A stretch of 64,000 nucleotides of DNA, from positions 320,001 to 384,000 of the forward strand of contig CAVUZH010000022.1 of assembly GCA_963745835.1 (NCBI GenBank). The letters are read 5' to 3'. The notes beneath the pieces are model-generated. The model searched no databases. It was not told where the DNA came from and was given only the letters and a program-made list of their open reading frames with translations. Shown here piece after piece: positions 1 to 64,000 of this stretch (the first letter of the stretch is position 1; every line of letters starts with the position of its first letter). A program made the translations under genes and the position numbers. Source of the stretch: an uncultured delta proteobacterium (GTDB lineage: Bacteria; Desulfobacterota; Binatia; UBA9968).

Positions 1-185
1 ACGCCCGCGCGGCCCGTTCATAGGCTCGTATTTTGAACGGGTTCTCGCCCATGACGCTGAGCAACCGACCGACCTGCCTCAATTGTCCGGCTATATAAAA
101 TCTATCCTGCATTGGAAGGACTGCTCCAGATTTCCATACAGATTAACCGCCGCGCTCTGACGGGGCAATAGGGCTTCGACTACGA

Positions 186-653
186 TTAAGCTTTAGACGG
201 CATTTTGGGTAGCAGCTTAGCGAGCACCTCCAGGGTGGAGGCGACTTCCCCTAAGCCTAAAGCATTGGTAGGGTGACTCGCTAGAACGGGTGGCGCGGCT
301 TTTTGTCTGAGTTCCGGTAGTCTGCGCAGCATCTCTTCGCGGAGTATCAGCACCTCGGCTTTATATTTGTCCTCGTATTGAGCAAGCAGATGTTGCGTGG
401 CTTTGAGCGATTCATCATTGCACGATTGCCGGAGTTGATTTTTGGCTTGTTCAGTTTTAGCCAATTCGTTTTCTCTATCGCAGCGGCTTCGAAGCTTTTC
501 ATCCGTAGCCATCATTTCTCTGGCGAGAACGCGTAACGCGCGCGCCGTTGTTAATCCTTTTTCGGACAGATCCTCATTGGAAAGATCACGATAGCCCATA
601 GGCCCTGACCGAGCGGTCGGGCGCCAGCTCGTAAGAATCGCACCGACGAGCAC
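186..653 (-). CDS. hypothetical protein, probably membrane-anchored
   Basis: 155-aa ORF. The frame stays open about 100 nt further upstream, with a hydrophobic stretch (PFLLGLFFALGVLVGAIL). Start uncertain. Confidence 0.45.
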   Translation of the reverse strand: MLVGAILTSWRPTARSGPMGYRDLSNEDLSEKGLTTARALRVLAREMMATDEKLRSRCDRENELAKTEQAKNQLRQSCNDESLKATQHLLAQYEDKYKAEVLILREEMLRRLPELRQKAAPPVLASHPTNALGLGEVASTLEVLAKLLPKMPSKA

Positions 654-894
654 TCCGAGAGCGAAAAATAAACCGAGCAGGAACGGATGCTGTCGGATGG
701 TTTTTATTTGACTCGTTAGATTGATAACGCGCTTCTCCGCGACACCTCCTTTTTACCCGTCATTGGCAGGGAGTCAATGGATGTCACACGGCAGCGCCGG
801 AATTTCTGACAATATATTCAGTCAGATCCAGAGACGTGGATCGGGAAGCTTCAAAGCCAAGTAAGCCTGAGAAAGATTATATGGCTTTTCACGC

Positions 895-926
895 AAAAGG
901 CGGACGATGGTGCCACCGCCCGCCTC
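895..926 (-). terminator. probable intrinsic terminator of BON gene
   Basis: Imperfect inverted repeat AGGCGGACG...CGCCCGCCT with a T-run on the minus strand, downstream of the BON stop. Confidence 0.45.
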
Positions 927-953
927 TCGTTCTTTGAAGATAAACGTCGAAAG

Positions 954-1355
954 CTAATTGCTGGCAATCTCAAGTTGGTTCTCGACGTTCTTCACGCCGG
1001 CTACTTGTTTTGCCTTGCTCTCGATCGCTTTTTTCTCCTCCTGAGTCTTCACCGGGCCACGCAAGGTCACCTGACCGTCGTTGGTGATGATCTTCACGTT
1101 CTGGGCGTTGGTGGAAAGCTTGTCGTCATCGACAATGGATTTCCGTACTTCCTGCGTGATCTTTCGGTCGGCTTCGTTCTCCGATTGATCTCCCGCGGTC
1201 TTTGTTGCATCGTTGCGATCCCGCTCGTTTTTGGCGGTATTATCAGCCGCGACCGATGGCGAAGATTTAGATCCGGTTTGACCCGCTCGATCTTGCTCTT
1301 TAGAACAACCGAGCATTACAAAACCTGAAAAGAAAACGATCAGCAATAATTTCAT
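954..1355 (-). CDS. BON-domain (OsmY-like) lipoprotein
   Basis: Lipobox MLGC; BON motif NVKIITNDGQVTLRGPV...VAGVKNVENQL; AGGAGG RBS. Confidence 0.9.
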   Translation of the reverse strand: MKLLLIVFFSGFVMLGCSKEQDRAGQTGSKSSPSVAADNTAKNERDRNDATKTAGDQSENEADRKITQEVRKSIVDDDKLSTNAQNVKIITNDGQVTLRGPVKTQEEKKAIESKAKQVAGVKNVENQLEIASN

Positions 1356-1392
1356 GACGCCTCCTGAAAAAAATATTTCAGCGATACTACGC

Positions 1393-1407
1393 GCAACTGT
1401 TGTGCCA
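1393..1407 (-). promoter_or_regulatory. sigma54 -24/-12 promoter of BON gene
   Basis: Minus strand reads TGGCACAACAGTTGC, matching TGGCAC-N5-TTGC. Confidence 0.75.
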
Positions 1408-1533
1408 AGGGCGTTGAGAGGCTGCTCTTCAAAGTCTGCGAGGCTTTGCTGTTTCAGCCGTGGGACTTTTTCTCAAAACCGAGACGCATTTTTGGCGCCT
1501 GGGTTGGATGGAAAGGTTGTCAGATCACCGTAG

Positions 1534-2031
1534 CTAAAAGCTCATCAGCCGTTGAAATAGCCAGCCCAGCCCGACAAGCACAGCGATCAACAATAATAAA
1601 AGACCGCCGATTACCGCCAAAACAAACAGCCAATCCGCAGCCGCCGCGCCTTGACGGGGTTGGGTTGCGTAGCGCTCCAGCAACTGAGCATTTCTGACGT
1701 TGCTGCGGAACCAAATCGAAAAGAGATCTCCGACGAACGGAATAGCGCCGACAAGCGTATTCAACGCTATATTCAAAGCCATACGTAATAGGACTACTTT
1801 AGGCAGATTGAATTTCGCGCCAATGAAAAGAATCGCTGACCCCGCGAGATTGGCGAGGGTATCGCCGATGCCGGGTATTAGCCCGATAAGCGGATCGAGC
1901 CCAATCCGGATCGAGGTCCCAGGAATGGTAAAACGCTGATCGAGAAGCTCAGCGAGAAAGCGCGCAAAAAGTTGCGGCGCCGCATCCGAAGACGGCGCCG
2001 GCTGTTTTGCTTTAGGACGAGCCGCGCACAA
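1534..2031 (-). CDS. DUF4112 family membrane protein
   Basis: LLDQRFTIPGTSIRIGLDPLIGLIPGIGD and GAIPFVGDLF...RSNVRN motifs. Confidence 0.85.
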   Translation of the reverse strand: MCAARPKAKQPAPSSDAAPQLFARFLAELLDQRFTIPGTSIRIGLDPLIGLIPGIGDTLANLAGSAILFIGAKFNLPKVVLLRMALNIALNTLVGAIPFVGDLFSIWFRSNVRNAQLLERYATQPRQGAAAADWLFVLAVIGGLLLLLIAVLVGLGWLFQRLMSF

Positions 2032-2224
2032 TTATCGCTGCAACAGCTGTTCGCCGGTCACTTCCAGTTGGCTATTTTTCCAGGCGGCATACTCCTCGGC
2101 TCGTTGCTTTGCGTCCGGGCCGCAGAACAGCGCGGAAAATATTTCGTTGTGACTGGCTTCATTGACTCGCAATCGCAAGGAATTCCCCCGATCGCTCCTT
2201 GGATTCTTTGACTTCGTATTTCAT
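2032..2224 (-). pseudogene. small hypothetical gene (~63 aa) with one +1 frameshift
   Basis: AGGAGG RBS and ATG (MKYEVKESKERSGEFLAIA), continuing in the next frame as VNEASHNEIFSALFCGPDAKQRAEEYAAWKN...QR*; 193 nt = 64 codons + 1. Confidence 0.55.
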
Positions 2225-2522
2225 GCTTTTAACCTCCTGAATTCATACTGCGTCGGTGAAGCGCGCTCATCAAGACACCGCCGAGCGCTTTTTAGCGATT
2301 CTGGTCGGTTGCGCATGCAGCCGGATGAATGCGCTGCAATAAATCCTCGAAAAAAGATTTCGGCTGAAATGACGATCTCACGGTCGAGCACATATCTATC
2401 CGCATCGAGCTGCATAATAGAGACAACGACTCGGAAATAGCGATTGCATGATTCGCCCTTCGAATTGTATTTCGGTTCGGGATCTTGAGCAGGCACGAGG
2501 CTTCATGGGCGGAAACGACGGG

Positions 2523-3551
2523 CTAACCGGTAGCGTCATACAGGGTTTCCAATCTGGCGCGTCCGGTTTGCGCCAGCAAAGGCGCCCACAAATCACCTAG
2601 CTTGTGAATCCGCGCACGAACATTGCCGATGTGGAAGTCTTCGATACGCGGTCCCTTCTTCAGCTCCTTCCAGGTAATCGGAGTCGAAACGGTTGCTTTA
2701 GGCTGTGGTCTCACCGAGTAAATCGAGGATAAGGTTTGGCCCCAGGCGTTTTGATTATAATCAACCAGAACTCGCTTGTTCGGCCTCTTGGCGATTCGGT
2801 ATTCGGCGGTGATTAAATCCGGACGCAGAGCTGCCATGGTATTGGCAAACTTTTTAGCGACCGCCCAAACCTGCTTCTGGGTTGGCCCGCGCATGATCGG
2901 CACGTAGACATGAAAGCCCCTCGAGCCGGTAGTTTTAATCAGGGAGGGTAACTTCAAACTCTCCAAGGCGTCATGCACTACCGAGGCGGTCTCCAACATC
3001 TGCTCCCAGGTTGCACCTTTCACCGGATCGAGGTCGAAATGTAAATAATCCGGCCGATCGACATCATCGCAGCGAGCATACCAAGGATTTAGATCGATGC
3101 ATCCAAGATTGATAACCCATAGGAGCGAGGCGAGATCCCGAATCACCGGAAAGTCGATAACGTTCCCGGACGAATGCTCAATCGCGCAGGTCTCAATCCA
3201 CTCTGGGCGCGGCGATGGCGCGCGTTTCATGAAAAAGAATTCACCGGCGATGCCATGAGGATAGCGCTTCATAACCATCGCGCGATTGACCAGGTGGGGC
3301 AACAACACCGGCGCGACATCGGCATAGAACTGAAGCAGATCGCCTTTGGTTATTCCCAGATCAGGCCAAAATACTTTACGCAAATTGGTTAGCGTAATAT
3401 TTTTCTCTTCCAAATCGATTTCAACGCTGTCCCTGTCTTTGGGAATCTGCAACGGACTGGAGGCAGGGGTGCTCGGCCTCCGCGGTTTCGCACGATGCGT
3501 TGCCCGACGACGATCTCTCGTTGCCGTTTTGGAAGTTGGTTGTTGCCGCAT
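2523..3551 (-). CDS. ligD: NHEJ LigD polymerase (primase-polymerase) domain protein
   Basis: TNLRKVFWP, KRYPHG, RPDYLHFDLDP, KTTGSRGFHVYVP, VLVDYNQNAWGQT, YSVRP motifs. No ligase or phosphoesterase domain. ORF is open to 3674; ATG 3551 preferred. Confidence 0.88.
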   Translation of the reverse strand: MRQQPTSKTATRDRRRATHRAKPRRPSTPASSPLQIPKDRDSVEIDLEEKNITLTNLRKVFWPDLGITKGDLLQFYADVAPVLLPHLVNRAMVMKRYPHGIAGEFFFMKRAPSPRPEWIETCAIEHSSGNVIDFPVIRDLASLLWVINLGCIDLNPWYARCDDVDRPDYLHFDLDPVKGATWEQMLETASVVHDALESLKLPSLIKTTGSRGFHVYVPIMRGPTQKQVWAVAKKFANTMAALRPDLITAEYRIAKRPNKRVLVDYNQNAWGQTLSSIYSVRPQPKATVSTPITWKELKKGPRIEDFHIGNVRARIHKLGDLWAPLLAQTGRARLETLYDATG

Positions 3552-3697
3552 CAACGTAGCCAAAAGCAAAGCCTGAGCCAGCAGATCTTCATGCACCCGA
3601 GGGCTGACGGTTATAAGATGCGCGCAGAAATCATTGACAGAAGTTACGATAGCGGAACCGACTTCGTGTCCCAATAGCGAGAATAAAGAAATCGACC

Positions 3698-4480
3698 TTG
3701 CTTCAACGCAATTCGACCTTTACCCTAAATGAAATGGGAGAAGCAGCTAAAGGGATTCCGGATGAGAGCGAAGTCGAAACCGCTGAGAAAACTCGCGGCC
3801 CGCTGCTGAAATGTCTCCTGCTTGTTGCTCTGCTACTCGGGTTATCCATCGCCTGGCGCTGGACGCCGATCAGTGAATGGATCAATTTCAGAACTATCGT
3901 TGAATGGCAAAACTCCGTGCGCGCTCATCCGGCGGCGCTTTTATTCGTGGTCGGCACCTATTTAGTGGGAGGTCTGGTTCTCTTTCCGGTAACCATTCTC
4001 AACGTCGCCACGGTTTTTACCTTCGGCCCGATCCGGGGCAACGCCTATGGACTCGCAGGATGGCTTGCCAGTGCCGCACTGGGCTATGCTATAGGCCGGG
4101 CTTTCAAGCACAAGCTTTTTCACCGATTCGCCGGTCCGCGAATCGACCGGCTTCTCGAACAGGCGGCCGGCCATGGCTTTTTGGCTGTGCTTACTATGCG
4201 CCTCTTACCGGTAGCGCCGTTCACTCTGGTTAATATTTTTATCGGCACCATTCCGATTCGCTTCCGACACTTCATTATGGCCAGCATCGTCGGCAGAATA
4301 CCCGGTATAATCGTACTGACGTTTGCCGGACTTCAGCTCGAACAGGTTCTGCGCAATCCAGGGGTGGGCAGCTTCGTTGCTTTGATAGTGGTTTTAGCGT
4401 TGCTTCTCATCGCTGCGTCATGGTTCTTGAAACGCTTCAAAGAGCGCCATGAGCAGTCGACAAAATCTTCCCGGCCATGA
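3698..4480 (+). CDS. TVP38/TMEM64 (VTT/DedA-like) membrane protein
   Basis: Multiple TM helices; RLLPVAPFTLVN motif. Start may be ATG 3731. Confidence 0.85.
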   Translation: MLQRNSTFTLNEMGEAAKGIPDESEVETAEKTRGPLLKCLLLVALLLGLSIAWRWTPISEWINFRTIVEWQNSVRAHPAALLFVVGTYLVGGLVLFPVTILNVATVFTFGPIRGNAYGLAGWLASAALGYAIGRAFKHKLFHRFAGPRIDRLLEQAAGHGFLAVLTMRLLPVAPFTLVNIFIGTIPIRFRHFIMASIVGRIPGIIVLTFAGLQLEQVLRNPGVGSFVALIVVLALLLIAASWFLKRFKERHEQSTKSSRP

Positions 4481-4494
4481 ACCTTCGCGAGATA

Positions 4495-5316
4495 CTATTT
4501 GTTCAGATAAAGTTTTCGCGCAGCGCGGAAATGTGCCACCGCTTCGGCTTTCTCATTTAACGACTCGCACAACAAAGCTAAGTTATAGTGGGCATCGGCG
4601 AAGCTCGGATCGAGCTCGACTGCTTCCTGGTAAGCGCGGCGGGCGGCTTGGATTTGCCGCGCATCTTCAAGCAACACACCGAGATTGAATTTCGGCGCCG
4701 GGTCCTTCGGTGCGCTTTCGGCGGCAGCACGGTAGTGAGCTTCGGCTTTCTTGAGCTCACCGAGGTCATGATAAAGCTTTCCCAAATTTAGGTGCGCATC
4801 CGCCATTTTCGCATCTTGCTCTAGCGCCATGTGGTAAGCCCGTTGAGCTTCCTTGACTGAACTCTCCTCCAACTCCACGGCCACATCGAACCAATGTTGA
4901 GCGCTCAGTTTGCTGGCTTGCGGCTTTGCCGGAATTATCGGCGCGTTAAGCTTCTGCACCACGGCCTGGGCATCGAAGTTGAACAAAAATTGTCCGGAGT
5001 CGGGCTGCCAGCGAGCCTTGCCGTCCCACGCGATCACTCGTCGATTATCGGCATATATTTTCACGCTGGACAGATGTTGATCGCCGGGAAGCTGGCGCTT
5101 CAACGACAACAGCATGCGGATGATGTTTTTAGATGGAACGCGGGAGTCGAGGAGACCTTTGGCTGTCTTGAGAAAGAGAACGTCTTGAAACGTAAATTGC
5201 AGCGATTTCTTCTTGCCGCGGCCGGGCTTGAGAAATCCGGCGCGAACAAAAGAGCGGATGCGACTGCCTGGAAGGTTGAGAATCTTCGCCACCTCGCCGG
5301 TGGTGAACAGTTTCAT
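4495..5316 (-). CDS. MerR-type HTH plus TPR-repeat protein
   Basis: N-terminal FTTGEVAKILNL...FTFQDV HTH; C-terminal TPRs (ADAHLNLG, ADAHYNLA). ATGA overlap with Ku stop. Confidence 0.85.
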   Translation of the reverse strand: MKLFTTGEVAKILNLPGSRIRSFVRAGFLKPGRGKKKSLQFTFQDVLFLKTAKGLLDSRVPSKNIIRMLLSLKRQLPGDQHLSSVKIYADNRRVIAWDGKARWQPDSGQFLFNFDAQAVVQKLNAPIIPAKPQASKLSAQHWFDVAVELEESSVKEAQRAYHMALEQDAKMADAHLNLGKLYHDLGELKKAEAHYRAAAESAPKDPAPKFNLGVLLEDARQIQAARRAYQEAVELDPSFADAHYNLALLCESLNEKAEAVAHFRAARKLYLNK

Positions 5317-6170
5317 TTCTTACCGGATTGAGCTCTCTTTTTGGCCTTCTCGGGCTGAGCCGCCTTCGCCCGAACTGCCGGCTTCTTTTCCTGCGGAACT
5401 TTTTTGCCGAGACTTTCCTTGAGCGCGGCCACCAAGTCGATGACCTGAGCCCGCGGCGCCGGGGGCGCGGCGATGGTGATTTGTTTTCCCTCCGCCTTGC
5501 TGTTGATCAGCTCCAGAACACGGTCGCGGTATTCGTCCTCATATTTTTCCGGGCTGAACTGCTCGCTCGAAAGCTCCTCGATAAGCCTGAGCGCCAGGTT
5601 GGTTTCCGCATCCGTGACCTTGGCCGATTCGCCTTTACCTATCTCACCAAAATTACGCACCTCGTCGGCGAAATACATCGCGTGAAGCATCAGGCCATTC
5701 TGCGCCGAGCGCACCAGCACTAAATTTTCTTTGCCGCGCATGACGAACTTGGCTAAGGCAACCTTGCCGGCTTGCGCCATCGCATCGGACAACAAACGAT
5801 AAGGTTTTTCGCCCCCCTTGTCGGGGCCCAGATAATAACTCTTTTCGAAGTAAACAGGATCAACCTGTGAAAGCGGCACAAATTCGGCAATCTGGATGGC
5901 ATTGGACGCCTCGTCCTCAAGCGCTTTCAACTCCTCGTCCTGGATCTTGACGTATTGATCCTTGGCAAACTCGTAGCCTTTAACCAGATCATCGCGCTCG
6001 ACCACCTCATTACAGACCGGACAAAAGCGCTGTTGCCGGATCCGATTGCCGCATCTGGCGTGAAGCAAATTGAAGCTCACCGACTGCGAGGAGGCGGCTG
6101 AGTAAAGTCTAACGGGAATTGATACTAAACCGAAGGAAATCGTACCGGAACCAATAGAATGCGGGGGCAT
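5313..6170 (-). CDS. ku: NHEJ protein Ku
   Basis: GTISFGLVSIPVRLY, LVKGYEF, VDPVYFEKSYYLGP, VIDLVAALKESL; basic C-terminal tail. Confidence 0.95.
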   Translation of the reverse strand: MPPHSIGSGTISFGLVSIPVRLYSAASSQSVSFNLLHARCGNRIRQQRFCPVCNEVVERDDLVKGYEFAKDQYVKIQDEELKALEDEASNAIQIAEFVPLSQVDPVYFEKSYYLGPDKGGEKPYRLLSDAMAQAGKVALAKFVMRGKENLVLVRSAQNGLMLHAMYFADEVRNFGEIGKGESAKVTDAETNLALRLIEELSSEQFSPEKYEDEYRDRVLELINSKAEGKQITIAAPPAPRAQVIDLVAALKESLGKKVPQEKKPAVRAKAAQPEKAKKRAQSGKK

Positions 6171-6345
6171 GATGCTTCCTCCTTCAAGTCTAACCCAGGC
6201 TCAGGCAAAACCACGAGCGAACAAGAACCTTGTCCTCTATTATAACAGGCGCGGCAAATTTGAAATAGCTGCTGAGTTATGATTTAGTGAGTGAAATTTG
6301 TCCCGCCTAACGCGCTGACGCGCAGAACGAGGAGAGAAAGACCCG

Positions 6346-7035
6346 ATGAGACGTCCTCTGGCTGTTATCTTCAACCTAGTGATCTGCCTATCAATCTCGG
6401 CACTACCTCCCCTTGCATGGTCTTTGCCGCTACCTTCCGAGTCTTCTCTCCGGGAACTTATTCCTCTGGCCAGCTGGCAGAAAGAATTTAAGATCACCGA
6501 GGGCAAAGACCGCGGCAAAGTGGTCCCGCTCACGTCCGAACCCGACCTTGCCAATGGAAAACGATGGAAGCTCATTTTCGGCAACTACGCTGCCGTCCAT
6601 GTGGTTCGAGAACCCGGCGGCGCATTGACGATGAAGCGACTCGACTTGCCAAACAGCCGGAGTTTTATCATCTATGATTCGGCTCTGCCGGTGATGCCCA
6701 GCGACGTCAAATCCTCCGACCTTATTCATCGGGAGACCGGTTACAAGATGTACAGTCTTGCCACCGGCAAGCTCAAGCGCGCCGGGCGGGTGACGCACCA
6801 GGTAAAGCCCGCCTCATCGTCGCAGTTCGACACTCCCGCCGGCCGCCTCGACGGCTACTATGTGGAGATCGATCACCGCATGGATATGGAATACTACAGC
6901 CAATTGCATCTGACACTCGGGCTCGGATGCCAATTGGACCAGGGACCGGTTTACGGCTCGGGGCAGTACACATTGACTAAACTGGGTGTTTTTAGCGAAA
7001 GTAAAACCGCCGGAGCCGTGCTGGTTGCGCAATGA
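6346..7035 (+). CDS. secreted hypothetical protein
   Basis: GAGGAG RBS, signal peptide, 229-aa ORF; contains FDTPAGRLDGY. Confidence 0.65.
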   Translation: MRRPLAVIFNLVICLSISALPPLAWSLPLPSESSLRELIPLASWQKEFKITEGKDRGKVVPLTSEPDLANGKRWKLIFGNYAAVHVVREPGGALTMKRLDLPNSRSFIIYDSALPVMPSDVKSSDLIHRETGYKMYSLATGKLKRAGRVTHQVKPASSSQFDTPAGRLDGYYVEIDHRMDMEYYSQLHLTLGLGCQLDQGPVYGSGQYTLTKLGVFSESKTAGAVLVAQ

Positions 7036-7319
7036 CCGACAGCTTTTTTGATTAGACACAGCGCAACACCCGGGGTCACCCGATACCAAACAACTACCGT
7101 TCTACCGGATCAAACCATAACCAAAATTATTGCTGCACGGTCGTGCGTCACCTGCTGAGGATTCTGTGAGCACGAGGTCGTGAAGGCTTAGTGGCACTTC
7201 GAGTCGCCGCGATTAGAGTTGTCTCGGCTGGCTGTCGCCGAATCCCGCCATACCTTGATAAATCGCGCGCCACCTGCGCGCGGCTTCTTGCACCATCAAA
7301 CGGCACATACTATTGAATA

Positions 7320-7946
7320 TTGTCAAACCTGAGTATGAGGACCGCCTTTCTCCTACTGACAATTCTTTTCGTCCTCAGCCATGCTGCTTGCAAAAGACCG
7401 ATGACCGCAATAACTGAAGTACACAAAGGCAGACAAGCTCTCATCGCCGGCAAAGCGCAGGCCGCCCTCGCTCATTTCCAACGCGCCACCGAGCTCGACC
7501 CTGACTTCTTGTATTTCAGCACGCTTCCACAATCCGCGGTCACCTATAGCGGTCGCGCTCTTTACCAGTTGGGAAGGTTTTCGGAAGCGCGCCAAGCCTT
7601 CGAGCAGGCGACGTTACGATTTGTCGACGATGCGATGGCGCGACTCTATCTTGGTATCACATTAGTGCGTCAGGACCATCGGGAACGTGGTCTTCAGGAG
7701 ACTACGGCCGGACTAAAAGCCATTTACCAATGGCTGGACTATATCGAAGCCAATTTGCCCCAGGGAATTTACTGGGATAGTAATCGAGAAGTTAGATCTG
7801 AGATCGAGCGCGTTTTGAAGCAGATCACCGATCGTCGATTGAGCATCGAGCAACTGATCGAAACCGCCGAATGGGTCGGCAATCGGCTAGAATGGGAGAT
7901 CGACGCTGCGCGACGAGACGAGCAAATGAGCCGAAATAGGGAGTAA
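7320..7946 (+). CDS. TPR-repeat lipoprotein
   Basis: Lipobox-like HAAC; TPR patterns ALAHFQRATELDP, GRALYQLGRFSEARQAFE. Confidence 0.75.
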   Translation: MSNLSMRTAFLLLTILFVLSHAACKRPMTAITEVHKGRQALIAGKAQAALAHFQRATELDPDFLYFSTLPQSAVTYSGRALYQLGRFSEARQAFEQATLRFVDDAMARLYLGITLVRQDHRERGLQETTAGLKAIYQWLDYIEANLPQGIYWDSNREVRSEIERVLKQITDRRLSIEQLIETAEWVGNRLEWEIDAARRDEQMSRNRE

Positions 7947-8149
7947 TGCGCATGAACTTCAAGCCGCTCGATGAATCCGTTGACCCGGTGGTGCGAAGAC
8001 CTCAGCTCTGTTTCAGCACCATGTGAGTTTATGATTCGCGAATGTTTTATGTTTGACGCTCCTCTGCGGCTGCCTTATTTGTTCAAACAAATTTTGACTT
8101 CGCTTGAGTGACGAACACAGAATGAATCGATCCAGAAAAGAAGCACATC

Positions 8150-8282
8150 CTAGCAGACTGCTGAAAAAGACCCGTATACTTCGTTGCCGCTCAATCGCCT
8201 CGCTGCGACGCAATGTAAGTACGCCTCCGCTCGTCGATTTTTCGCGCGCCTCGCCTCTGGATCTTTTTCAGCAGCCTCCTAG
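8150..8282. mobile_element. MITE/REP-like element with terminal inverted repeats (copy 1)
   Basis: CTAGCAGACTGCTGAAAAAGA ... TCTTTTTCAGCAGCCTCCTAG: 21-bp inverted repeats with 2 mismatches. A related copy lies at 23295. Confidence 0.7.
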
Positions 8283-8316
8283 AACAGGTCGAACCACGAT
8301 CAGGCTGCCTTGCGGG

Positions 8317-9372
8317 TTGCGCGCTTCAGTTTTTTCACGGCATCGGCTCATTGGCAATGCCTTGTTGCTGATCGGCATGGCCGTCCGAATGCTATTCGGC
8401 GCTCAAGCCGGCGCGGCCTCTTTGCAATCGCCGCCATCTTCAATGACTCAGGCGGAAGTCATCCTCGCGCAAGCATCTCCTCGTGCGAGCCGGCCCCTGA
8501 GGGTCGCTTATCTCAGCACATCGGCGACAATGGCGTCGCTGTGGATGGCTAAAGAGATCGGCGGCTTTGCCAAAGTGGGCGTCGAAGTCGAAGTTTTGTC
8601 GATGGCGTCGAGTGTCGCCATACCGGCGCTCATCGCCAACGAAATCGATGCGGTTCAAGTCTCGGCGGCACCGGTAATTACCGCTTCCTTGCGCGGTCAC
8701 GACGTCGTCTTTGTCGCCGGACTGCTCAATACGATGATCTGGGACTTTTATGCGCGACCGGAAATAAAAAGCCCGGAACAAATCAAGGGCAAGCTGGTCG
8801 GCACCGACCGGCCGGCCACACCGGTGGCTTACGGCACCCTGGTAGCTCTCAAAAAAATGGGGCTCACGCCGAAAGACGTGCAACTGTTTCCTCTCGGCAG
8901 CAGTGCCCAGGTCGTTGCCGCTCTCCACAGCGGTCAGATTATCGGCGGCCTGGGCGCGCCTCCCGCCAGCTTTGTCCTGGAGCGTGCCGGCTTTCGTTCC
9001 ATGGTGAATTTACTGGATGTTCCCTATCAGAATGTCGGGATTGTCGTGCGGCGCAGTCGCATGGACGAGCTCGGCTCGCGCTTGGTGCCGCTCTTGCGCT
9101 CGGTGCGCGCCGGTATCGATCGATATTACAGCGACAAACCCTTCGCCATGAAGGTCATCGGCAAATACACCAAAGAAGCCGATGCCGACGTGCTCGACAA
9201 GACCTATGAGTTTTATCGGCGCGCGGGCTTCAGACGCGAGCTGGTAATTTCCGAGCCCGGTGTTCAGGGCATTCTCGATTTCCTGTCGGAAACCATCCCC
9301 GAAGCAAAGAAAGCGGCACCGGGGCAGTTTTTCGATGACCGGTTCGTGCGTCAAGTTAACAGCGCCAAATGA
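8317..9372 (+). CDS. ABC transporter substrate-binding protein, NMT1/SsuA family
   Basis: LWMAKEIGGFAK.GVEVE, IKGKLVG, FFDDRFV. The ORF extension to 8104 runs through the MITE; true start ~8317-8377. Confidence 0.85.
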   Translation: MRASVFSRHRLIGNALLLIGMAVRMLFGAQAGAASLQSPPSSMTQAEVILAQASPRASRPLRVAYLSTSATMASLWMAKEIGGFAKVGVEVEVLSMASSVAIPALIANEIDAVQVSAAPVITASLRGHDVVFVAGLLNTMIWDFYARPEIKSPEQIKGKLVGTDRPATPVAYGTLVALKKMGLTPKDVQLFPLGSSAQVVAALHSGQIIGGLGAPPASFVLERAGFRSMVNLLDVPYQNVGIVVRRSRMDELGSRLVPLLRSVRAGIDRYYSDKPFAMKVIGKYTKEADADVLDKTYEFYRRAGFRRELVISEPGVQGILDFLSETIPEAKKAAPGQFFDDRFVRQVNSAK

Positions 9373-9461
9373 TCTTGCTTGCAGTCACAGTGTGCTATTC
9401 TCAAATCGACAACAACACTCTCCGTCTCAAGCGCTAGTTACCAGCGGCTATTGGAGGTCAG

Positions 9462-10052
9462 ATGACAACTTCAACACGACTTCCGGCATTCGAAAAGTTT
9501 ATTCAGGAACTGCGCGCTGCCTGGTCCGAGTTGCCGGACATGCACGCTCGTATGAAAAAGGGCGCGAGCCTGCTGGAAGAGTTTGTCAAGGATCCTAGCG
9601 TTAAGGATGCCGCGAAATCCTGGCCTTCCACTGAAGGACGCAAGAATCTACTCTTCTACGAAGATCCGGACTTCAATTTTGCAATCAACGGTGTCGTCCG
9701 CGTCCCAGGTCGCAAAGGGAGTATCCACGATCATGCGCATGCCTGGACGGCGTACGGTATTTTGGAGGGCACTGAAAGACTCGAACGATACCGCCGCGCC
9801 GATGATCGGAGCAAAGAAGGTTATGCGAAATTGGAATTGGAAAGCGTCACCGAAGGGAATGCAGGCAAAGTAGATCTGGTTCATCCGTTCGATATCCATG
9901 CCGAACAGGGCGGCCCCACCAGATCAGTGGCTATCATCCTGCGCTCGGAACGGGTCGCCGGAAAGACCACGCAGGGAAGTTATGATCTGGAGAAGCAAAC
10001 CATCTGGCAGATAGACGGCCCGATTCAAGTGCCGTACGAGATGACCGCCTGA
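9462..10052 (+). CDS. cysteine dioxygenase-like cupin
   Basis: SIHDHAHAW and DIHAE His triad; GGAGG RBS. Confidence 0.7.
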   Translation: MTTSTRLPAFEKFIQELRAAWSELPDMHARMKKGASLLEEFVKDPSVKDAAKSWPSTEGRKNLLFYEDPDFNFAINGVVRVPGRKGSIHDHAHAWTAYGILEGTERLERYRRADDRSKEGYAKLELESVTEGNAGKVDLVHPFDIHAEQGGPTRSVAIILRSERVAGKTTQGSYDLEKQTIWQIDGPIQVPYEMTA

Positions 10053-10145
10053 GCGCAAGCGCTCTGGCCGCATTCATGCCAAGCAGAGTTCTACTCTTCT
10101 CGCGCCGCCAAGCTACGAGCTTGAACGGTTCCTCTATCACCGCAC

Positions 10146-10331
10146 TCAATCACTTGTGTATTCGCGCCAGTTGATCGGCCGGCGCGGTTGGTTCTGATAA
10201 AAGTTCACGCTGTTGTTTAATACCGCGCAGCCGGAAATCAAATAGACGGACAAGAAGAGCAAGCAACCAGCTTTTCTCCTGGTAAGTTCCTGTCTGGCGA
10301 CCAGTGCAAGAACGGCAGTTGCGATTTTCAT
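10146..10331 (-). CDS. small hypothetical lipoprotein
   Basis: AGGAG RBS, ATG, hydrophobic segment ending ISGC. Confidence 0.4.
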   Translation of the reverse strand: MKIATAVLALVARQELTRRKAGCLLFLSVYLISGCAVLNNSVNFYQNQPRRPINWREYTSD

Positions 10332-10513
10332 GATTCGTCTCCTGTGGCAGTTCTGACCTCGTCTAGGTAAGGCTGCTCTAGCCGTTCAGTCGAATCAACT
10401 TCTTCACCCAGCAGGAAAACTCTGGATGCAAAGGCTGCTCGCGCAATAACCGACCGCGTGGCAAACACCGTAGGCGCGCAACCATCAAGCTGCGCCCGCA
10501 ATAAACGTTAGGC

Positions 10514-11221
10514 CTAGGTTCTTTTGGAAATGTAACTGAGCGCGCTTCGGACGTGGCGGTTGAGATCGGCTCGCAGAGCAAACACCTCTTCGACAGTACA
10601 CTGACCTCGGCGGCAGGCTAGCGCCCTCTCGATGGACTCGAGATCAAGGCCAGGAGGTCGGACCTGGTGCAGATATTCGACCGCGCGATCGTTCGAGTCC
10701 ACCCTAAGTTTGTCCCAGGTGAAAATCAGGCGCGCCGCATACAGGATTGCCCGCACATAGGGCTTGCGGTCTTTTGCTTCGAGCCGGGTTAACGCCTGGA
10801 GCTCAGGAATACGCGGCTGCCAACTTTTTTCTATGCTTTCACGCAGCGCTTGATGAACTTCAACCCGCGTCGGCCGGGGAAAGTCCGCTTTGTGATCGCC
10901 GATTATCGGAATCCCATGATCCAGCAGATCCAAACGATCGATTATCGGCAGGCGACCCCAGCTGAACGCGGGATTGCCCCAAAACACCGAGAGCTTTTTG
11001 CCTAACTCGGGGTGCAAACTCTTGGCTTGAATCACGAGCGCCGCGAAGTCCGATGGCGGCTCTTGGCAATTGAGCAGAAGACCCACATCGATGTCGCTGT
11101 AAATGGCGCTGAAGCCGCCGTGGGCGAGGCTGCCAAGTTGATAGACTTCTACCAGCGAAGACCCAAGTTCAGAGTGGAAGCGCTCGGCAACGCGCGCAAC
11201 GTATTCGCTGATTTCGTTCAT
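10514..11221 (-). CDS. nucleotidyltransferase (Pol-beta superfamily; aminoglycoside adenylyltransferase-like N-domain)
   Basis: VYQLGSLAHGGFSAIYSDIDV matches the hG[GS]-x-DxD motif. Confidence 0.75.
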   Translation of the reverse strand: MNEISEYVARVAERFHSELGSSLVEVYQLGSLAHGGFSAIYSDIDVGLLLNCQEPPSDFAALVIQAKSLHPELGKKLSVFWGNPAFSWGRLPIIDRLDLLDHGIPIIGDHKADFPRPTRVEVHQALRESIEKSWQPRIPELQALTRLEAKDRKPYVRAILYAARLIFTWDKLRVDSNDRAVEYLHQVRPPGLDLESIERALACRRGQCTVEEVFALRADLNRHVRSALSYISKRT

Positions 11222-11278
11222 CGAGCTTGTAAAATCGATATCTGAACGCTGCTACTTGGCCATGCTAAAACAGAGCGG

Positions 11279-13357
11279 CTACGAACCGGCTTCGAGATCC
11301 TGATCTGGAATGTTCTTTATCTCTTCTAACCAGACCGTCGCTTCGCTGTCGCTGGGCGCCCGGTAGTCGCCGCGCGGCGACAAAGACCCCCCTGAGCCGA
11401 CCTTCGGCGCATTGGGTATGCAACTCCGCTTGTACTGGCTGAGCTGAAAAAAACGCCAGGCAAAGACCGAAAGCCAGTGCTTTATTTCGCCGACGGTGTA
11501 TTGGTTGCGCTTAAGCTCCGGAACATCGGGCCAGCGGCCCTGAGCCCGATCTCTCCAGGAGCAATACGATAGAAAGGCGATTTTCGAAGGCGCGTATCCG
11601 AAGCGGAGGGTGTAATACAGAGTGAAATCCTGAAGCTCGTACGGACCAATGATGTCTTCTGTTTTCTGGGCAAACGGCTCTCCATCATTCTTGGCCGGAA
11701 TCAGCTCGGGGCTGAAGTCGGTATCGAGAATCGCCCGCAGAAGCTGGCTCGATTGTTCACCGAGCTGGTTTGTATCAGCAACCCAGCGAATCAGAAACTG
11801 CACCAGAGTTTTCGGCACACTGGCATTGATGGCGTAATGGGACATGTGATCTCCCACGCCATAGGTGCACCAGCCCAGCGCCAGCTCGCTCAGATCACTG
11901 GTGCCAAGCACCAATGCTTGATGAAGGTTGGCGAGCCGGAAAAGATGGCTGGTGCGCTCTCCCGCCTGAACGTTTTCGAAGGTAACATCGTAAACCGGTT
12001 CCCCGCTCGCATAGGGATGGCCGATATCTCGCAGCATCTGCTCGCAGCTCGGGCGAATGTCCAGTTCATGGGATTCACAACCTATGGTCGCCATCAGCGC
12101 GTTGGCGTTGTCCAAGGTATGCTGGCTGGTGGCGAAGCCGGGCATGGTATAGGCCAAAATGTTAGAACGAGGCAGTTGCAGCACATCCATCGCTCGCGCA
12201 GCGACCACGAGCGCGTGAGTTGAATCAAGCCCGCCGGAAATGCCGATAGCGATTTTGGATATTTTAGAATTCTTGAGCCGCTTGACCAATCCCTGCACCT
12301 GAATGTTGTACGCCTCATAGCAGCGGCGGTCGCGCACCGCCGGGTCGGACGGAACGTAAGGAAATCGATCAATCTTTCGGCTGCACAACAGACGCCCCGT
12401 TTTCGGCGTCTCGAGATTAAACGGAACTTTGCGAAAGCGGCGCAACTCTTCGCGGTGTAGCTGCATGCTCTGGCCGAAGGTGTTCTGACGCATGCGCTCG
12501 AGCGCCAGCCGCTCTAAATCGAGTTCCGCCAGCACCAGCTGGGAGTCGTAACGGAACCGTTCCGACTCGCCGACAAGAACGCCGCTGTCATAGACGATCG
12601 CATGGCCATCCCATGCAAGGTCAGTGGTCGATTCGCCGGTGCCTGCTGCGGTATAGAGGTAAGCGGCGATACATCGGGCCGACTGGTTGGCGACTAGGTT
12701 GTGCCGATACTCGTCCTTCGCAATCGTTATATTCGAAGCTGAAAGATTTAAGATAACAGTGGCACCGGCTAAGGCGGCATAAGAAGAAGGCGGAATCGGT
12801 ACCCAAAGATCTTCACAAATTTCCACGCAGAACGTAAAGTCGCGCTGCTTGTCGGCCTGGAAAAGCAGGTGCGATCCAAACGGAATGGCGCTGTGGTCGA
12901 AGATCTCCACTTCGGTACTGCAAGCTGCAGCCGCCGGAGCAAACTGTCGGTACTCGTAATATTCCCGATAATTGGGCAGGAACGACTTAGGAATGATGCC
13001 AAGAATCTTCCCGCGAAAGAGGACAACAGCGCAATTGAACAATAGGTGATCGACTTGCAGCGGCATGCCGACTACGGCTACGAGGTTCAAAGCCTGCGAC
13101 GCTTTCAAGATCATCCGCAGGGAATCCAACGAGCCATCCAGCAGGGCCTGCTGGTGAAACAAATCGTCGCAAGAGTAGGCCGAGAGCCCAAGTTCCGGAA
13201 ACAGCGCTAGAACCGCCTTCTCACGCTCCGCCTTTTCCAAAAGCTCAATGGTGCGGCTCCCGTTGAACGCCGGATCCGCGACTTGCACCTCCGGAATACC
13301 GACCGCGACCCGGATGAGGCCATGATTGTATAGATTGAAAAATTCGGCGTTTTCCAT
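11279..13357 (-). CDS. nadE: glutamine-dependent NAD+ synthetase
   Basis: Nitrilase domain (FPEL, PK..LPNYREY, EICEDLW) plus synthetase domain (GISGGLDST, TFENVQAGERT). Confidence 0.97.
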   Translation of the reverse strand: MENAEFFNLYNHGLIRVAVGIPEVQVADPAFNGSRTIELLEKAEREKAVLALFPELGLSAYSCDDLFHQQALLDGSLDSLRMILKASQALNLVAVVGMPLQVDHLLFNCAVVLFRGKILGIIPKSFLPNYREYYEYRQFAPAAAACSTEVEIFDHSAIPFGSHLLFQADKQRDFTFCVEICEDLWVPIPPSSYAALAGATVILNLSASNITIAKDEYRHNLVANQSARCIAAYLYTAAGTGESTTDLAWDGHAIVYDSGVLVGESERFRYDSQLVLAELDLERLALERMRQNTFGQSMQLHREELRRFRKVPFNLETPKTGRLLCSRKIDRFPYVPSDPAVRDRRCYEAYNIQVQGLVKRLKNSKISKIAIGISGGLDSTHALVVAARAMDVLQLPRSNILAYTMPGFATSQHTLDNANALMATIGCESHELDIRPSCEQMLRDIGHPYASGEPVYDVTFENVQAGERTSHLFRLANLHQALVLGTSDLSELALGWCTYGVGDHMSHYAINASVPKTLVQFLIRWVADTNQLGEQSSQLLRAILDTDFSPELIPAKNDGEPFAQKTEDIIGPYELQDFTLYYTLRFGYAPSKIAFLSYCSWRDRAQGRWPDVPELKRNQYTVGEIKHWLSVFAWRFFQLSQYKRSCIPNAPKVGSGGSLSPRGDYRAPSDSEATVWLEEIKNIPDQDLEAGS

Positions 13358-13562
13358 GGCTATATATTCTGGTGATGGAAGATGTCTGATTTTTCCTCAA
13401 TGAGCAAACGAATGGCGGAGTTGGTTTTTCCCAACCCACCAGACATCTTACGGTAAGATCATCAAGGCGGATGTGGAAGCGACCGGATTTGGCACCTGGC
13501 TTAAATATCCGCGCTGCCGACAGCAGGAGATCTGACCGGCAAATTCCGATGCACATTCTCAC

Positions 13563-14651
13563 TCAGTCACGGATATCCTGTAAAAACCATTCGGTCGGTA
13601 GCTCGCGGCCGACCTTCTTTTGCTTGGCTAATTCGACGACCTTGCCGGCGCAGGCGGCGAACTGAAGTCCTTGCGTGCCGGCATTGATGAAAAAGGTCAC
13701 TTGGTCGCTACCGGTTCGTCCAGGCGCCTTTCCGCTGCGAACATCCATAAAGTACTTGAAGTAATCGCCTTTGTAATTGTCTACTGTCGGATTGGGAATG
13801 CGACTCCGCTCTTCGGGCTGTCCGGCGATGTAGCCGACATTGCCATGCAGGCGGATCATGCCTTCGTCCATCGCTTCGATCGTGTTCTTGCCAAGCTTGA
13901 CCGACAGATCACATTTTTTGATCACCTTGGGGCCGATCTCGCAGGCGCGCACGCAAGTGATATGCGCGCCTGCTTTCAGCCACTCCGGCTCATCGAAAAC
14001 TGTTCGGGTTGAATCGGTGCAGGTGGCAACGATATCGGCGCCGCGCACGACCTTTTCCGGCGAGTCCACGGCAACCACTTCTAAATCCAATTTGCCGGTC
14101 ATCTCCCGCGCAAAGCTTTCTCGATTTGCTTTCGTCGGACTGTAGACCCTGACTGTTTTTAGTTTACGCACTTCATAAAAGGCCTCCAGGTAGCTGCGCG
14201 CCATGCCGCCTGAACCGAAGATGCCGACATCGGAGGCATCCTCGCGAGCTAAATACTTCACCCCCAGCCCGGCGCACCCGCCCACCCGCATATGCTGCAT
14301 CAAACCGTCATTGATTATCGCCAGCGGCTCGCCGTTGCGCACGCTGAAAACCATAACCAGCCCGCACCAGGTCCCCGGCTGCATGCAGTATTTTTCTTCG
14401 GTGTCGCCGTTGGGCCAGTAAACCACATCGGACTTCATCCGAATCGCGAACACGCCGATCTTCCGGCTGGCGCCTTCCATCGTTCCCCAACGCCAATAGC
14501 CGTCCGGGCGATCGCACGGCATCCAGAGATCCAAGCGCGGGCGATAAACCGCGTCGCCGATGAGCAGATCGTCGTAGGCGTCTTCCAGAGCCGCAAGACA
14601 CGCCTTCATATCGAAGAGCTTTTCCACTTCCTGGTTGTTAATGAGCAACAT
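13563..14651 (-). CDS. ornithine cyclodeaminase/mu-crystallin family protein
   Basis: MRVGGCAGLGVKYLARED, GIFGSGGMA Rossmann motif, ADIVATCTDS; GGAGG RBS before ATG 14651. Confidence 0.9.
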   Translation of the reverse strand: MLLINNQEVEKLFDMKACLAALEDAYDDLLIGDAVYRPRLDLWMPCDRPDGYWRWGTMEGASRKIGVFAIRMKSDVVYWPNGDTEEKYCMQPGTWCGLVMVFSVRNGEPLAIINDGLMQHMRVGGCAGLGVKYLAREDASDVGIFGSGGMARSYLEAFYEVRKLKTVRVYSPTKANRESFAREMTGKLDLEVVAVDSPEKVVRGADIVATCTDSTRTVFDEPEWLKAGAHITCVRACEIGPKVIKKCDLSVKLGKNTIEAMDEGMIRLHGNVGYIAGQPEERSRIPNPTVDNYKGDYFKYFMDVRSGKAPGRTGSDQVTFFINAGTQGLQFAACAGKVVELAKQKKVGRELPTEWFLQDIRD

Positions 14652-14795
14652 AGCGTCCTCCTGCTGGTTGCTTATATCAATGCCAGACATTTGAAAAGAC
14701 GAAGCCGGAATTGATCAATCACAAAGAACGCGAGGCAGAGAAAGCGATTGCACTTGACTGGCATGAACGGTGAAGCTGATCACCAACGAAAATAT

Positions 14796-14833
14796 TTCCA
14801 AATACTTCCTTAGCACAAAGTTCCAAATACTTC
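14796..14833. repeat. 13-bp direct repeat TTCCAAATACTTC x2 (putative operator)
   Basis: Exact copies at 14796 and 14821, just upstream of TTGACG (-35-like) in a divergent intergenic region. Confidence 0.55.
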
Positions 14834-14979
14834 TTAGGGAGGATTGACGCGGGCTCACCGGAAGGTTAAAGATTACTAGTTAGTCTCTGAGTGAGATTCG
14901 GCGGTGCTCGGCTTCGGCAAAACCATAGTTGAGAGCGACCTAAAAAGCTCTCGTAACCGTTTTTGAGGAGGGAAGACCG

Positions 14980-15643
14980 ATGACGTTAAGACGATTCAGA
15001 GGACTTTTTTTGGACACAACTCGCGACTCCTTCAACGCCGCTGAGAACAATGCCGATTATTATGGCCGCCGCAATAATGTTTGCCGGAATAGCAGCGGCC
15101 CAAAACTCCGACAATGATGCCCTAAAAAGACAACCTTTTTTTTCAGCCAAGCTCTCCGGGTTCAACGAGGTTATTTTCGTTGCCGGAAGCAGGGCCGCCG
15201 TGGTACCACCTGCGCTCCGCGGTGCAATTTCAACTCCTGCCAAGGGGCGGTTCACCGCTATCCTCGATGACCCTGCGGACATGATTCAATACGAGCTTAG
15301 CTATGAGGGGCTTAGAGCGCCAGTGACTCAGGGTCACATCCATTTCGGCCAACGCCATACCGTCGGCGGCATCATCGTCTGGCTGTGCCAGACCGTACGA
15401 ATCCGGCGCCTGCGGCTGTCGCCTCATCAACGCCAGTCTGTCCGTCGGAAGGGACTGTGACCGGAACGATTACTCCTGCCCAAGTCCTTGCCCAAGATGC
15501 ACAAGGGTTCGCGGCGGGAGACTTTGACGAGCTCGTTCGCGCCATCCGCAACAGAGCGGCTTACGCCAACGTCCACTCTGCGCTGTTCCCTCAACGGAGA
15601 AATCCGGGGTCATATCAGGGAGCGCCGCAAGAGAAACCATTAG
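14980..15643 (+). pseudogene. CHRD-domain secreted protein with three frameshifts
   Basis: CHRD motifs FSAKLSGFNEV, TQGHIHFG, GGIIVWLC, then AYANVHS..FP and GEIRGHI fall in successive frames; the RBS-linked ATG 14980 is also out of frame across a T7 run. Confidence 0.75.
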
Positions 15644-15675
15644 CTATGCGATTGTTAAATAAGCCGATGCCGCAT

Positions 15676-15700
15676 GAAAAGCCCCGCACACGGGGCTTTC
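15676..15700 (+). terminator. intrinsic terminator hairpin
   Basis: GAAAAGCCCCG-CACA-CGGGGCTTTC after the CHRD stop. Confidence 0.7.
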
Positions 15701-15890
15701 GATTAGAGCCTCGCAGACGCTGCGCCAACGGGGCATCTTCAGACATTTTGCTGGGAAATCCGCCAGCTGGGTAGTACTCGGATGATCCTAAGGGAGTTTG
15801 AGCTTCGACGACAGAACGGTCAATGAATTGAAGGGTACGGCATTGAGAATCTCTAGTGACGATAGCGAGCCGAAAGGAAAAACTACTCGA

Positions 15891-16265
15891 ATGGTGATCC
15901 GTATCGCATCGGCCGTTCTGACATTGGCTGGGCTGCTCGCTTTGATCTCGGGAGTGCTGTTCTGGACCGGGACCGCTCTGAATCTCATGGCTTTGCACAT
16001 GCTGCTCGGCTTCTTGGCCGTAGGCGCGCTCTGGGTAATTGGAGTCGCGCAGGCCTTTGCTCCGCGCGGAAGTTGGGTTATCGCAGCCTGCGCGTTGATC
16101 GTTGGGGCGGTCATGATCGTCATCGGCATGATGCAGTCATCGCTTTTACCCGGAGAGTTTCACTGGATCATTCAAATCATCCACTTGGCGCTCGGACTTT
16201 TGACGATCGGCATAGGCCACATGGCCACTGCTAGAAGTCATCGTGATCGTGTCCGTGAAACGTGA
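15891..16265 (+). CDS. four-TM membrane protein with His residues in TM helices
   Basis: Four hydrophobic helices; LHMLLG, IHLALG. Confidence 0.7.
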   Translation: MVIRIASAVLTLAGLLALISGVLFWTGTALNLMALHMLLGFLAVGALWVIGVAQAFAPRGSWVIAACALIVGAVMIVIGMMQSSLLPGEFHWIIQIIHLALGLLTIGIGHMATARSHRDRVRET

Positions 16266-16306
16266 CCGGCACGAACACGTTAACACGAACACGCGTTTCT
16301 CTTCCG

Positions 16307-16978
16307 CTAGATCGGCCACTGCTCCAATCGATACGCCTGCTCCCAGAACATAAACTCATATCGGCTGCTGAGGATGAAATGATCGAGGAGAAGCTTTTTT
16401 TCTCCAGGTTTTGCCGCGCCGCCCAGTGCGTCCATCAGTTGAATTTGCTCCCGTACGGGCTTCCAAAAATCTTCGGAAGCATAGGTTTCGATCCACTCCC
16501 GGTAAATCTTTGGCTTGCTCGGCGCTCCCTTTTGTAGGCGGCGGCCGGCTTCACCATAGATCCAGTAGCAGGGAAGAACAGCCGCGACGATCTCGCTGAG
16601 ACTGCCGCTACGCGCGACCGACTGTAGATGACCGATATATGCTTGCGTGATTGGCCCCTTGCGCACCCTGTCCAACTGTTCGCCCGATAGGCCGAGCGTT
16701 TTGCCGAAACTCGCGTGAAAACTGCGCTCAACTTCGACCGCCCCCAATGCATGGCGGGCAAACAACTCGAGCGTTTCGAGGTCAGGCGACTTGGCCGCGC
16801 CTTGGCAAAGAACTTGAGCGAAGTCGAGCAGGTAAACGTAATCCTGAAGGATGAAATAGGTGAACCGATCCATCGGCAAGGTTCCGGCGTGCAATTCACG
16901 CAGAAACGAGTGACGCTCAATCGCTTGCCATATTCGCTGGCTGCGATGTCTTAATACCGCGCTGAATTTTTCTGCCAT
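16307..16978 (-). CDS. tenA: thiaminase II / TenA
   Basis: YFILQDYVYL, VLPCYWIY (catalytic Cys), YREWIETY, YEFMFWEQAY. Confidence 0.92.
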   Translation of the reverse strand: MAEKFSAVLRHRSQRIWQAIERHSFLRELHAGTLPMDRFTYFILQDYVYLLDFAQVLCQGAAKSPDLETLELFARHALGAVEVERSFHASFGKTLGLSGEQLDRVRKGPITQAYIGHLQSVARSGSLSEIVAAVLPCYWIYGEAGRRLQKGAPSKPKIYREWIETYASEDFWKPVREQIQLMDALGGAAKPGEKKLLLDHFILSSRYEFMFWEQAYRLEQWPI

Positions 16979-17125
16979 GGGCCAGGGTTAGCGGAAAACT
17001 GTTTGCAAGAAAAGAGGCGAAGTCTTTCGCTCAAACCGATAACATCGCTGACCCCATTGCTCGCTAACCGGCTAATCAAGTGTATGGCTGCGGCCCGCTG
17101 TGAGAGAGCGTATTTGCCGCGAATT

Positions 17126-18043
17126 TTATTTTTTTGATTGAGTTGCTTCGGCACTTGCGGCGCTTCTAAACGCGTTGAGAATGGTCTTGCTGATCGCTTC
17201 TGCTGACTTGTCAGTAGTATTCACAACCAAATCGGCTTGAGCGTAATGAGGCGTTCTGCGATCCAGAATGGCCTTCAGCTGCTTGCGGACATCGGGATGC
17301 GCGCTCAGGCGCCTTCTGTCTTTTCCCGTCTGAACGCGGTCGATCAACGTTTCGGGGGCGGCCTGAAGCCAGACCACAAAAGTATGCAGCTTCAGGCGAA
17401 GCAGGCTGTTTGGGTTCATCACCAGTCCGCCGCCGGCTGCGATCACCCCTGGGGTTTTCTTCAGTATTCGCTCGAGGATCCTTTCCTCGACCGCGCGGTA
17501 ATAATTCTCCCCTTCCAAATCGAAAATCTCGGGGAGCGAAAGTCCTGTGTCTTTAACGATCAGCGCATCCAATTCGTAAAACGGCACTTTGAGGCGCCGC
17601 GCCAGGATATTGCCGACCGTAGTTTTTCCGGCGCCGCGCATTCCGATGAGCGAGATATGGGGGCCCTCTGAGCCGTCCAGATAGGACGACAAACAGCTCA
17701 GGATTCGAGAGATTTGCTCATCCGGCCGGTTTTTTAAAAGCGCCATAACCTGCTTCACAGACGTGCTTGAATCCTGCGTGTTAGCTTGATTATCACTGGG
17801 CAGAAGATCCGTCAGCGAAGTCTGCAGGGCATCGGCTAGGTTAATCACGCTCGCCAATGACGGATTGGCGTTGCCTTTTTCGACCTCGATAAGGAAGCGA
17901 TCGCTCAACCCGGAGAGCTGCGCCACCCGTTTGAGAGTTATACCCCGTCGTTGGCGCAACTTCCGGACCTCCTGGCCCAGCTTTGCCAAGTAAAGCCGGC
18001 TAGGATCAGCGGTATTTGATTCGCCGGCGCTTCGTTTTGCCAT
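17126..18043 (-). CDS. XRE-HTH plus shikimate-kinase-like regulator (BzdR/BoxR type)
   Basis: N-terminal HTH (VEKGNANPS); C-terminal P-loop LIGMRGAGKTTVG. Confidence 0.85.
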   Translation of the reverse strand: MAKRSAGESNTADPSRLYLAKLGQEVRKLRQRRGITLKRVAQLSGLSDRFLIEVEKGNANPSLASVINLADALQTSLTDLLPSDNQANTQDSSTSVKQVMALLKNRPDEQISRILSCLSSYLDGSEGPHISLIGMRGAGKTTVGNILARRLKVPFYELDALIVKDTGLSLPEIFDLEGENYYRAVEERILERILKKTPGVIAAGGGLVMNPNSLLRLKLHTFVVWLQAAPETLIDRVQTGKDRRRLSAHPDVRKQLKAILDRRTPHYAQADLVVNTTDKSAEAISKTILNAFRSAASAEATQSKK

Positions 18044-18759
18044 TATTGATGCAATCGGTTTTTCTCCACACTAGGTATCTGGAGTCCTAGCTTTATAATT
18101 AGTGGATTCACTTCTTTAATGTACTCGTTGCGCGCCTGCTCGTTACTGCGGCGCTTGAGCCCCCAATACCGGTACCGCTCGGAACGCTTCGAGTCGGAGC
18201 GTCCAAACATATCCAACGCTTTGGGGTACCAGAAGTCGACGGCTTTTTGCAATCGCTCCCTGCTCTCGTCCCCTTTGGCCACCAGTTCTGCCGCCTTACT
18301 TCCTCCGTAACCTACATGGCCGATCTCCTCTTTGATAATGTGAGGCAGAATCTGGGCTAATGGTTGATAACTGCAGCCGACGAATTCCTCGAGTTGGTAA
18401 CGGCCGACGCGATCGATGAGATAGCCGAAAATGGCGAAATCCTCCCACGTGTTGATCTTCCCCCGAAACGCTTCCACGTAGCGTTTCTGATTCGGCCAGC
18501 TGAGCACATACGACACGTCCTGCCCGATATCACCCGCCAACCGGGCAATCTTCCGAAAGTGATCCATTTCTTCAGCAGCAGTCTTCGCCACCATGATTTG
18601 GTCCGCCTTGGTCGGCGCATTGGGTAATATGTCTTTCACGTACAGGTGCGGCCCACCGATCTCGCAATCGGCCTGAATCGCTAGAACCCGCTTGAGCAAA
18701 TCCTGAAATTCAGGATCCATCTTTACAACGTCTTTCAGAGCTACTTTATCGTTAAACAT
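18043..18759 (-). CDS. PaaA/BoxB-like ferritin-fold di-iron aryl-CoA epoxidase subunit
   Basis: ADCE, EEMDH, EEIGH di-iron motifs; WYPKALDMFGRSDS, WGLKRRSN. Confidence 0.8.
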   Translation of the reverse strand: MFNDKVALKDVVKMDPEFQDLLKRVLAIQADCEIGGPHLYVKDILPNAPTKADQIMVAKTAAEEMDHFRKIARLAGDIGQDVSYVLSWPNQKRYVEAFRGKINTWEDFAIFGYLIDRVGRYQLEEFVGCSYQPLAQILPHIIKEEIGHVGYGGSKAAELVAKGDESRERLQKAVDFWYPKALDMFGRSDSKRSERYRYWGLKRRSNEQARNEYIKEVNPLIIKLGLQIPSVEKNRLHQ

Positions 18760-19201
18760 ACGCACCTCCGTTTCTTGCTAACTAAAGCTAGCAAGATGCG
18801 AACTATAAGGCAACATACAGTAAGATTTTAGCACGAACTATATTTCAGTTATCGACGTTCTTCACGTGACCCGAGCTCGGGCAGCTGCCGCAGTTATGAT
18901 CGTGAGCGGACAGCCCCAGTAACGGCTGATTTTGGAGACTCGTTTATCGCGTGAGCTCGTGTTCGCGTGCGTTGTTCCTGCTCGTTTGGAAATCTGTCGA
19001 TGACTTTGACAAAACACGATTACGAACCGTTGGATCGACTCGGTCGGGCTTAGCGGGCGCGATTCTGGCGATGACGAGTTTGAGGAGCAAACTTTTTGCC
19101 CCGGTCAAAGCAAAAATTTTGAGAGTCGGAAGTTAGGCAGCGCTCGCTAAACCAAGGTTGGCTATTGTACCGGTGGGAAGCTTAGTCTGAATCGCGCAAT
19201 T

Positions 19202-20047
19202 TCACATACGGTCTTGAGAAGATCGGAGCCCTCTGAACACCCGCTCGTCTTGGTGGCAGACGATACAGGAAGCTTGCCCGCGCTCTTCCAAATTGGAGAC
19301 AAGCGCATACGTCAATCCATTGTCCGACCATGTGAGCACTTTCCAACCATTTACAGATTGAAAATGAAACCGCAGCCCTTCCCAAAGGATCTCTTCACCA
19401 CCTGATGGTCGCGCCACCGCATCCGAGGTCACCACCAAAGAGATCGGGTGACCCTTTAGGCGATAAACAATATAGGCTGCATAATCTTCCTTGAACCCGA
19501 CCAAACGTCCGCCTTCGACGTGGTAAGGCTTCGGTTCCGCCGCCTGCGGATAATCAGGCAGTTTCAAATTGAAGCCGAGCTTTCCGGCGAACCAGGTGGA
19601 AATCTTTTCAGGCGATTCGCTGAACACTTCTAGGGGTAACTGTCCCTTGAGGTACCGCACATGATTGTTGACGGCCATGGTAACAAACGAGCCGCGGTCT
19701 TCTTGGAGAGAGTTTGGCACAGCCAGCCAAAAAGCAGCGAACGCGAGCAGCAAAAGAGCGCAGGCCGCAATGATTGGCCGCGAACAAACAAATTTGGTTC
19801 GCCTGCCTGAGCTCTGCACCAGCTGGGCAACGTTTGCCTGCAATGATGCCGGAGCCGTATAAACCGGACGCGCGCTGCGTATCGCCGAAACCAACTCACG
19901 CTCGGCCTCCAAAGCGGCACGGCAGTCGGGGCAGCTCTTGATGTGTGTTTCCACAGCCAAGCGCTCGCCGTTCTGGAGCTCGTCGTCCAGATACAACGGG
20001 ATATGTTCTAGAATGTGATTATCCACTTCCACGCTTTCGCCGCACAA
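19202..20047 (-). CDS. membrane anti-sigma factor (zf-HC2) with C-terminal CxxCH
   Basis: HIKSCPDC zinc motif, one TM helix, periplasmic GGRL...LTYALVS, terminal CIVCH. Confidence 0.88.
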   Translation of the reverse strand: MCGESVEVDNHILEHIPLYLDDELQNGERLAVETHIKSCPDCRAALEAERELVSAIRSARPVYTAPASLQANVAQLVQSSGRRTKFVCSRPIIAACALLLLAFAAFWLAVPNSLQEDRGSFVTMAVNNHVRYLKGQLPLEVFSESPEKISTWFAGKLGFNLKLPDYPQAAEPKPYHVEGGRLVGFKEDYAAYIVYRLKGHPISLVVTSDAVARPSGGEEILWEGLRFHFQSVNGWKVLTWSDNGLTYALVSNLEERGQASCIVCHQDERVFRGLRSSQDRM

Positions 20048-20603
20048 CCATTAAGGCATTGGTTTTCTCAGCCAACATACTGCGAAGTTCCGCCCGCGCG
20101 CGATTCAAACGGGACATGACGGTTCCGGCGGGGCATCCCAAGATCGATGCGATTTGCCGGTAGCTGAATCCTTCGAAATAACGGAGCACCACGACTTCAC
20201 GAAACATTTCCGGCAAGCCTGAAATCGCCAGACGAATCTTTCCGGAGATCACGTTGCGCTCAAAATGATCCTCCGGGCGCTCTCGCTCATCGGACAACCA
20301 TGGTTGCAGCGGACCGCCGTCGATTCGATGTTTTCCCAGCAGAACAAACTCCGGCCCGTTGGCACGCCGGCGCCATTCATTGATCCAGATGTTGCGCAGA
20401 ATAGTAAAAAGCCACACTTTGGGATCGCTCTTAATGGCGGTGTGGGTCATTCCTTTGATGGCGCGGAGGCAGGCCTCTTGGACTAAGTCCTCGGCGTCCG
20501 TGCGATTGCTAGTCAAAGTCATGGCGAATCCGTAGAGCGCGCCAAGGTTTTCGAGAATAGCGTGCTCACCGTTGCCAGACGCTGTTTTCCGGAATCGGAT
20601 CAC
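20019..20603 (-). CDS. ECF RNA polymerase sigma factor
   Basis: DAEDLVQE, WLFTILRN, GFSYRQIASILGCPAGTVMSRLNRAR. Confidence 0.93.
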   Translation of the reverse strand: MIRFRKTASGNGEHAILENLGALYGFAMTLTSNRTDAEDLVQEACLRAIKGMTHTAIKSDPKVWLFTILRNIWINEWRRRANGPEFVLLGKHRIDGGPLQPWLSDERERPEDHFERNVISGKIRLAISGLPEMFREVVVLRYFEGFSYRQIASILGCPAGTVMSRLNRARAELRSMLAEKTNALMVVRRKRGSG

Positions 20604-20774
20604 AGCAGATACTCCTTGCCAGAGAATCCGTCGCCGACTTTTTTATTTCAACCCAATCACGCTGCTTAATTAAACCTCTCTCGTTTTCATGTCAATCACA
20701 AACCGCGACCCGCGCGAGAACGAAAATTAGGAGAACTGACGCTGGTAATCTATTTGCTCCCTACGGAAAACCCG

Positions 20775-20800
20775 GGAATAAATTTCCCCCTCGGTTGTCT
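20775..20800 (+). promoter_or_regulatory. putative ECF-type promoter (GGAATAAA...GTCT)
   Basis: GGAAT-N17-GTCT upstream of the operon divergent from the ECF sigma; inference. Confidence 0.45.
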
Positions 20801-20867
20801 TTATCTAATAGCAGCTCAAAACAGCTCTGGCCGTGAGATCGAAGCGCTCGATTGTGGGAGGCAAGCT

Positions 20868-21623
20868 ATGTCCCATCGCTGTGTATTTTCCTTCGCCTTT
20901 TCTAAGCGCGTGTGGCTCTCGCTCGCGCTTGCAGCGATCCCCCCTTCTGGCGCCTGGTCTTATGAAGAAATTAAGGTTGCCGACGGCGGCACGATCGAGG
21001 GAAAGGTCGTGTTCCGAGGCACCGTGCCGAGTCCCCGGAAGGTGATTCCGACGCAGGATCAAGAGGTTTGCGGCGGGCCAAGAGACGAGCCGCGGCTCGT
21101 TCTTGGATCCGATAACACCGTCCCGGGAGCCGTTGTTTTCTTGAAGGGAGTCGAGAAAGGCAAAGCGTTCGAAAAGCCCAAGAAGCCTCCGGTTGTTGAT
21201 AACGCGAAGTGCAAGTTCGAGCCTGAGATTCAGGTCGTCCCGGCCGGGACGGAAATCCTGATCCTCAACTCGGACCCCGTGCTCCATAACACCCATGGTT
21301 ATCTCTTGACCGATAGCCGCAGGGGACGCACGGTTTTCAATCAGGCGTTGCCGCAAAAGGGACAACAGGTAAAATCGACCCTCAAATCGCCGGGGGTAGT
21401 GGACGTCGCATGCGACGTCCACGGTTGGATGCAGGGCTGGATCGTGGTGGCGGACAACCCGTATTTCGCGGTGACCGAAAAAAACGGCACCTTTGCGATC
21501 AAAGACATCCCGCCGGGAAAATACACCTTGGCTACTTTTCAACCTTATGTCGGAGTCAGAGAAACGCCGGTTACCGTTGAGTCGAAGAAAACCAACAACA
21601 TCAACGTCGAGCTAAAAAAATAG
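20868..21623 (+). CDS. secreted cupredoxin-like / carboxypeptidase-regulatory-like domain protein
   Basis: Signal peptide; NSDPVLHN and CDVHGWM (type-1 Cu-like ligands); GTFAIKDIPPGKY. Confidence 0.8.
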   Translation: MSHRCVFSFAFSKRVWLSLALAAIPPSGAWSYEEIKVADGGTIEGKVVFRGTVPSPRKVIPTQDQEVCGGPRDEPRLVLGSDNTVPGAVVFLKGVEKGKAFEKPKKPPVVDNAKCKFEPEIQVVPAGTEILILNSDPVLHNTHGYLLTDSRRGRTVFNQALPQKGQQVKSTLKSPGVVDVACDVHGWMQGWIVVADNPYFAVTEKNGTFAIKDIPPGKYTLATFQPYVGVRETPVTVESKKTNNINVELKK

Positions 21624-21667
21624 CGGCAAAGACGCCGCAGGGCTCCTGTTTCAGGAAGGAGGAAGCA

Positions 21668-22807
21668 ATGAGCGACTTTGACCGTGAACGGCGCGAGGCT
21701 CAACGTGAATTGCACAACCCTGATCGGAGGCCCGATCCATCTCTCAGTATAACGCGGCGAACTTTCCTTCATAAGTCGTTAGTAGCGGGAGCTGTAACCG
21801 GAGCGGCGACGTATGGATGGTTTCCGTTGATCAATACGCTGACTCTGGCTCATGGGGCGCAAGCCGCGTTTAGCTTTGCCTGGCTTTCCGATACACACCT
21901 CTACCCCAAGAACGTCAATACGCGCTTTGTCGAGAAAGCCGTACGGGCGGTGAAAGAAATCCAGGCCATGAAGCCGGCGGCGGATTTTCTTATGTTCGGT
22001 GGCGATCTGGCCCAACTTGCCGACCCTGTAGAGCTGCGCCTCGGCAACGACATTCTCAAGGAAATAACCATCAAAAAGCATTTTATTCCCGGCGAGCACG
22101 ATTGGTATCTGGACATGGGGAAAACCTGGAATAGTCTATTCGGCAATTCACCTTGGACCTTTGAACATAAAGGCGTCCAGTTCATAGGCCTGGATACAGT
22201 GAGTCGAGCGCCTGACTATTGGTCAGCGACCAAGATGACCCCGAAAGAGAGGATGGGTCACATGGCTGGGCTGGACGGAACAGTGGCTGGACCATGGGCC
22301 GGGGTAGGCGGCGACCAGCTGCAGTGGCTGAACAAAACGCTTTCGCCTTTACCCAAAGACAGAGCGATCGTAATTTTCAGTCATAATCCTCTCTACGAGT
22401 ACTATCCTCCATGGAATTTCTGGGTCCGTGATTGGCGCCAAGTTCATGAGGTTCTCAAGCCCTATACCAATGTCACGAATATCCACGGTCATACACATCA
22501 GGTCCTCTACAACGAAATCGGTACGATGAGATCGATCGGCATGCTAGCGACTTCATGGCCATGGCCCTATGCGCCGGAAGGAGTTCCCACGCTGACCAAG
22601 CCGATGATCCGAGTAAATCCCGGAGATCACTTTGACGGCGTCGGCTGGGGGAAAATTACCGTGAGCGCGGCGCCAAAGGTCGATTACGAATACATGATGT
22701 GGCGTAAAGCCGTTTATGCAGAAGCGGAAGTTGATTCGGGTACCGGCGACAACAACAACCAGAGATTGAGACCGCGGATCGCCGATCAAATGTGGCCTTA
22801 TAAATGA
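21668..22807 (+). CDS. Tat-exported calcineurin-like metallophosphoesterase
   Basis: TRRTFL twin-arginine motif; SDTH, GGDLAQ, PGEHD, SHNP, HGHTH. Confidence 0.88.
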   Translation: MSDFDRERREAQRELHNPDRRPDPSLSITRRTFLHKSLVAGAVTGAATYGWFPLINTLTLAHGAQAAFSFAWLSDTHLYPKNVNTRFVEKAVRAVKEIQAMKPAADFLMFGGDLAQLADPVELRLGNDILKEITIKKHFIPGEHDWYLDMGKTWNSLFGNSPWTFEHKGVQFIGLDTVSRAPDYWSATKMTPKERMGHMAGLDGTVAGPWAGVGGDQLQWLNKTLSPLPKDRAIVIFSHNPLYEYYPPWNFWVRDWRQVHEVLKPYTNVTNIHGHTHQVLYNEIGTMRSIGMLATSWPWPYAPEGVPTLTKPMIRVNPGDHFDGVGWGKITVSAAPKVDYEYMMWRKAVYAEAEVDSGTGDNNNQRLRPRIADQMWPYK

Positions 22808-22839
22808 TAACGAGGTGACGAAAGGAAAGGTTAGTCGTC

Positions 22840-23298
22840 ATGAGAAAGATTCTCCCGTGGCACGCTGGACTGCTTCTCATAGCAGTATTTCTTTTCGTTT
22901 TTGCTTCTCGAATGGATCATGTCCTGGCGCACAAGGAAAAACATACCCCGGAACAACTCAAAGCATTCTTTGACGTTTTCATGGAGCAGGTGCGGGTCGG
23001 GGATCTCTTGTTTCACGGCGATGGCGAGATGGAAAAAAAGCTCGGAACAAATTTATCTCGGACCGGTATGGCCTGCGCCATGTGTCACCCCTTTGCATCG
23101 GACACACACCCGCACGAATTTCCTAAGTTTGGGGAACAGACTCAGGAGTTCGCGACCTTGCGGGATATGATCAACTGGTGCATCGAGAATCCAAACGAGG
23201 GCGAAAGAATCGACGTCAACGGCCCTGCCATGAAAGCAATGGAAGCGTATATTTACTGGTCTAACAAAGGCTCAGTGTTGGATGCGGGGAAACACTAG
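22840..23298 (+). CDS. monoheme cytochrome c, SoxA/TsdA-like domain
   Basis: Signal peptide, CAMCH, TLRDMINWCIE...MKAMEAYI. Confidence 0.75.
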   Translation: MRKILPWHAGLLLIAVFLFVFASRMDHVLAHKEKHTPEQLKAFFDVFMEQVRVGDLLFHGDGEMEKKLGTNLSRTGMACAMCHPFASDTHPHEFPKFGEQTQEFATLRDMINWCIENPNEGERIDVNGPAMKAMEAYIYWSNKGSVLDAGKH

Positions 23299-23427
23299 CG
23301 GCCAGCTCAAAAGCCTCATATGCTTCGTTGCCCTCAATTGACTAGCTGCAACGTACTGTCTGAGTATGCTTCCGCTCGTCGATATTTCGCACGCTTGGTC
23401 TCTGAGATCATTTTGAGCAGCCTGCAA
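23295..23427. mobile_element. MITE/REP-like element (degenerate copy 2)
   Basis: CTAGCGGCCAGCTCAAAA ... TTTTGAGCAGCCTGC ends; shares internal blocks CTTCGTTGCC, CTCAAT, TCCGCTCGTCGAT with the 8150 copy. Confidence 0.65.
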
Positions 23428-23554
23428 TCGCAGTTTTCAGCTACTGGTTGACTAAATTGGTCTCTGGGAAAAGGGATAAGCCAAGGTGAGGGTGCATGCT
23501 GATCACACATAACCCGCTGATCAAAGTAGGGAAATATTGCAGGCAACATCTAAG

Positions 23555-24385
23555 ATGAATTCTCCGGATATTTCCCGAAGAAGTTTCTGCAGGTGGAGTT
23601 CTTCACTTGTGTTGGCGGGAATCTTTACAGGTCTGAAGAATCGGCTGGGGCTGGCGCTTGATCCGGAATCGCCGGACGGCATGCTGACGGATATGCATAC
23701 GCCCAGGCTGATTCTGCCGACTATGACACGAAATGGAAATCAAGTTCCTGTCGTCGTCAAGATGAACCATCCGATGGAATTGGGCCATTACATCCGACGA
23801 GTTGAGTTCCGTAACGAAACCGACCCGATTCCCTCCAAAGGGATTTTCCACCCCACCGCCGCTAATGGTGAGACCTACTTGGCTTTCCAAGCCCGAATGG
23901 ACAGCGGCACCTCGACAGTCCTCGCTATCGCCGAATGCAGTTTACACGGGACTTGGATCGCCCGCCGCCAGATTACGATTCCCGATGGGCAAGGCGGCTG
24001 CGCCACGGTCGGCGTGCCCAAAGACGCTGCGGCCACAGAAGAGATTGTCCCGCCCGTGATCAGGATTCCTGAATTGGTCCGCAGGAACCGCCTGACTAAA
24101 GGAGAAATGGCCGAGGTCCAGGTCCAATTCAAACACCCAAGCAAGACCGGTCTTGCTTATGATGATAAAAAATTCGTCCAGATCGAAGAGCCTTTCTACA
24201 TCACATCGATGCAGGTTCTGTACGGGGAGCGCTTGGTCAGCCGCTACGAAATGACCGCAGGTTTGAGCGACAATCCCTTTTTGAAGTTCAAGCTCAAGTT
24301 CACAGAAGAAAAACCCATTCGGGTTGTTTTTACCAACAGTAGGGGCCGGCAATTCAGCGCCAGCGCGCCGGTGGTTCTATCTTAA
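23555..24385 (+). CDS. fused SoxY-SoxZ-like sulfur carrier
   Basis: Tat motif SRRSF; SoxY-like half (NGNQVPV, RMDSGTSTVLAIA, GQGGC); SoxZ-like half (HPSKTGL, LSDNPFLKFKL). Confidence 0.75.
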   Translation: MNSPDISRRSFCRWSSSLVLAGIFTGLKNRLGLALDPESPDGMLTDMHTPRLILPTMTRNGNQVPVVVKMNHPMELGHYIRRVEFRNETDPIPSKGIFHPTAANGETYLAFQARMDSGTSTVLAIAECSLHGTWIARRQITIPDGQGGCATVGVPKDAAATEEIVPPVIRIPELVRRNRLTKGEMAEVQVQFKHPSKTGLAYDDKKFVQIEEPFYITSMQVLYGERLVSRYEMTAGLSDNPFLKFKLKFTEEKPIRVVFTNSRGRQFSASAPVVLS

Positions 24386-24390
24386 ACTTC

Positions 24391-25602
24391 ATGGGCCGGC
24401 TCTCGCTGACAGCGGCGGTTATCCTGATCGGCATACTTTGGAAGCTCGTCCCAGGAAAGACATTATCGGAGATGTTGGGATCGACAGGAGCGGACGGTGT
24501 TGTTGCGGGCAGCGCCGAACCGGCGGCCAGCTTTCATAACAAGCCGCTTCCAGCTGCCCAGTGCGGCTTTTGCCACCCCAGACACTATGACGAATGGCGC
24601 CGCTCATCTCACGCGAGCTCTCTGAGGTCCGATGATTTTGTCAGGACATTCTCGCAATATCTCGACTCGGTCGGCGAGCAGGCGCGAGAAGATTCGCAAT
24701 CATCCATGGCTTGTCTTTCGTGCCATGCCCCTCTTCTGAAACATGCCGAGCCGGGAATCGTTGGTCAGGTCGCCGGTTTTGTGCTGGCCCGGGAAACAGA
24801 AAAACTAGCCGGCTTCGAAGTTGGTTGTGTCGCTTGTCACGTTGCTGGAAACCGCGTCTTTGCCGGCCCGATCGAAAAGCCGCAGAACAATCCGTTCCAC
24901 CTTTCAAAATTTTCCCCGTCCTACAGAGAAGCGTCGTTTTGCGCCGATTGCCACACCTGGACTGCCTCTACGATTCCCTGCTCCAACGTCTACACGGACT
25001 GGAAGCTAAGCCGAGCGGCCAAAGCAGGGACAACCTGCCAGTCCTGCCACATGGCTGAGACCAGCGGCAGCGCCGCTGCCGGAGGACCCGAGAGAAAAAT
25101 ACACGACCATGGTTTTCCGGGCGCAGGTTCGGCCGCCATGCTGCAAAAAACAGTGGTGCTTGGTCTGAAAGCCAACTTTCCGAAGAATCGTCTCGAAGTG
25201 ACCGCCACGATCCGCAATCTTACTCCTCATCGGGTGCCCGATGGCTGACCGTGGAACAGCTACGCGGTCCTGGAGGTGACCGTAGCGGATGAAACCGGAT
25301 GGGAATTCGAGACCATAAAACGGACCTACGCCAATTTCGGCATCGATAAAAATGGCGAGAGTACTGGGATCGCTTGGAAGATTGTCAGGCAATCGCCGGA
25401 TTCAACGGCATTGAGAGCGGAGGAAGTTCGCATAGAAAAAATCAGTTTTAACGTCGAGCCGCGGGACGGCAAGCGATTCACGATCCAGGCGAGGATGCGT
25501 TACCAGTACGCGCCCGCGCCACAGGATGGCTCCCGTCAAGAGAGTGACGGCAGGCAAATGGCGCAGGCAACCTTAACGCTACCGGGCAAGCGCCCGTCTT
25601 AG
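24391..25602 (+). CDS. pentaheme cytochrome c, probable selenoprotein (Sec at TGA 25246-25248)
   Basis: Five CxxCH (CGFCH, CLSCH, CVACH, CADCH, CQSCH). ORF 25276-25602 is in the same frame with no other stop; readthrough gives HRVPDG-U-PW in 403 aa. Confidence 0.8.
25259..25286 (+). promoter_or_regulatory. putative bacterial SECIS hairpin
   Basis: GCTAC(GC)GGTC-CTGGAGGT-GACCGTAGC stem-loop starting 10 nt after the TGA, with a G-containing apical loop. Confidence 0.65.
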
Positions 25603-25620
25603 TTTGCAAGAGCAAATCGC

Positions 25621-27027
25621 ATGGCAGATCACGTGATTGAAAACGGCAACGAGGTCATCAACCCAGAGCTGATCAAGGGTTGGCTGCTTTGGGGGTTCGT
25701 CTGGGTGCTTTTAGCGCCGACCCTCGGCGTTATCATCTCGACCAAGTTCACCTATCCCGAATTTTTGGAGGGAGTCCCGGCGCTGACGTTCGGCAGGTTA
25801 CGGCCGATTCACGTCAATGGCGTGATCTTCGGGACTTTTTCGACTCTCTTCATCGGGCTTTGCTACTACATTGTGCCCAAGCTGGCGCAGGTCCGGATCT
25901 ACAAAGAGGAATGGGGCTATCCCATGCTTTGGATCTGGAACCTGGCTCTGATCGCCGGCTTCGTCTCGCTCGCTCTGGGATACAATCAAGGCCTTGAAGC
26001 CGCCGAGTTTCCTCTTGTCATCGACATCATCATCTGGATTGCCTTGCTCGCCGTTACAGTCCAATTTCTCGTTACCGTGGCGCGGCGCAAGGAGCCGGGA
26101 CTTTACGTGAGCCTCTGGTATCTGATTGCCGCTCTGGTTTGGATGGATATCAACTGGCCGTTCGGCAACTTTATTATTCCGTACGCGATCCCCGGCATAA
26201 ACAATGCCGCGCTCCATGGTCTCTACATCCATTACATCGTGGGGCTCTGGATCACGCCCGCTGGCTATGTGCTGATCTATTATTTCCTGCCGGCAAGCGT
26301 TAGAAATCCGATCTACAGTCATAAGCTTTCGCTGATCGGCTTCTGGTCTCTCGCGCTCTTTTATCCATTCGTCGGCATTCATCACTATCTATTCAGTCCG
26401 ATCGCCGACTGGGCGGAGACGATTTCGATTATGATGAGCGTTTTGCTGATTTTGCCCGTGTGGACGGTGCTGCAAAATTTTTTCGGCACGATGATTGGGC
26501 GCTGGCAAGGCTTCGCCGGTAATCTCACCGCCAAATTCCTCATCACGGGCGCCCTCATGTACATTATCGGTTGTTTTCAAGGATCGACCGAGGCGCTGCA
26601 GGCCTTGCAGCGGCCCACCCATTTTACCGACTTCGTCATCGCGCACTCACACCTGACGATCTTCGGCACGTTCGTGCTTTGGGCTCTCGCAGGAGTCGTC
26701 TATGTCTGGCCGCGCGTGACCGGCCGCGAGCTCTATAGTTTCCGGATGGCCAACTGGGGCTATTGGCTGATCACCATGGGCATCTCCGCCATGGGTGTGA
26801 TTCTGACAGCACAAGGATTACAGCAAGGTTTCATGCTGATTGCCGGCGCAGAGTGGCTCGACTCGCTTGTCTCCATGCACCCCTTCTGGTGGTTCAGAAC
26901 GTTTTCGGGGATCTCCATGGACGTGGGTATGAGTCTTCTCCTGCTTAGCTTGTTGTGGGGACCGAAGTCGCCGGCGGCGGAATCATCTCTGGCACGCCAC
27001 CCGCAAACCGCGCCTGCGGCCGTTTAG
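25621..27027 (+). CDS. cbb3-like (C-family) heme-copper oxidase subunit I, divergent
   Basis: FGRLRPIHVNG, YIHYIVG, FYPFVGIHHY, IAHSHL: all six His ligands plus a helix-VII Tyr; PIYSHKLS. Confidence 0.85.
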   Translation: MADHVIENGNEVINPELIKGWLLWGFVWVLLAPTLGVIISTKFTYPEFLEGVPALTFGRLRPIHVNGVIFGTFSTLFIGLCYYIVPKLAQVRIYKEEWGYPMLWIWNLALIAGFVSLALGYNQGLEAAEFPLVIDIIIWIALLAVTVQFLVTVARRKEPGLYVSLWYLIAALVWMDINWPFGNFIIPYAIPGINNAALHGLYIHYIVGLWITPAGYVLIYYFLPASVRNPIYSHKLSLIGFWSLALFYPFVGIHHYLFSPIADWAETISIMMSVLLILPVWTVLQNFFGTMIGRWQGFAGNLTAKFLITGALMYIIGCFQGSTEALQALQRPTHFTDFVIAHSHLTIFGTFVLWALAGVVYVWPRVTGRELYSFRMANWGYWLITMGISAMGVILTAQGLQQGFMLIAGAEWLDSLVSMHPFWWFRTFSGISMDVGMSLLLLSLLWGPKSPAAESSLARHPQTAPAAV

Positions 27028-27040
27028 GAAAGAAAACAGA

Positions 27041-28696
27041 ATGCGATACGCAAAAACAGTAGCTGTCATTGCCGGCTTTGGCTTCATAACCCTGGCGCTT
27101 TTTGTCCAGGGACTTCTCCCCGCCCTGCTCCCGGAATCGCGCTCGGAGACAGTCTCACGGGCGGTCAGGACCCGTCTCACCGAGCTCAAATGGATCGAGT
27201 ACCCGGCTGAGAACTACACGGAGCTGGAGCAATTAGGAAGGCAAGTCTATATTCGAGAAGGCTGTTGGTATTGTCACTCTCAATATATCCGCCCGGTCAC
27301 CGGCGAAGATCAACGCTGGGGGCCGGTTTCCCAGGCGGGAGAATACGCCTTCGATGTGCCCCACCTGTTTAGCACCCGCAGGATCGGACCCGACCTCACT
27401 CGCGTCGGGCTGAAATACAGCGACCACTGGCATTTCGCCCATCACTGGAATCCGCGCTTGGTGGTGCCTGACTCGAACATGCCCTCTTTCCCTTGGCTGT
27501 ACGAGCAGATCACGGTCGGATTGGTGGAAAAAGATGGAAAGCTCGCCTTTAAAGACGATTCCGCGCTGCGCAAGATTTTTACCTTCAAAGAAGGAAGCGA
27601 AATCCAGATCCTGCCCAATATCGATGGGCTCGCTTTCGCTCGGGAGCGCGATGGAGTTCCGGTATTAAACTTCGATCCGTTGCCTGACCCGCCAAAGACA
27701 AAAACAATCACCATCGTCACGCCGACGCGAGAGGCGGAGGGATTGGTCGCTTATATTCAGAAGCTCGGCATGAATCGCGGCCAGTGGCGCGACCTCTTCG
27801 AACCTCAACGGGTTTTTGTCAGCCAGTTCTCCATTCCGGAGTCCCAGGACTGGATAGCTCACGGCAAGGAAGTTTACCTCCGGCGCTGCGTCGGTTGCCA
27901 TGGCGAGAAAGGAGACGGCAACGGTCCGGCAGCGACGTTTCTCAGTCCGCGACCACGCGACTTCAGGGACGCGGTCTTCAAATTTCGCATCACCCCGTCA
28001 GGCGCCCTGCCAACCGAAGGCGATCTTTACCGGACGATTACGCGCGGCATCCGCGGCACGGCGATGCCGCCCTGGCACGAGATTCCGGAAAAACAGCGCC
28101 TGGCGGTGATTCTATTTATCAAGACTTTCTCACCGGCCTGGAAAGACAAAAATTTGAAGGAAGCGCCGGTTAATCTTCCCGATCCTCCCGCGCCCAGCGA
28201 AGAGCTCATCGCTCAGGGCGAGAAACTTTATATCAACGAAGGAAAGTGCTGGAACTGCCATGGCGGTCCCGGGATAAAGGACAACCAACCGTTCAACTAT
28301 CCCTGGGGCCGGGGCCCATCGGCGCCGACTTTGAAAGACGATTGGGGCTTCCCCTTGCTCGCGAGCGATTTCACGACAGGAATATTTAAGTCGGGATCCG
28401 ACGTGACCGATATTTTTCGGACCATGAGCACGGGTCTGAACGGCGCAGCCATGCCGTCTTTCGCTACCAACCTGACCGATGAACAGCGCTGGGCCATCTC
28501 CTACTACGTGCTGAGCCTTTCCGCTTATCTCGATCCGCTGCATCAAAAGAAGCTCCAGATCCCGGAGCAGGTGAAGGCCGCGCTCGACGATCCGAATTTA
28601 AAGACGCCGACATGGCGAGCGGCGTTCGATCCGACAAAAGCGGAAACAGCGGTAGCCGGTGAAAGACCCAAGAACTATCTTAGGATCTCGGAATGA
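27041..28696 (+). CDS. CcoO-like subunit II fused to two extra cytochrome c domains
   Basis: GRQVYIREGCWYCHSQ, RRIGPDL, SNMPSFPWL, then CVGCH and CWNCH with distal AMP motifs. Confidence 0.88.
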   Translation: MRYAKTVAVIAGFGFITLALFVQGLLPALLPESRSETVSRAVRTRLTELKWIEYPAENYTELEQLGRQVYIREGCWYCHSQYIRPVTGEDQRWGPVSQAGEYAFDVPHLFSTRRIGPDLTRVGLKYSDHWHFAHHWNPRLVVPDSNMPSFPWLYEQITVGLVEKDGKLAFKDDSALRKIFTFKEGSEIQILPNIDGLAFARERDGVPVLNFDPLPDPPKTKTITIVTPTREAEGLVAYIQKLGMNRGQWRDLFEPQRVFVSQFSIPESQDWIAHGKEVYLRRCVGCHGEKGDGNGPAATFLSPRPRDFRDAVFKFRITPSGALPTEGDLYRTITRGIRGTAMPPWHEIPEKQRLAVILFIKTFSPAWKDKNLKEAPVNLPDPPAPSEELIAQGEKLYINEGKCWNCHGGPGIKDNQPFNYPWGRGPSAPTLKDDWGFPLLASDFTTGIFKSGSDVTDIFRTMSTGLNGAAMPSFATNLTDEQRWAISYYVLSLSAYLDPLHQKKLQIPEQVKAALDDPNLKTPTWRAAFDPTKAETAVAGERPKNYLRISE

Positions 28697-28771
28697 GAAA
28701 AGTGAATTTTAGCGCCGAAGAAAATGGTTTCGGCCAACGCCGAAGAGTGACATCCCAATGAGGTCAGAGCC

Positions 28772-28927
28772 ATGCTCGAGCTAATCACGTTGATAGAATT
28801 CATTGTTGCCTTTCTGATGGGACTTGCGGCTTGCTGCTTTCTCTTCTGGGGAATTCTCGATGGCGCCTTCGACAATCTCGAAGATATCAAGCACCGGATT
28901 CTGGAGATTGAAAAAGATGAACCATGA
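28772..28927 (+). CDS. CcoS/FixS-like small maturation protein (not in ORF track)
   Basis: MLELITLIEFIVAFLMGLAACCFLFWGILDGAFDNLEDIKHRILEIEKDEP; FxW...G.FD..E pattern. Confidence 0.7.
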   Translation: MLELITLIEFIVAFLMGLAACCFLFWGILDGAFDNLEDIKHRILEIEKDEP

Positions 28928-29246
28928 ACATCGCAGCTCGGACGAGCTTGAACACTACGCCGGTGGCGAGATCCAGGCGCGCCACGGGATCGTCAACAGA
29001 TGGCTGCTGGGACTGTATGCCGTGCTCTTTCTCTGGTCGATTCACTACCTGATTGGGCCGTTCGATGGACTGCGGCCGACGTTTGAATTTTGGGGCTGGG
29101 GAGGGTTAGGGGCGGGATTATCCAGCAAGGGCGCAGAACAAGGAGTCGAAGGACTCCAAGTCATCGGTGTGATCGCCCTTTCGATCGTCATGATTTCGGT
29201 CGCCGGCTTCTTTATTTGGGTTGTGATTCTAGCGCGGAAGAAATAA
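28917..29246 (+). CDS. small two-TM protein resembling a CcoP N-terminal anchor, no heme motif
   Basis: GEIQARHGIVNRWLLGLYAVLFLWSIHY pattern; overlaps the ccoS-like stop. Confidence 0.55.
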   Translation: MNHEHRSSDELEHYAGGEIQARHGIVNRWLLGLYAVLFLWSIHYLIGPFDGLRPTFEFWGWGGLGAGLSSKGAEQGVEGLQVIGVIALSIVMISVAGFFIWVVILARKK

Positions 29247-29432
29247 TTTGTTCGACGCTGTTTGCCGGTCGACACCGCTCGGGAGAGAAGGCGAACGACC
29301 AGCAATTTGGTCCATGGTAGACCCGTCAAAGTACTCCTGATTAACTTATTAGTTCAAGGGACGTAGCGCCTGATGGAGCTCGCTGAGAAAATCGTTTTGG
29401 CGCTTATCTGGGTTGCATTGGCGCTGCTCGCA

Positions 29433-30392
29433 TCAGATGCGGCCTTCAACCTTTTCAGCGCCGTCACTCAAGGCTCGTTTCGTTGATCGTTTGCGTCGTC
29501 CCTCACCGAGCAGGGCGTTGACCAGAATCAAAATCGCGATCGCATACGTGGTACTCCCCACCGCGAACATGACAATGCCGCCGCCGATTTGATCTTCCTG
29601 GGGCGTCAAACCCCACAGCCGCAGAGCCGTTTGGTAGTGCGGGTAGAGAACTTCGCTCGAAAGCGCGATGACACCGGCTAGGATCGTATCTTGAGTGGCG
29701 GCGAAAAAAAGATAGACGATCGACATTCCGTGTTGGATCGGTGCGGGGTGCGACGCAGGCTGAATCACCGGCCACCAGAATACCAGCGCGGTGAGAAAGA
29801 AAAGCACATGCTCGAGATCGTGGATCCACGGCACACGCAAAGCCGTGTCATAGAGAGCCGGATAATGCCAGGCCCACAGATTGATGACATAGAGGCCCCA
29901 AGCCACGGGCATCCAGCCTAAGATATCGCGTGCCCGGCGTATCGCCGAATGACGAGTCAGAAGATGGCCCGCCCGCAATCGCGAATTCCCACGCAGGCCC
30001 CACAACAGGACGGGAACCGGATTAGCCAGCAGGATAAATGGCGGCGCAACCATGATCAGTAGCTCGTGCTGCACCATATGGGCGATGAGCAAGTAAGAGG
30101 CAAGATCGTCGAGGGGCGACAACAGCGCGGCGCCGATGGCAAGCAAACCGATTTCATAAATAACCAGTTGAGAGAGGTTCGCCACTCCACCGATCTCTCT
30201 TAGGCGAAACCAGCCACGCATATAAAGCGCTGCAAAAATGGCCAAGACCGCAATAACATCCCAGCGCCAATGCCAATCGGTGAGCACCCTATTGCCATCG
30301 GCGATATGGGCGGGAGCCGGCGCGGTCCAGCCCATCAAAAAAAACGTTGCAATGAAAAAGACCGCCCAGTGGGTATCTTCTTGACTGGCCAT
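29433..30392 (-). CDS. ctaG: cytochrome c oxidase assembly factor CtaG (Caa3_CtaG type)
   Basis: SPLD, AHMVQHELL, WAWHYPALYD, HDLEH, FWWPVI, EDQIGGG. Confidence 0.85.
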   Translation of the reverse strand: MASQEDTHWAVFFIATFFLMGWTAPAPAHIADGNRVLTDWHWRWDVIAVLAIFAALYMRGWFRLREIGGVANLSQLVIYEIGLLAIGAALLSPLDDLASYLLIAHMVQHELLIMVAPPFILLANPVPVLLWGLRGNSRLRAGHLLTRHSAIRRARDILGWMPVAWGLYVINLWAWHYPALYDTALRVPWIHDLEHVLFFLTALVFWWPVIQPASHPAPIQHGMSIVYLFFAATQDTILAGVIALSSEVLYPHYQTALRLWGLTPQEDQIGGGIVMFAVGSTTYAIAILILVNALLGEGRRKRSTKRALSDGAEKVEGRI

Positions 30393-30622
30393 CTACAGAC
30401 TGCGCCGAATCATTTGAATTCATGCATACCACAGAAATGCCGCATGTCAGAAGTTAGAAGTTGTTCGTTCGGCACCTCCGTCCAGAGAACTCATAGCTCG
30501 ATTGTCTCGCACTCATTTGTGCTCAGTCTTAATCGCGACAAAGTGGACGCCGCCATTGCCTGCAACCGATTGCGCGCGGATCGTCTTGGAGTTTCACCCC
30601 GATCCTTGATACAACCAGGACC

Positions 30623-31915
30623 GTGCCATTCTCTGCTCCCGCGAAGCACGCAACCAACGAGTCTAAGTTTTTTTATGGCTGGGTCATTGTCGCCGTCGGC
30701 TTCCTCGCGCACATCGCATCTGCATTTTCGATATCGAGCACGCTGAGCGTTTTTCTTAAACCACTGTCGCAGGACTTAGGAATTTCCCGGGGAGTTTTCT
30801 CCTTGATCCGATCCGGAGAAATACTCGTTGGCGCGGTGGCAGCGCCATTGGTCGGTTCTCTATTGGATCGGCATGGAGCAAGGTGGCTTATAGCCGCAGG
30901 GGGGTTGGTGTCGGGAGCGGGCTTTTTACTGCTGGGTCAGGCGCGGGATTTTTGGCAGTTTGCAATCGTTCGCTGGCTTCTTATCAGCCCAGGCGACATG
31001 CTCATGGGCTCCATGGTCGTGAATGTTTCAATCTCCCAATGGTTCGTGCGCATGCGCGGCCGCGCTCTCGCCCTTGCCGGCATGGGACACGGCTTAGCCA
31101 AAGTCTGTATGCCGTTGCTGGCGGCCTCGCTCATCCTCTACGTCGGCTGGCGCGGCGTATGGGTGGTCTTCGGCGCGCTAACGCTCGCGCTGGTGGTCGG
31201 TCCTTCGTTACTGCTCATGCGGCGGCGCCCGGAAGACATGGGTCTTTTGCCAGATGGCAGATCCACCGGTGAAAGCGACAGCGTGACCGCAGAGCAATCA
31301 AACAAGTTGAAATCGCGACGGCGCCCGGCTGAGGAGGTATTTTGGAGTCGTGGTGAAGCATTACGCACTCGCGCCTTCTGGCTCATTGTCACCACGTTCG
31401 GAGTTGCCCACGTGGGCGTGACCGGCCTCAACCTTCACGTCTTTTCCTATGTCAGCGATCAAGGTCATCCGGATATGGTGGCAGCGCTGGTAATGAGCAT
31501 CATTGCTGTGATGCAGTTTAGTACACCGATGGTCTGGGGAGTGCTCGCCGAACGCGCAAACGTCGCTAGGCTGATCATGGCGAAGTTTTTGATTCAAGCG
31601 TTCGGCATTCTGTTGGCGCTTTCCGATCCCGGAGTTGTTTCCCTCTACGCCGGCTTTTTTCTTTACGGCATCGGCATGGGTGGGACCTCGATCTTGGCGG
31701 AGATGATTTGGGCCAACTACTTCGGGCGCATCTCGCTGGGCCGAATCCGCGGCATGGGCTCCTTGATCACCAGCGCATTTTCCGCCGGCGGCCCGCCGTT
31801 CTTCGGTCTGTTGTTCGACGCCACCCAGAGCTATTCCCTCTCCTTCAGCATCTTCATCGCCATGCTGTTCGCCTCGGCGTTCCTAAGCCTTTTCCTAAGA
31901 GCGCCGGCAAAGTAA
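30623..31915 (+). CDS. MFS transporter (OFA/MCT-like)
   Basis: FFYGWVIV, GSLLDRHGAR, QWFVRMRGRA, YFGRISLGRIRG; about 12 TM helices. Confidence 0.9.
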   Translation: MPFSAPAKHATNESKFFYGWVIVAVGFLAHIASAFSISSTLSVFLKPLSQDLGISRGVFSLIRSGEILVGAVAAPLVGSLLDRHGARWLIAAGGLVSGAGFLLLGQARDFWQFAIVRWLLISPGDMLMGSMVVNVSISQWFVRMRGRALALAGMGHGLAKVCMPLLAASLILYVGWRGVWVVFGALTLALVVGPSLLLMRRRPEDMGLLPDGRSTGESDSVTAEQSNKLKSRRRPAEEVFWSRGEALRTRAFWLIVTTFGVAHVGVTGLNLHVFSYVSDQGHPDMVAALVMSIIAVMQFSTPMVWGVLAERANVARLIMAKFLIQAFGILLALSDPGVVSLYAGFFLYGIGMGGTSILAEMIWANYFGRISLGRIRGMGSLITSAFSAGGPPFFGLLFDATQSYSLSFSIFIAMLFASAFLSLFLRAPAK

Positions 31916-31994
31916 CCCTCATTTTTGCTTCGGCTCGCTTACTTGTGCGCGATAGCAATTCTGTCTATCTTTCATGTTTCGGAGCCGCGAACAC

Positions 31995-33077
31995 ATGAAG
32001 CCAGAGATCAGTACCCACGTTGAACCACATGCGCAATTTAACGGCCCGATCCGGCGAGCGGGAATCAATTGCAATCTTTGGTACATGATCGCGATGTCGT
32101 CGGAAATTCAACAACGACCAGTGCGGCGGGAGATTTGGAAACAGCCGGTCGTGCTCTTCAGAACTCGACAGGGCGAGATGCGCGCATTGGAAGATCGCTG
32201 CGCGCATCGTCTTGTGAGATTAAGCCGCGGACGAGTGAAAGACGACAAGATCGAGTGCGCCTATCATGGCTGGCAGTTCAACGGCGCCGGTCGCTGTGTG
32301 CATATTCCGCACCTGGGATCCAGAACGACTTTGCCAAACTCTACAGTTCGATCGTTTCCGGTAGTCGAAAAGCACGGTTTCGTCTGGATATTTCCGGGCA
32401 ACCCGGCATTGTCTGATATTACTGCCCCTATGGAAATGAACGAATGGGATGACCTCAACGAAATCTCCAGCTTTGTGACGTTGAGGACTCGATCTCATTT
32501 TTCCTACCTCATCGAAAACTTGATGGACATGTACCACGGCAGCTTACATGCGCAGTACCAGGTATGGATAGCCGAATCGCTTAAGGAAGTGGTTGAAGGC
32601 GAAAAACAGGTTTCGGCAACTTACCAAGCCACGACGTACTACGAGGTAAAAAATCTCGGCTCCATTCTCCAGCTGTTCATCCCCTCACTCCGAAAGCTTC
32701 ATTCGGTTCCTCTAACCGTCACCTATGAATATCCCAACTGGAAGTCGGCGCTTGGAGAGGACTTCAAGATCTACTGCCTCATTTGCCCGGTTAACGAACG
32801 TTCAACCAATGCTTACCTTATTCACTACACATCCCTGGCCAAGTTCAAAGGCTTGAATACTGCGCCGGTTGCCATTCGACGCCTTTTGAAGCGCGCTCTG
32901 AGCAATGTCGCTAAAAAATTGTTGGCGAATCTAGTTCGTCAGGACGTCATAATGATCGAGGACGAACAGGCAGCCTTCGACCAGGACCCGCTGCGCCAGC
33001 CATTTGAAGTCAACCGCGCCATCCGCCGCGTACAGGAACTAGTTCGGCGCCAGGCAACTGACCAACCGCTCAATTAG
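31995..33077 (+). CDS. Rieske non-heme iron oxygenase alpha subunit (possibly CruH-like)
   Basis: CAHR...CAYHGW Rieske motif; ENLMDMYHGSLH iron motif. Confidence 0.85.
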   Translation: MKPEISTHVEPHAQFNGPIRRAGINCNLWYMIAMSSEIQQRPVRREIWKQPVVLFRTRQGEMRALEDRCAHRLVRLSRGRVKDDKIECAYHGWQFNGAGRCVHIPHLGSRTTLPNSTVRSFPVVEKHGFVWIFPGNPALSDITAPMEMNEWDDLNEISSFVTLRTRSHFSYLIENLMDMYHGSLHAQYQVWIAESLKEVVEGEKQVSATYQATTYYEVKNLGSILQLFIPSLRKLHSVPLTVTYEYPNWKSALGEDFKIYCLICPVNERSTNAYLIHYTSLAKFKGLNTAPVAIRRLLKRALSNVAKKLLANLVRQDVIMIEDEQAAFDQDPLRQPFEVNRAIRRVQELVRRQATDQPLN

Positions 33078-33113
33078 CACATCGGCTGGGCGCGCTCTCA
33101 GGATTTCACACCG

Positions 33114-34628
33114 ATGCTTAGAAGCTTTTTGCGGTCGAAAATAAAAAGCAAACTTAGCGGTTATAGCATCGTCATCAACCAACCCGATCCGACTAAACCC
33201 CAATCCCTTCAGTCAGTCAAAAAGGTCGCTGTGGTGGGCGGTGGGCTGGCCGGGATCGGCGCGGCATCCCTTCTCGGAGAGCGAGGATTCCAAGTGACCT
33301 TGTTCGAGCGCAATCATTATCTCGGCGGCAAAGTCGGCTGCTGGAATGTTCCCTTCGAAGACGGCAACACTATCAAGGTCGACCATGGCTTCCACGCATT
33401 TTTCCGGCACTACTACAACTTACGATCGTTCTTGGAGAAGATCGGCGCAGCGGAACATTTGAAAACCATTGCCGACTACCTGGTTCTGGCCAAAGATCGA
33501 CGACATTTTAGTTTCAAGAACGTCGAGACAACGCCGGTACTGAACATCTTATCTCTGGGCAAGAATAAATTTTTCAGATTTCGCGAGGTATTGTTCAGCC
33601 CGCCAAGCTGGAGGATGGGCGAGTTCCTGGAATACGATGCAGCAAAAACTTTTGCCAAATATGACTCCAGCAGCTTCGCAGAATTCTCAAGGAAAGCGAG
33701 TTTACCGGAATCTCTGCAACTGATTTTTAATACATTTGCCAGAGCTTTCTTCGCCCCGGCCGACAAGCTGAGTACAGCCGAGTTGATGAAAAGTTTTCAT
33801 TTTTTCTACCTCAGCCACAATCATGGCCTGCTTTATGATTATTTCGACACCGACTATCAAGAGGCCTTGATCCAACCGGCAACCCGGTACCTAAATCAAC
33901 ACAATGTCTCCATCAAACTAAACCGAAGTGTGGAAGAAACACGGCGCGACAATGACAGGTTCATCGTCGAATCGGAATCGTTCGACTACCTGATTCTAGC
34001 CAGCGATGTGGTCGGAACAAAAAACATCTGCGCAAACTCTCCGTGGATCAAGACATCTTCGGAAAAGACCTACTCGGAATTGATCTCGTTGAAGGCTTCC
34101 GCCGGCTACGCCGTGTACAGGATGTGGTTAAACAAAAGAACCGGCGACGACTTACCGGTATTTATCATTACCGAGAAGCATGACATTCTGGACTCGGTTA
34201 CTTTCTACCATCAATTCGATAAAAGCTCGGCTGCGTGGGCGCAGGGTTCCGCCGGCGGCGTTTACGAGCTGCACTGTTATTCGCTACCCTCCGGCGCAGT
34301 TTCGGAAAACGATGTGAAGGCGGCTTTTGTGGCCGAACTCCATTTTTATTTCCCGGAGCTTCGCGATGCCAAAATAATCTACGATCATCTTCAAATCAGG
34401 CATGATTTTACCGCGTTCTATACAAACCTGAACAAGAGCAGACCCGAGTTCACAACCGCAATACCGAACTTCTATCTCGCGGGCGACTGGGTAAAGACGG
34501 GCACTCCGGCAATGCTGATGGAAGGAGCCTACACGTCCGGGATTATGTGCGCCAACGGCATTCTGACCAAGCACGGCCTCCAGGAGGAACCGGTACGATC
34601 GGTGCCGATCCGGGGAATCTTCGCTTAG
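33114..34628 (+). CDS. carotenoid desaturase/methyltransferase, CrtU-like FAD oxidoreductase
   Basis: VVGGGLAG, YLGGKV, DHGFHAFFRHYYNL, GGVYELHCY, LAGDWV...LMEGAYTSG; next to a lycopene cyclase. Confidence 0.75.
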   Translation: MLRSFLRSKIKSKLSGYSIVINQPDPTKPQSLQSVKKVAVVGGGLAGIGAASLLGERGFQVTLFERNHYLGGKVGCWNVPFEDGNTIKVDHGFHAFFRHYYNLRSFLEKIGAAEHLKTIADYLVLAKDRRHFSFKNVETTPVLNILSLGKNKFFRFREVLFSPPSWRMGEFLEYDAAKTFAKYDSSSFAEFSRKASLPESLQLIFNTFARAFFAPADKLSTAELMKSFHFFYLSHNHGLLYDYFDTDYQEALIQPATRYLNQHNVSIKLNRSVEETRRDNDRFIVESESFDYLILASDVVGTKNICANSPWIKTSSEKTYSELISLKASAGYAVYRMWLNKRTGDDLPVFIITEKHDILDSVTFYHQFDKSSAAWAQGSAGGVYELHCYSLPSGAVSENDVKAAFVAELHFYFPELRDAKIIYDHLQIRHDFTAFYTNLNKSRPEFTTAIPNFYLAGDWVKTGTPAMLMEGAYTSGIMCANGILTKHGLQEEPVRSVPIRGIFA

Positions 34629-34653
34629 AGCTTCAGCTAATCTCGGAACCTAA

Positions 34654-35328
34654 ATGTCACTAACCTATTTGCTATTAAATCTCTGCATCATCGCCGTACC
34701 CCTATGGTACACACCGGACAAGCGTACCGCCTATTATCGTCGGTTGCCGGCGCTGGGTTTTTCGATCGCCGTGGTGAGCACCTGCTATTTGCTGTGGGAT
34801 ATACTGGTTACCGCACGCGGCGAGTGGAGCTTCAACGGCAAATACTTGACCGGCGTGCAGATCCTCAACATTCCTCTCGAAGAAGTTCTGTTTTTTATCA
34901 CTGTTCCGTATAGCTGCTTATTCATCTATGAGGTGGTGCTGTATGCAACGAAAGGCAGCAAATTCAGACTGCCGGCGAGCGTTATCATCGCAATGATCCT
35001 CGCTCTACTCGCGTCGAGCCTCGCCTTCTATCCGCAAGGCTACACCAGCAAGGCATTGGCCTCCTGCGGTTTTTTTCTCATGATCGCACTCTTGCTCGAT
35101 CGGTCGCTTCTCGAAAGCAAACATTATTGGATGTGGCTGGCAATCTGTTATGTGCCCTTCCTAATCATCAATACGGTGCTGACGGCGCTTCCTGTGGTTG
35201 AGTACAACAGTAAGGCGATCTGGGGATTGCGCGTCGGCACGATTCCGCTGGAGGATTTCTTCTATAACTACGCGATGTTGTCCTTCTATCTGTTGGTTTA
35301 CCGGATCGGTAAGAAATTCATTCAGTAA
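34654..35328 (+). CDS. lycopene cyclase, CrtYcd-type (two fused domains)
   Basis: Duplicated IPLEE/IPLED motifs, WD, W.FN; membrane protein. Confidence 0.85.
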   Translation: MSLTYLLLNLCIIAVPLWYTPDKRTAYYRRLPALGFSIAVVSTCYLLWDILVTARGEWSFNGKYLTGVQILNIPLEEVLFFITVPYSCLFIYEVVLYATKGSKFRLPASVIIAMILALLASSLAFYPQGYTSKALASCGFFLMIALLLDRSLLESKHYWMWLAICYVPFLIINTVLTALPVVEYNSKAIWGLRVGTIPLEDFFYNYAMLSFYLLVYRIGKKFIQ

Positions 35329-35584
35329 GCGGTCCACGCCTTAAGCTTCAAAGCGGTAGAACTCTTCTGCGTTGCGATGCAGAAACGCTTCCTTGCTCTT
35401 TTCAGAAGTCGTCAAGGATCGTATCTGCGCTCTCCGTTCAATCGCTGTTGTATGAACTGATTGATCGGCGGAGCTGGGCAGAAGAGATTGCCATAACCAG
35501 ATTTCGTTCGCTCCATCCCGGGATTTCTGATATTGACCTCGTTCAAAGCCATTCACTAACAAAGCCTCGACAGGAGGTTTTTCC

Positions 35585-36577
35585 ATGAAGCCGATAACGT
35601 CGCTATTGGTTTGGCTCATTCTCTTCACTATGCCTGCGAGCGCCTTGCCCGCAGACAGGCTCTTGGGCGTTCATTCCGCGCGGGTCATGTCTCAGTCCAT
35701 GCCTTGGATTGCCGAGGAGGCGGGACTCTTTCGCCGATATGAGCTTGAGTTTCCGCTGGTCTACATCGGCTCTTCTCCGCTTGCGACAGCCGCGATGCTC
35801 GGCGGAGACGGAGAACTTCTAATGGATGGAGGTCTGGGGCCCGTGCGCGCGTTTGTTCAAGGGACCACCGAGCTCGTCTGCATCGGTGGACAGAAAAATA
35901 TTTTGACCCAGAGTATTTTGGCCAAGCCGCCGATCAAGAGACTGGAAGATTTGCGGGGAAAGAAGGTCGGCGTTACCCGGATCGGAGCCACGACCCATTA
36001 TTTTGCCACTCAGGCCTTTCGCAAAATCGGCATGGAGGCAGGACGGGACTACACGATGATCCAAACCGGCGGAGCGCCGGAGATGCTCGCGGCACTGGTA
36101 AGCGGCGCGATCGACGCGGGAACTCTATCATCGCCGTTGGACGCCCAGGCCGTCGCCCTGGGTCACCAATACATCGTCTACGGACCGGATCTCCGCATTC
36201 CTCAGGTTGCCGTGGGATTTATGACACGGCGCTCTACACTCGCCAAGCGGCCTCAGGTTCTCGGGCGATTTATGCGCGTGATGGCGGAAGCCGCAAAGAT
36301 TCTGCACACGGACAAAGAGTTTACGTTCAAAGTCTTGGGCAAACAGCTGAGGATTGACGACCGTAAAATTCTCGAAACCGGTTACAACGCCGAAATCAAA
36401 GCCTTGGAGCCGAGGCTGACGATCAGGCCTGAGGCTTTTCAGGCAGTGCTGGATGACGTCGCGCAGATCGATCCACGCGCCAAAAAAGTAAAGCCCGAAG
36501 ATATTATCGACCGGCGATTTCTTGACGAGATGACCAAGAGCGGTTTCTTCGACCAGCTCTGGGGAGAAAAATCCTAG
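35585..36577 (+). CDS. ABC substrate-binding protein, NMT1/SsuA family
   Basis: PWIAEEAGLF, DLRGKKVGVTR.G, IDRRFLDEM; AGGAGG RBS. Confidence 0.88.
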   Translation: MKPITSLLVWLILFTMPASALPADRLLGVHSARVMSQSMPWIAEEAGLFRRYELEFPLVYIGSSPLATAAMLGGDGELLMDGGLGPVRAFVQGTTELVCIGGQKNILTQSILAKPPIKRLEDLRGKKVGVTRIGATTHYFATQAFRKIGMEAGRDYTMIQTGGAPEMLAALVSGAIDAGTLSSPLDAQAVALGHQYIVYGPDLRIPQVAVGFMTRRSTLAKRPQVLGRFMRVMAEAAKILHTDKEFTFKVLGKQLRIDDRKILETGYNAEIKALEPRLTIRPEAFQAVLDDVAQIDPRAKKVKPEDIIDRRFLDEMTKSGFFDQLWGEKS

Positions 36578-36712
36578 GTTGACCGCTCGTTCATATGCGG
36601 ATGCAAGCGGCAACGGCTGCCGCCCTGGCGAAAGGTCGTCCGCGCCTGCTACAGCAGAGCGAGAATAATGTCCTGACAAATTGACGCTGTCTGAGAGTGC
36701 CAGAGCGTCTGG

Positions 36713-37717
36713 TCAGCGGCAGCTCATGCTTGGCTTATAAACCTGGTGAATCGTTGAGCCGCTGCTGCCGCCTTGAGCCGTACCACCGCCGGGCAAATGA
36801 ATATTGCCGTCGATAAACGCCAGTCCGGTCACACCATGGACCGCAATCGGCATCGCCTCCAGAGCGTGCCAGCTATCGGTAAGCGGGTTATAGTAGTCAT
36901 GATCTGGAAAGACACCGTAAGGATGATTCGGATTACCCTCGCCGCCAAACAGATGGAAGCAACCGTTGGCAAAGATGCCGTTGACGCCGCCGCGCGGTTT
37001 GAGCATCGATTTTTTCGCCGACCATGAATTGGTTTTGGGATCGAAGACCTCCACCGCATCCGTGGTCTTGCTGCGAAAGCCGCCCTCGAAACGCCCGCCG
37101 AAAACATAAACTTTGCCGTCATGAGCGCCAGCGGCGAGATGGTTTCGCTGCGTCGGCAAATTAGCCAACGCCGTCCAGTTGTCCGCTTTCGGATCGTAAA
37201 CGGCGAGATCATGACCGCGCGGCGGGCGACCACCGGCGACATAGATTCTTCCATCGACAACTGCGGCAACGCCGCCGCCGCGCATCGTCGGCATCGGCGC
37301 TCGAGCGGTCCACTTGCCGGTTGCCGGATCGTACTCGTAAACCGTATTAACAAATCCGGCCTTGTCCGGTTCGCTGCTTTCGGTGGTCTGCCCGCCGATT
37401 ACATAGATCTTGCCGTTCACGGCCGCGGGCATGATGTGATTGAGCGCTTGCGGCAACGGCGCGATGATCTGCCATTTGTCGGTTTTGGAATCGTAAACTT
37501 GAACGTCCGCGACGGTTTTACGATCCGCTGGATAGCCGCCGATCACGTAAATCTTGCCGTCTAGCTCGGCCACGCCGAACTCGGAATTGGTTCGCGGCAA
37601 CGGGGTTTTCACACTCCATGCGCCGCGCTCGTTGCCGTTCTGTTTTTCCGCCGCGAAGGATATGATAGCCGAAAGCCCGCATCCCAAAATGATTGCGCTT
37701 AGAACAATTCGCTTCAT
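36713..37717 (-). CDS. secreted Kelch-repeat protein
   Basis: Repeated GKIYVIGG...YDP...W units; signal peptide. Confidence 0.92.
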   Translation of the reverse strand: MKRIVLSAIILGCGLSAIISFAAEKQNGNERGAWSVKTPLPRTNSEFGVAELDGKIYVIGGYPADRKTVADVQVYDSKTDKWQIIAPLPQALNHIMPAAVNGKIYVIGGQTTESSEPDKAGFVNTVYEYDPATGKWTARAPMPTMRGGGVAAVVDGRIYVAGGRPPRGHDLAVYDPKADNWTALANLPTQRNHLAAGAHDGKVYVFGGRFEGGFRSKTTDAVEVFDPKTNSWSAKKSMLKPRGGVNGIFANGCFHLFGGEGNPNHPYGVFPDHDYYNPLTDSWHALEAMPIAVHGVTGLAFIDGNIHLPGGGTAQGGSSGSTIHQVYKPSMSCR

Positions 37718-37777
37718 ACGTACGCTCCTATTTGGAACCCAAGTACTTTCTCTTCACCCGAGTTGATAAAATAGTTC

Positions 37778-38641
37778 TCATCCAAAGCCGTCTAAGCGAT
37801 AAACATCGGCGGTATTTTTCCAAAGCAGCCTCTGCTTCGAATCCTCCTTTAACCCGAGTTCATTAATTTCGCGAGTAGCTCTTTCGAAATCGATGATGGG
37901 GAAGTCCGTTCCGAACAAAACCTTGTCTTGCCCCCAGCTATTTATGAACTGAACGAACTCGGGCTTCCAGAATTTAGGCGCGTATGCGTCCGAACCGATG
38001 TAAACGTTAGGATGCTTCCATGCTACTGAAATCATTTCCTCGACCCACGGCCATCCTGTATGAATTCCAATGATCTTTAGTTCGGGAAAATCACACGCGA
38101 TGGTATCCAACGTGATCGGCCGGCCGACACTTCTGAGCGGCCTCTCTCGTGAATAGAGAAGGCAGTGGCCAACCTGCATCTGGATCGGAATGTTTAGCTC
38201 AACGCATTTTGCGTAAAAGGGATAGTACTTTCGATGGTGCGGAGCCATCTCGAACCAATGGGGATACACGTGCGCGCCGACAAAGCCGAGCTCACAGATA
38301 GCGTGCTCCAGCTCTCGCACACCGTCCATTCCTTCTGTAGGATCGATTCCAGCCAGCCCCTTGAAACGCTTTGGATATTTCCTCACAACATCCGCGACGA
38401 TCTCATAGGGCAACTGCCAATTGGATGGATGTCCTTTACTCCCTGATCGAGACGCGGCGATGAATGCCATCTGGATCCCTGCGCGGTCCATGCGCTCGAT
38501 GTATTTCTCGATCGTAAGACCCTCTAAGATTTCTGCATCAGCACCGATTTTTCCGCCGATGAAATCTTTGCGCCACTTGGGCTTGAGCGGCAAAACCTCC
38601 GGCGTGTGCAGGTTGATGACAATGTCGATAGCACCCGGCAT
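37778..38641 (-). CDS. amidohydrolase family 2 protein
   Basis: HTGWPW, KHPNVY, KVLFGTDFP. Confidence 0.9.
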   Translation of the reverse strand: MPGAIDIVINLHTPEVLPLKPKWRKDFIGGKIGADAEILEGLTIEKYIERMDRAGIQMAFIAASRSGSKGHPSNWQLPYEIVADVVRKYPKRFKGLAGIDPTEGMDGVRELEHAICELGFVGAHVYPHWFEMAPHHRKYYPFYAKCVELNIPIQMQVGHCLLYSRERPLRSVGRPITLDTIACDFPELKIIGIHTGWPWVEEMISVAWKHPNVYIGSDAYAPKFWKPEFVQFINSWGQDKVLFGTDFPIIDFERATREINELGLKEDSKQRLLWKNTADVYRLDGFG

Positions 38642-38647
38642 ATTCGG

Positions 38648-40180
38648 CTACCTCCCGGTGGTTTTTAACTCTGCTAGTTCCAGTTTGCCTCTATCAATCT
38701 TCCCCAAGGCTGTGCGGGGAAGACTGGAGACAACTTCCACTACCTTAGGGGCCTTATAGTGAGCCATGAATCGCTTGCAGTATTCGATGATATCCTCAGG
38801 CTCGACGATGGCGCCAGTCTTCGGAATTACCAAAGCCTTGACGGATTCGCCCCATTCGGGGTGCCGGCACCCGACCACGGCCACCTCTGCTACATCGGCA
38901 TGGGCACGAAGAACGACCTCGATTTCCTCGGGGAAAATACTGATCCCTGCGCTTTTGATCATACTCTTCTTTCGGCCTGAGACGTGAAGGTAGCCTTCAT
39001 CATCGAGAAAGCCGATATCTCCTGTACGGCACCAGCCATGGCTAAAAAACTCTTTGGTCGCCTCCGGGTTGCGGTAGTAGCCATCAATTGCCATGGGGGT
39101 TCGCACAAAGATTTCCCCCGCCTGTCGCAGCGGAAGTTCGCGCTCGTGATCGTCTACGATCTTCAGAACCACGGCCCAGATGGGTTGGCCGACGCTGTCG
39201 CCGTGCTCAGCCCGGTCCTCTGGCTTGATAATTGTGATTTGGCCGCAGTCAGTAGAGGCGTAGGCTTCATAGATTTGGGGCGATACTCTTTCCATCATCG
39301 CTCCGGCAAGCGCAGGAGAGAGATGTCCGGCAGAGATTCCCACGAAGCTTAAGGTCGATTTGTCGAAATGATCCAGGCGAGGATAGCGCAACAGGCGCTC
39401 ACCTATTGCGGGGACAATAATTGTATAGGTGATTCGTTCTCGTTCGATGGTGCTAACGAAGCTCTCTTCATCAAATTTATCCTGAAGAAAAATAGTCCCG
39501 CCCAGGTAAAGAAGAGTCATCGCCGATTGCCGTCCAGCATTGAAGTGAAGCGGAAGTACAAGGAGGCCCCGCTCTTTATCATTCAGCCCCTTGCTAATAG
39601 CATTGTTGAGAGAGCGGAGCGCATAGGTCTCATGATTAATGATACAGCCCTTTGGGAAGCCGGTGGTCCCCGAGGTGATCATGATGATGAACGGTTGGTT
39701 GCCGTCAACGTCGATTCCATTATTCTCCGGCGATGCGGTACTGATCGCCTCTTCGTAAGGCGTAGCTTGCGGTGTGAAAGCCCCTCCGATGAACAACACG
39801 CTTTTAGCTCCTAGGCGGTCGAGTACCAAATCGGCAGTGTCCGCTGTCTCGTGTCGTTTTTCGATGACAAATGCTCTTGGCGCAAAGAAATTGAGCATCG
39901 CATCGGATTCCTGGCAGCTCCAATGGGGATCGAAGGGAACTGCCGTAACGCCGATTCTCGCCAGAGCAAAGATGACTTCGAGGTGCTCGGCGCGATTCCC
40001 GCAGGAAAGCGCGACGCGGTCGCCAGGACAGATACCCTGCCTTAAAAAATAGTTGCCCAAACGGTTGGTTCGCGATTGAAGGTCTAAATACGTGCGCTTT
40101 ACTCTGCCGTCGTCCAGCGCCAGCTTGTTCGGAAATCGTTGCGCGTTCCGGAGTAGCGCATCTCCCATGTTAAGCTTCAT
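38648..40180 (-). CDS. acyl-CoA synthetase (AMP-binding)
   Basis: TSGTTGFPKG, YASTD, GWCRTGD, PRTALGK. Confidence 0.92.
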   Translation of the reverse strand: MKLNMGDALLRNAQRFPNKLALDDGRVKRTYLDLQSRTNRLGNYFLRQGICPGDRVALSCGNRAEHLEVIFALARIGVTAVPFDPHWSCQESDAMLNFFAPRAFVIEKRHETADTADLVLDRLGAKSVLFIGGAFTPQATPYEEAISTASPENNGIDVDGNQPFIIMITSGTTGFPKGCIINHETYALRSLNNAISKGLNDKERGLLVLPLHFNAGRQSAMTLLYLGGTIFLQDKFDEESFVSTIERERITYTIIVPAIGERLLRYPRLDHFDKSTLSFVGISAGHLSPALAGAMMERVSPQIYEAYASTDCGQITIIKPEDRAEHGDSVGQPIWAVVLKIVDDHERELPLRQAGEIFVRTPMAIDGYYRNPEATKEFFSHGWCRTGDIGFLDDEGYLHVSGRKKSMIKSAGISIFPEEIEVVLRAHADVAEVAVVGCRHPEWGESVKALVIPKTGAIVEPEDIIEYCKRFMAHYKAPKVVEVVSSLPRTALGKIDRGKLELAELKTTGR

Positions 40181-40184
40181 CAGG

Positions 40185-41186
40185 TTAGTTTCTCCAGACA
40201 GCACTGACAAAGCCGGTCTTCTCCAACTCCTGCATGAAGCTGGAATCGACCACCAAGCTTGCGTCAAAGTTCTTCGCGCGAGAATCTCGAAGCTCAATCA
40301 CTTTGAGAATAAAATCTATTCCTTTCATGTTGACATGTGGAACTTTTTCCTGAAACCGCACCACCGTTTCGTAAGACGGCTTCAACACCTCAAGATCCTT
40401 ATTCTGAGTGAACTCCGCGATAACCTTCAAAGAAAAATCTTTATTGTCCTGATAGAACTTGACCCCTTCGACGAATGCTTTCATAACCCTCAACACCGTA
40501 TCTCGATTGCTGCGTATGTATGATTTCGTGCTGGCGAAACAGCTGGCCGGATTGTAAAGACCTAATTTAGCCATATCGATGAGTTCGTTCATCCCAAGCT
40601 TTTCGGCCGCGATATCCTGTGGCGGTATAAACGATGCCGCCTCGATGATCCCCTTACTCAGTGCCGCTACCCGTTGCGGGGCTGGCCCTACAGCAATAAA
40701 GCTGACCTCTCGTTCTGGGTTTAGCCCGCGCTCTTTAAGCACATATCGCAAAATTCCGTCCTCAAGAGTCCCCAGACGCGTCACGCCGATTCTTTTGCCC
40801 TTGAGATCGGCAACCGTTTTGATTTCCGGAACGGAAAAAAGTCGCCAGAATAGCGTGTTGATGGCGCATGAAAGGAGAACGGTGTCGGCTCCTCCTATTG
40901 CCGAGGTGACGGTTGCGGCTCCGGCGAGAAACGTCAATGGAACTTGCCCGGATACCATGGCAGCTGTCAGAACTCCGCTTCCCGGAATATACACAAGCTC
41001 GACTTCGAGACCGTGTTTTCTAAAAAGTCCGCCTTTCTTCATCACATCGATCATGGCCAACGAAGCGACCGGCGCGGCATAGCCGATCACGAGCTTCTGC
41101 AGCTTCGTTCCATCGGCGGATATCGCCAGAGTTGGATGAAACAAGAGGAACACGATCAGTATTGCCGTGCAGTATTTTATCCGCAT
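40185..41186 (-). CDS. ABC substrate-binding protein, NMT1/SsuA family
   Basis: GLFRKHGLEVELV, DLKGKRIGVTR.G. Confidence 0.88.
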   Translation of the reverse strand: MRIKYCTAILIVFLLFHPTLAISADGTKLQKLVIGYAAPVASLAMIDVMKKGGLFRKHGLEVELVYIPGSGVLTAAMVSGQVPLTFLAGAATVTSAIGGADTVLLSCAINTLFWRLFSVPEIKTVADLKGKRIGVTRLGTLEDGILRYVLKERGLNPEREVSFIAVGPAPQRVAALSKGIIEAASFIPPQDIAAEKLGMNELIDMAKLGLYNPASCFASTKSYIRSNRDTVLRVMKAFVEGVKFYQDNKDFSLKVIAEFTQNKDLEVLKPSYETVVRFQEKVPHVNMKGIDFILKVIELRDSRAKNFDASLVVDSSFMQELEKTGFVSAVWRN

Positions 41187-41297
41187 GGGCGATCCCTTCC
41201 AGTTAACATGTGTTAATGAACCATCAAGCAAAAGATAATTTATTCCTTGGTAGGTATTCAGCGGAATCTGCTGATCGAAAGCAAGGCTCCACCATGG

Positions 41298-41333
41298 GCT
41301 TCAATAAGCTTCAATATCAATAAGCTTCAATAA
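41298..41333. repeat. short tandem repeat (GCTTCAATAA)n
   Basis: GCTTCAATAAGCTTCAATATCAATAAGCTTCAATAA, intergenic. Confidence 0.6.
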
Positions 41334-41430
41334 ATGAAGTGCGCGGCGAGTGATAGGCGGGTTGGATAGATGATTTAGTGTATTTAACACCGCAAATGTC
41401 ACATATCCAAGCCTTGCTCGTAAACTCTGA

Positions 41431-43593
41431 CTACTTAGCCAGCGGATCTGGCCGCAGTTGAAACTTATACACCTTCGGCCGCGTGCCTTTGCCGCCTTCC
41501 ATATGAAACGGCGCTCGAGATGCGTACGTCGACCACAATCCTTTGCCCTTCCAACCTGCTTTCGGATTATCGATGCGACCGTCCATCCATTTGGCGTAGA
41601 ACCCCATTGGATAGGGAACGCGCAAGGTGACGAACTTACCGTCGACCAACGCGAGCAGCGAGTCGTTCATGTTACCCGTTGCGATCGGCACGTCTTTGCC
41701 CAAACCGAAGGTGTCGAATTGATCGACCCATGTGTAGTAGCTCGACTCGACACTGCCGGGCTCCGTCACGTTTTGAAACTGTGGTCCGGGAAACTGATAG
41801 AGTGCCCATCCTTCTGGACAATGTTTTCCTGTAGCAGTGGGACCGTTGAGAACTTTGCATTTGCGCCGATCGAAACTTCCGAGATGCCCGCTCGAGAGTG
41901 AAACCCAGACGACGCCATTGCGGTCGATGTCCATGCCCCGCACACCATAACCATTAGCCTCGGCGGGAGCTTCGTAGATTTCAGTGAGACCGGTCTCGCT
42001 TGGATTCGGACCCGGGTTGAACCTCGCGACATAGCCGGGAAATCCCAGGGAGCTGCCCCAAACAGAAGCATCTATCGGACTAACCGCGACACCGTAGTAG
42101 CCAATGACAACCCGCTTATCCTTGTTGGGATCGACCGCCTCCTTTGGCTCGACATACTCGTCTCGTTTACCGTTGCCGTTCGTATCGAGGATAAATGGTG
42201 ACCAGCCCTGTGATTTGGCTTCATCGCCGGTTTCCTCGAACATTTTTCGATTCAGCCAGCCTATAGCGCCGGCGCCAGCGCCACCCGCACTCGTCCACAG
42301 TGTATGATTGGCATCTTCCGCGAAAACCAAATGATGCGTGGAAAAACAGGTGCTGATGAGAGTAAACTTTTTGCTCTTCGGATCGTACATCGAGAGGTGC
42401 CGGTTAGCACTGTTCAATGGGAATATCCTAGCCGATGGGTGGTCCGAGCCCCTCTTACAAAACTCCGGGTTCTCTGGCGGACGAACACGCGCGGTAAACC
42501 AGGCACGACCCTTTTCGTCCATCATCGGATTGTGGTGATTTGATTGGCTATCCCATATCGGCTCAGCGCCCCAATAGGGAGAAGGGGTCATCGGATCGGT
42601 TTTTGCCGACGGGGTGTTCGGGTCGCGCACCGGGTGCTTGATTTCCGTTGCCTTATGCCGAACCGGGTCCAACACCGGAACGAAGTCCGTACTCAATTCA
42701 GTTGCACCATAGATCAACCCATTTGCGTTCACCGTGGGATTGCGCTTATCTGTGGAGATCTCATCGTGAAGATAAGCTGTCGGGCGGCTCCAATCCCAGA
42801 TCGTGATCACAACATTGCGTTCGACATTCTGTGGGCGCTCCGGCTTAGACTTCGGAAATTCACCGGCGGCAATTCGATCAGTCCAATCAGCCCAGAGGTC
42901 CACAGATTTTTTTGGGCCAAGTTCTTTAATGCGGGTCAGCATCGTAGTCATCGCCTGTCCAGACACAAGGCGGCGTTGCCATGCGTCGGCTGACGATTTA
43001 AACTCGCCCAGTTCTTTTGGAATCGTCCGGGTCGCTTTGTTACCCAGTTGATGGCATGACATGCAACCGTTGGTTTTAACTATGTTCAGCCACTCGCCCT
43101 GGCTTTTAATAATTTCTCCAATGCCATTGTCGCCGGTACCGGGGAACTCGGCTTTCTCCGGGATCTTCAGCATGGAATACCAAAAGATGGCAGGGTAATA
43201 TTCCGCTGCCTTAGCTTCATCCGGAGACACTAATGCCTTCAAGTTAAGTGTCTTACCGGGCGCAGCTTTAACCTTCGGCGAATCCACCAGACCATAGCCG
43301 CGCACCCACACAGCGTAGTTGGCTTTCGGAAGGTCCGGGATTACGTAACGTCCTTGATCATCGGTAACTACGATCTTGGCGAATTTGGTGGGAAGATCAC
43401 TAGTCTCGGCGATAACCCAAACACCGGCTTCCGGCCCGTTGGCGGCGCTGACGATTCCGCCTATGTCATCGGCATCGATGGCCACCTTAGCATTTTTTGA
43501 TTGTTGACCGCCCAACTCGACCGGCGAGAGCGCAAACAAACCACATACAACCAGCGACAACACGCAGAGAGATAATCTCTGTTTCGGTCTCAT
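41431..43593 (-). CDS. large secreted protein: carboxypeptidase-regulatory-like N-domain, CxxCH, probable beta-propeller
   Basis: GPEAGVWVIAET, VVTDDQGRY, WVRGYGLVDS, CMSCH; ends FQLRPDPLAK. Confidence 0.85.
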   Translation of the reverse strand: MRPKQRLSLCVLSLVVCGLFALSPVELGGQQSKNAKVAIDADDIGGIVSAANGPEAGVWVIAETSDLPTKFAKIVVTDDQGRYVIPDLPKANYAVWVRGYGLVDSPKVKAAPGKTLNLKALVSPDEAKAAEYYPAIFWYSMLKIPEKAEFPGTGDNGIGEIIKSQGEWLNIVKTNGCMSCHQLGNKATRTIPKELGEFKSSADAWQRRLVSGQAMTTMLTRIKELGPKKSVDLWADWTDRIAAGEFPKSKPERPQNVERNVVITIWDWSRPTAYLHDEISTDKRNPTVNANGLIYGATELSTDFVPVLDPVRHKATEIKHPVRDPNTPSAKTDPMTPSPYWGAEPIWDSQSNHHNPMMDEKGRAWFTARVRPPENPEFCKRGSDHPSARIFPLNSANRHLSMYDPKSKKFTLISTCFSTHHLVFAEDANHTLWTSAGGAGAGAIGWLNRKMFEETGDEAKSQGWSPFILDTNGNGKRDEYVEPKEAVDPNKDKRVVIGYYGVAVSPIDASVWGSSLGFPGYVARFNPGPNPSETGLTEIYEAPAEANGYGVRGMDIDRNGVVWVSLSSGHLGSFDRRKCKVLNGPTATGKHCPEGWALYQFPGPQFQNVTEPGSVESSYYTWVDQFDTFGLGKDVPIATGNMNDSLLALVDGKFVTLRVPYPMGFYAKWMDGRIDNPKAGWKGKGLWSTYASRAPFHMEGGKGTRPKVYKFQLRPDPLAK

Positions 43594-43858
43594 ATGTGGT
43601 CTCCTTTCAGTTTCCAGTCTTCAGCTTGAATGTTCGCTAACGTCACAGCATGAAGATTTCAGTATCAAAACATGGGCAACATTGTGCAGGGTGAATAAAG
43701 AATCCTACATCAGCCAACTTGCTCGAGGTTCATAGGGCTGCGGTGTGATTTGAACTATGCTTAGAGAGGAACGGGGAGAACTCTTTCGTTACAGCTCTAC
43801 GAGCTGACGATTTAGTCTCCCCGTCTGAGTTCCGCCTTCCTCTGACTAGCGATCGTTT

Positions 43859-45997
43859 TTACTTCGCCAAGGGGTCAGGCCGGAGCTGGAAGTGCACCGC
43901 GAGCGGCTTGGACCCCTTGCCGTTCTCCATTAGCCATGGTGTACGGTCGCCGCTCGAGCTCCATAAGCCACGCCCTTTCCAACCGGCTTTAGGATCATCG
44001 ATGCGCCCGTCGAATCCTTTTGCGTAAAACCCCATCGGATACGGCACGGTCAACAGGATCATCTTGCCGTCCTTCATCGCGACCAAACCGTGCTGCAAAT
44101 TGGCGGTGGACATCGGCACGTCTTCGCCGAGCCCAAAGGTGTTGTGCTGATCGACCCAGGAGTAGTAGCTCGACTCCGCGCTGTTCTCTCCGATGCCCTG
44201 AAAGCCAGGGCCGGGATACTTGTAGAATGACCAGCCTTCGGCGCAGTGATCGCCGGTCGCTTTCGGACCGTTGAGAGGTCCTTTGCATTTGCTGCGGTCG
44301 AAACTAGCGAGATGTCCGCTCGCGAGGGATGCCCAAACAACACCTTTCTTATCGATGTCGGCGCCGCGAATGCCATATCCGGGCAGCGGCACTTTGTAGA
44401 TCTCGGCAAGCGCCGTCTCCGACGGATTCGGTCCCGGAGCGATGCGCACCACCGCGCCGGGGAAATCACGAAACGAGCCCCACACCGAGCCGTCGGCCGG
44501 GTTGGGCATTACAGCATAAAAGCCGGCCGAAATTCGCTTGTCCTTCGTTGGATCCGCCGGCTGGTTTGGCTCTACGTATGCGTCACGCTTGCCGTTGCCG
44601 TTCGTATCGAGGATCATCGGCGTCCATCCCTGCGCTTTGGCCGCATCGCCGGTTTGATCGAATATCTTCATGTCGAGCCATCCCACCACCTGCCCCCCAC
44701 CGCTGGTCCATAGCCTGTCGTTGGCATCGAACTGTAAATGATGCGTCCCGAAGCAGGTGTCGATGAAGGTATACTTCATGGTCTTTGGATCGAGCATCGA
44801 GAGGTGACGATTCGCGCGCTCCGTCGGAAATGCTTTGGCCGAAGGATGGTCAGAGCCCTTCTTACAAAACGCCGGATTATCGGGGCCGCGAACCGCCGCC
44901 GCGAACCACACACGTCCGTTCCGGTCGAACATACCGTTGTGATTATTAGCCTTGCTTTTCCAGACCTGCTCGTTGCCCCAATAAGGTGATGGCTGCATCG
45001 GTTTGTCTGCCGTCGCAGGGGGCGTATCCGGATCGCGCACGGGCGCCGGAAAGTTCTTGGTAGCGTGAGTTTTCGGATCAAGGATGGGGATAACGTCTAC
45101 GCTAAGCTCGGTCGAGCCGTACACCGGGCCATAGGCATTCACGGTTGGAAAACGACGATCGGAGGCGATCAGGTCGTGCAGGTAATGCTTGTCATCGAGC
45201 CAATCCCAAGTGGTGACGACGATGTTGCGCTCGACGCCTTGAGGCCGCGGCGGCTTTGCGTGAGGCAGTTCGCCCTTGGCAACGCGGTCGGTCCAGTCAG
45301 CTAGATAAGGAAACGCCGCGCCGCCGAGTTCTTTAACGGCATCGCGAAACATCGTGTGGCCGCCTTGTCCGGATTGGACGCGGCGAAACCACGCTTCCTC
45401 GGAATTGGCGAACTTGCCCAGGGGAAACGGCACATTCGCAGGAAACGTGCGCATCGAGCGCTGGCCGATCGCATGGCAATTGGCGCAGCCGTTGCTCTTC
45501 ATCAAGTTTAGGTATTCATTCTGCGTCAGCTTCGCTGGAATCTTGCCTTTGCCGCCGAACTCACCTTTGTCGGGAACCTTCATCATCGAATACCAATACA
45601 CCGACGGATAATATTGCGCCGCGGCGGCTTCGTTCGGCGCTATTGTCGCGGTGAGATTGAGGATCGTTCCGGGAGCCGCTTTGACTTTCTCGGAATCGAC
45701 CAGGCCATAGCCGCGCACCCACAAGTTGAAATTGGCCTTCGGCAAATCGGGAAGCACGTATCGGCCCTGATCATCGGTGACCACCATCCGTGCAAATCGA
45801 GTGGGAAGATCGTTGGTTTCGGCGATTACCCAGACGCCGGCCTCCGGTCCCTTTGCGCTCGTGACTATACCTCCGATATCGTCGTTATCGATCCGAACCG
45901 CGCTCGCTTCGTCGCTCTTTTGGGCCGCGCAAGCGGCGATAACGGCGGCGATGATTACTGCCAATATGCTCAGGTAAAGACTTTGTTTCCTTCTCAT
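43859..45997 (-). CDS. paralog of the 41431-43593 gene, lipoprotein form
   Basis: Same blocks; CANCH; lipobox IAAC; ends FQLRPDPLAK; AAAGGAG RBS before ATG 45997. Confidence 0.85.
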   Translation of the reverse strand: MRRKQSLYLSILAVIIAAVIAACAAQKSDEASAVRIDNDDIGGIVTSAKGPEAGVWVIAETNDLPTRFARMVVTDDQGRYVLPDLPKANFNLWVRGYGLVDSEKVKAAPGTILNLTATIAPNEAAAAQYYPSVYWYSMMKVPDKGEFGGKGKIPAKLTQNEYLNLMKSNGCANCHAIGQRSMRTFPANVPFPLGKFANSEEAWFRRVQSGQGGHTMFRDAVKELGGAAFPYLADWTDRVAKGELPHAKPPRPQGVERNIVVTTWDWLDDKHYLHDLIASDRRFPTVNAYGPVYGSTELSVDVIPILDPKTHATKNFPAPVRDPDTPPATADKPMQPSPYWGNEQVWKSKANNHNGMFDRNGRVWFAAAVRGPDNPAFCKKGSDHPSAKAFPTERANRHLSMLDPKTMKYTFIDTCFGTHHLQFDANDRLWTSGGGQVVGWLDMKIFDQTGDAAKAQGWTPMILDTNGNGKRDAYVEPNQPADPTKDKRISAGFYAVMPNPADGSVWGSFRDFPGAVVRIAPGPNPSETALAEIYKVPLPGYGIRGADIDKKGVVWASLASGHLASFDRSKCKGPLNGPKATGDHCAEGWSFYKYPGPGFQGIGENSAESSYYSWVDQHNTFGLGEDVPMSTANLQHGLVAMKDGKMILLTVPYPMGFYAKGFDGRIDDPKAGWKGRGLWSSSGDRTPWLMENGKGSKPLAVHFQLRPDPLAK

Positions 45998-46615
45998 CCA
46001 GCGGCTCCTTTCAGTTTCACAAAGCATCAAAATACCCAATCCAGCAGATCTGCGAACGCCTTTGAACCACCCATGCTCGCCATCGAATAAGTCGCGTCTT
46101 AGCGTTCTCGGATTTCGGTCGGAGATTATCCAAGAACAAACTCGGGTGTCAACTGGAAACACCGGTGTGGTGATAGTTCAGCGAAAATAATCACCCCAAG
46201 CTGTTCAGCGATTCTGACAGCCATCGGCAGGATCTTCTCCGAGACGGAGACGGGATGAGCGAACGTGAAATGAGGCTGAGTCCGAGAGCATTTACACCGA
46301 CTGCAGCGCGAATTATTCGGCGACGGGCGCGGCGCCACATTAGTCTCGGCTACGTTAATAAAGCAGCACTGAACCTTGCTCAAGCAGATTGCGTCGCGGC
46401 AAGAAGACTGGACGGATTAAGGGTGGATTGTCAATGTCGTCGGCATAGCGCTTCCGGGTGCGCCATGCCGGAGGACCCTGAATGGGCTCTCGCCACCTGG
46501 TTATAACCATGTGGGTTAAGACCGGAAATTTTTGCCTCTGGCAGACCTTGACTAGTCCCTTATCGCGATTAAATTTTAGTCAGAAATTAACGATGATAAA
46601 AAGGAGGTATTAGGT

Positions 46616-47086
46616 ATGTTCGGTGAACTGATGAGATTTAATCCGTCGGAGGAACTGTCAAACTGGCACCGTGACATTGACGACCTGTTTAGTCGGTTCT
46701 TCGGACGCTCTGAAGCTCCTTCTTCTTTGGGCAACTGGGTGCCTCGGATGGAGACATACCGCAAGGACAATGAGTACGTCTTACGATTCGATCTCCCGGG
46801 TGTAAATCCCAACGACGTTCAGGTCCAAGCGGAAGGAAATGTTCTGTCCATCTCCGGGGAACGAAAATCAGAAGAGAAGAAAGAGGGTTATCAGGAGACT
46901 TTTTACGGCAAATTCGAACGGACGGTAGCTCTGCCGCAAGGCATCGAAGCTGACAAGATTGCCGCCCGCTATGAACATGGTGTTCTTGAGATCCATGTGC
47001 CGCTTCCGACGCAGCTTTCTGGACGCAAGATCCCGGTTCAGATCGAGCAAAAAGAGAACAAGAAGTTGGAGTCCAAAGCCGCGTGA
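46616..47086 (+). CDS. Hsp20/alpha-crystallin small heat-shock protein
   Basis: DLPGV, GERK, YGKFERTVALP, YEHGVLEI. Confidence 0.93.
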   Translation: MFGELMRFNPSEELSNWHRDIDDLFSRFFGRSEAPSSLGNWVPRMETYRKDNEYVLRFDLPGVNPNDVQVQAEGNVLSISGERKSEEKKEGYQETFYGKFERTVALPQGIEADKIAARYEHGVLEIHVPLPTQLSGRKIPVQIEQKENKKLESKAA

Positions 47087-47127
47087 TTTAGAACCGGCTT
47101 TTTAACCCGCCCTCTCTCGGCGGCTAT

Positions 47128-47156
47128 AAAGGTCCCCAATAGGGGACCTTTTTTTT
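47128..47156 (+). terminator. intrinsic terminator
   Basis: AAAGGTCCCC-AATA-GGGGACCTTTTTTTT between convergent hsp20 and glgB. Confidence 0.85.
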
Positions 47157-47268
47157 GGTCCCCTGACGAGTTTGTTCATGGACCCGTCGGCGACTTCTAC
47201 AGAAATCTTCGAACGTTCTTTGGTGTGAAAATAGCTTGGCGGCGCAGATTACTGTATCGGATGCCTAC

Positions 47269-49176
47269 TCATCCGGAGTTTCTAAACAGCGAAACCGCCA
47301 GCGGCGGTAAGGTGAGGGTCAACGAGTGCGGCCGCGCATGGAGCGGGATCGGCACGGTTGAGACTCCGCCCAAGTTGCCCATATTGCTGCCGCCATAACG
47401 GGCAGAATCGCTGTTCAACAATTCTTCCCAGTGCCCTGCCCGCGGCGCTCCTAATCGGTAGCTATAGCGGGGCACCGGGGTGAAATTACAGACCACTAGA
47501 ATCAAATCCTGGGTCGATTTTCCCTTGCGAATGAGACTGATCACACTATGCTCGGCATCGTCACAATCGATCCACTCAAAGCCGCCGGGATCACAGTCGA
47601 GCTCATGAAGCGCGGGATCGTTGCGATACAAATGATTGAGATCGCTGACCCAGTCCTTTAATCCTCGATGCATTGGATCGCTCAGCAATTCCCAGGGTAA
47701 GCTGCCGTCGTGCGCCCATTCGCTCGGCTGGCCGAACTCGCCGCCCATGAAAAGCATCTTCTTGCCCGGCTGCGCGTACATATAGCCATAAAGCGCGCGC
47801 AGGTTGGCAAACTTCTGCCAGCGGTCGCCGGGCATCTTGCCCATCAAGGAACCTTTGCCATAGACCACCTCGTCGTGAGAAAGCGGCAAGACAAAGTTTT
47901 CATGGAATGCGTAGATCATCCGAAAGGTCAGCTTGTTGTGATGATAGCGCCGGTGCACCGGATCGCGGCTCATGTACTCCAAGGTGTCATGCATCCAGCC
48001 CATGTCCCACTTCAGCCCAAAACCTAGACCGCCGAGATAGATGGGACGCGAAACCATCGGCCAGGAAGTCGACTCTTCGGCGATTGTCTGGATCGCCGGG
48101 TAATGCTGGTACACCTCCTGGTTCATGCGTCTGATAAAATTGATCGCTTCCAAGTTTTCATGACCGCCGTACTTGTTTGGAATCCATTCGCCCTGCCGGC
48201 GTCCGTAATCGAGGTAGAGCATGGAGGCTACGGCGTCGACCCGCAAATCATCGACATGATAACGGTCGAGCCAGAACATGGCGTTGCTGATCAGAAAGCT
48301 TTGCACCTCCGAACGGCCGTAGTTGAAAATGTAGCTCTTCCATTCGGGATGATAGCCCTGGCGCGGGTCGGCATGCTCGTAAAGATGCGTGCCGTCGAAG
48401 AATGCCAGGCCGTGCTCGTCGGTGGGGAAGTGCGACGGCACCCAATCAAAGATAACCCCGATATCGTGCTGGTGCAGATAATCGATCAGGTACATCAAAT
48501 CCTGCGGCGTGCCGTAGTTCCCGGAGGGGGCAAAGTAACCGGTGATCTGGTATCCCCATGAGCCGAAAAACGGGTGGTCCATGATCGGCAGAAACTCCAC
48601 ATGGGTATAGCCCAGATGCTGAAGGTACTCGGCCAGTGGTGCGGCAAGCTCTCGATAGGACAAAGACCGGTTGCCTTGCTCGAGCACGCGGCGCCAGGAA
48701 CCGATATGCATTTCGTAGATCGCCATGGGTTTGTCGAGCCGGTTATGCTGCTGCCGCTTGGCCATCCATTCCTGATCGTTCCACTGATAGTCGAGATCCC
48801 AGACAATCGATGCGGTCTTGGGCGGAATCTCATTGAAGCAAGAAAAAGGGTCGGCCTTCTCGACGCGATAACCGCTCACGCGCGAGCGGATGTGATACTT
48901 ATACAGGCTGCCTTGACCAATGCCGGGAACGAAGCCTTCCCAGATCCCGGTGCTGCCTTTCGGAGAAAGCGGCTGGCGGCTCTTGTCCCAGTCGTTGAAG
49001 TTGCCGATCACCGAAACCTGTTCCGCGTTGGGCGCCCAGACGGCGAAGTAAGTGCCGCGTTCGTTGGCGTGCTGCACTACGTGGGCGCCGAGCTTGTCAT
49101 AGAGACGAAAATGGCTGCCCTCATTGAATAGATGGCTGTCATCGGCGGTGATGAGGCTGAAGCCGCGATTAGACAT
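47269..49176 (-). CDS. glgB: 1,4-alpha-glucan branching enzyme
   Basis: FAVWAPNA, SWGYQ, DWVPSHFP, LRVDAVASMLY, AEEST, LPLSHDEVV. Confidence 0.96.
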   Translation of the reverse strand: MSNRGFSLITADDSHLFNEGSHFRLYDKLGAHVVQHANERGTYFAVWAPNAEQVSVIGNFNDWDKSRQPLSPKGSTGIWEGFVPGIGQGSLYKYHIRSRVSGYRVEKADPFSCFNEIPPKTASIVWDLDYQWNDQEWMAKRQQHNRLDKPMAIYEMHIGSWRRVLEQGNRSLSYRELAAPLAEYLQHLGYTHVEFLPIMDHPFFGSWGYQITGYFAPSGNYGTPQDLMYLIDYLHQHDIGVIFDWVPSHFPTDEHGLAFFDGTHLYEHADPRQGYHPEWKSYIFNYGRSEVQSFLISNAMFWLDRYHVDDLRVDAVASMLYLDYGRRQGEWIPNKYGGHENLEAINFIRRMNQEVYQHYPAIQTIAEESTSWPMVSRPIYLGGLGFGLKWDMGWMHDTLEYMSRDPVHRRYHHNKLTFRMIYAFHENFVLPLSHDEVVYGKGSLMGKMPGDRWQKFANLRALYGYMYAQPGKKMLFMGGEFGQPSEWAHDGSLPWELLSDPMHRGLKDWVSDLNHLYRNDPALHELDCDPGGFEWIDCDDAEHSVISLIRKGKSTQDLILVVCNFTPVPRYSYRLGAPRAGHWEELLNSDSARYGGSNMGNLGGVSTVPIPLHARPHSLTLTLPPLAVSLFRNSG

Positions 49177-49260
49177 TATTACTTAACTCCTTGACGGAAG
49201 CAGACGGGAGAGCTTCTGCTCGACCGCCAACATTCACGAAGTACAATAACAGGTAGAGTA

Positions 49261-52200
49261 TCACTGCGAACCAACGGCCATCTTGGTCTTAATCAATTCC
49301 AAAATCCCTTCAATCGGCACCGCCACCCAATCGGGACGGTTATCGAGCTCGTAGCTCAATTCATAGATGGCCTTGTCCAGCAAGAGAATATTCATCAACA
49401 GGTTGAGCTCGTCGCGGGTTTTGGGAAGTAACCCAGATTGTCGAGTGACATCGAAATACCCGTTCAGATAACTGACGGAAATCCAAAACTCCCAGTAGCG
49501 ACCCCAAGGCTTGAGCTGAACCGCATCCTCAGGCCTCAGCGCGCCGCCGCGCAATTTGGTGAGCACTGCGTAATTGAACGATCGCAGCATACCAGCGACA
49601 TCACGCAGCGGCGAGCGTTTCAGACGCCGTTCGGTTATTGATCGCGCCGGTTCACCTTCGAAATCGATGATGACGAAATCCTTGCCGGTGTATAAGACCT
49701 GACCGAGATGGTAATCGCCGTGACAACGGATTCGCATACCGCCGATTTTTCGTTCGACCAGTTGACGGCAGCGGTTGAAGATCTCGACCTCGAGAGTCAA
49801 AAGTTCTGCGGCATGTCTCTGGACATCTTCCGGAAGCCGCTTCAAACGCTTCTGCAATAAGCCCAGAGACTGGTCGGCTAAACTGCGCATGCTTTGATAA
49901 AGCGAACGGCGATATAGAGCGGTAAACGGCTCCGGCGCAAAAGCCGGATCCTTGCTATCGGACGCAAGCGCCACGTGCATCTCGCCAGTGCGCTGGCCCA
50001 GCAGGCACGCCGATCCCAAGTAAGTACCGATCAATTCTTTTGCCAAATCGGGAGTCTCGTTTTGGGCGAGTTCCACCGGCGATCGATTGGGTAAACTCGC
50101 GGCTCCGACCTCGACCTTACGCGTTAAAACTTCTTCGAAGTAATAGCCAAGGCTGTCTTGAGTGTAGCGCCAGGCATCGCCTTCATTAGTTACCAACCCC
50201 TGCAGAATGCCGATGGTGGCGGGTTCGCCGCGTCCCTTGCGCAGCTCCAGATGGCCGGCCATTGGCGGTACATGGGCAAATTCCAGTTCGGTAAGAAACC
50301 GGCCGATCTCAACGTCCGGATTCAGCCCCTCGGTGACCCGGCGAAAAAGTTTAAACATCAGTCGATCGGCGTAAGCTACGGAAGTGTTGCTCTGATCGCG
50401 TTTGATCAACAACGGCTCAAGCGGGTTCTCCGTGCTTCCCAGCAGTTTGCGAAACGCTTTGGACGGGTGCGCAAGAAGCTCGGCGCCGGTATTTTTGTAT
50501 CGCCGCCCCCGGGCCACGGCGGTCAGCAACGATTTGAGGAAACCTGGCTCATGCACCGCGTCGTATAGGAAGCCTTCGCTTTCGCCCGATTCATCTTTGA
50601 TCTTAAGCTGAGCAATGAGTGCCTGGGGCACCGATTGGCGCAATTCGAAAGCGCGATCACCGCTAGCGTACGCCAGCGGCAGCAGGTAGGTTTCCGGCGT
50701 CCCGCCGATGTAATCCACCGCCCATGTGGTCAGGTAAATAGTCGCCGAGTCCACCGGAAACGGGATGACATCGACATTTTTCACGGACCGGATCTGCTGC
50801 GCTTTGCCGCCGAACCAGCGACAGGTTAAAAGATAAGCGGGAAGGCTCCGTTCAAGCATGGTCCGCGCCCTGCCCTCAAGAACAGCTTCCCAACTAGCCT
50901 CCACCTCCAAGCGTGGCGGCTCGACCCCTTCAACTGCCGCGCGCGCTTCCGAAACCCGCGTCTGCTCGAGCTTGAACCAATAAAATGCATGAGGTCCCAG
51001 AGTGAGAAAGTAGGGTAGTTCGCCAATCGAGGGGAAGCGCGTGTGCCCAAACAGCTCCACCGGAACCATGCCCTTGTACGCCGACAGATCGAGCTCGACG
51101 TAGTTGACGAAACGCGAGAGGTTAGCCACGACCAGAATGATTTCATCGCCGAGACGGCGGACAAACACCAGCACTTTGCGGTTATCCGGCAGAAGAAACT
51201 CGATGCTTCCCCGGCCAAACGCTTGATAATTCTTACGCAGCAACACCAGCCGCTTCATCCACCAAAGCAGCGAAGCCGGGTTTTGTTGCTGCGCATCGAC
51301 GTTGACGGTCTCGTAATGATGTTCCGGATCGATGATCACCGGCAGATAAAGGCGCTGCGGATTGGCGCGAGAGAAACCAGCATTGCGATCCGCGCTCCAC
51401 TGCATTGGAGTGCGCACGCCGTTGCGATCGCCAAGGTAAATGTTATCGCCCATGCCGATCTCATCGCCGTAATAGATCACCGGGGTGCCGGGCAGCGAGA
51501 ACAGCAGGCTGTTGAGCAGCTCTACGCGCCGGCGGTTGTTGCCCAGAAGCGGCGCAAGCCGGCGCCGGATCCCAAGATTGATCCGCGCCCGCGGATCGCT
51601 GGCATAAACTTTATACATGTAGTCGCGATCTTCATCGGTCACCATCTCGAGGGTCAGCTCATCGTGGTTGCGCAAGAACAGCGCCCATTGACTCGATTCG
51701 GGTATGAGCGGCGTCTGATCGAGAATATCTATGATTGGAAATCTATCCTCCATATATAAGGACATAAAGAGTCGCGGCATGACCGGAAAATGAAACGCCA
51801 TATGGCATTCATCGCCATCGCCGAAGTAGGCCACTGCATCCTCGGGCCACTGATTGGCCTCGGCCAACAACATGCGGTTCTTGTACTTGCTGTCGACGTG
51901 TTGGCGCAGCTTCTTGAGAAACCCGTGAGTCTCGGCAAGGTTTTCGCAGTTGGTGCCTTCGCGCTCGTAGAGATAAGGCACCGCGTCGAGGCGCAAGCCG
52001 TCCACGCCCATATCGAGCCAGAAGTCGAGCGCGTCGAAAATCGCCTTGTGTACTTCCGGGTTGTCGAAGTTCAGGTCCGGCTGGTGCGAATAAAAACGGT
52101 GCCAGTAGTAGGCTCTGGCCAATGGATCCCAAGACCAGTTGGAGGGCTCGAAATCTTTGAAAATAATCCTTGCCTCGGGATAACGCTCCTGCGTGTCGCT

Positions 52201-52629
52201 CCAGACGTAAAAGTTGCGTGCGCTGCTGCCTGGCTTGGCATCGCGCGCATGGAGAAACCACGGATGCTGGTCGGAGGTGTGATTAATGACCAGCTCGGTG
52301 ATGACGCGAATGCCGCGTTCGTGCGCCGCGCGCAAGAAGAGACGAAAATCGTGCAACGTTCCATAATCGGGATGGATCTGGGTGTAGTCGGCGATGTCGT
52401 AACCGTCGTCTTTGAGCGGCGAGACATAAAAGGGCAGCAACCAGAGTGCCGTCACGCCTAGATCTTGGAGATAATCGAGCTTTTCAGTGAGTCCCTGAAA
52501 ATCACCGATGCCGTCGCCGTTGCCGTCGTGAAAGGCGCGAACGTGCACCTCGTAAATAACCGCGTCCTGGTACCAGAGCGGGTTGTCGTCGAGAAGAATC
52601 GATGTGGATTTAACGAATTTGCGGCTCAA
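49261..52629 (-). CDS. treS: trehalose synthase-maltokinase fusion
   Basis: [33 protein letters not shown], then Mak domain [25 protein letters not shown]. Confidence 0.96.
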
Positions 52630-52676
52630 CGTGTTGCTTCGCTCTCTCGTAGTTTGCTGAAAATTGCTTCAGGCTG

Positions 52677-54782
52677 CTACATGAAATAATCGAAATCCTG
52701 CTCGCGCCGCAGGTTGTGCCGCACTCGAAAGATGTGCGCCGGGACGCTCGCGGGATTGAGACTAAGATAATTGCGTGGTCCGTTCCAAAGATAGCGCGCA
52801 TCGGTCAACAGATCATGCATCTGGAACGGCTTCGTCGGATCGAGACCCAGTTCCGCCAGGGGCAGATCCACCCAGCCGGATTGCGCGTGATGCGGATCGA
52901 GATTCACCGCAACGACAATAACATTATTGCGATCTTCGGTATATTTAGCGAAACAGATAATCTCGTCATTGTCCACGGTGTAAAAACGTAAGCTGCGATT
53001 ACGATGGAGCGCAGGATTTGCCGCGCGAATCTGGTTCACGCGCGCGATCAACCCGCGCAGGTTATCGGGCGATTCGCTGTTCCAATCTTTAATCTGGTAT
53101 TTTTCGGAATCCAGATATTCCTCGCTGCCGGGCTCACGCGGCGCGTTGACGCAGAGCTCGAACGCAGGGCCATAGATCCCATAGTTGGCGCCCAATGTGG
53201 CGGCAAGTATCAGGCGCGACATAAAGGCCGGCCGTCCGCCCGCCTGCAGATACTCCGGCAGGATATCGGGAGTGTTCGGCCACAGGTTGGGACGAAAGAA
53301 TTCGACGACGTCGGTTCGTGTCAGCTCGGTGAAATACTGGGTTAGCTCCGCCTTGGTGTTGCGCCAGGTGAAATACGTGTAGGACTGAGTGAAACCGAGC
53401 TTGGCCAGCCGGTACATGACTTTGGGACGAGTGAACGCTTCGGCGAGAAATATCGTTTCCGGATAATCTTTTCTAACCTCGGCAATGACCCATTCCCAGA
53501 AGCGAAAAGCTTTGGTGTGGGGATTATCGACGCGAAAGATTCGCACCCCATGTTGGCACCAGAACAACAGAACGCTCTTCAATTCGTCCCATAGAGCGCG
53601 CCAGTCTTCATTTTCAAAATCGATCGGATAAATGTCTTGATACTTTTTGGGCGGGTTTTCCGCGTACTGAATGGTGCCGTCAGGCCGTTTGCGAAACCAC
53701 TGCGGATGTTCTCTGACATAGGGATGATCGGGCGAGCATTGATAGGCGACGTCCAAGGCAATCTCGATTTCGTGCTCTCGGGCTTTTTCAACCAGCTGTT
53801 TGAAATCCGCCAAGGTACCGAGTAGTGGGTGCAGCGACTTATGACCGCCCTCTTCCGAACCGATGGCCCAGGGACTGCCGACATCATCCGAGCCGGCCGC
53901 AAGACTGCCGTTCATGCCTTTTCGATAGGAGCGTCCAATCGGATGAATCGGCGGCAGATAAAGCACGCTAAAGCCCAACTCGGCAATCCTCGGCAGCCGC
54001 GCTGCGCAGTCCCTGAGTGTGCCGTGTTTTCGCGGCTGATCAGCGCAGGAGCGCGGAAAGATCTCGTACCAGCTACTGAACTCGGCCTTCGGCCGATCGA
54101 CAACGATACGAAGCTCCTTGTCGTAACGCGCGGCCCAACGCCGCTCCGCATGCTTGCTCATGAGGACAGCAAGCTCTTCCTCCAGCGCCTTCTGAACCGC
54201 GCCGGCTTTTTTAGCGCGAAGCGCCGCCGCATAGGCTGTCAGCGCCTCGGCATCGCTGCCACGAGCTCGTTTGGCGGCTACTTCAATCAGTTCAGCCCCT
54301 TCGATCAATTCCAACCCGACGTCCTGCTTGGCGGCGGCTTTCTTGCTCAAACCGTCGCGCCAGGATTTAAACCGATCGACCCATGCTTCCAACGTGTAAA
54401 AATAATCCGTCAGCGCCATGATGTTAAAGGCGCCACGCCAGCGATCATTCACCAGCGGCTGCATCGGCGCTTCGCGCCAGTCGGATTCCCCTTGCGCGCG
54501 AAACAGCAGGCGCGCCGATAACGCATCGTGCCCGTCGGTGAATATATCGGCCTCGACCGTAACACGATCCCCGACCACTCGCTTGATCGGAAATCGGCCG
54601 CAGTCGATTTCCGGCTTGACTCGCTCGATCACCGCACGGATGCGGGGCTCAGTTGAACTGTTTAAGGGAGTCACTGCCGGTGGAGGATTGCGGGTCTGAA
54701 CGGCGCCAGTGTCATTTTTCTTTTGGCGACTGCGGCTGCCGCGAATGTTCCGGGTCATGCTTTTCCTATAGCTCGATTTCAA
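52677..54782 (-). CDS. glgE: alpha-1,4-glucan:maltose-1-phosphate maltosyltransferase
   Basis: WYEIFPRS, YLPPIHPIG, QYAENPPKKYQDIYP, FRVDNPHTK, FLAEAF, NTPDIL. Start may be 54758. Confidence 0.95.
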   Translation of the reverse strand: MKSSYRKSMTRNIRGSRSRQKKNDTGAVQTRNPPPAVTPLNSSTEPRIRAVIERVKPEIDCGRFPIKRVVGDRVTVEADIFTDGHDALSARLLFRAQGESDWREAPMQPLVNDRWRGAFNIMALTDYFYTLEAWVDRFKSWRDGLSKKAAAKQDVGLELIEGAELIEVAAKRARGSDAEALTAYAAALRAKKAGAVQKALEEELAVLMSKHAERRWAARYDKELRIVVDRPKAEFSSWYEIFPRSCADQPRKHGTLRDCAARLPRIAELGFSVLYLPPIHPIGRSYRKGMNGSLAAGSDDVGSPWAIGSEEGGHKSLHPLLGTLADFKQLVEKAREHEIEIALDVAYQCSPDHPYVREHPQWFRKRPDGTIQYAENPPKKYQDIYPIDFENEDWRALWDELKSVLLFWCQHGVRIFRVDNPHTKAFRFWEWVIAEVRKDYPETIFLAEAFTRPKVMYRLAKLGFTQSYTYFTWRNTKAELTQYFTELTRTDVVEFFRPNLWPNTPDILPEYLQAGGRPAFMSRLILAATLGANYGIYGPAFELCVNAPREPGSEEYLDSEKYQIKDWNSESPDNLRGLIARVNQIRAANPALHRNRSLRFYTVDNDEIICFAKYTEDRNNVIVVAVNLDPHHAQSGWVDLPLAELGLDPTKPFQMHDLLTDARYLWNGPRNYLSLNPASVPAHIFRVRHNLRREQDFDYFM

Positions 54783-54964
54783 GATTCGATTGCGGCGACG
54801 ATTTTAGGTGCACCGAAGGACGTTGAAAATACCGTCCGGCGAGATTATCACAAAACCGCGAACTTCTTTACGGGGCCAAACAAAATTAGGGGTGATTGGA
54901 AAAGTAAGCTCTGACTGATGCATCCGATGGCCACGCAAGTAATCTGGAGAGTGGCCGGAGTTGA

Positions 54965-56317
54965 CTAATCGTCACGGATGTTAAGCTTCTCCATCTTTCG
55001 GTAGAGCGAGGATCGACTCAATCCGAGGAGCTCCGCTGCGCGAGTCCGGTCGCCGGCGGTGTCCCTTAGAACATTGGCAATGTGGCTTTTCTCATAGGAC
55101 TCGACGGCGACGCGCAAATTGTTTGCCGTGACATTTCGGTCGTTCTCGGGAATCTCAGATTCAGGCAAATGCTCCGGCGTAATCCATTCGCCGTCGCCCA
55201 AAATCATCGCGCGCTCGAGCACGTTATCCAATTCGCGGATATTGCCCTTCCAGGGGAGCGACATCAGAACTTTCATTGCCGAGTTATCCGCGCCCTTGTA
55301 CGCCTTCTTCATCTCCCGGTTGTGACGTGAAATCAGGTAATCGACCAGCAACGGAATATCTTCCCGCCGTTCTCTCAGCGGCGGTACCCAGACATGCACG
55401 ACATTCAAACGGTAAAAAAGATCTTCGCGAAACTTACCCTCGCTAGCCTCCCGTTCAAGGTCGCGATTGGTCGAAGCGATGATTCGCACGTTTAAGCGGA
55501 CCGGCTGGGTCGAGCCGACAGCTAAAACTTCCTTGGTTTCTATGGCGCGCAACAGCTTGGGTTGGAGAGTCAACGGCATCTCGCCGATTTCGTCGAGAAA
55601 AATGGTCCCGCCCTGAGCCTTTTGAAATAGGCCCTCTTGGGCATTGATGGCGCCGGTGAACGCGCCCTTGGCATGACCAAAGAGCTGGCTTTCGAGGAGA
55701 GTGTCGGGAATCGCGCTGCAATTCACCGGCAGAAATACTTTGTCCTTTGACAAGCTTTGCAAATGCAAGGTTCGGGCGACGACTTCTTTGCCGACGCCGC
55801 TCTCCCCGGTGATCAAGACGGTGGAATTGGTTGCCGCGACCTTTGAAACGATTTTAAAAATATCTTGAATCGGCTTGCTGCTCCCAACCAGACTGGTCGG
55901 CTCCGACGAACGGTTAATCTCACGCCGCAGCATCTCGACTTCCCAGACTAGATTCTTATGCTCGAGAAATCGGCCGACCTTCCTAATCACATCTTCAATA
56001 ACGATCGGCTTGAGGATGTAGTCTTGCGCTCCAAGACGAAAGGCTTCTACCGCCGTGTCCACTGACGAGAAGGCGGTCATCAGAATGACTAACGTTTGGG
56101 GCGAAATGCTCCGCACATGCTTTAAGACGCTGAGACCGTCGACACCGGGCATTTTTAGATCGGTTAAAACCAAATCGAAATCGATCTGGTTGATCGCGTC
56201 GATAGCGGCCTTGCCATCCTCAGCTTGGTGAACGGTATAGCCCTCTTCTTCCAATACGCTCGCGATATTTCGCCGAGGTACGGAATCGTCGTCACAAACT
56301 AAGATCGTCGCGCTCAT
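54965..56317 (-). CDS. sigma54-dependent response regulator (NtrC family)
   Basis: Receiver (DLKMP), AAA+ GESGVGKE, GAFTGA, FREDLFYRL, Fis-type HTH. Confidence 0.95.
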   Translation of the reverse strand: MSATILVCDDDSVPRRNIASVLEEEGYTVHQAEDGKAAIDAINQIDFDLVLTDLKMPGVDGLSVLKHVRSISPQTLVILMTAFSSVDTAVEAFRLGAQDYILKPIVIEDVIRKVGRFLEHKNLVWEVEMLRREINRSSEPTSLVGSSKPIQDIFKIVSKVAATNSTVLITGESGVGKEVVARTLHLQSLSKDKVFLPVNCSAIPDTLLESQLFGHAKGAFTGAINAQEGLFQKAQGGTIFLDEIGEMPLTLQPKLLRAIETKEVLAVGSTQPVRLNVRIIASTNRDLEREASEGKFREDLFYRLNVVHVWVPPLRERREDIPLLVDYLISRHNREMKKAYKGADNSAMKVLMSLPWKGNIRELDNVLERAMILGDGEWITPEHLPESEIPENDRNVTANNLRVAVESYEKSHIANVLRDTAGDRTRAAELLGLSRSSLYRKMEKLNIRDD

Positions 56318-56486
56318 CTCAGTGGAGTACTCGTTCTTTCTATGTTTCCAGATTCACAACAGCGCCAAACCGAAACGTTGGGATAGCTGCACGAGGAATA
56401 AAACAATAGCAACTATCCGTTTCGCGCGGCGCAAGATGCGTGCCGTTCTTATACCCGTGCGGTTCCAGTTCGGCGAATCACATTCG

Positions 56487-56532
56487 TGTCTCGTTTGAGA
56501 CACACTACTCCGCTCGTGTCCCGAAAACAACA
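56487..56532. promoter_or_regulatory. tandem TGT-N10-ACA sites (putative bEBP enhancer)
   Basis: TGTCTCGTTTGAGACA (56487) and TGTCCCGAAAACAACA (56517), 30 bp apart, upstream of the NtrC-type gene. Confidence 0.55.
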
Positions 56533-56587
56533 CACAGACCTGCACTTAGTCCATTAGGGGGCTCGAAGAGGAACTAGAGAAATCGCT

Positions 56588-56950
56588 TCATCGCCTTCCT
56601 TGCTTGCCAGCTTGCACATCATCTCCGCGAGTAGTCCACCATCCAGCTATTCCACCCCATATAGCCAGAACTACTCCAAGGGCCATGAGGGTTAATCCGA
56701 TGGGTGGAATCATCAGGGCGAATCCACCGCCGATCACTAGTAGAGCCAATCCGGCGGCGACTAAACCAAAGGGACGGCGTTCACTTTGATCTGACGTTTG
56801 GCTTGGCGGAACCGGCGATCCTGTGGCGATATCGTTGATCAGGGACGAAGCATACGAACGGAGCTCGTGCCGCTGATCCGCCGGACTTCGTTCTATAGCG
56901 CGGCTGATTTCCTCGACTAACCGCTCTATCTCTTGTTCGGTACTTGACAT
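56588..56950 (-). CDS. hypothetical membrane protein
   Basis: Soluble N-terminal half and two C-terminal TM helices. Confidence 0.6.
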   Translation of the reverse strand: MSSTEQEIERLVEEISRAIERSPADQRHELRSYASSLINDIATGSPVPPSQTSDQSERRPFGLVAAGLALLVIGGGFALMIPPIGLTLMALGVVLAIWGGIAGWWTTRGDDVQAGKQGRR

Positions 56951-57012
56951 TCTGGAATCGCCCGGCGCCGAGCAGTCGTTCAGCTAATTGGGCGGGGCGA
57001 GGCAAATGCCTG

Positions 57013-57495
57013 TTAACTTCTCAATTCATTAGCGACCAGTCGCTGGCGCGAATTCCTGGCAATTGGCTGATACTCCGGAATAGCCGAAGACACACTATTT
57101 GCTTGCAGCTTACGCTCGCGCCATAGCTTGAGCCCGGTGCGAATGTAAGTAGGCTCGAGCCCGAGAGTGTCGCAAACGTTGACGAATGAAAAGAACCAAT
57201 GCCGGTCATCGGATGAAAACCATTCGTTTACGTCGCGAAACAGTCGAGTCGCGCGAGTACCTTTTTTTACCGCGTACTTTTGATACGTCCGAATGGCTTC
57301 ACGAAGGATCGCCTGCACTAGGATGAACTCTCCCATGACTTCCATTCGACGGTTCTGATTAGTCGCCGCATGAATGCCGAGGGGCATACTACTGATTTGA
57401 GATAAAATATCGTCGGAAAAATCCGCATCTTTGGATTCAAAACGAGTGCTGCCGGAAAACTCCCCCCGATCGCCACTTCCGAATGCCTGTTTCAT
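57013..57495 (-). CDS. hypothetical protein (FSFVNVCDTLGLEPTYIR motif)
   Basis: GGAGGA RBS, upstream sigma54 promoter, coherent ~160-aa ORF. Confidence 0.7.
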   Translation of the reverse strand: MKQAFGSGDRGEFSGSTRFESKDADFSDDILSQISSMPLGIHAATNQNRRMEVMGEFILVQAILREAIRTYQKYAVKKGTRATRLFRDVNEWFSSDDRHWFFSFVNVCDTLGLEPTYIRTGLKLWRERKLQANSVSSAIPEYQPIARNSRQRLVANELRS

Positions 57496-57537
57496 TACAT
57501 AATCCTCCACAACCAGTTTGATCTCGTCTCAAATGGC

Positions 57538-57553
57538 AGCAACGTACATGCCA
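57538..57553 (-). promoter_or_regulatory. sigma54 promoter
   Basis: Minus strand TGGCATGTACGTTGCT. Confidence 0.75.
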
Positions 57554-57753
57554 CTTCTCCAACTGGGTGTAATTGCACGGCTTGACTATTTACCATTCTC
57601 CGATGTGGGACGACAATCATGAGCCAGTTATTTGAATGGGACGTACGCGGCCATGATTTTTACGAGCGACAACGCTGCGGAGCCAGCGGAGAAAATCGAA
57701 GCTCGGCGCACGCGCGCGGCGAGTAGAGTTGTAAGCGCTAAGTGCATGAGACA

Positions 57754-57768
57754 TGGCATGGGAATTGT
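57754..57768 (+). promoter_or_regulatory. sigma54 promoter-like (imperfect -12)
   Basis: TGGCATGGGAATTGT upstream of the ABM gene. Confidence 0.45.
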
Positions 57769-57803
57769 TCATTGTAGAGTCAAAAAGCACGGAGGAGTTG
57801 ATC

Positions 57804-58094
57804 ATGCCCATCGTAAGATTGATTTTCGTCAGGGTAGTGTCCGAGGAAGCAAAGAGCGCAGAACAGATCTGGAAAGAGAGTTGCGCGCCGTTGATGATTC
57901 AACAGCCTGGTTGCCTTTCGGAAAAACTGCTCAGGTCAAGTGACGATGCGGGAGAATTCATCTCCTATTCAGAGTGGAAGGATCAACAAAGTATCGATGC
58001 TTACCGGGTTAGTGACGCTCATGAAGAAATTAAGAAACATGCGCGACATCTGCACGGAGATCGACCGTCGGTCAAACGTTATGAGGTCGTATAG
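57804..58094 (+). CDS. antibiotic biosynthesis monooxygenase (ABM) family protein
   Basis: QQPGCLSEKLLR...FISYSEWKD...YR.S.AH; GGAGGAG RBS. Confidence 0.8.
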   Translation: MPIVRLIFVRVVSEEAKSAEQIWKESCAPLMIQQPGCLSEKLLRSSDDAGEFISYSEWKDQQSIDAYRVSDAHEEIKKHARHLHGDRPSVKRYEVV

Positions 58095-58279
58095 CGGGAG
58101 GAGGCGCGATGCTCGACGCAAATACGTTCGATAGTCGGCCTAATACCGGTGATGGCCATGTGTCCTAAGCATCGCTTCTTCTGTGTCGCTTACGCGAAAG
58201 TCAGCCAGTCGTTGTCCCGTGTCCGAAACGGGTTGTGCCGCATCGGCCGAACATAAGTGGGATTGTCTCACGAAAAATG

Positions 58280-58294
58280 TGGCACGCAGCTTGC
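58280..58294 (+). promoter_or_regulatory. sigma54 promoter
   Basis: TGGCACGCAGCTTGC, perfect consensus match. Confidence 0.82.
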
Positions 58295-58343
58295 CATTGT
58301 GCCCGCTACATTCATCAACGATCCGCACCAAAGGAGCTTCTGA

Positions 58344-59390
58344 GTGCGCCACAATAATGTATGGGCGATCGTTTTGGCTGGCGGTGAAGGCACGAGAGTT
58401 CGTGGTTTTCTCAAGCAGCTTTGTGGTGGAACCGGACTAAAGCAATTTTCGCCGATCATCGGCCGACGCTCGATGCTGCAGCACACCCTCGATCGGATGC
58501 AGCAGTTGGTGCCGGCCGAACGTACGGTGATAGTAGTGGGCGCGCATCAGAGTGGGGAAGCATTGCGCCAGCTCTCCCACTGGCCGCAAGAGAACATTAT
58601 CTACCAACCCGCCAATCGCGACACTGCGCCAGGTATCCTGCTGCCGTTTTCATACATTACCGACCGCGACCCGTCGGCCACCGTTATCGTCTCCCCTTCC
58701 GATCACTTCGTGCGCGATGAGAACCGCTTCATGGACGCAGTCGCGAGCGCGCTTGCGGATCTAAAGCGGTATTCCGACAAGATGATCCTGTTAGGCATGA
58801 CCCCCGAGCAGGGCCAAGAAACGGAGTATGGCTATATCCAACTCAAAAAGACTAGACGCCCAACCCTGACGCGACCGGTGGCGGGCTTTGTTGAAAAGCC
58901 TCCGCTGGCGCTTGCACGGCGTTTGATCAACCAAGGCGCGTTATGGAACACGATGGTTTTCACCGTCAGAGGCACTACCTTATGGCAGATGGTTCGGGAT
59001 ACGGTGCCGTCGCTGTACAATGCCTTTGGTTTGATTCAGTCGATGCTGGGCAGCATCCATGCGCCTGGCTTCATCCAACACATCTATCAGACGATTCCCA
59101 ACGTCAATTTCTCCTCTGATATCTGCGCACCTCTGGCGAAAAGGCTACGCGTTCTCGAGGTACCGAATGTCGGCTGGAGCGACTGGGGGACTGTTGCCAG
59201 TATCCTGCGCTCGCTGATTGAAATGGGCCAGCTCGAAACATTCCGAATGCGCCTTGAGGAAAGCCAGGTACACCCCTCCTGGTACGCCGCTTCATTGGCT
59301 GAAATCGATCCACAATCTAGGGATCTCGCGCCCGAAGCGGTATATTCTTCAATACGGACCGAAGTTGAGGCCTATCTATCTCCGGATTAG
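58344..59390 (+). CDS. mannose-1-phosphate guanylyltransferase-like nucleotidyltransferase
   Basis: IVLAGGEGTR, KQF, QPANRDTAPGI, PSDH, EYGYI, FVEKP, WSDWG. Confidence 0.85.
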   Translation: MRHNNVWAIVLAGGEGTRVRGFLKQLCGGTGLKQFSPIIGRRSMLQHTLDRMQQLVPAERTVIVVGAHQSGEALRQLSHWPQENIIYQPANRDTAPGILLPFSYITDRDPSATVIVSPSDHFVRDENRFMDAVASALADLKRYSDKMILLGMTPEQGQETEYGYIQLKKTRRPTLTRPVAGFVEKPPLALARRLINQGALWNTMVFTVRGTTLWQMVRDTVPSLYNAFGLIQSMLGSIHAPGFIQHIYQTIPNVNFSSDICAPLAKRLRVLEVPNVGWSDWGTVASILRSLIEMGQLETFRMRLEESQVHPSWYAASLAEIDPQSRDLAPEAVYSSIRTEVEAYLSPD

Positions 59391-59478
59391 CCACAGAACT
59401 AATCGTTCAGTGCAGAGTTCTGACAAGAAGAAGCAGCCGGCTCTTGATTTCAAATTTCCCGCCGGATCATGACGAGCT

Positions 59479-59784
59479 TCAATCGACCACCATGTATATT
59501 TCACGGTTGGGCGACTGACGTAACAGCGGCGAAACCTTCTTGCTCCATTGTTGGAAGGTGGGTTCAGCCGTCACTTTACGGATCTGTTCTTCTAATATTT
59601 GCAACTCAGGCGCGTCCTGCGTAAACACCACATTGGGCGCGTCGGGTGAGGCAAAATGGGTGCGCAGTATTCTCGTATTTTCGCCACCTGCTTGCTTGAC
59701 GATATCACGCAAAGTTTTTAGCTCATGCTCTACTTCCCCCGTTTTACCGGGTAACGTAAGAAATGTCAGACGCGATACGTACAT
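59479..59784 (-). CDS. dimeric alpha-beta barrel (NIPSNAP-like) small protein
   Basis: AAGGAGG RBS before MYVSRLTF; ferredoxin-like pattern. Confidence 0.65.
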   Translation of the reverse strand: MYVSRLTFLTLPGKTGEVEHELKTLRDIVKQAGGENTRILRTHFASPDAPNVVFTQDAPELQILEEQIRKVTAEPTFQQWSKKVSPLLRQSPNREIYMVVD

Positions 59785-59942
59785 CTCAAGATCCTCCTTG
59801 CTTGTTATCGAGCTCACAGCCCGCGGTTGGCGATCGAACCTGAGTATTGAATCGTTTGATGTCTGCCAGGGAGTTCCTCGATACATGAAACCGCATTTTT
59901 AGCCGAATTGCCTTTCGTCGAAGGGGAGAGATTTTATCCGTC

Positions 59943-61511
59943 TTAGGTTGAAAGCGCGCCGGCGGCCCTTTTAGCTTTTTTCTTGGCTGCCGGGATCCGC
60001 AGCTGGCGCAACGCCTTAGCCTCGATCTGGCGCACGCGCTCACGGGTAATCAAAAACATGTCGCCAATCTCCTGCAAGGTGTGCTCCCGGGTAAGGTCGA
60101 TACCAAACCGGTGCCGCAACACGGTTTGTTGCCGCGGATTGAGAATCGATAAAGATTGTCTGGTAACGGAACAAAGGTCGTTTTTTAAAAGTTCGTCCGC
60201 AGGGTCCTGAGCGCGTCGGTCCCTGGCGTAATGCTGCAGTGTTTCTTCGGAATTCTCGCCAAGCGGCGCCTGCAACGACAGATGCTCACTTGGCAGTGTA
60301 ATGATTCTTCGAATCTCCTGAAGGCTAAGGCCGGTATCAGCGGCCATATCTTCCGGCAGAGGGGTTCTGCCGAGCCTTTGCGCGAGGTCCTCGAAGCTGC
60401 GCCGCAACTTGCTCCTGGCTTCCACGATGTGAGCGGGAATCCGAATCATATGTCCGGAATCAACCATGCTGCGAGCGATAAATTGCCGTATCCACCAGGT
60501 GGCATAGGTGGAAAAACGATATCCCAGACGGTGGTCGAACTTCTCGGCCGCCCGCATCAAACCGATGTTTCCCTCCTGAATCAAGTCTGCGAGATCCACA
60601 TTGAAACGGCGGAACCGTTTGGCAATGCTGACCACCAAACGGAGGTTACCCTCGGTGAAAAGCTTTTTCGCCGTATCTACTTGTTGCTCACCGTCCGATA
60701 TTGCATCGACATGACGTTTGAGCTCTTCGGAACTCACACCGGTTTTTTGTTCGATCTCCTTTATTTCCCGCAGGCAAGCTTCTCGCTCAGCTCCAGCAGA
60801 GTCCGCCAGCAACCTTTCGCAGGCAATGGTGCGGCGCGCCGACTGCCGCAACGATTCGGCGATTACCGTGAGTTGCAGCCGTGTTAAACCGAGATCGCGG
60901 AGCATGCCGACGATTTTTTGGGCTTCCCTGGCGATAGTTCGCCGCAGTAACCAGCGCGCTCGTTGGGACGGTTTTTTTGCCCGCGCTTTGCGCTGCAGCG
61001 CTTCGATGTTTCTCAGGCGCCTCCTTATCGAGCGTACCGATTTCAAAAATGCGTCTCTCGTATCCACTTGGAATTTGACAGGCGCGCCACCGGTGTCGTC
61101 TTCTCTTGTCAGCCCCTCGATAACGTCAGACACGCGGATCTCGTCGTTTTGTACTTTGTCAGCCAAGTCGAGCACATGCCGGGAAGCTATCGGCGTAGAA
61201 AGGATGCTTTCGAGGATTTTGGATTCGCCGTCTTCCCTGAGTTTGGCAATGTCAATCTCTTGCTGATGCGTGAGCAACTGAAAAGAGCGAATTTCGTTCA
61301 AGTAGATCGATAAGGGCTCGTTGCCGGCAGTCGCCTCCGTTTCCTCCGCCTCCTGCCGCCCGTCATCGGAGACGCTATTCGACTCAGGCGCTGACGGCTC
61401 ACCCAGATCGACTTCCGCCTGATCCTCCTCGAGCTGATCTTCTGTGCGAGAAGGTTGCAGAGAGCTGGCAAGGGAAGCGCTGTTCGCGCGGAAAGCGGAC
61501 TCTAAATCCAT
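59943..61511 (-). CDS. RpoD/SigA-family sigma factor (probably a non-primary paralog)
   Basis: Region 1.2 YLNEI...[48 protein letters not shown]. Confidence 0.92.
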
Positions 61512-61571
61512 CGTAATCAACTCCTCGGCAAAACAACAACACACAGGCAGGATGAGACGCGTTTGAGTAGG

Positions 61572-61586
61572 GCAACAAATATGCCA
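61572..61586 (-). promoter_or_regulatory. sigma54 promoter of the RpoD-like gene
   Basis: Minus strand TGGCATATTTGTTGC. Confidence 0.72.
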
Positions 61587-61723
61587 TTGTCTTTAGAAGA
61601 CAGAAGCCAGCTCTGTGATTCTCATGTAGCGCGGATCGGACAGGAAGCACTCTTGTTGTAGCGGCAGCAGGACGCATAACAGCGACCCAAAAAGTTGTCA
61701 TACGACAAACGAAGCATGGTTCG

Positions 61724-61738
61724 TGGCATATGCCTTGC
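61724..61738 (+). promoter_or_regulatory. sigma54 promoter upstream of sucA
   Basis: TGGCATATGCCTTGC. Confidence 0.68.
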
Positions 61739-61919
61739 TGAAATTTTCCTCACTAGCAAACTGTTAACACCAGCGTGGTGAACTGCGCTTCATATTGAAG
61801 CAATCATCGCTCTCCTGACCAAATAGAGGCTCATGAAAACTTCCGCGCCAATTGCCCAACTATATTCCGCGGAGAATCTTGTCTGTTGATTGGATTTTTT
61901 TTTCTGATTTGATTCGATC

Positions 61920-64000
61920 ATGAACAGCAAGATCCAACCGGTCTCCAATTCAGCTAATCTGGCTTATATAGAAGCGCTTTACGCCGCTTACGTTGTCGAT
62001 CCATCGTCGGTAGATCAGGAATGGCGCACCTACTTCGCCGCGCTCAACGGCGATGCTTCCGACGGCCAAACCACGCCGATGCCATCGACCAGTGAAGGCA
62101 ATGGCGTCGTCGCGCATGCAAGTGGCTCGGCAAGCAGCGTCGCGTCTCGCGCCTCTACCTTACAAGAACAAGTCAACGAGATGATCAGAGCGTTTCGCAG
62201 TCTCGGGCATAAAGCGGCCAACATCGATCCGCTTGACTTATCCAGTGATCCGCAACCTTCTCTCGATCCGGAGTTTTATGGCCTCACCGTCGATGACATG
62301 AAGCGGCTTTTTCCCGGCGTTGGGTTGCCTTGGAACGGCCCGTTGACAATCGGCGAGATTGTCGAGCGTTTGCGTCGTACTTACTGCGGCGCCATCGGTG
62401 TGGAGTTCATGCATATCGACGAGCCGGCAGTTCGAAATTGGCTGCAGCGGCGCATGGAAGAAAGCCAGAATCATCTTGAGCTGAGTCACAAGCAAAAGCT
62501 GAGGATTCTCGCACGTCTCACTGACGCGGTCACGTTCGAAGAATTCGTCAGAAAAAAATTCGTTGGCGCCAAAAGCTTTTCACTGGAGGGCGCCGAAAGC
62601 CTCATACCGTTGCTGGATTTTGCCATCAATCACGCGGCGCGTGACGGTTTGCAGGAAATCGTCCTGGCAATGGCCCACCGCGGCCGCTTGAATGTCCTCG
62701 CCAACATCATCGGTAAGAGCCCGTGGGAGATTTTTCGTGAATTCGACGATCCTCTCACGGCCGAAAGTGGCGGCGGCGATGTCAAGTACCACCTGGGCTA
62801 CAGCAATGATTACGAATTGGCCTCCGGCGAGAAAATTCATCTTTCGCTTTGTTTCAATCCCAGCCATCTGGAATTCGTCAATCCGGTCGCCGTAGGTCGC
62901 ATGCGCGCCAAGCAGGACCGCGTCGGGGATCAGCAACACGGCCGTGGCATGGCGCTGCTGATTCATGGCGACGCGGCTTTCGCCGGCGAAGGAGTGACTC
63001 AGGAAACGCTAAACCTGAGTCAGCTGGAGGGCTATAGCATCGGCGGTGTGCTGCACGTGGTGATAAACAACCAAATCGGATTCACAACATCCCCCAAAGA
63101 AGCGCGTTCAAGCCGCTACGCTACGGATGTTGCCAAGATGTTGCAGGTGCCGATTTTTCACGTCAACGGGGATGATCCCGAAGCGGTCGCGCAGGTGGTC
63201 GGCTTGGCGATGGATTTCCGGCGCACGTTTAAACGGGATGCGGTGATCGATATGTATGGCTATCGCCGCTGGGGCCACAACGAGGGCGATGAACCGACGT
63301 TTACGCAACCGAGACTCTATCAAGCGATTAAGAAGCATCGGCCGGTGCGCGATCTCTATTTGGAAAAACTGCTGCGGGAAAAAATCATCGATGCCGGTGA
63401 GGCAAACCGGTTGGTGGCGCAGCGCCGGAGCGATCTGGAGAACGAATTGGCGCGGGCACGCAGCACCAGCGCCGTTCCCACGCCGCAGAGTTTTGGCAGC
63501 TTCTGGGCCGGGTACTCCGGTGGACTGGAACCGGCAGCGGCACCGGTCCCTACTGCGGTGAAGCGAGAACGGCTCTCGGCGTTGCTTGAAGCTCTGGCGC
63601 GCATCCCTAAAGATTTTCAGCCGCATCCAAAGATCAAACGCGGAATAGAGCTGCGTCAAGAAATGGCCCGTGGAACACGGCCCATCGACTGGTCCGCCGC
63701 AGAAGCTTTGGCGTTTGCGAGTTTAGCCGTCCAAGGAATCAGGGTACGCTTGTCCGGGCAGGACAGCGCGCGCGGGACTTTCAGCCATCGTCATGCGCTG
63801 CTGCGTGATTACCACGATGGGCACGCTTATGTTCCGCTGCAGCACCTGCAGCGCGGCCAAGCTCCGGTGGAGATCATTAACAGCCCGCTTTCCGAAACCG
63901 GTGTTTTGGGTTTCGAATATGGCTACAGTCTTGATTATCCCGAGGCTCTGACTTTGTGGGAAGCGCAGTTCGGCGATTTCGTCAATGCTGCGCAAGTCAT
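61920..64000 (+). CDS. sucA: 2-oxoglutarate dehydrogenase E1 component (runs off the window end)
   Basis: Hand translation from ATG 61920: YIEALY...DPSSVDQEW, FSLEG, MAHRGRLN, GDVKYHLG, NPSHLE, HGDAAF, SGQDSARGTFSHRH, WEAQFGDF. Confidence 0.95.
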   Translation, partial: MNSKIQPVSNSANLAYIEALYAAYVVDPSSVDQEWRTYFAALNGDASDGQTTPMPSTSEGNGVVAHASGSASSVASRASTLQEQVNEMIRAFRSLGHKAANIDPLDLSSDPQPSLDPEFYGLTVDDMKRLFPGVGLPWNGPLTIGEIVERLRRTYCGAIGVEFMHIDEPAVRNWLQRRMEESQNHLELSHKQKLRILARLTDAVTFEEFVRKKFVGAKSFSLEGAESLIPLLDFAINHAARDGLQEIVLAMAHRGRLNVLANIIGKSPWEIFREFDDPLTAESGGGDVKYHLGYSNDYELASGEKIHLSLCFNPSHLEFVNPVAVGRMRAKQDRVGDQQHGRGMALLIHGDAAFAGEGVTQETLNLSQLEGYSIGGVLHVVINNQIGFTTSPKEARSSRYATDVAKMLQVPIFHVNGDDPEAVAQVVGLAMDFRRTFKRDAVIDMYGYRRWGHNEGDEPTFTQPRLYQAIKKHRPVRDLYLEKLLREKIIDAGEANRLVAQRRSDLENELARARSTSAVPTPQSFGSFWAGYSGGLEPAAAPVPTAVKRERLSALLEALARIPKDFQPHPKIKRGIELRQEMARGTRPIDWSAAEALAFASLAVQGIRVRLSGQDSARGTFSHRHALLRDYHDGHAYVPLQHLQRGQAPVEIINSPLSETGVLGFEYGYSLDYPEALTLWEAQFGDFVNAAQV

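Follow-up and report, generated by a model that had tools for sequence, protein, structure and literature searches.

A Sox-like carrier, a pentahaem selenoprotein and a conserved gene trio encoded beside a divergent cbb3-type oxidase in an uncultured Binatia bacterium

Nine genes, g01 to g09, form a run at positions 20868 to 29246 on the + strand of the window (the whole stretch of DNA analysed here, 64,000 nucleotides), separated by 5 to 238 bases or overlapping slightly. Together they join a SoxY-SoxZ-type carrier, a sulfur-type haem protein, a dimetal enzyme, a blue-copper protein and a selenocysteine (Sec) enzyme to an oxidase of their own, and their function is therefore probably the O2-linked oxidation of a reduced sulfur compound. 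Specifically, we see an even chance that the operon encodes a periplasmic, carrier-based oxidation of reduced inorganic sulfur species that would deliver electrons directly to the cbb3-type oxidase of the same operon; the substrate would most likely be sulfane sulfur, polysulfide or sulfide, or a thiosulfate-like compound. The gene order is far above chance because the identical order was found again in dozens of genomes, and our literature searches found no study of the module. The nine co-directional genes encode the proteins named in the original prediction, apart from one weak label discussed for g09 below.

Synteny was counted over 80 distinct loci from many phyla. The first three genes constitute a fixed trio, as g01 was located directly upstream of g02 in all 75 loci that could be judged and g03 directly downstream of g02 in all 73. 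A CcoN-like gene was present in the trio locus in 56 of 63 judged loci from many phyla, including Sinorhizobium meliloti pSymA; the co-occurrence across genomes, proposed earlier as a check, thus holds and links the trio to the oxidase. Any SoxY-type carrier accompanied the trio in 42 of the 80 loci, either fused or as separate soxY/soxZ genes with an FCSD-like flavoprotein. The fused g04 type was found in 31 of 70 judged loci, and the 49 loci without it included 11 with a separate SoxY and 9 with an FCSD-like flavoprotein; on pSymA, the annotation beside the trio reads soxY, soxZ, c-type cytochrome and flavoprotein. This repeated, independent association of the trio with SoxY-type carriers supports the sulfur reading. 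Against it count that 38 of the 80 loci, many of them short, possessed the trio and oxidase core with no SoxY gene within 10 kb, so that the carrier is not obligatory and the conserved core consists of the trio and the oxidase, and that, of 60 further genomes sampled from this family, only 6 carried the module, which makes it an accessory trait.

The tighter linkage of the trio to the oxidase than to the carrier would also fit a trio that is itself part of the oxidase, with g01 and g03 as a dedicated electron entry, g02 in maturation or another accessory role, and the carrier genes and g05 as separate neighbours sharing the oxidase or the regulator. Copper-delivery genes (SCO1, a FixI-like ATPase, CcoS, and CtaG) lie in the same clusters, and the conservation of g02 and g03 roughly equals that of CcoN, both in line with such a role. 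However, 7 of the 63 judged loci contain the trio and a carrier without a CcoN-like gene; therefore, the trio can exist without this oxidase. Moreover, a His/Cys haem would be an unusual feature in a protein that only shuttles electrons, and the invariance of all ligands in the Tat-exported dimetal hydrolase suggests a catalyst. We regard this explanation as possible, though rather unlikely. A further reading would have an electron donor other than sulfur. The cluster also exists in Nitrospira and Thiocapsa KS1 loci and, in a Nitrospirae MAG labelled as a manganese-oxidiser (L058), lies beside a cytochrome P460-like gene, as might be expected if g02 and g03 oxidised a metal or some different inorganic donor, for example Mn(II), Fe(II), arsenite or a compound of nitrogen, in a reaction coupled to the oxidase. 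We give this a slim chance, considering that the cluster repeatedly has SoxY/SoxZ, FCSD-like genes and a relative of polysulfide reductase as neighbours, and that the catalytic motifs recognisable by homology are only those of sulfur enzymes.

The trio begins with g01 (20868..21623, + strand), which encodes an exported protein with a blue-copper domain and a CarboxypepD_reg-like domain. Its type-1 copper pattern (His140, Cys182, His185, and Met188) is invariant in 76 of 76 homologs; the Pfam match of the C-terminal domain to CarboxypepD_reg (E 3.3e-7) fell slightly below the cut-off, and matches to Copper-bind/amicyanin were weak (E 0.0089 and 1.1e-4). A natural fusion of 536 aa (P0463) combines the g01 domain with the metallophosphoesterase. 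The latter, g02 (21668..22807, + strand), is a Tat-exported dimetal enzyme (Metallophos E 1.7e-9; Tat motif T-R-R-x-F-L) with 66–90% identity between phyla, in which D75, H77, D113, E143-H144-D145, H239, H275, H277 and the twin Arg are invariant (homolog sets of n=48 and n=64). The nearest folds to its predicted model, which reached a pLDDT of only 62.5, were 3d03, 3ib7 and 1ute, i.e., GpdQ, Rv0805 and purple acid phosphatases. The enzyme is thus predicted to belong to the GpdQ/Rv0805/purple-acid-phosphatase branch of the SoxB superfamily and not to the SoxB/5′-nucleotidase branch; together with a Glu in place of the metal-2 Asn and the poor quality of the model, this counts against the sulfur reading. 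The third gene, g03 (22840..23298, + strand), encodes a monohaem cytochrome c of the SoxA/TsdA type with one CXXCH (PF21342, 36.8 bits vs a cut-off of 27). In alignments with SoxA 1h31 and TsdA 4wq7, its Cys114 falls on their haem-ligand Cys, and both the CXXCH and Cys114 were invariant in 76 of 76 homologs. The original prediction held that a different stand-in fills each Sox role; this applies to g02 as a member of another branch, but g03 and g04 are true homologs of the SoxA/TsdA domain and of SoxY plus SoxZ, respectively.

The carrier gene g04 (23537..24385, + strand, with a likelier start at ATG 23555, where close homologs begin) encodes a Tat-exported SoxY-SoxZ fusion (Tat motif S-R-R-x-F), in which the SoxY, SoxZ and Desulfoferrodoxin domains each scored above their cut-offs. 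It consists of a SoxY-like domain with the SOR-type ligands H54, H78, H84, C134 and H137, a G-G-C155 arm, and a SoxZ domain. These four His and one Cys aligned at the ligand positions of the Ignicoccus SOR 4bk8 (E 2.3e-5), which we take to be the SOR iron ligands; they were overlooked in the original prediction. The set of five is complete in 53 of 83 fusion homologs. The AF2 model (pLDDT 88.5) matched the folds of SoxY 2ox5_A, SoxZ 2oxg_E and SOR 4brv_A (TM 0.73). The best NCBIfam match of g04 is TIGR04557, the quinoprotein dehydrogenase-associated carrier, which shares the SoxY-SoxZ fusion architecture and the internal G-G-C. Grouping with such PQQ-dehydrogenase-associated SoxYZ-like proteins, a result that had been named beforehand as contrary to the proposed pathway, was not found: g04 scored 90.6 bits vs a cut-off of 140, compared with 220–246 bits for the members tested (P0184, P0235, and P0223), and 25 of 27 rows without SOR ligands, including these three, formed their own clade apart from g04 (support 98/89). 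No PQQ dehydrogenase was present among the genes scanned at 16.3–34.6 kb.

The gene g05 (24391..25602, + strand) encodes a pentahaem selenoprotein with five CXXCH motifs and an in-frame TGA (25246..25248, + strand) for Sec 286. With the TGA read through, the match to NF040886 gained in score (122.8 instead of 81.1 bits, still below the family cut-off of 250) and was extended to model positions 46–408 of 423. The codon is TGA also in three further loci (L010, L011, and L012), 100 of 103 homolog gene calls of 250–310 aa end exactly at the Sec position, and five full-length orthologs carry Cys there; selB is located on the same contig and tRNA-SeC in the genome. The selenoprotein of the original prediction is thereby confirmed. 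A possible SECIS hairpin (25264..25283, + strand) starts 15 nt 3′ of the TGA; its sequence is nearly invariant in five loci, including silent positions, with no covarying pair, and its single-sequence fold was not better than those of shuffles (z −0.43). The gene was found in 5 of 62 judged loci. In the 60-genome family sample, the sub-cut-off type of g05 occurred in five of six g02-positive and none of 54 g02-negative genomes, always with one TGA. Hence, g05 belongs to the module, but the Sec enzyme is limited to this lineage and is not part of the conserved core.

The protein is distantly related to MccSep/ExtKL (GSU2937-2936 of Geobacter sulfurreducens; PDB 9wt8-9wtc), a family membership absent from the original prediction. 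A 2025 report describes MccSep as a polysulfide reductase that also reduces selenite, which binds beside its Sec (10.1101/2025.11.18.688581). The g05 family profile matched MccSep 9wt8_A with E 1.7e-37, placing C197 on C239, the distal ligand of haem 2, and U286 on U325. Thus, g05 shares with MccSep the five c haems, the haem-ligating Cys and the D-G-U-P Sec loop, followed by a C-terminal part (an Ig-like domain in MccSep), whereas the MccSep inserts, including the one bearing R83, are missing. The characterised MccSep is reductive and stems from an anaerobe, which counts against the sulfur reading. However, MccSep is encoded in the ext cluster of a sulfur-respiring anaerobe, whereas g05 shares its operon with an oxidase and a SoxYZ-type carrier; given this different setting, the reaction direction may differ as well.

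The original prediction proposed a sulfur/selenium pathway with a dedicated oxidase. The oxidase linkage is borne out by the synteny counts, whereas selenium as a substrate is backed by nothing beyond the selenite side activity of MccSep. That the main job is the reduction or detoxification of selenium (or tellurium) oxyanions appears highly improbable, as the remaining module is kept where g05 is missing and oxyanion reduction needs no oxidase as electron sink. The same activity would find a place in an envelope defence against reactive oxygen or sulfur species, in which the SOR-like domain of g04 reduces superoxide or binds toxic species using cytochrome electrons and g05 detoxifies polysulfide or selenite. 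The SOR-type metal site, which the sulfur model leaves unexplained, would speak for such a defence, and a TAT-SOR class is on record (SORGOdb, PMC3116461); g04 likewise has a Tat signal, and it has four His and one Cys at ligand positions in common with SOR centre II. Control by an ECF sigma and anti-sigma pair at the operon head would equally suit an envelope-stress function. The sigma factor (20019..20603, − strand; Sigma70_r2, r4_2 and Sigma70_ECF domains) is divergent from the operon and adjoins the module in Binatia-like and Rokubacteria-type loci; the anti-sigma factor (19202..20047, − strand; zf-HC2 E 1.1e-10) accompanies it in related loci and has one membrane span and a periplasmic domain that matches no known family. 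Nevertheless, we consider envelope defence improbable. The Lys adjoining the first His is catalytic in SOR, but at this position g04 and its SOR-type homologs never have Lys, and Arg in only 3 of 53 rows. Unlike SOR, g04 has a Cys arm and a SoxZ domain in addition, and this arm Cys is conserved at least as well as the metal ligands (at least 90% of 83 rows; 53 of 53 SOR-type rows and 26 of 27 others). Furthermore, proteobacterial versions lack the SOR-like domain altogether while keeping the trio and the oxidase, and defence would not evidently need a private oxidase of the proton-pumping type.

Returning to sulfur oxidation, the original prediction noted no soxAXBCD in the window; in the whole assembly (97.1% complete), no SoxB, second SoxY domain or second SoxA/TsdA domain was present, which leaves the module as the sole Sox-like gene set of this assembly. 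As in the Sox system of the Paracoccus/Rhodovulum type, a G-G-C Cys carrier with a SoxY fold beside a SoxZ fold is combined with a His/Cys-haem SoxA/TsdA-family protein and with a dimetal hydrolase from the calcineurin-like superfamily that is exported via Tat; every one of these components is periplasmic. In contrast to Sox, SoxY and SoxZ are fused in g04, so that the arm is internal and not C-terminal, and the SoxY part has the SOR ligands; g03 is single-domain and without SoxX, g02 is GpdQ/Rv0805-like instead of SoxB-like, all "true" NCBIfam Sox models scored below their cut-offs, and electrons would exit via a private cbb3-type oxidase. In the scheme that we infer, S-S bonds would be formed or cleaved by g05 at its His/Cys haem and Sec, with the enzyme either running in the oxidising direction or swapping sulfane sulfur with the Cys155 arm of g04. 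The His/Cys haem of g03 would oxidatively join a sulfur anion to a thiol or persulfide, and g02 might, like SoxB in the Sox cycle, remove the oxidised end group by hydrolysis. The haems and the blue-copper protein g01 would carry the electrons to the dihaem portion of CcoO, from where they would reach O2. The sulfur-type catalytic residues (the ligand Cys of g03, the arm Cys of g04, and the haem Cys and Sec loop of g05) are consistent with this scheme. The fixed trio, the g01-g02 fusion, the membership of g05, the lack of other Sox-like equipment and the O2-reducing residues of the oxidase also speak for it.

The oxidase begins with g06 (25621..27027, + strand; COX1/CcoN E 5e-70), the catalytic subunit of a divergent cbb3-type (C-family) haem-copper oxidase. 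Aligned to CcoN of P. stutzeri (3mk7_A, E 1.8e-53), it retains the haem His, three CuB His and the Tyr (LALFYPFVGIHHY), with no Glu following the first CuB His, and thus keeps the O2-reducing residues of cbb3. With canonical CcoNOQP/ccoGHIS systems it shares the residues for haems b, b3 and CuB, the cross-link Tyr, a CcoO homolog and CcoS. Unlike these, the CcoO of g07 (27041..28696, + strand; FixO E 9.6e-44 plus two cytochrome c domains) is fused to a CcoP-like dihaem part, the NCBIfam models for ccoN (TIGR00780, 216 bits vs a cut-off of 583) and ccoO (NF011054, 178 bits) remained below their cut-offs, no separate CcoP, CcoQ, CcoG or CcoH was present among the scanned genes, and the trio nearly always precedes or follows the oxidase. 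The small assembly protein g08 (28772..28927, + strand) is CcoS/FixS-like (PF03597, 27 bits vs a cut-off of 23.1). The label "CcoP-N-like" given earlier to g09 (28917..29246, alternative start 28824, + strand), a small two-span membrane protein with no family match in Pfam or NCBIfam, was not confirmed, because nothing points that way except an Atlas lead (0.82) to a cluster with FixP_N in 38% of members; the gene itself is conserved 3′ of the oxidase genes in many loci. Convergent to the operon lies g10 (29433..30392, − strand), a CtaG-type (caa3) copper assembly factor (Caa3_CtaG E 6.6e-54), which adjoins the oxidase genes in Binatia-like and Rokubacteria-type loci.

Nine closely packed plus-strand genes (g01 to g09) were called at positions 20868-29246 of the window and fill this stretch. 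The first three form a trio: g01 (20868-21623) encodes an exported protein with a CarboxypepD_reg-like C-terminal domain and weak matches to plastocyanin and amicyanin models, g02 (21668-22807) a metallophosphoesterase of the calcineurin-like type that carries a twin-arginine signal, and g03 (22840-23298) a 152-aa monohaem cytochrome that scored above the Pfam cut-off for the SoxA/TsdA cytochrome domain. The product of g04 (23537-24385, with the ATG at 23555 as the likelier start) combines a Tat signal with SoxY and SoxZ domains, and g05 (24391-25602) has five CXXCH motifs and a single in-frame TGA at 25246-25248. These are followed by a CcoN-like gene (g06), a CcoO-like gene fused to a dihaem cytochrome c (g07), a CcoS-like gene (g08) and g09, which belongs to no known family; the original prediction had called it CcoP-N-like, a label for which the sole hint was an Atlas lead of 0.82 and which was not confirmed. 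An ECF sigma/anti-sigma pair lies upstream in divergent orientation and a CtaG-type assembly factor downstream in convergent orientation. The flanks also contain TENA/PQQC-like, HTH plus shikimate kinase and PaaA/PaaC-like genes (16307-18765) as well as an MFS transporter, a Rieske oxygenase and an amine-oxidase-like flavoprotein (30623-34628); no association of these flank genes with the module was seen in the related loci.

The alignment of the fused carrier, g04, is divergent and lacks a conserved stretch, and related loci were therefore sought with the alignment of the hydrolase, g02, which is the best handle because it is 66-90% identical across phyla. Scanning one genome per species yielded 216 loci, of which 80 were kept. 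After pooling with a second locus set and removal of two duplicates (L018 and L038) and of L016, the contig of which starts inside g04, 80 distinct loci were available for the counts. Wherever the position could be judged, g01 was located directly upstream of g02 (75/75) and g03 directly downstream (73/73). Of the judged loci, 56 of 63 contained a CcoN-like gene, 31 of 70 a fusion of the g04 type and 5 of 62 g05; g04 was found in each of the seven judged loci lacking CcoN. Among the 49 fusion-free loci, 11 encoded a separate SoxY (10 of them SoxZ, too) and nine an FCSD-like flavoprotein; SCO1, a FixI-like ATPase and DsbD_2 were found in many.

In g01, His140, Cys182, His185 and Met188 are arranged as in type-1 copper sites and are invariant in 76/76 homologs. 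The natural fusion protein P0463 (536 aa) joins g01-like domains of the CarboxypepD_reg type to a metallophosphoesterase 73% identical to g02, which is a hint of possible contact between g01 and g02. The dimetal positions of g02 (D75, H77, D113, E143-H144-D145, H239, H275 and H277) were invariant in two alignments, one of 48 and one of 64 homologs; a Glu occupies a position at which Asn is usual for the superfamily. No match of g02 to the SoxB model TIGR04486 was obtained, nor does it have the 5'-nucleotidase-type architecture. The closest folds were those of GpdQ, Rv0805 and purple acid phosphatases, and as the underlying model is poor (pLDDT 62.5), these matches say only that the core is GpdQ/Rv0805/PAP-like. 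For g03, the PF21342 score was 36.8 bits (cut-off 27) and that of the SoxA equivalog TIGR04484 30.2 bits (cut-off 110). Its Cys114 is invariant in 76/76 homologs and aligned with the Cys residues of SoxA (1h31) and TsdA (4wq7) that we take to be haem ligands. The protein consists of one single domain of 152 aa, with no second haem domain, and within the cluster the SoxX model matched nothing save a weak stretch inside CcoO. The source genome additionally has two g01 paralogs with 33-34% identity (C16:487088-487772 and C3:971182-971763), and g02 to g07 are single-copy there.

Both Sox domains of g04 exceeded their Pfam cut-offs (SoxY 60.8 bits, SoxZ 66.5 bits), and both Sox equivalog scores remained below theirs (TIGR04488, 30.8 vs 125; TIGR04490, 54.7 vs 76). 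With a pLDDT of 88.5, the AF2 model is a confident one; structures of SoxY, SoxZ and superoxide reductase (SOR) were matched by its halves, and Foldseek returned 2ox5_A at TM 0.83 and 2oxg_E at TM 0.93. The carrier Cys, in G154-C155, is kept in at least 90% of 83 rows; unlike in true SoxY, where GGCGG is located at the C-terminus, it is internal, in Q-G-G-C-A. The N-domain aligned to the superoxide reductase of Ignicoccus (4bk8, E 2.3e-5), with H54, H78, H84, C134 and H137 falling on iron-site positions, which we take to be the four His and one Cys ligands. Along the chain, His137 is followed eighteen residues on by G-G-C155, then by a linker of lower model confidence and by SoxZ. All five SOR-type ligands together with Cys155 were present in 53 of the 83 fusion homologs, and 26 of the 27 ligand-free homologs retained the Cys. 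By these alignments, g04 is a hybrid carrier, both SoxY-like and superoxide-reductase-like. That it might perform ordinary superoxide reductase chemistry is argued against by the residue preceding the first His: in SOR this is a Lys (E-K-H motif), whereas position 53 was L, I or M in 39/53 rows, R in three and never K.

Grouping of the carrier with the SoxYZ-like proteins associated with PQQ dehydrogenases had been put forward as a way to refute the original prediction, and the carrier proved to stand apart from them. Against TIGR04557 (cut-off 140), g04 scored 90.6 bits and g04 with its kin 90-99 bits, compared to 220-246 bits for true members. A careful IQ-TREE analysis gathered 25 of the 27 rows devoid of the ligands in one clade (98/89 support), apart from g04. 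Among 1.84 billion cluster representatives, only 257 matched g04 at E 0.001 or better.

The product of g05 is a genuine selenoprotein. Reading through the TGA raised its score against NF040886 (ExtKL) from 81.1 to 122.8 bits, with the match reaching model positions 46-408 of 423. The codon is likewise TGA in three related loci, where the protein sequence beyond it is conserved, and 100 of the 103 homologs called with a length of 250-310 aa stop exactly at H-x-x-P-D-G. At the selenocysteine (Sec) position, Cys is found in five full-length orthologs, which are 63-68% identical. Furthermore, selB is located on the same contig (394 bits vs cut-off 242), and a tRNA-SeC gene was found in the source assembly. 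A conserved SECIS hairpin is possible at 25264-25283; covariation was not seen there, and the predicted fold did not surpass that of shuffled sequences.

The g05 family profile matched the chain 9wt8_A of MccSep, the ExtKL protein of Geobacter, at E 1.7e-37. According to the preprint describing it (10.1101/2025.11.18.688581), MccSep is a polysulfide reductase whose haem 2 has C239 as a ligand and whose U325, located in a D-G-U-P loop, carries out the attack on the substrate; the authors consider the reaction possibly related to the reverse of that of TsdA/SoxAX. The hallmarks of MccSep recur in g05, namely five CXXCH motifs, a distal Cys at haem 2 and Sec in a D-G-U-P loop: C197 aligned with C239, and U286 with a chain position given as X, i.e., U325. 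Of the two substrate-binding residues of MccSep, R83 sits in an insert that g05 lacks, and K372 aligned adjacent to a K/R/E position in the g05 family, as counted by hand. Because g05 lacks the R83-carrying insert and remains below the NF040886 equivalog cut-off of 250 (122.8 bits; 113.2 in a six-frame search), we classify it, as judged from sequence, as a distant member of MccSep/ExtKL. The top structural-sequence match of the family was the pentahaem cytochrome c552 5ze8_A (E 1.4e-41), which according to an extended-data legend in the same report (10.1101/2025.11.18.688581) is from Thermochromatium tepidum. The haem part of g05 (24391-25248) also matched weakly (E 1e-5) and partially a further NCBI family, NF041198, named "UshA-like (seleno)protein".

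The oxidase genes were recognizable as cbb3-type and at the same time divergent. Over its length, g06 aligned to the CcoN chain 3mk7_A (E 1.8e-53) and retains the haem and CuB histidines and the Tyr that is cross-linked in cbb3 oxidases. The subunit assignment of the CcoO-like protein agrees with a FixO score of 149.9 bits. A nitric oxide reductase in place of an oxidase was rejected, as g06 has the cbb3 Tyr and its first CuB His lacks the following Glu that is found in those enzymes. With the haem and CuB His residues and the Tyr kept and no such Glu, g06 is by alignment a C-family O2 reductase, and we call it divergent because every NCBIfam cbb3 equivalog score was below its cut-off (ccoN, 216 vs 583 bits; ccoO, 143 vs 201; ccoP, 46 vs 180). 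The Rokubacteria locus L026 has two CcoN-like/CcoO-dihaem/CcoS/g09 sets (3972-7238 and 12639-15994), which flank the block of sigma factor, trio and carrier, one on each side.

Completeness of the source assembly is 97.1% and contamination 9.33%. No match to the SoxB model TIGR04486 was found in the whole assembly at E 0.001 or better; its sole SoxY domain is that of g04 and its sole SoxA/TsdA domain that of g03. One weak FCSD_central match and two molybdopterin oxidoreductase genes are present in addition. The suspicion that the contig is a contaminant of the bin is unsupported: its tetranucleotide make-up resembles that of other large contigs. A flanking gene for a 1122-aa protein on this contig has orthologs of 65-87% identity in 15 of 20 genomes of the family (14 of 19 without G207). 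Among 60 other genomes sampled from this family, six contained g02; the g05 type occurred in five of these six, each time with one TGA, and in none of the 54 g02-negative genomes. Two of the latter encode a true ExtKL above the cut-off, with one in-frame TGA (G232:C227:8-1102 and G206:C247:10453-11514). Across 80 genomes of the class, there were only g02 paralogs with about 45% identity, and none of 120 other genomes of the phylum had g02 at E 1e-50 or better.

All parts recognizable by homology stem from sulfur redox enzymology: the Cys arm of the carrier, the SoxA/TsdA His/Cys haem, the Sec relative of a polysulfide reductase and, at this position in other lineages, soxYZ together with a flavoprotein of the FCSD-like type. 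The Sec enzyme adjoins the carrier in the Binatia-like lineage, and the FCSD-like flavoprotein shares the cluster with carrier genes in alpha-proteobacteria and SAR324. FCSD is named sulfide dehydrogenase in Pfam and MccSep is a polysulfide reductase; hence, both would handle the sulfide/polysulfide couple. With this as the main argument, we infer that sulfane sulfur is the currency of the module. According to PMC5336275, the intermediates of the Sox pathway are carried by SoxYZ in the form of a sulfane conjugate, and a step loading sulfane sulfur onto the carrier would fit this. Purely by analogy with SoxB, g02 would be the hydrolase freeing the product. On the most far-reaching view, the module would be an entire sulfur-oxidizing respiratory unit needing neither SoxB nor SoxCD, a joint reading that we consider rather unlikely. 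Here, the Sec/His-Cys-haem enzyme would reverse the chemistry of MccSep and load sulfane sulfur onto the carrier, whose own SOR-type iron center would join in oxidizing the bound sulfur. Product release would fall to the GpdQ-like dimetal enzyme and the His/Cys haem with which it is paired, and the private cbb3-type oxidase would take all electrons, possibly within one supercomplex.

MccSep, SoxYZ, SoxA/TsdA and cbb3 are known families. No description of how they are combined here, of the hybrid carrier, of the g02-g03 pair or of the private oxidase was found among open-access papers and preprints. Nothing on the cluster was found in PMC5748707, and the B. diazoefficiens paper PMC5748708 deals with the canonical sox locus and the aa3 oxidase instead of this cluster. 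If the interpretation as a sulfur-oxidizing module linked to its own oxidase is true, many soil and water bacteria have a candidate pathway that links reduced sulfur with oxygen and is missed by standard surveys of sox, dsr and sqr markers, with rhizobia, Cupriavidus, Rokubacteria, Methylomirabilota, Nitrospirota and Binatia-like lineages among the carriers. Enzymologically, the module is odd in three respects: it pairs a cysteine-ligated haem with a metallophosphoesterase, unites SoxY and superoxide-reductase-like features in one protein, and has a selenocysteine haem enzyme inside an aerobic respiratory operon.

Plasmid records covering at least 80% of g02 numbered 41. The annotation of Sinorhizobium meliloti pSymA lists cbb3 subunits I/II, an SCO protein, the trio, a flavoprotein, a c-type cytochrome, soxZ and soxY; since the core is located on this replicon and in other harmless, culturable bacteria, the question is open to direct genetics. 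Locus L058, from a Nitrospirae MAG labelled as a manganese oxidizer, has a cytochrome P460-like gene after the trio (11654-12340) and a rhodanese-domain gene nearby (13363-13701).

Follow-up and report, generated by a model that had tools for sequence, protein, structure and literature searches.

A pentaheme cytochrome c gene of the MccSep family with a conserved in-frame TGA, located between a SoxYZ fusion and a cbb3-type oxidase

The closest described relative of the protein analyzed here is ExtKL of Geobacter sulfurreducens (GSU2937-2936), which has been renamed MccSep and crystallized (PDB 9wt8, 9wt9, 9wta-c) as a pentaheme selenocysteine (Sec) polysulfide reductase (Mihara et al., Sci Adv 2026, PMC13510729). 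According to that paper, the enzyme is a periplasmic homotetramer, polysulfide is the preferred substrate and selenite is reduced at lower efficiency; the mechanism comprises an attack on polysulfide (or selenite) that yields a Se-S-S(Cys) intermediate, which electrons supplied by the heme chain then resolve. The fold combines a helical heme domain with a C-terminal Ig-like domain, and both halves of the protein are needed for the active site. Polysulfide reduction is the sole activity demonstrated for the family, and the characterized member supports anaerobic sulfur respiration; reversibility of the Sec/His-Cys-heme site is raised by the authors only by analogy with TsdA and SoxAX (PMC13510729). 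In the family survey of the same paper, MccSep proteins are mostly aquatic and centered on Desulfobacterota and Nitrospirota.

The supplementary table of that paper (data S1/S2) covers 637 family members, nine of which contain the string PHRVPDGUPWNS; the rows examined are Binatia, one of them marked 'Sec (this study)' and assigned to clade 5. Our protein shares with these Binatia (UBA9968) homologs the identical PHRVPDGUPWNS and the same type of UGA plus 30-nt segment, and is about 80% identical to them (DASUTG01 row compared by eye; 79% for the match at the related locus L034). A 30-residue string of the query has zero occurrences in the data table, and the gene neighborhood of the Binatia homologs is not mentioned in the main text. 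Thus, the protein is a new member of an already known family in a gene context that is undescribed. The preliminary description of this locus as a "hidden" selenoprotein does not hold in this respect, because the family was characterized in 2026 and sequences of about 80% identity had already been tabulated as Sec proteins (PMC13510729).

One reading frame across a conserved TGA

The window, i.e., the whole stretch of 64,000 nt that was analyzed, contains at 24391..25602 (plus strand) two open reading frames, 24391..25248 (285 aa) and 25276..25602 (108 aa, GTG start), which share a frame at an offset of 885 nt (3 x 295), as had been described; a single TGA is the only interruption. Reading this TGA (25246..25248, the sole recoded codon) as U gives a 403-residue product with a putative selenocysteine at U286 and a TAG stop at 25600-25602. 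Translation of 24391-25602 reproduces the reported context HRVPDG*PWNSYAVLEV; with U286 in place, the surroundings read LTPHRVPDGUPWNSYAVLEV. The frame encodes the following three parts: (i) an N-terminal hydrophobic segment (signal peptide or anchor) with a low-confidence linker (24391..24531; sequence MGRLSLTAAVILIGILWKLV...; pLDDT < 50 at residues 34-47); (ii) an alpha-helical pentaheme domain (24562..25050); and (iii) a C-terminal Ig-like beta-sandwich domain with the Sec loop (25153..25599), as assigned from the AF2 model and Foldseek. The five CxxCH motifs, which bear out the pentaheme description, lie at 24562-24576 (C58), 24712-24726 (C108), 24826-24840 (C146), 24940-24954 (C184) and 25036-25050 (C216), and all five are invariant both in a 72-sequence and in a 16-sequence alignment. 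In the AF2 model (pLDDT 87.8), the helical heme domain, with helices to about residue 252, is followed by a beta-sandwich of seven strands (255-262, 268-276, 290-300, 305-314, 346-353, 362-373 and 388-398), and U286 is placed in the loop that connects strands 268-276 and 290-300. Foldseek matches of this model are beta-sandwich domains and 5ze8.

The TGA is present at the same column in 6/6 loci of related genomes, and in 11/11 loci aligned over it by tblastn, some of these loci being one contig fetched twice. The homologs that keep it are 83% (G001, partial), 79% (G004), 71% (G008), 63% (G022), 37% (G066) and 28% (G017) identical to the query, and the 117 codons downstream of the TGA show 63-83% identity in relatives. 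Among the best 150 library matches besides the query, 19 end at the U286 column and 10 carry Cys at it; most of the other proteins in this set are of the GHxxPTG type, without that Cys and without an equivalent of C197 (see below). All homolog loci of the Sec type keep the TGA. The genome has the complete set of genes for Sec decoding that the preliminary description proposed to look for, i.e., selA (608.6 bits), selB (394.3 bits), selD (383.4 bits) and selC, the tRNA-Sec (74.2 bits), all above curated cut-offs in the genome search. The anticodon of the tRNA-Sec is TCA (ARAGORN), and selD is itself of the Sec type, with its own Sec in AAGUAAK.

These data bear on the possibility that the TGA is a true stop, which would leave a truncated 285-aa pentaheme cytochrome and a separate 108-aa protein initiated at GTG 25276. 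Gene callers yield exactly these two products, and the anticipated splitting by automated annotation is seen in the database, where some proteins stop precisely at query residue 284/285 and others begin at 296 (108-aa fragments). We consider a true stop extremely unlikely: the 27 nt from the TGA to the GTG encode the conserved in-frame PWNSYAVLE, the TGA persists at this column in homologs of as little as 28% identity, with Cys in its place in the 10 library homologs, the solved homolog is a single chain with an active site built from both halves, and the genome has Sec machinery. That the TGA arose by erroneous sequencing or assembly, or by a recent pseudogenizing mutation, is refuted for practical purposes, given that the same codon occurs in 8 aligned sequences of different assemblies, that DNA contigs from runs X1 and X7 extend across the TGA with no listed difference (two studies; one run may be the source sample), and that the frame downstream is intact and conserved. 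It should be noted that RNA contigs (X17, 24630-25105; X19, 24710-24884) fall in the N-terminal half only, none over the TGA, and may be the result of DNA carry-over.

A stem-loop that was reported to start 10 nt after the TGA is found at 25259 in the window, and the segment 25259-25288 folds as (((..((((((((...)).))))))))) with -11.9 kcal/mol. Relatives keep only the inner part, i.e., a 6-bp stem (GCGGUC/GACCGU) and an 8-nt loop (CUGGAGGU) at 25264..25283 (plus strand), 16-35 nt 3' of the UGA; the lower extension (25259-25262 with 25283-25286) is not conserved in orthologs and was therefore left out of the element. Within this SECIS-like core, 48/48 cells are paired in 8 sequences, and synonymous sites are frozen in 5/7 invariant codons at the hairpin versus 14/90 elsewhere (one-sided Fisher p = 0.003). 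Two-sided covariation was observed in 0/6 pairs of the core across the 8 sequences, the hairpin energy is unexceptional compared to shuffles (z = -0.5 to -1.8), and the hairpin sequence doubles as coding for the conserved peptide AVLEVT. The MFE fold computed for the 78 nt that follow the TGA is dominated by a rival hairpin, which begins at the UGA and has 50/56 cells paired in the alignment. By this comparison (48/48 vs. 50/56 cells), the downstream hairpin appears to be the better SECIS candidate, and it probably guides Sec decoding, the UGA-proximal hairpin being a possible alternative.

The reading of the locus as a 403-aa heme/Sec enzyme is supported by the single frame, the conserved TGA, a family match that spans the TGA and the Sec machinery. 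It is very probable that 24391..25602 is one gene, in which the UGA would be decoded as Sec by SelA, SelB, SelD and tRNA-Sec, and that the product is an exported pentaheme cytochrome c of the MccSep family. Insertion of Sec at U286 itself is predicted from the sequence.

Family membership and catalytic residues

The NCBIfam model NF040886, 'multiheme c-type cytochrome (seleno)protein ExtKL', matches residues 56-379 with E 1.3e-35, across the TGA. The score of 122.8 bits is below the 250-bit equivalog cut-off, suggesting a diverged clade that is no ExtKL equivalog; the relationship to ExtKL proposed in the preliminary description is thus retained at the level of the family and not at the level of the equivalog. 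The PDG-U-P context given there for Geobacter ExtKL is right, as the Geobacter peptide observed by mass spectrometry is ...HSIPDGUPTPNR (PMC13510729). In a PDB search with the single sequence, MccSep (9wt8/9wt9) was found at E 2-4e-7, with PDGC aligned to PDG(U/A)P and IPCSNVY to TQCCTSY. A profile built from 16 MccSep-type sequences matched 9wt8/9wt9 at E about 4e-51, compared to 1.8e-36 for 5ze8, the non-Sec cytochrome c552.

We compared the residues of the MccSep active site to the query. In both the pairwise and the profile alignments, U286 (HRVPDGUPW) falls at position 325 of 9wt8/9wt9, i.e., at the catalytic U325 of MccSep, and C197 (24979..24981, plus strand) falls at C239, the distal Cys ligand of catalytic heme 2. 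C197 is present in at least 90% of the MccSep-type alignment A3, and its equivalent is missing from the non-Sec GHxxPTG relatives. In the profile alignment to 9wt8, R85 (24643..24645, plus strand) lies opposite the substrate-site R83; this column is R or K in orthologs, and the match lies in a gapped region of the alignment and is of moderate confidence. K372 of MccSep aligns with I326, next to K325, a position that is variable among MccSep-type sequences.

Our protein has in common with MccSep the five CxxCH motifs, a UGA-encoded, putative Sec in an H-x-[IV]-P-D-G-U-P loop, by alignment a Cys at the position of the heme-2 ligand C239 and an Arg at that of R83, a helical heme domain followed by a C-terminal Ig-like domain (here in the AF2 model), and a gene that is split by gene callers. 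It differs in sequence (about 25% identity) and in length (403 aa compared to 450 aa in the solved construct).

Another relative, cytochrome c552 of Thermochromatium tepidum (5ze8), has the same two-domain fold (Foldseek E 6.5e-17, TM 0.62-0.65). It and the GHxxPTG family share with the query five hemes, a CQxCHM fifth motif and the conserved His-x-x-Pro ahead of the loop; however, these proteins have PTG-A-P, without Sec or Cys at the U286 column and without Cys at C197. Therefore, they are not expected to share the Sec/Cys-heme chemistry. Two class-level matches (L054 and L055) are non-Sec, c552-like proteins.

The operon and its counterparts in related genomes

The neighborhood is of the oxidase/SoxYZ kind, as initially described, with a SoxYZ fusion upstream and a CcoN-like gene downstream. 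The MccSep gene is separated by 6 nt from the former and by 18 nt from the latter, all on the plus strand. In the fusion (23537..24385; PF13501, PF08770), the stop codon of which is 6 nt ahead of the MccSep start, a Tat-like signal (SRRSFCRW) and a cysteine within an internal GQGGCATVG stretch are recognizable. Its TIGR04557 score is 90.6 bits (below the cut-off of 140), and no other SoxY domain was found in the genome. Three plus-strand genes precede it. The nearest encodes a monoheme SoxA/TsdA-like cytochrome c with a CAMCH motif (22840..23298; PF21342, E 3.9e-9), C114 of which aligns with the heme-ligating Cys of SoxA/TsdA in weak matches (1h31, E 2e-4; 4wq7, E 0.028). The next (21668..22807) encodes a calcineurin-like metallophosphoesterase of 379 aa (PF00149, E 1.7e-9), which has no PDB sequence match and is not SoxB by NCBIfam. 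The third (20754..21623) encodes an exported protein that ends in a CarboxypepD_reg-like domain and resembles amicyanin weakly over one stretch (E 1.5e-4, far below the cut-off). Divergent to these, on the minus strand (19202..20603), are an ECF sigma factor (20019-20603) and a zf-HC2 anti-sigma factor (19202-20047), syntenic in L034 and L035.

Downstream, the CcoN-like subunit of a cbb3-type (C-family) heme-copper oxidase (25621..27027, plus strand; PF00115, E 5e-70) has cbb3 CcoN as its best PDB match (3mk7, E 1.8e-53, versus 4e-10 for NorB). Its TIGR00780 score of 216 bits is below the cut-off of 583, and TIGR00781 is also below its cut-off, which is indicative of a diverged cbb3-type member. 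The following genes encode a CcoO-like monoheme subunit fused to two CcoP-like cytochrome c domains (27041..28696, plus strand; PF02433, PF13442, PF00034), a conserved small hypothetical protein with hydrophobic segments (28824..29246, plus strand), for which no family was found in a Pfam/NCBIfam-type profile search and which has a similarly sized ORF at the equivalent position in L035, L036 and L039, and a CtaG-type oxidase assembly factor (29433..30392, minus strand; PF09678, E 6.6e-54), syntenic in the same three loci.

The synteny is conserved. The SoxYZ fusion is directly upstream of the MccSep gene in 3/3 ortholog loci whose upstream flank is visible (L034, L035, L017), and CcoN is directly downstream in 5/5 ortholog loci (L034, L035, L036, L017, L039); the order in related loci with visible flanks is metallophosphoesterase, SoxA/TsdA-like cytochrome, SoxYZ fusion, MccSep and cbb3-type oxidase. 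In the genome G066, the 37%-identical Sec homolog is again close to a SoxYZ fusion, the gene of a YeeE/YedE sulfur transporter separating the two. Linkage to SoxYZ is not seen for all Sec homologs: the paralog type in G017 adjoins a gene of the cytochrome b561 family, in a genome where no SoxYZ fusion was matched. A metagenome scan with the G066 protein returned 14 loci, of which one lacks a heme motif and the other 13 encode non-Sec GHxxP[ST][GA] cytochromes; our own HMM detected no SoxYZ-like ORF in these 14 loci, which are uninformative on the MccSep-SoxYZ linkage.

Compared to the Sox system (SoxAX, SoxYZ, SoxB, SoxCD), the operon has a SoxY plus SoxZ carrier with a GGC cysteine, a SoxA/TsdA-type cytochrome and a metallophosphoesterase. 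Conversely, SoxY and SoxZ are fused here, whereas canonical SoxY is a separate protein with a C-terminal GGCGG arm; the carrier Cys is consequently internal rather than in such an arm. SoxCD and SoxX were not identified here, the Sox-specific NCBIfam models TIGR04488, TIGR04490 and TIGR04484 all score below their cut-offs in the operon, and neither SoxB nor a flavocytochrome c sulfide dehydrogenase was found in the genome (97.1% complete). SoxB is a member of the metallophosphoesterase superfamily; it is speculative to regard the metallophosphoesterase of the operon as a SoxB analog, shared superfamily membership being the supported part of this idea. The context also differs from that in Geobacter, where the genes belong to extHIJKL, with the rhodanese-like lipoprotein ExtH and the porin ExtI (abstract of the paper on ExtI). 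The query sequence is present in soil, rhizosphere and winery metagenomes, the soil habitat contrasting with the mostly aquatic one surveyed for the family (PMC13510729).

Possible roles of the protein

The MccSep catalytic set, i.e., U286, C197, H112 of the second CxxCH and R85, is kept by alignment, and from this we infer the same sulfane/polysulfide S-S chemistry for the 403-aa protein. The SoxYZ-fusion carrier, the SoxA/TsdA-like cytochrome and the cbb3-type oxidase are likely partners. The gene context hints at an oxygen-linked role in sulfane-sulfur metabolism rather than at anaerobic sulfur respiration; the substrate, the electron-flow direction and contacts of the protein with SoxYZ or the oxidase are deduced rather than observed. 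Our tentative proposal, which we regard as possible, is that in this lineage (Binatia) an MccSep protein was recruited into an aerobic Sox-like periplasmic module, where its Sec/Cys-heme site would oxidize carrier sulfur or trim carrier-bound polysulfane, with electrons passing to the cbb3-type oxidase. Sulfane sulfur would sit on the internal cysteine of the SoxYZ fusion, the SoxA/TsdA-type His/Cys cytochrome and the metallophosphoesterase would act as helpers, and the five hemes would pass electrons straight to the c-type domains of the oxidase next door.

The protein could instead be a terminal polysulfide reductase of anaerobic sulfur respiration, as in Geobacter, its adjacency to the oxidase being the result of shared regulation or chance. 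This role would agree with the only activity demonstrated for the family (PMC13510729) and with the retention of the catalytic residues. We find it rather doubtful in view of the tight SoxYZ-MccSep-CcoN arrangement (6 and 18 nt), an order repeated in every ortholog locus whose flanks are visible, and of the soil, rhizosphere and winery metagenomes in which the sequence occurs. In addition, profile searches detected no quinol-dehydrogenase-type partner in the operon, whereas the paralog type in G017 has an adjacent cytochrome b.

It is improbable that the protein is mainly a selenium enzyme, which would reduce selenite in the periplasm for detoxification or Se acquisition and for which sulfur compounds would not be the physiological substrate. 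MccSep does reduce selenite, although less efficiently than polysulfide, which the characterized enzyme prefers (PMC13510729). At least SelD and the MccSep-type enzyme require selenium in this organism, and regulation by an ECF sigma factor is in line with a stress response; however, the neighbors are of the sulfur type (SoxYZ and the SoxA/TsdA-like cytochrome, as well as YeeE/YedE in G066). A mere electron wire from a SoxA-like/SoxYZ reaction to the oxidase, with a vestigial Sec site, would be compatible with the five hemes and with the position of the gene directly upstream of the oxidase, and is highly improbable, since the costly UGA/Sec, the heme-ligating Cys and R85 are kept in 63-83%-identical orthologs and beyond, and vestigial Sec sites are normally lost or replaced.

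For annotation, the locus is another selenoenzyme cut in two by gene callers, which is easily corrected now that both a model and a structure exist for the family. For the family, the catalytic core known from anaerobic respiration is found here in a tight, conserved operon with a sulfur carrier and a high-affinity oxygen reductase. Recruitment into an aerobic Sox-like module, if true, would amount to a Sec-dependent sulfur:oxygen oxidoreductase pathway in which no canonical SoxB was found, and would physiologically reverse the only activity known for the family. Should the operon function as a unit, it would point to selenium-dependent sulfur oxidation or detoxification in aerated soils and would provide a natural test of the reversibility of the Sec/His-Cys-heme site.

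One frame across a conserved in-frame TGA

The gene at 24391-25602 (plus strand), which encodes a homolog of MccSep (formerly ExtKL), is one frame with a conserved UGA, set in a conserved operon of a genome with selenocysteine (Sec) machinery; its product has, by alignment, the catalytic set of the family, and a two-domain fold. Two plus-strand ORFs, 24391..25248 (285 aa) and 25276..25602 (108 aa, GTG start), share this frame, and their 885-nt offset and the TGA context match exactly the wording of the preliminary description. Translation with the TGA read as Sec (U) yields a single 403-residue product, in which the sole recoded codon (25246-25248) is U286, in the context LTPHRVPDGUPWNSYAVLEV, and which contains five CxxCH motifs, starting at C58, C108, C146, C184 and C216.

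When 41 related genomes were searched in six frames, homologs interrupted by a single in-frame TGA were found in G004 (79% identity), G008 (71%), G022 (63%), G001 (83%, partial) and G017 (28%); any match at all occurred in 21 of the 41, a tally that takes in weaker relatives of non-Sec type and an unpublished genome, G012, on which none of the conclusions depends. The TGA column is identical in 6/6 loci, H-R-[VI]-P-D-G-*-[PL]-W, and the same in all 11 loci aligned over the column by tblastn in named public contigs, several of these loci being one contig reached twice. Among 301 genomes of the class, six have a match at E <= 1e-20: four are Sec-type (the window's own genome G000, G008, G017 and G066) and two are non-Sec and c552-like. 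Two further DNA runs, each of a different study, also have contigs that span the TGA with no listed difference; one of these runs could be the source sample. Therefore, a sequencing error, which the preliminary description had considered, or a recent pseudogenisation is ruled out for practical purposes by the TGA kept in relatives and in the contigs of other runs.

The machinery sought on the suggestion of the same description, selA, selB, selD and tRNA-Sec, is all present in the genome (97.1% complete, 9.33% contamination). The genes selA (608.6 bits), selB (394.3 bits) and selD (383.4 bits) are mutually adjacent at G000:C22:65479-70161 (loci L009, L001 and L010), on the contig of the window and ~250 kb upstream of it, and tRNA-Sec was found by Rfam (74.2 bits) and by ARAGORN (anticodon TCA). 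The selD gene carries its own in-frame TGA (AAGUAAK, within SVKAAGUAAKLGP) and is itself a selenoprotein gene, so the organism already depends on UGA-Sec decoding. Sec would be inserted at U286.

A candidate SECIS hairpin, family membership and fold

The stem-loop that the preliminary description placed 10 nt past the TGA corresponds to a hairpin at 25259-25288 (-11.9 kcal/mol). In eight aligned sequences only its inner part is conserved, a 6-bp stem with an 8-nt loop, CUGGAGGU, at 25264-25283, with 48/48 stem cells paired; one-sided changes in two stem pairs (G-U to G-C, C-G to U-G) occur in the 28%-identical paralog, and two-sided pair changes were found in none of the eight. Folding energies are ordinary (z -0.5 to -1.8), and a rival hairpin taking in the UGA itself is paired in 50/56 cells. 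Because the stem also encodes the conserved AVLEVT, we examined synonymous sites in seven close orthologs: among amino-acid-invariant codons, 5 of 7 in the hairpin show no synonymous change, compared to 14 of 90 across the 197 codons that flank it (p = 0.003 in a one-sided Fisher test, which overstates the freezing because the sequences are related). The two varying hairpin codons fall within the loop and immediately beyond the stem. Other clades tabulated in PMC13510729 have the same core, GGUCCUGGAnGUG, in their UGA+30-nt strings. A SECIS-like element downstream of the UGA is likely rather than proven.

ExtKL (GSU2937-2936) of Geobacter sulfurreducens was renamed MccSep by Mihara et al. (Sci Adv 2026, PMC13510729), who describe a periplasmic homotetrameric pentaheme selenoprotein, which reduces polysulfide and, less well, selenite, is required for S0 respiration, and owes part of its activity to R83 and K372. 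Residues 56-379 of the window protein match NF040886, 'multiheme c-type cytochrome (seleno)protein ExtKL', across the TGA (NCBIfam, E 1.3e-35), with a score of 122.8 bits, below the 250-bit equivalog cut-off; Pfam gives generic multiheme domains and nothing more specific. In a PDB sequence search, MccSep chains matched at E 2-4e-7, with U286 aligned to position 325 and C197 to C239. A profile of 16 MccSep-type sequences matched MccSep at E ~4e-51, against 1.8e-36 for cytochrome c552 of T. tepidum (5ze8), which lacks Sec, and aligned R85 to R83; K372 falls on I326, adjacent to K325, in a variable stretch. In the AlphaFold2 model (pLDDT 87.8, 72-sequence alignment), the N-terminal domain is helical and the C-terminal one is a sandwich of seven strands, two of which are joined by the loop that carries U286. 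The top Foldseek match, in a library to April 2026 without the MccSep entries, is 5ze8 (E 6.5e-17, TM 0.62-0.65).

An exhaustive HMMER search gave 1764 matches, the best 150 of which were aligned. At the column that is TGA in the Sec-type loci, 10 of the 150 have Cys, 19 terminate, representing Sec genes cut by gene callers, and two are C-terminal fragments beginning past it; most others are GHxxPTG-x-P proteins lacking both that Cys and an equivalent of C197. Thus, the Sec/Cys site and the heme-ligand Cys go together in this alignment, and the window protein has both. Two MccSep-type library proteins, P0020 and P0024, retain the region of the heme-ligand Cys (PCCT) and have Glu at the Sec/Cys column (H-A/S-L-P-N-G-E-P), where the chemistry may be different. 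A 153-aa library fragment, P0012, 57% identical to the window protein, reads VPHRVPDGCPWNSYA, and therefore a Cys-type variant may exist within the close Binatia group; this reading could also have arisen in the source, as an artefact of translation. Separately, the heme domain of 24391-25602 weakly matches C-terminal positions 408-510 (of 519) of NF041198, 'UshA-like (seleno)protein', a family in which a cytochrome region is apparently fused to an enzyme of metallophosphoesterase type.

The preliminary interpretation, a 403-aa five-heme Sec protein of ExtKL type that annotation would split, thus stood in full, including the PDG-U-P context, which is present in the measured Geobacter peptide VEMTNHAGHSIPDGUPTPNR (PMC13510729), except for its implied undiscovered status. 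The family is characterised, and a 2026 review (PMC13188914) counts ExtKL/NF040886 as one of the prokaryotic selenoprotein families. In the table of PMC13510729, nine sequences have the identical motif PHRVPDGUPWNS; the rows inspected belong to Binatia (order UBA9968), and one carries the label 'Sec (this study)' and clade 5. The table lacks a 30-residue string taken from the window protein, so the protein is a new member of a known, catalogued clade.

The operon and its conservation

The plus-strand run begins, next to a divergent minus-strand pair of ECF sigma factor and zf-HC2 anti-sigma genes (19202-20603), with an exported CarboxypepD_reg-like protein, followed by a calcineurin-type metallophosphoesterase (21668-22807), here a stand-alone protein. 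Next is a monoheme cytochrome of SoxA/TsdA-like type (152 aa); its C114 aligns, with weak E-values, to the heme-ligating Cys of SoxA (1h31) and TsdA (4wq7). In the oxidase/SoxYZ context named by the preliminary description, a SoxY-SoxZ fusion (Tat signal, internal GQGGC cysteine) lies directly before the MccSep gene, its stop 6 nt from the MccSep ATG, and a CcoN-like gene directly after, starting 18 nt past the MccSep TAG. The best PDB match of the latter is cbb3 CcoN (E 1.8e-53), with NorB reaching no better than 4e-10. There follow a CcoO-like subunit that carries two fused cytochrome c domains, a small protein (28824-29246) that has two hydrophobic segments and matches no family, and finally, on the minus strand, a CtaG assembly factor. 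All family-specific NCBIfam scores of these neighbours are below cut-offs, so they are diverged family members.

SoxYZ is directly upstream in 3/3 ortholog loci with upstream flank (L034, L035, L017), and CcoN directly downstream in 5/5 (L034, L035, L036, L017, L039). ORFs sized like 28824-29246 occupy the same post-oxidase position in L035, L036 and L039, and the product is possibly a small oxidase subunit. At L035 (6696-9782), the CcoN-like and CcoO/diheme genes form one 1029-aa open frame, which would represent either a naturally occurring fusion that joins subunits I and II of the oxidase with cytochrome c domains, or an assembly frameshift. The G066 homolog (37% identical) is Sec-type of a different subtype, PDT-U-PW (GHRIPDT-U-PW, Thr before Sec); after it come a gene for a YeeE/YedE sulfur-transport protein and then a SoxYZ fusion with the architecture of that in the window (L056, G066:C36, 5796-9143, minus); library proteins P0017, P0048, P0053 and P0139 end after the same PDT. 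Only three of the 301 genomes, G000, G008 (a contig fragment) and G066, gave a SoxYZ-fusion match without a break, and each of the three also has a Sec-type MccSep homolog; the many other SoxYZ matches resemble normal side-by-side soxY and soxZ genes. The G017 paralog type is preceded by a cytochrome b561-family gene, and that genome gave no SoxYZ-fusion match.

The genes in the rest of the window are housekeeping and unrelated. Downstream of an MFS transporter, Rieske-domain, flavin amine-oxidase/phytoene-desaturase-like and lycopene cyclase-domain proteins in a row (31974-35328) look like a carotenoid-type cluster. On the minus strand, a LigD primase-polymerase domain protein and Ku (2526-3674 and 5316-6170), with a MerR-TPR regulator between them, form a bacterial non-homologous end-joining pair, and a GlgE-type maltosyltransferase, a TreS/maltokinase-like fusion (1122 aa) and a branching-enzyme-like protein (47272-54782) represent the GlgE alpha-glucan pathway.

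Habitat and possible role

The MccSep gene sequence was found in 16 runs from five studies, at no less than half of the sampled words per run; the runs are labelled rhizosphere, soil and winery metagenomes, except two unlabelled runs, both of study P2, and contigs confirm two of the 16. The two Binatia motif rows with an inspected habitat are Terrestrial; the MccSep family is, according to PMC13510729, mostly aquatic. In the main text of that paper, SoxY, operons, synteny and genomic context all go unmentioned, and as far as our searches show the operon context is undescribed in the literature covered.

As proposed for MccSep (PMC13510729), the selenolate would attack an S-S bond of polysulfide or a sulfane species, the intermediate would be shared with C197 on heme 2, and electrons would travel via the five hemes; its authors regard the mechanism as possibly related to the reverse of the TsdA/SoxAX reaction. 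An oxidative reading of the window protein is possible but less likely than not, and a Geobacter-like reductive role is slightly less probable still; selenite handling, electron wiring and unknowns share the remaining probability. The genome contains no detected SoxB, flavocytochrome c sulfide dehydrogenase domain or SoxY domain other than that of the fusion. An oxygen-linked role in the operon is plausible because MccSep is tightly coupled there to a SoxYZ-type carrier, to another putative His/Cys heme protein and to a terminal oxidase, because the operon has no quinol-dehydrogenase partner, and because the habitat is soil; MccSep could then oxidise carrier-bound or free sulfane sulfur, or trim polysulfane on the carrier.
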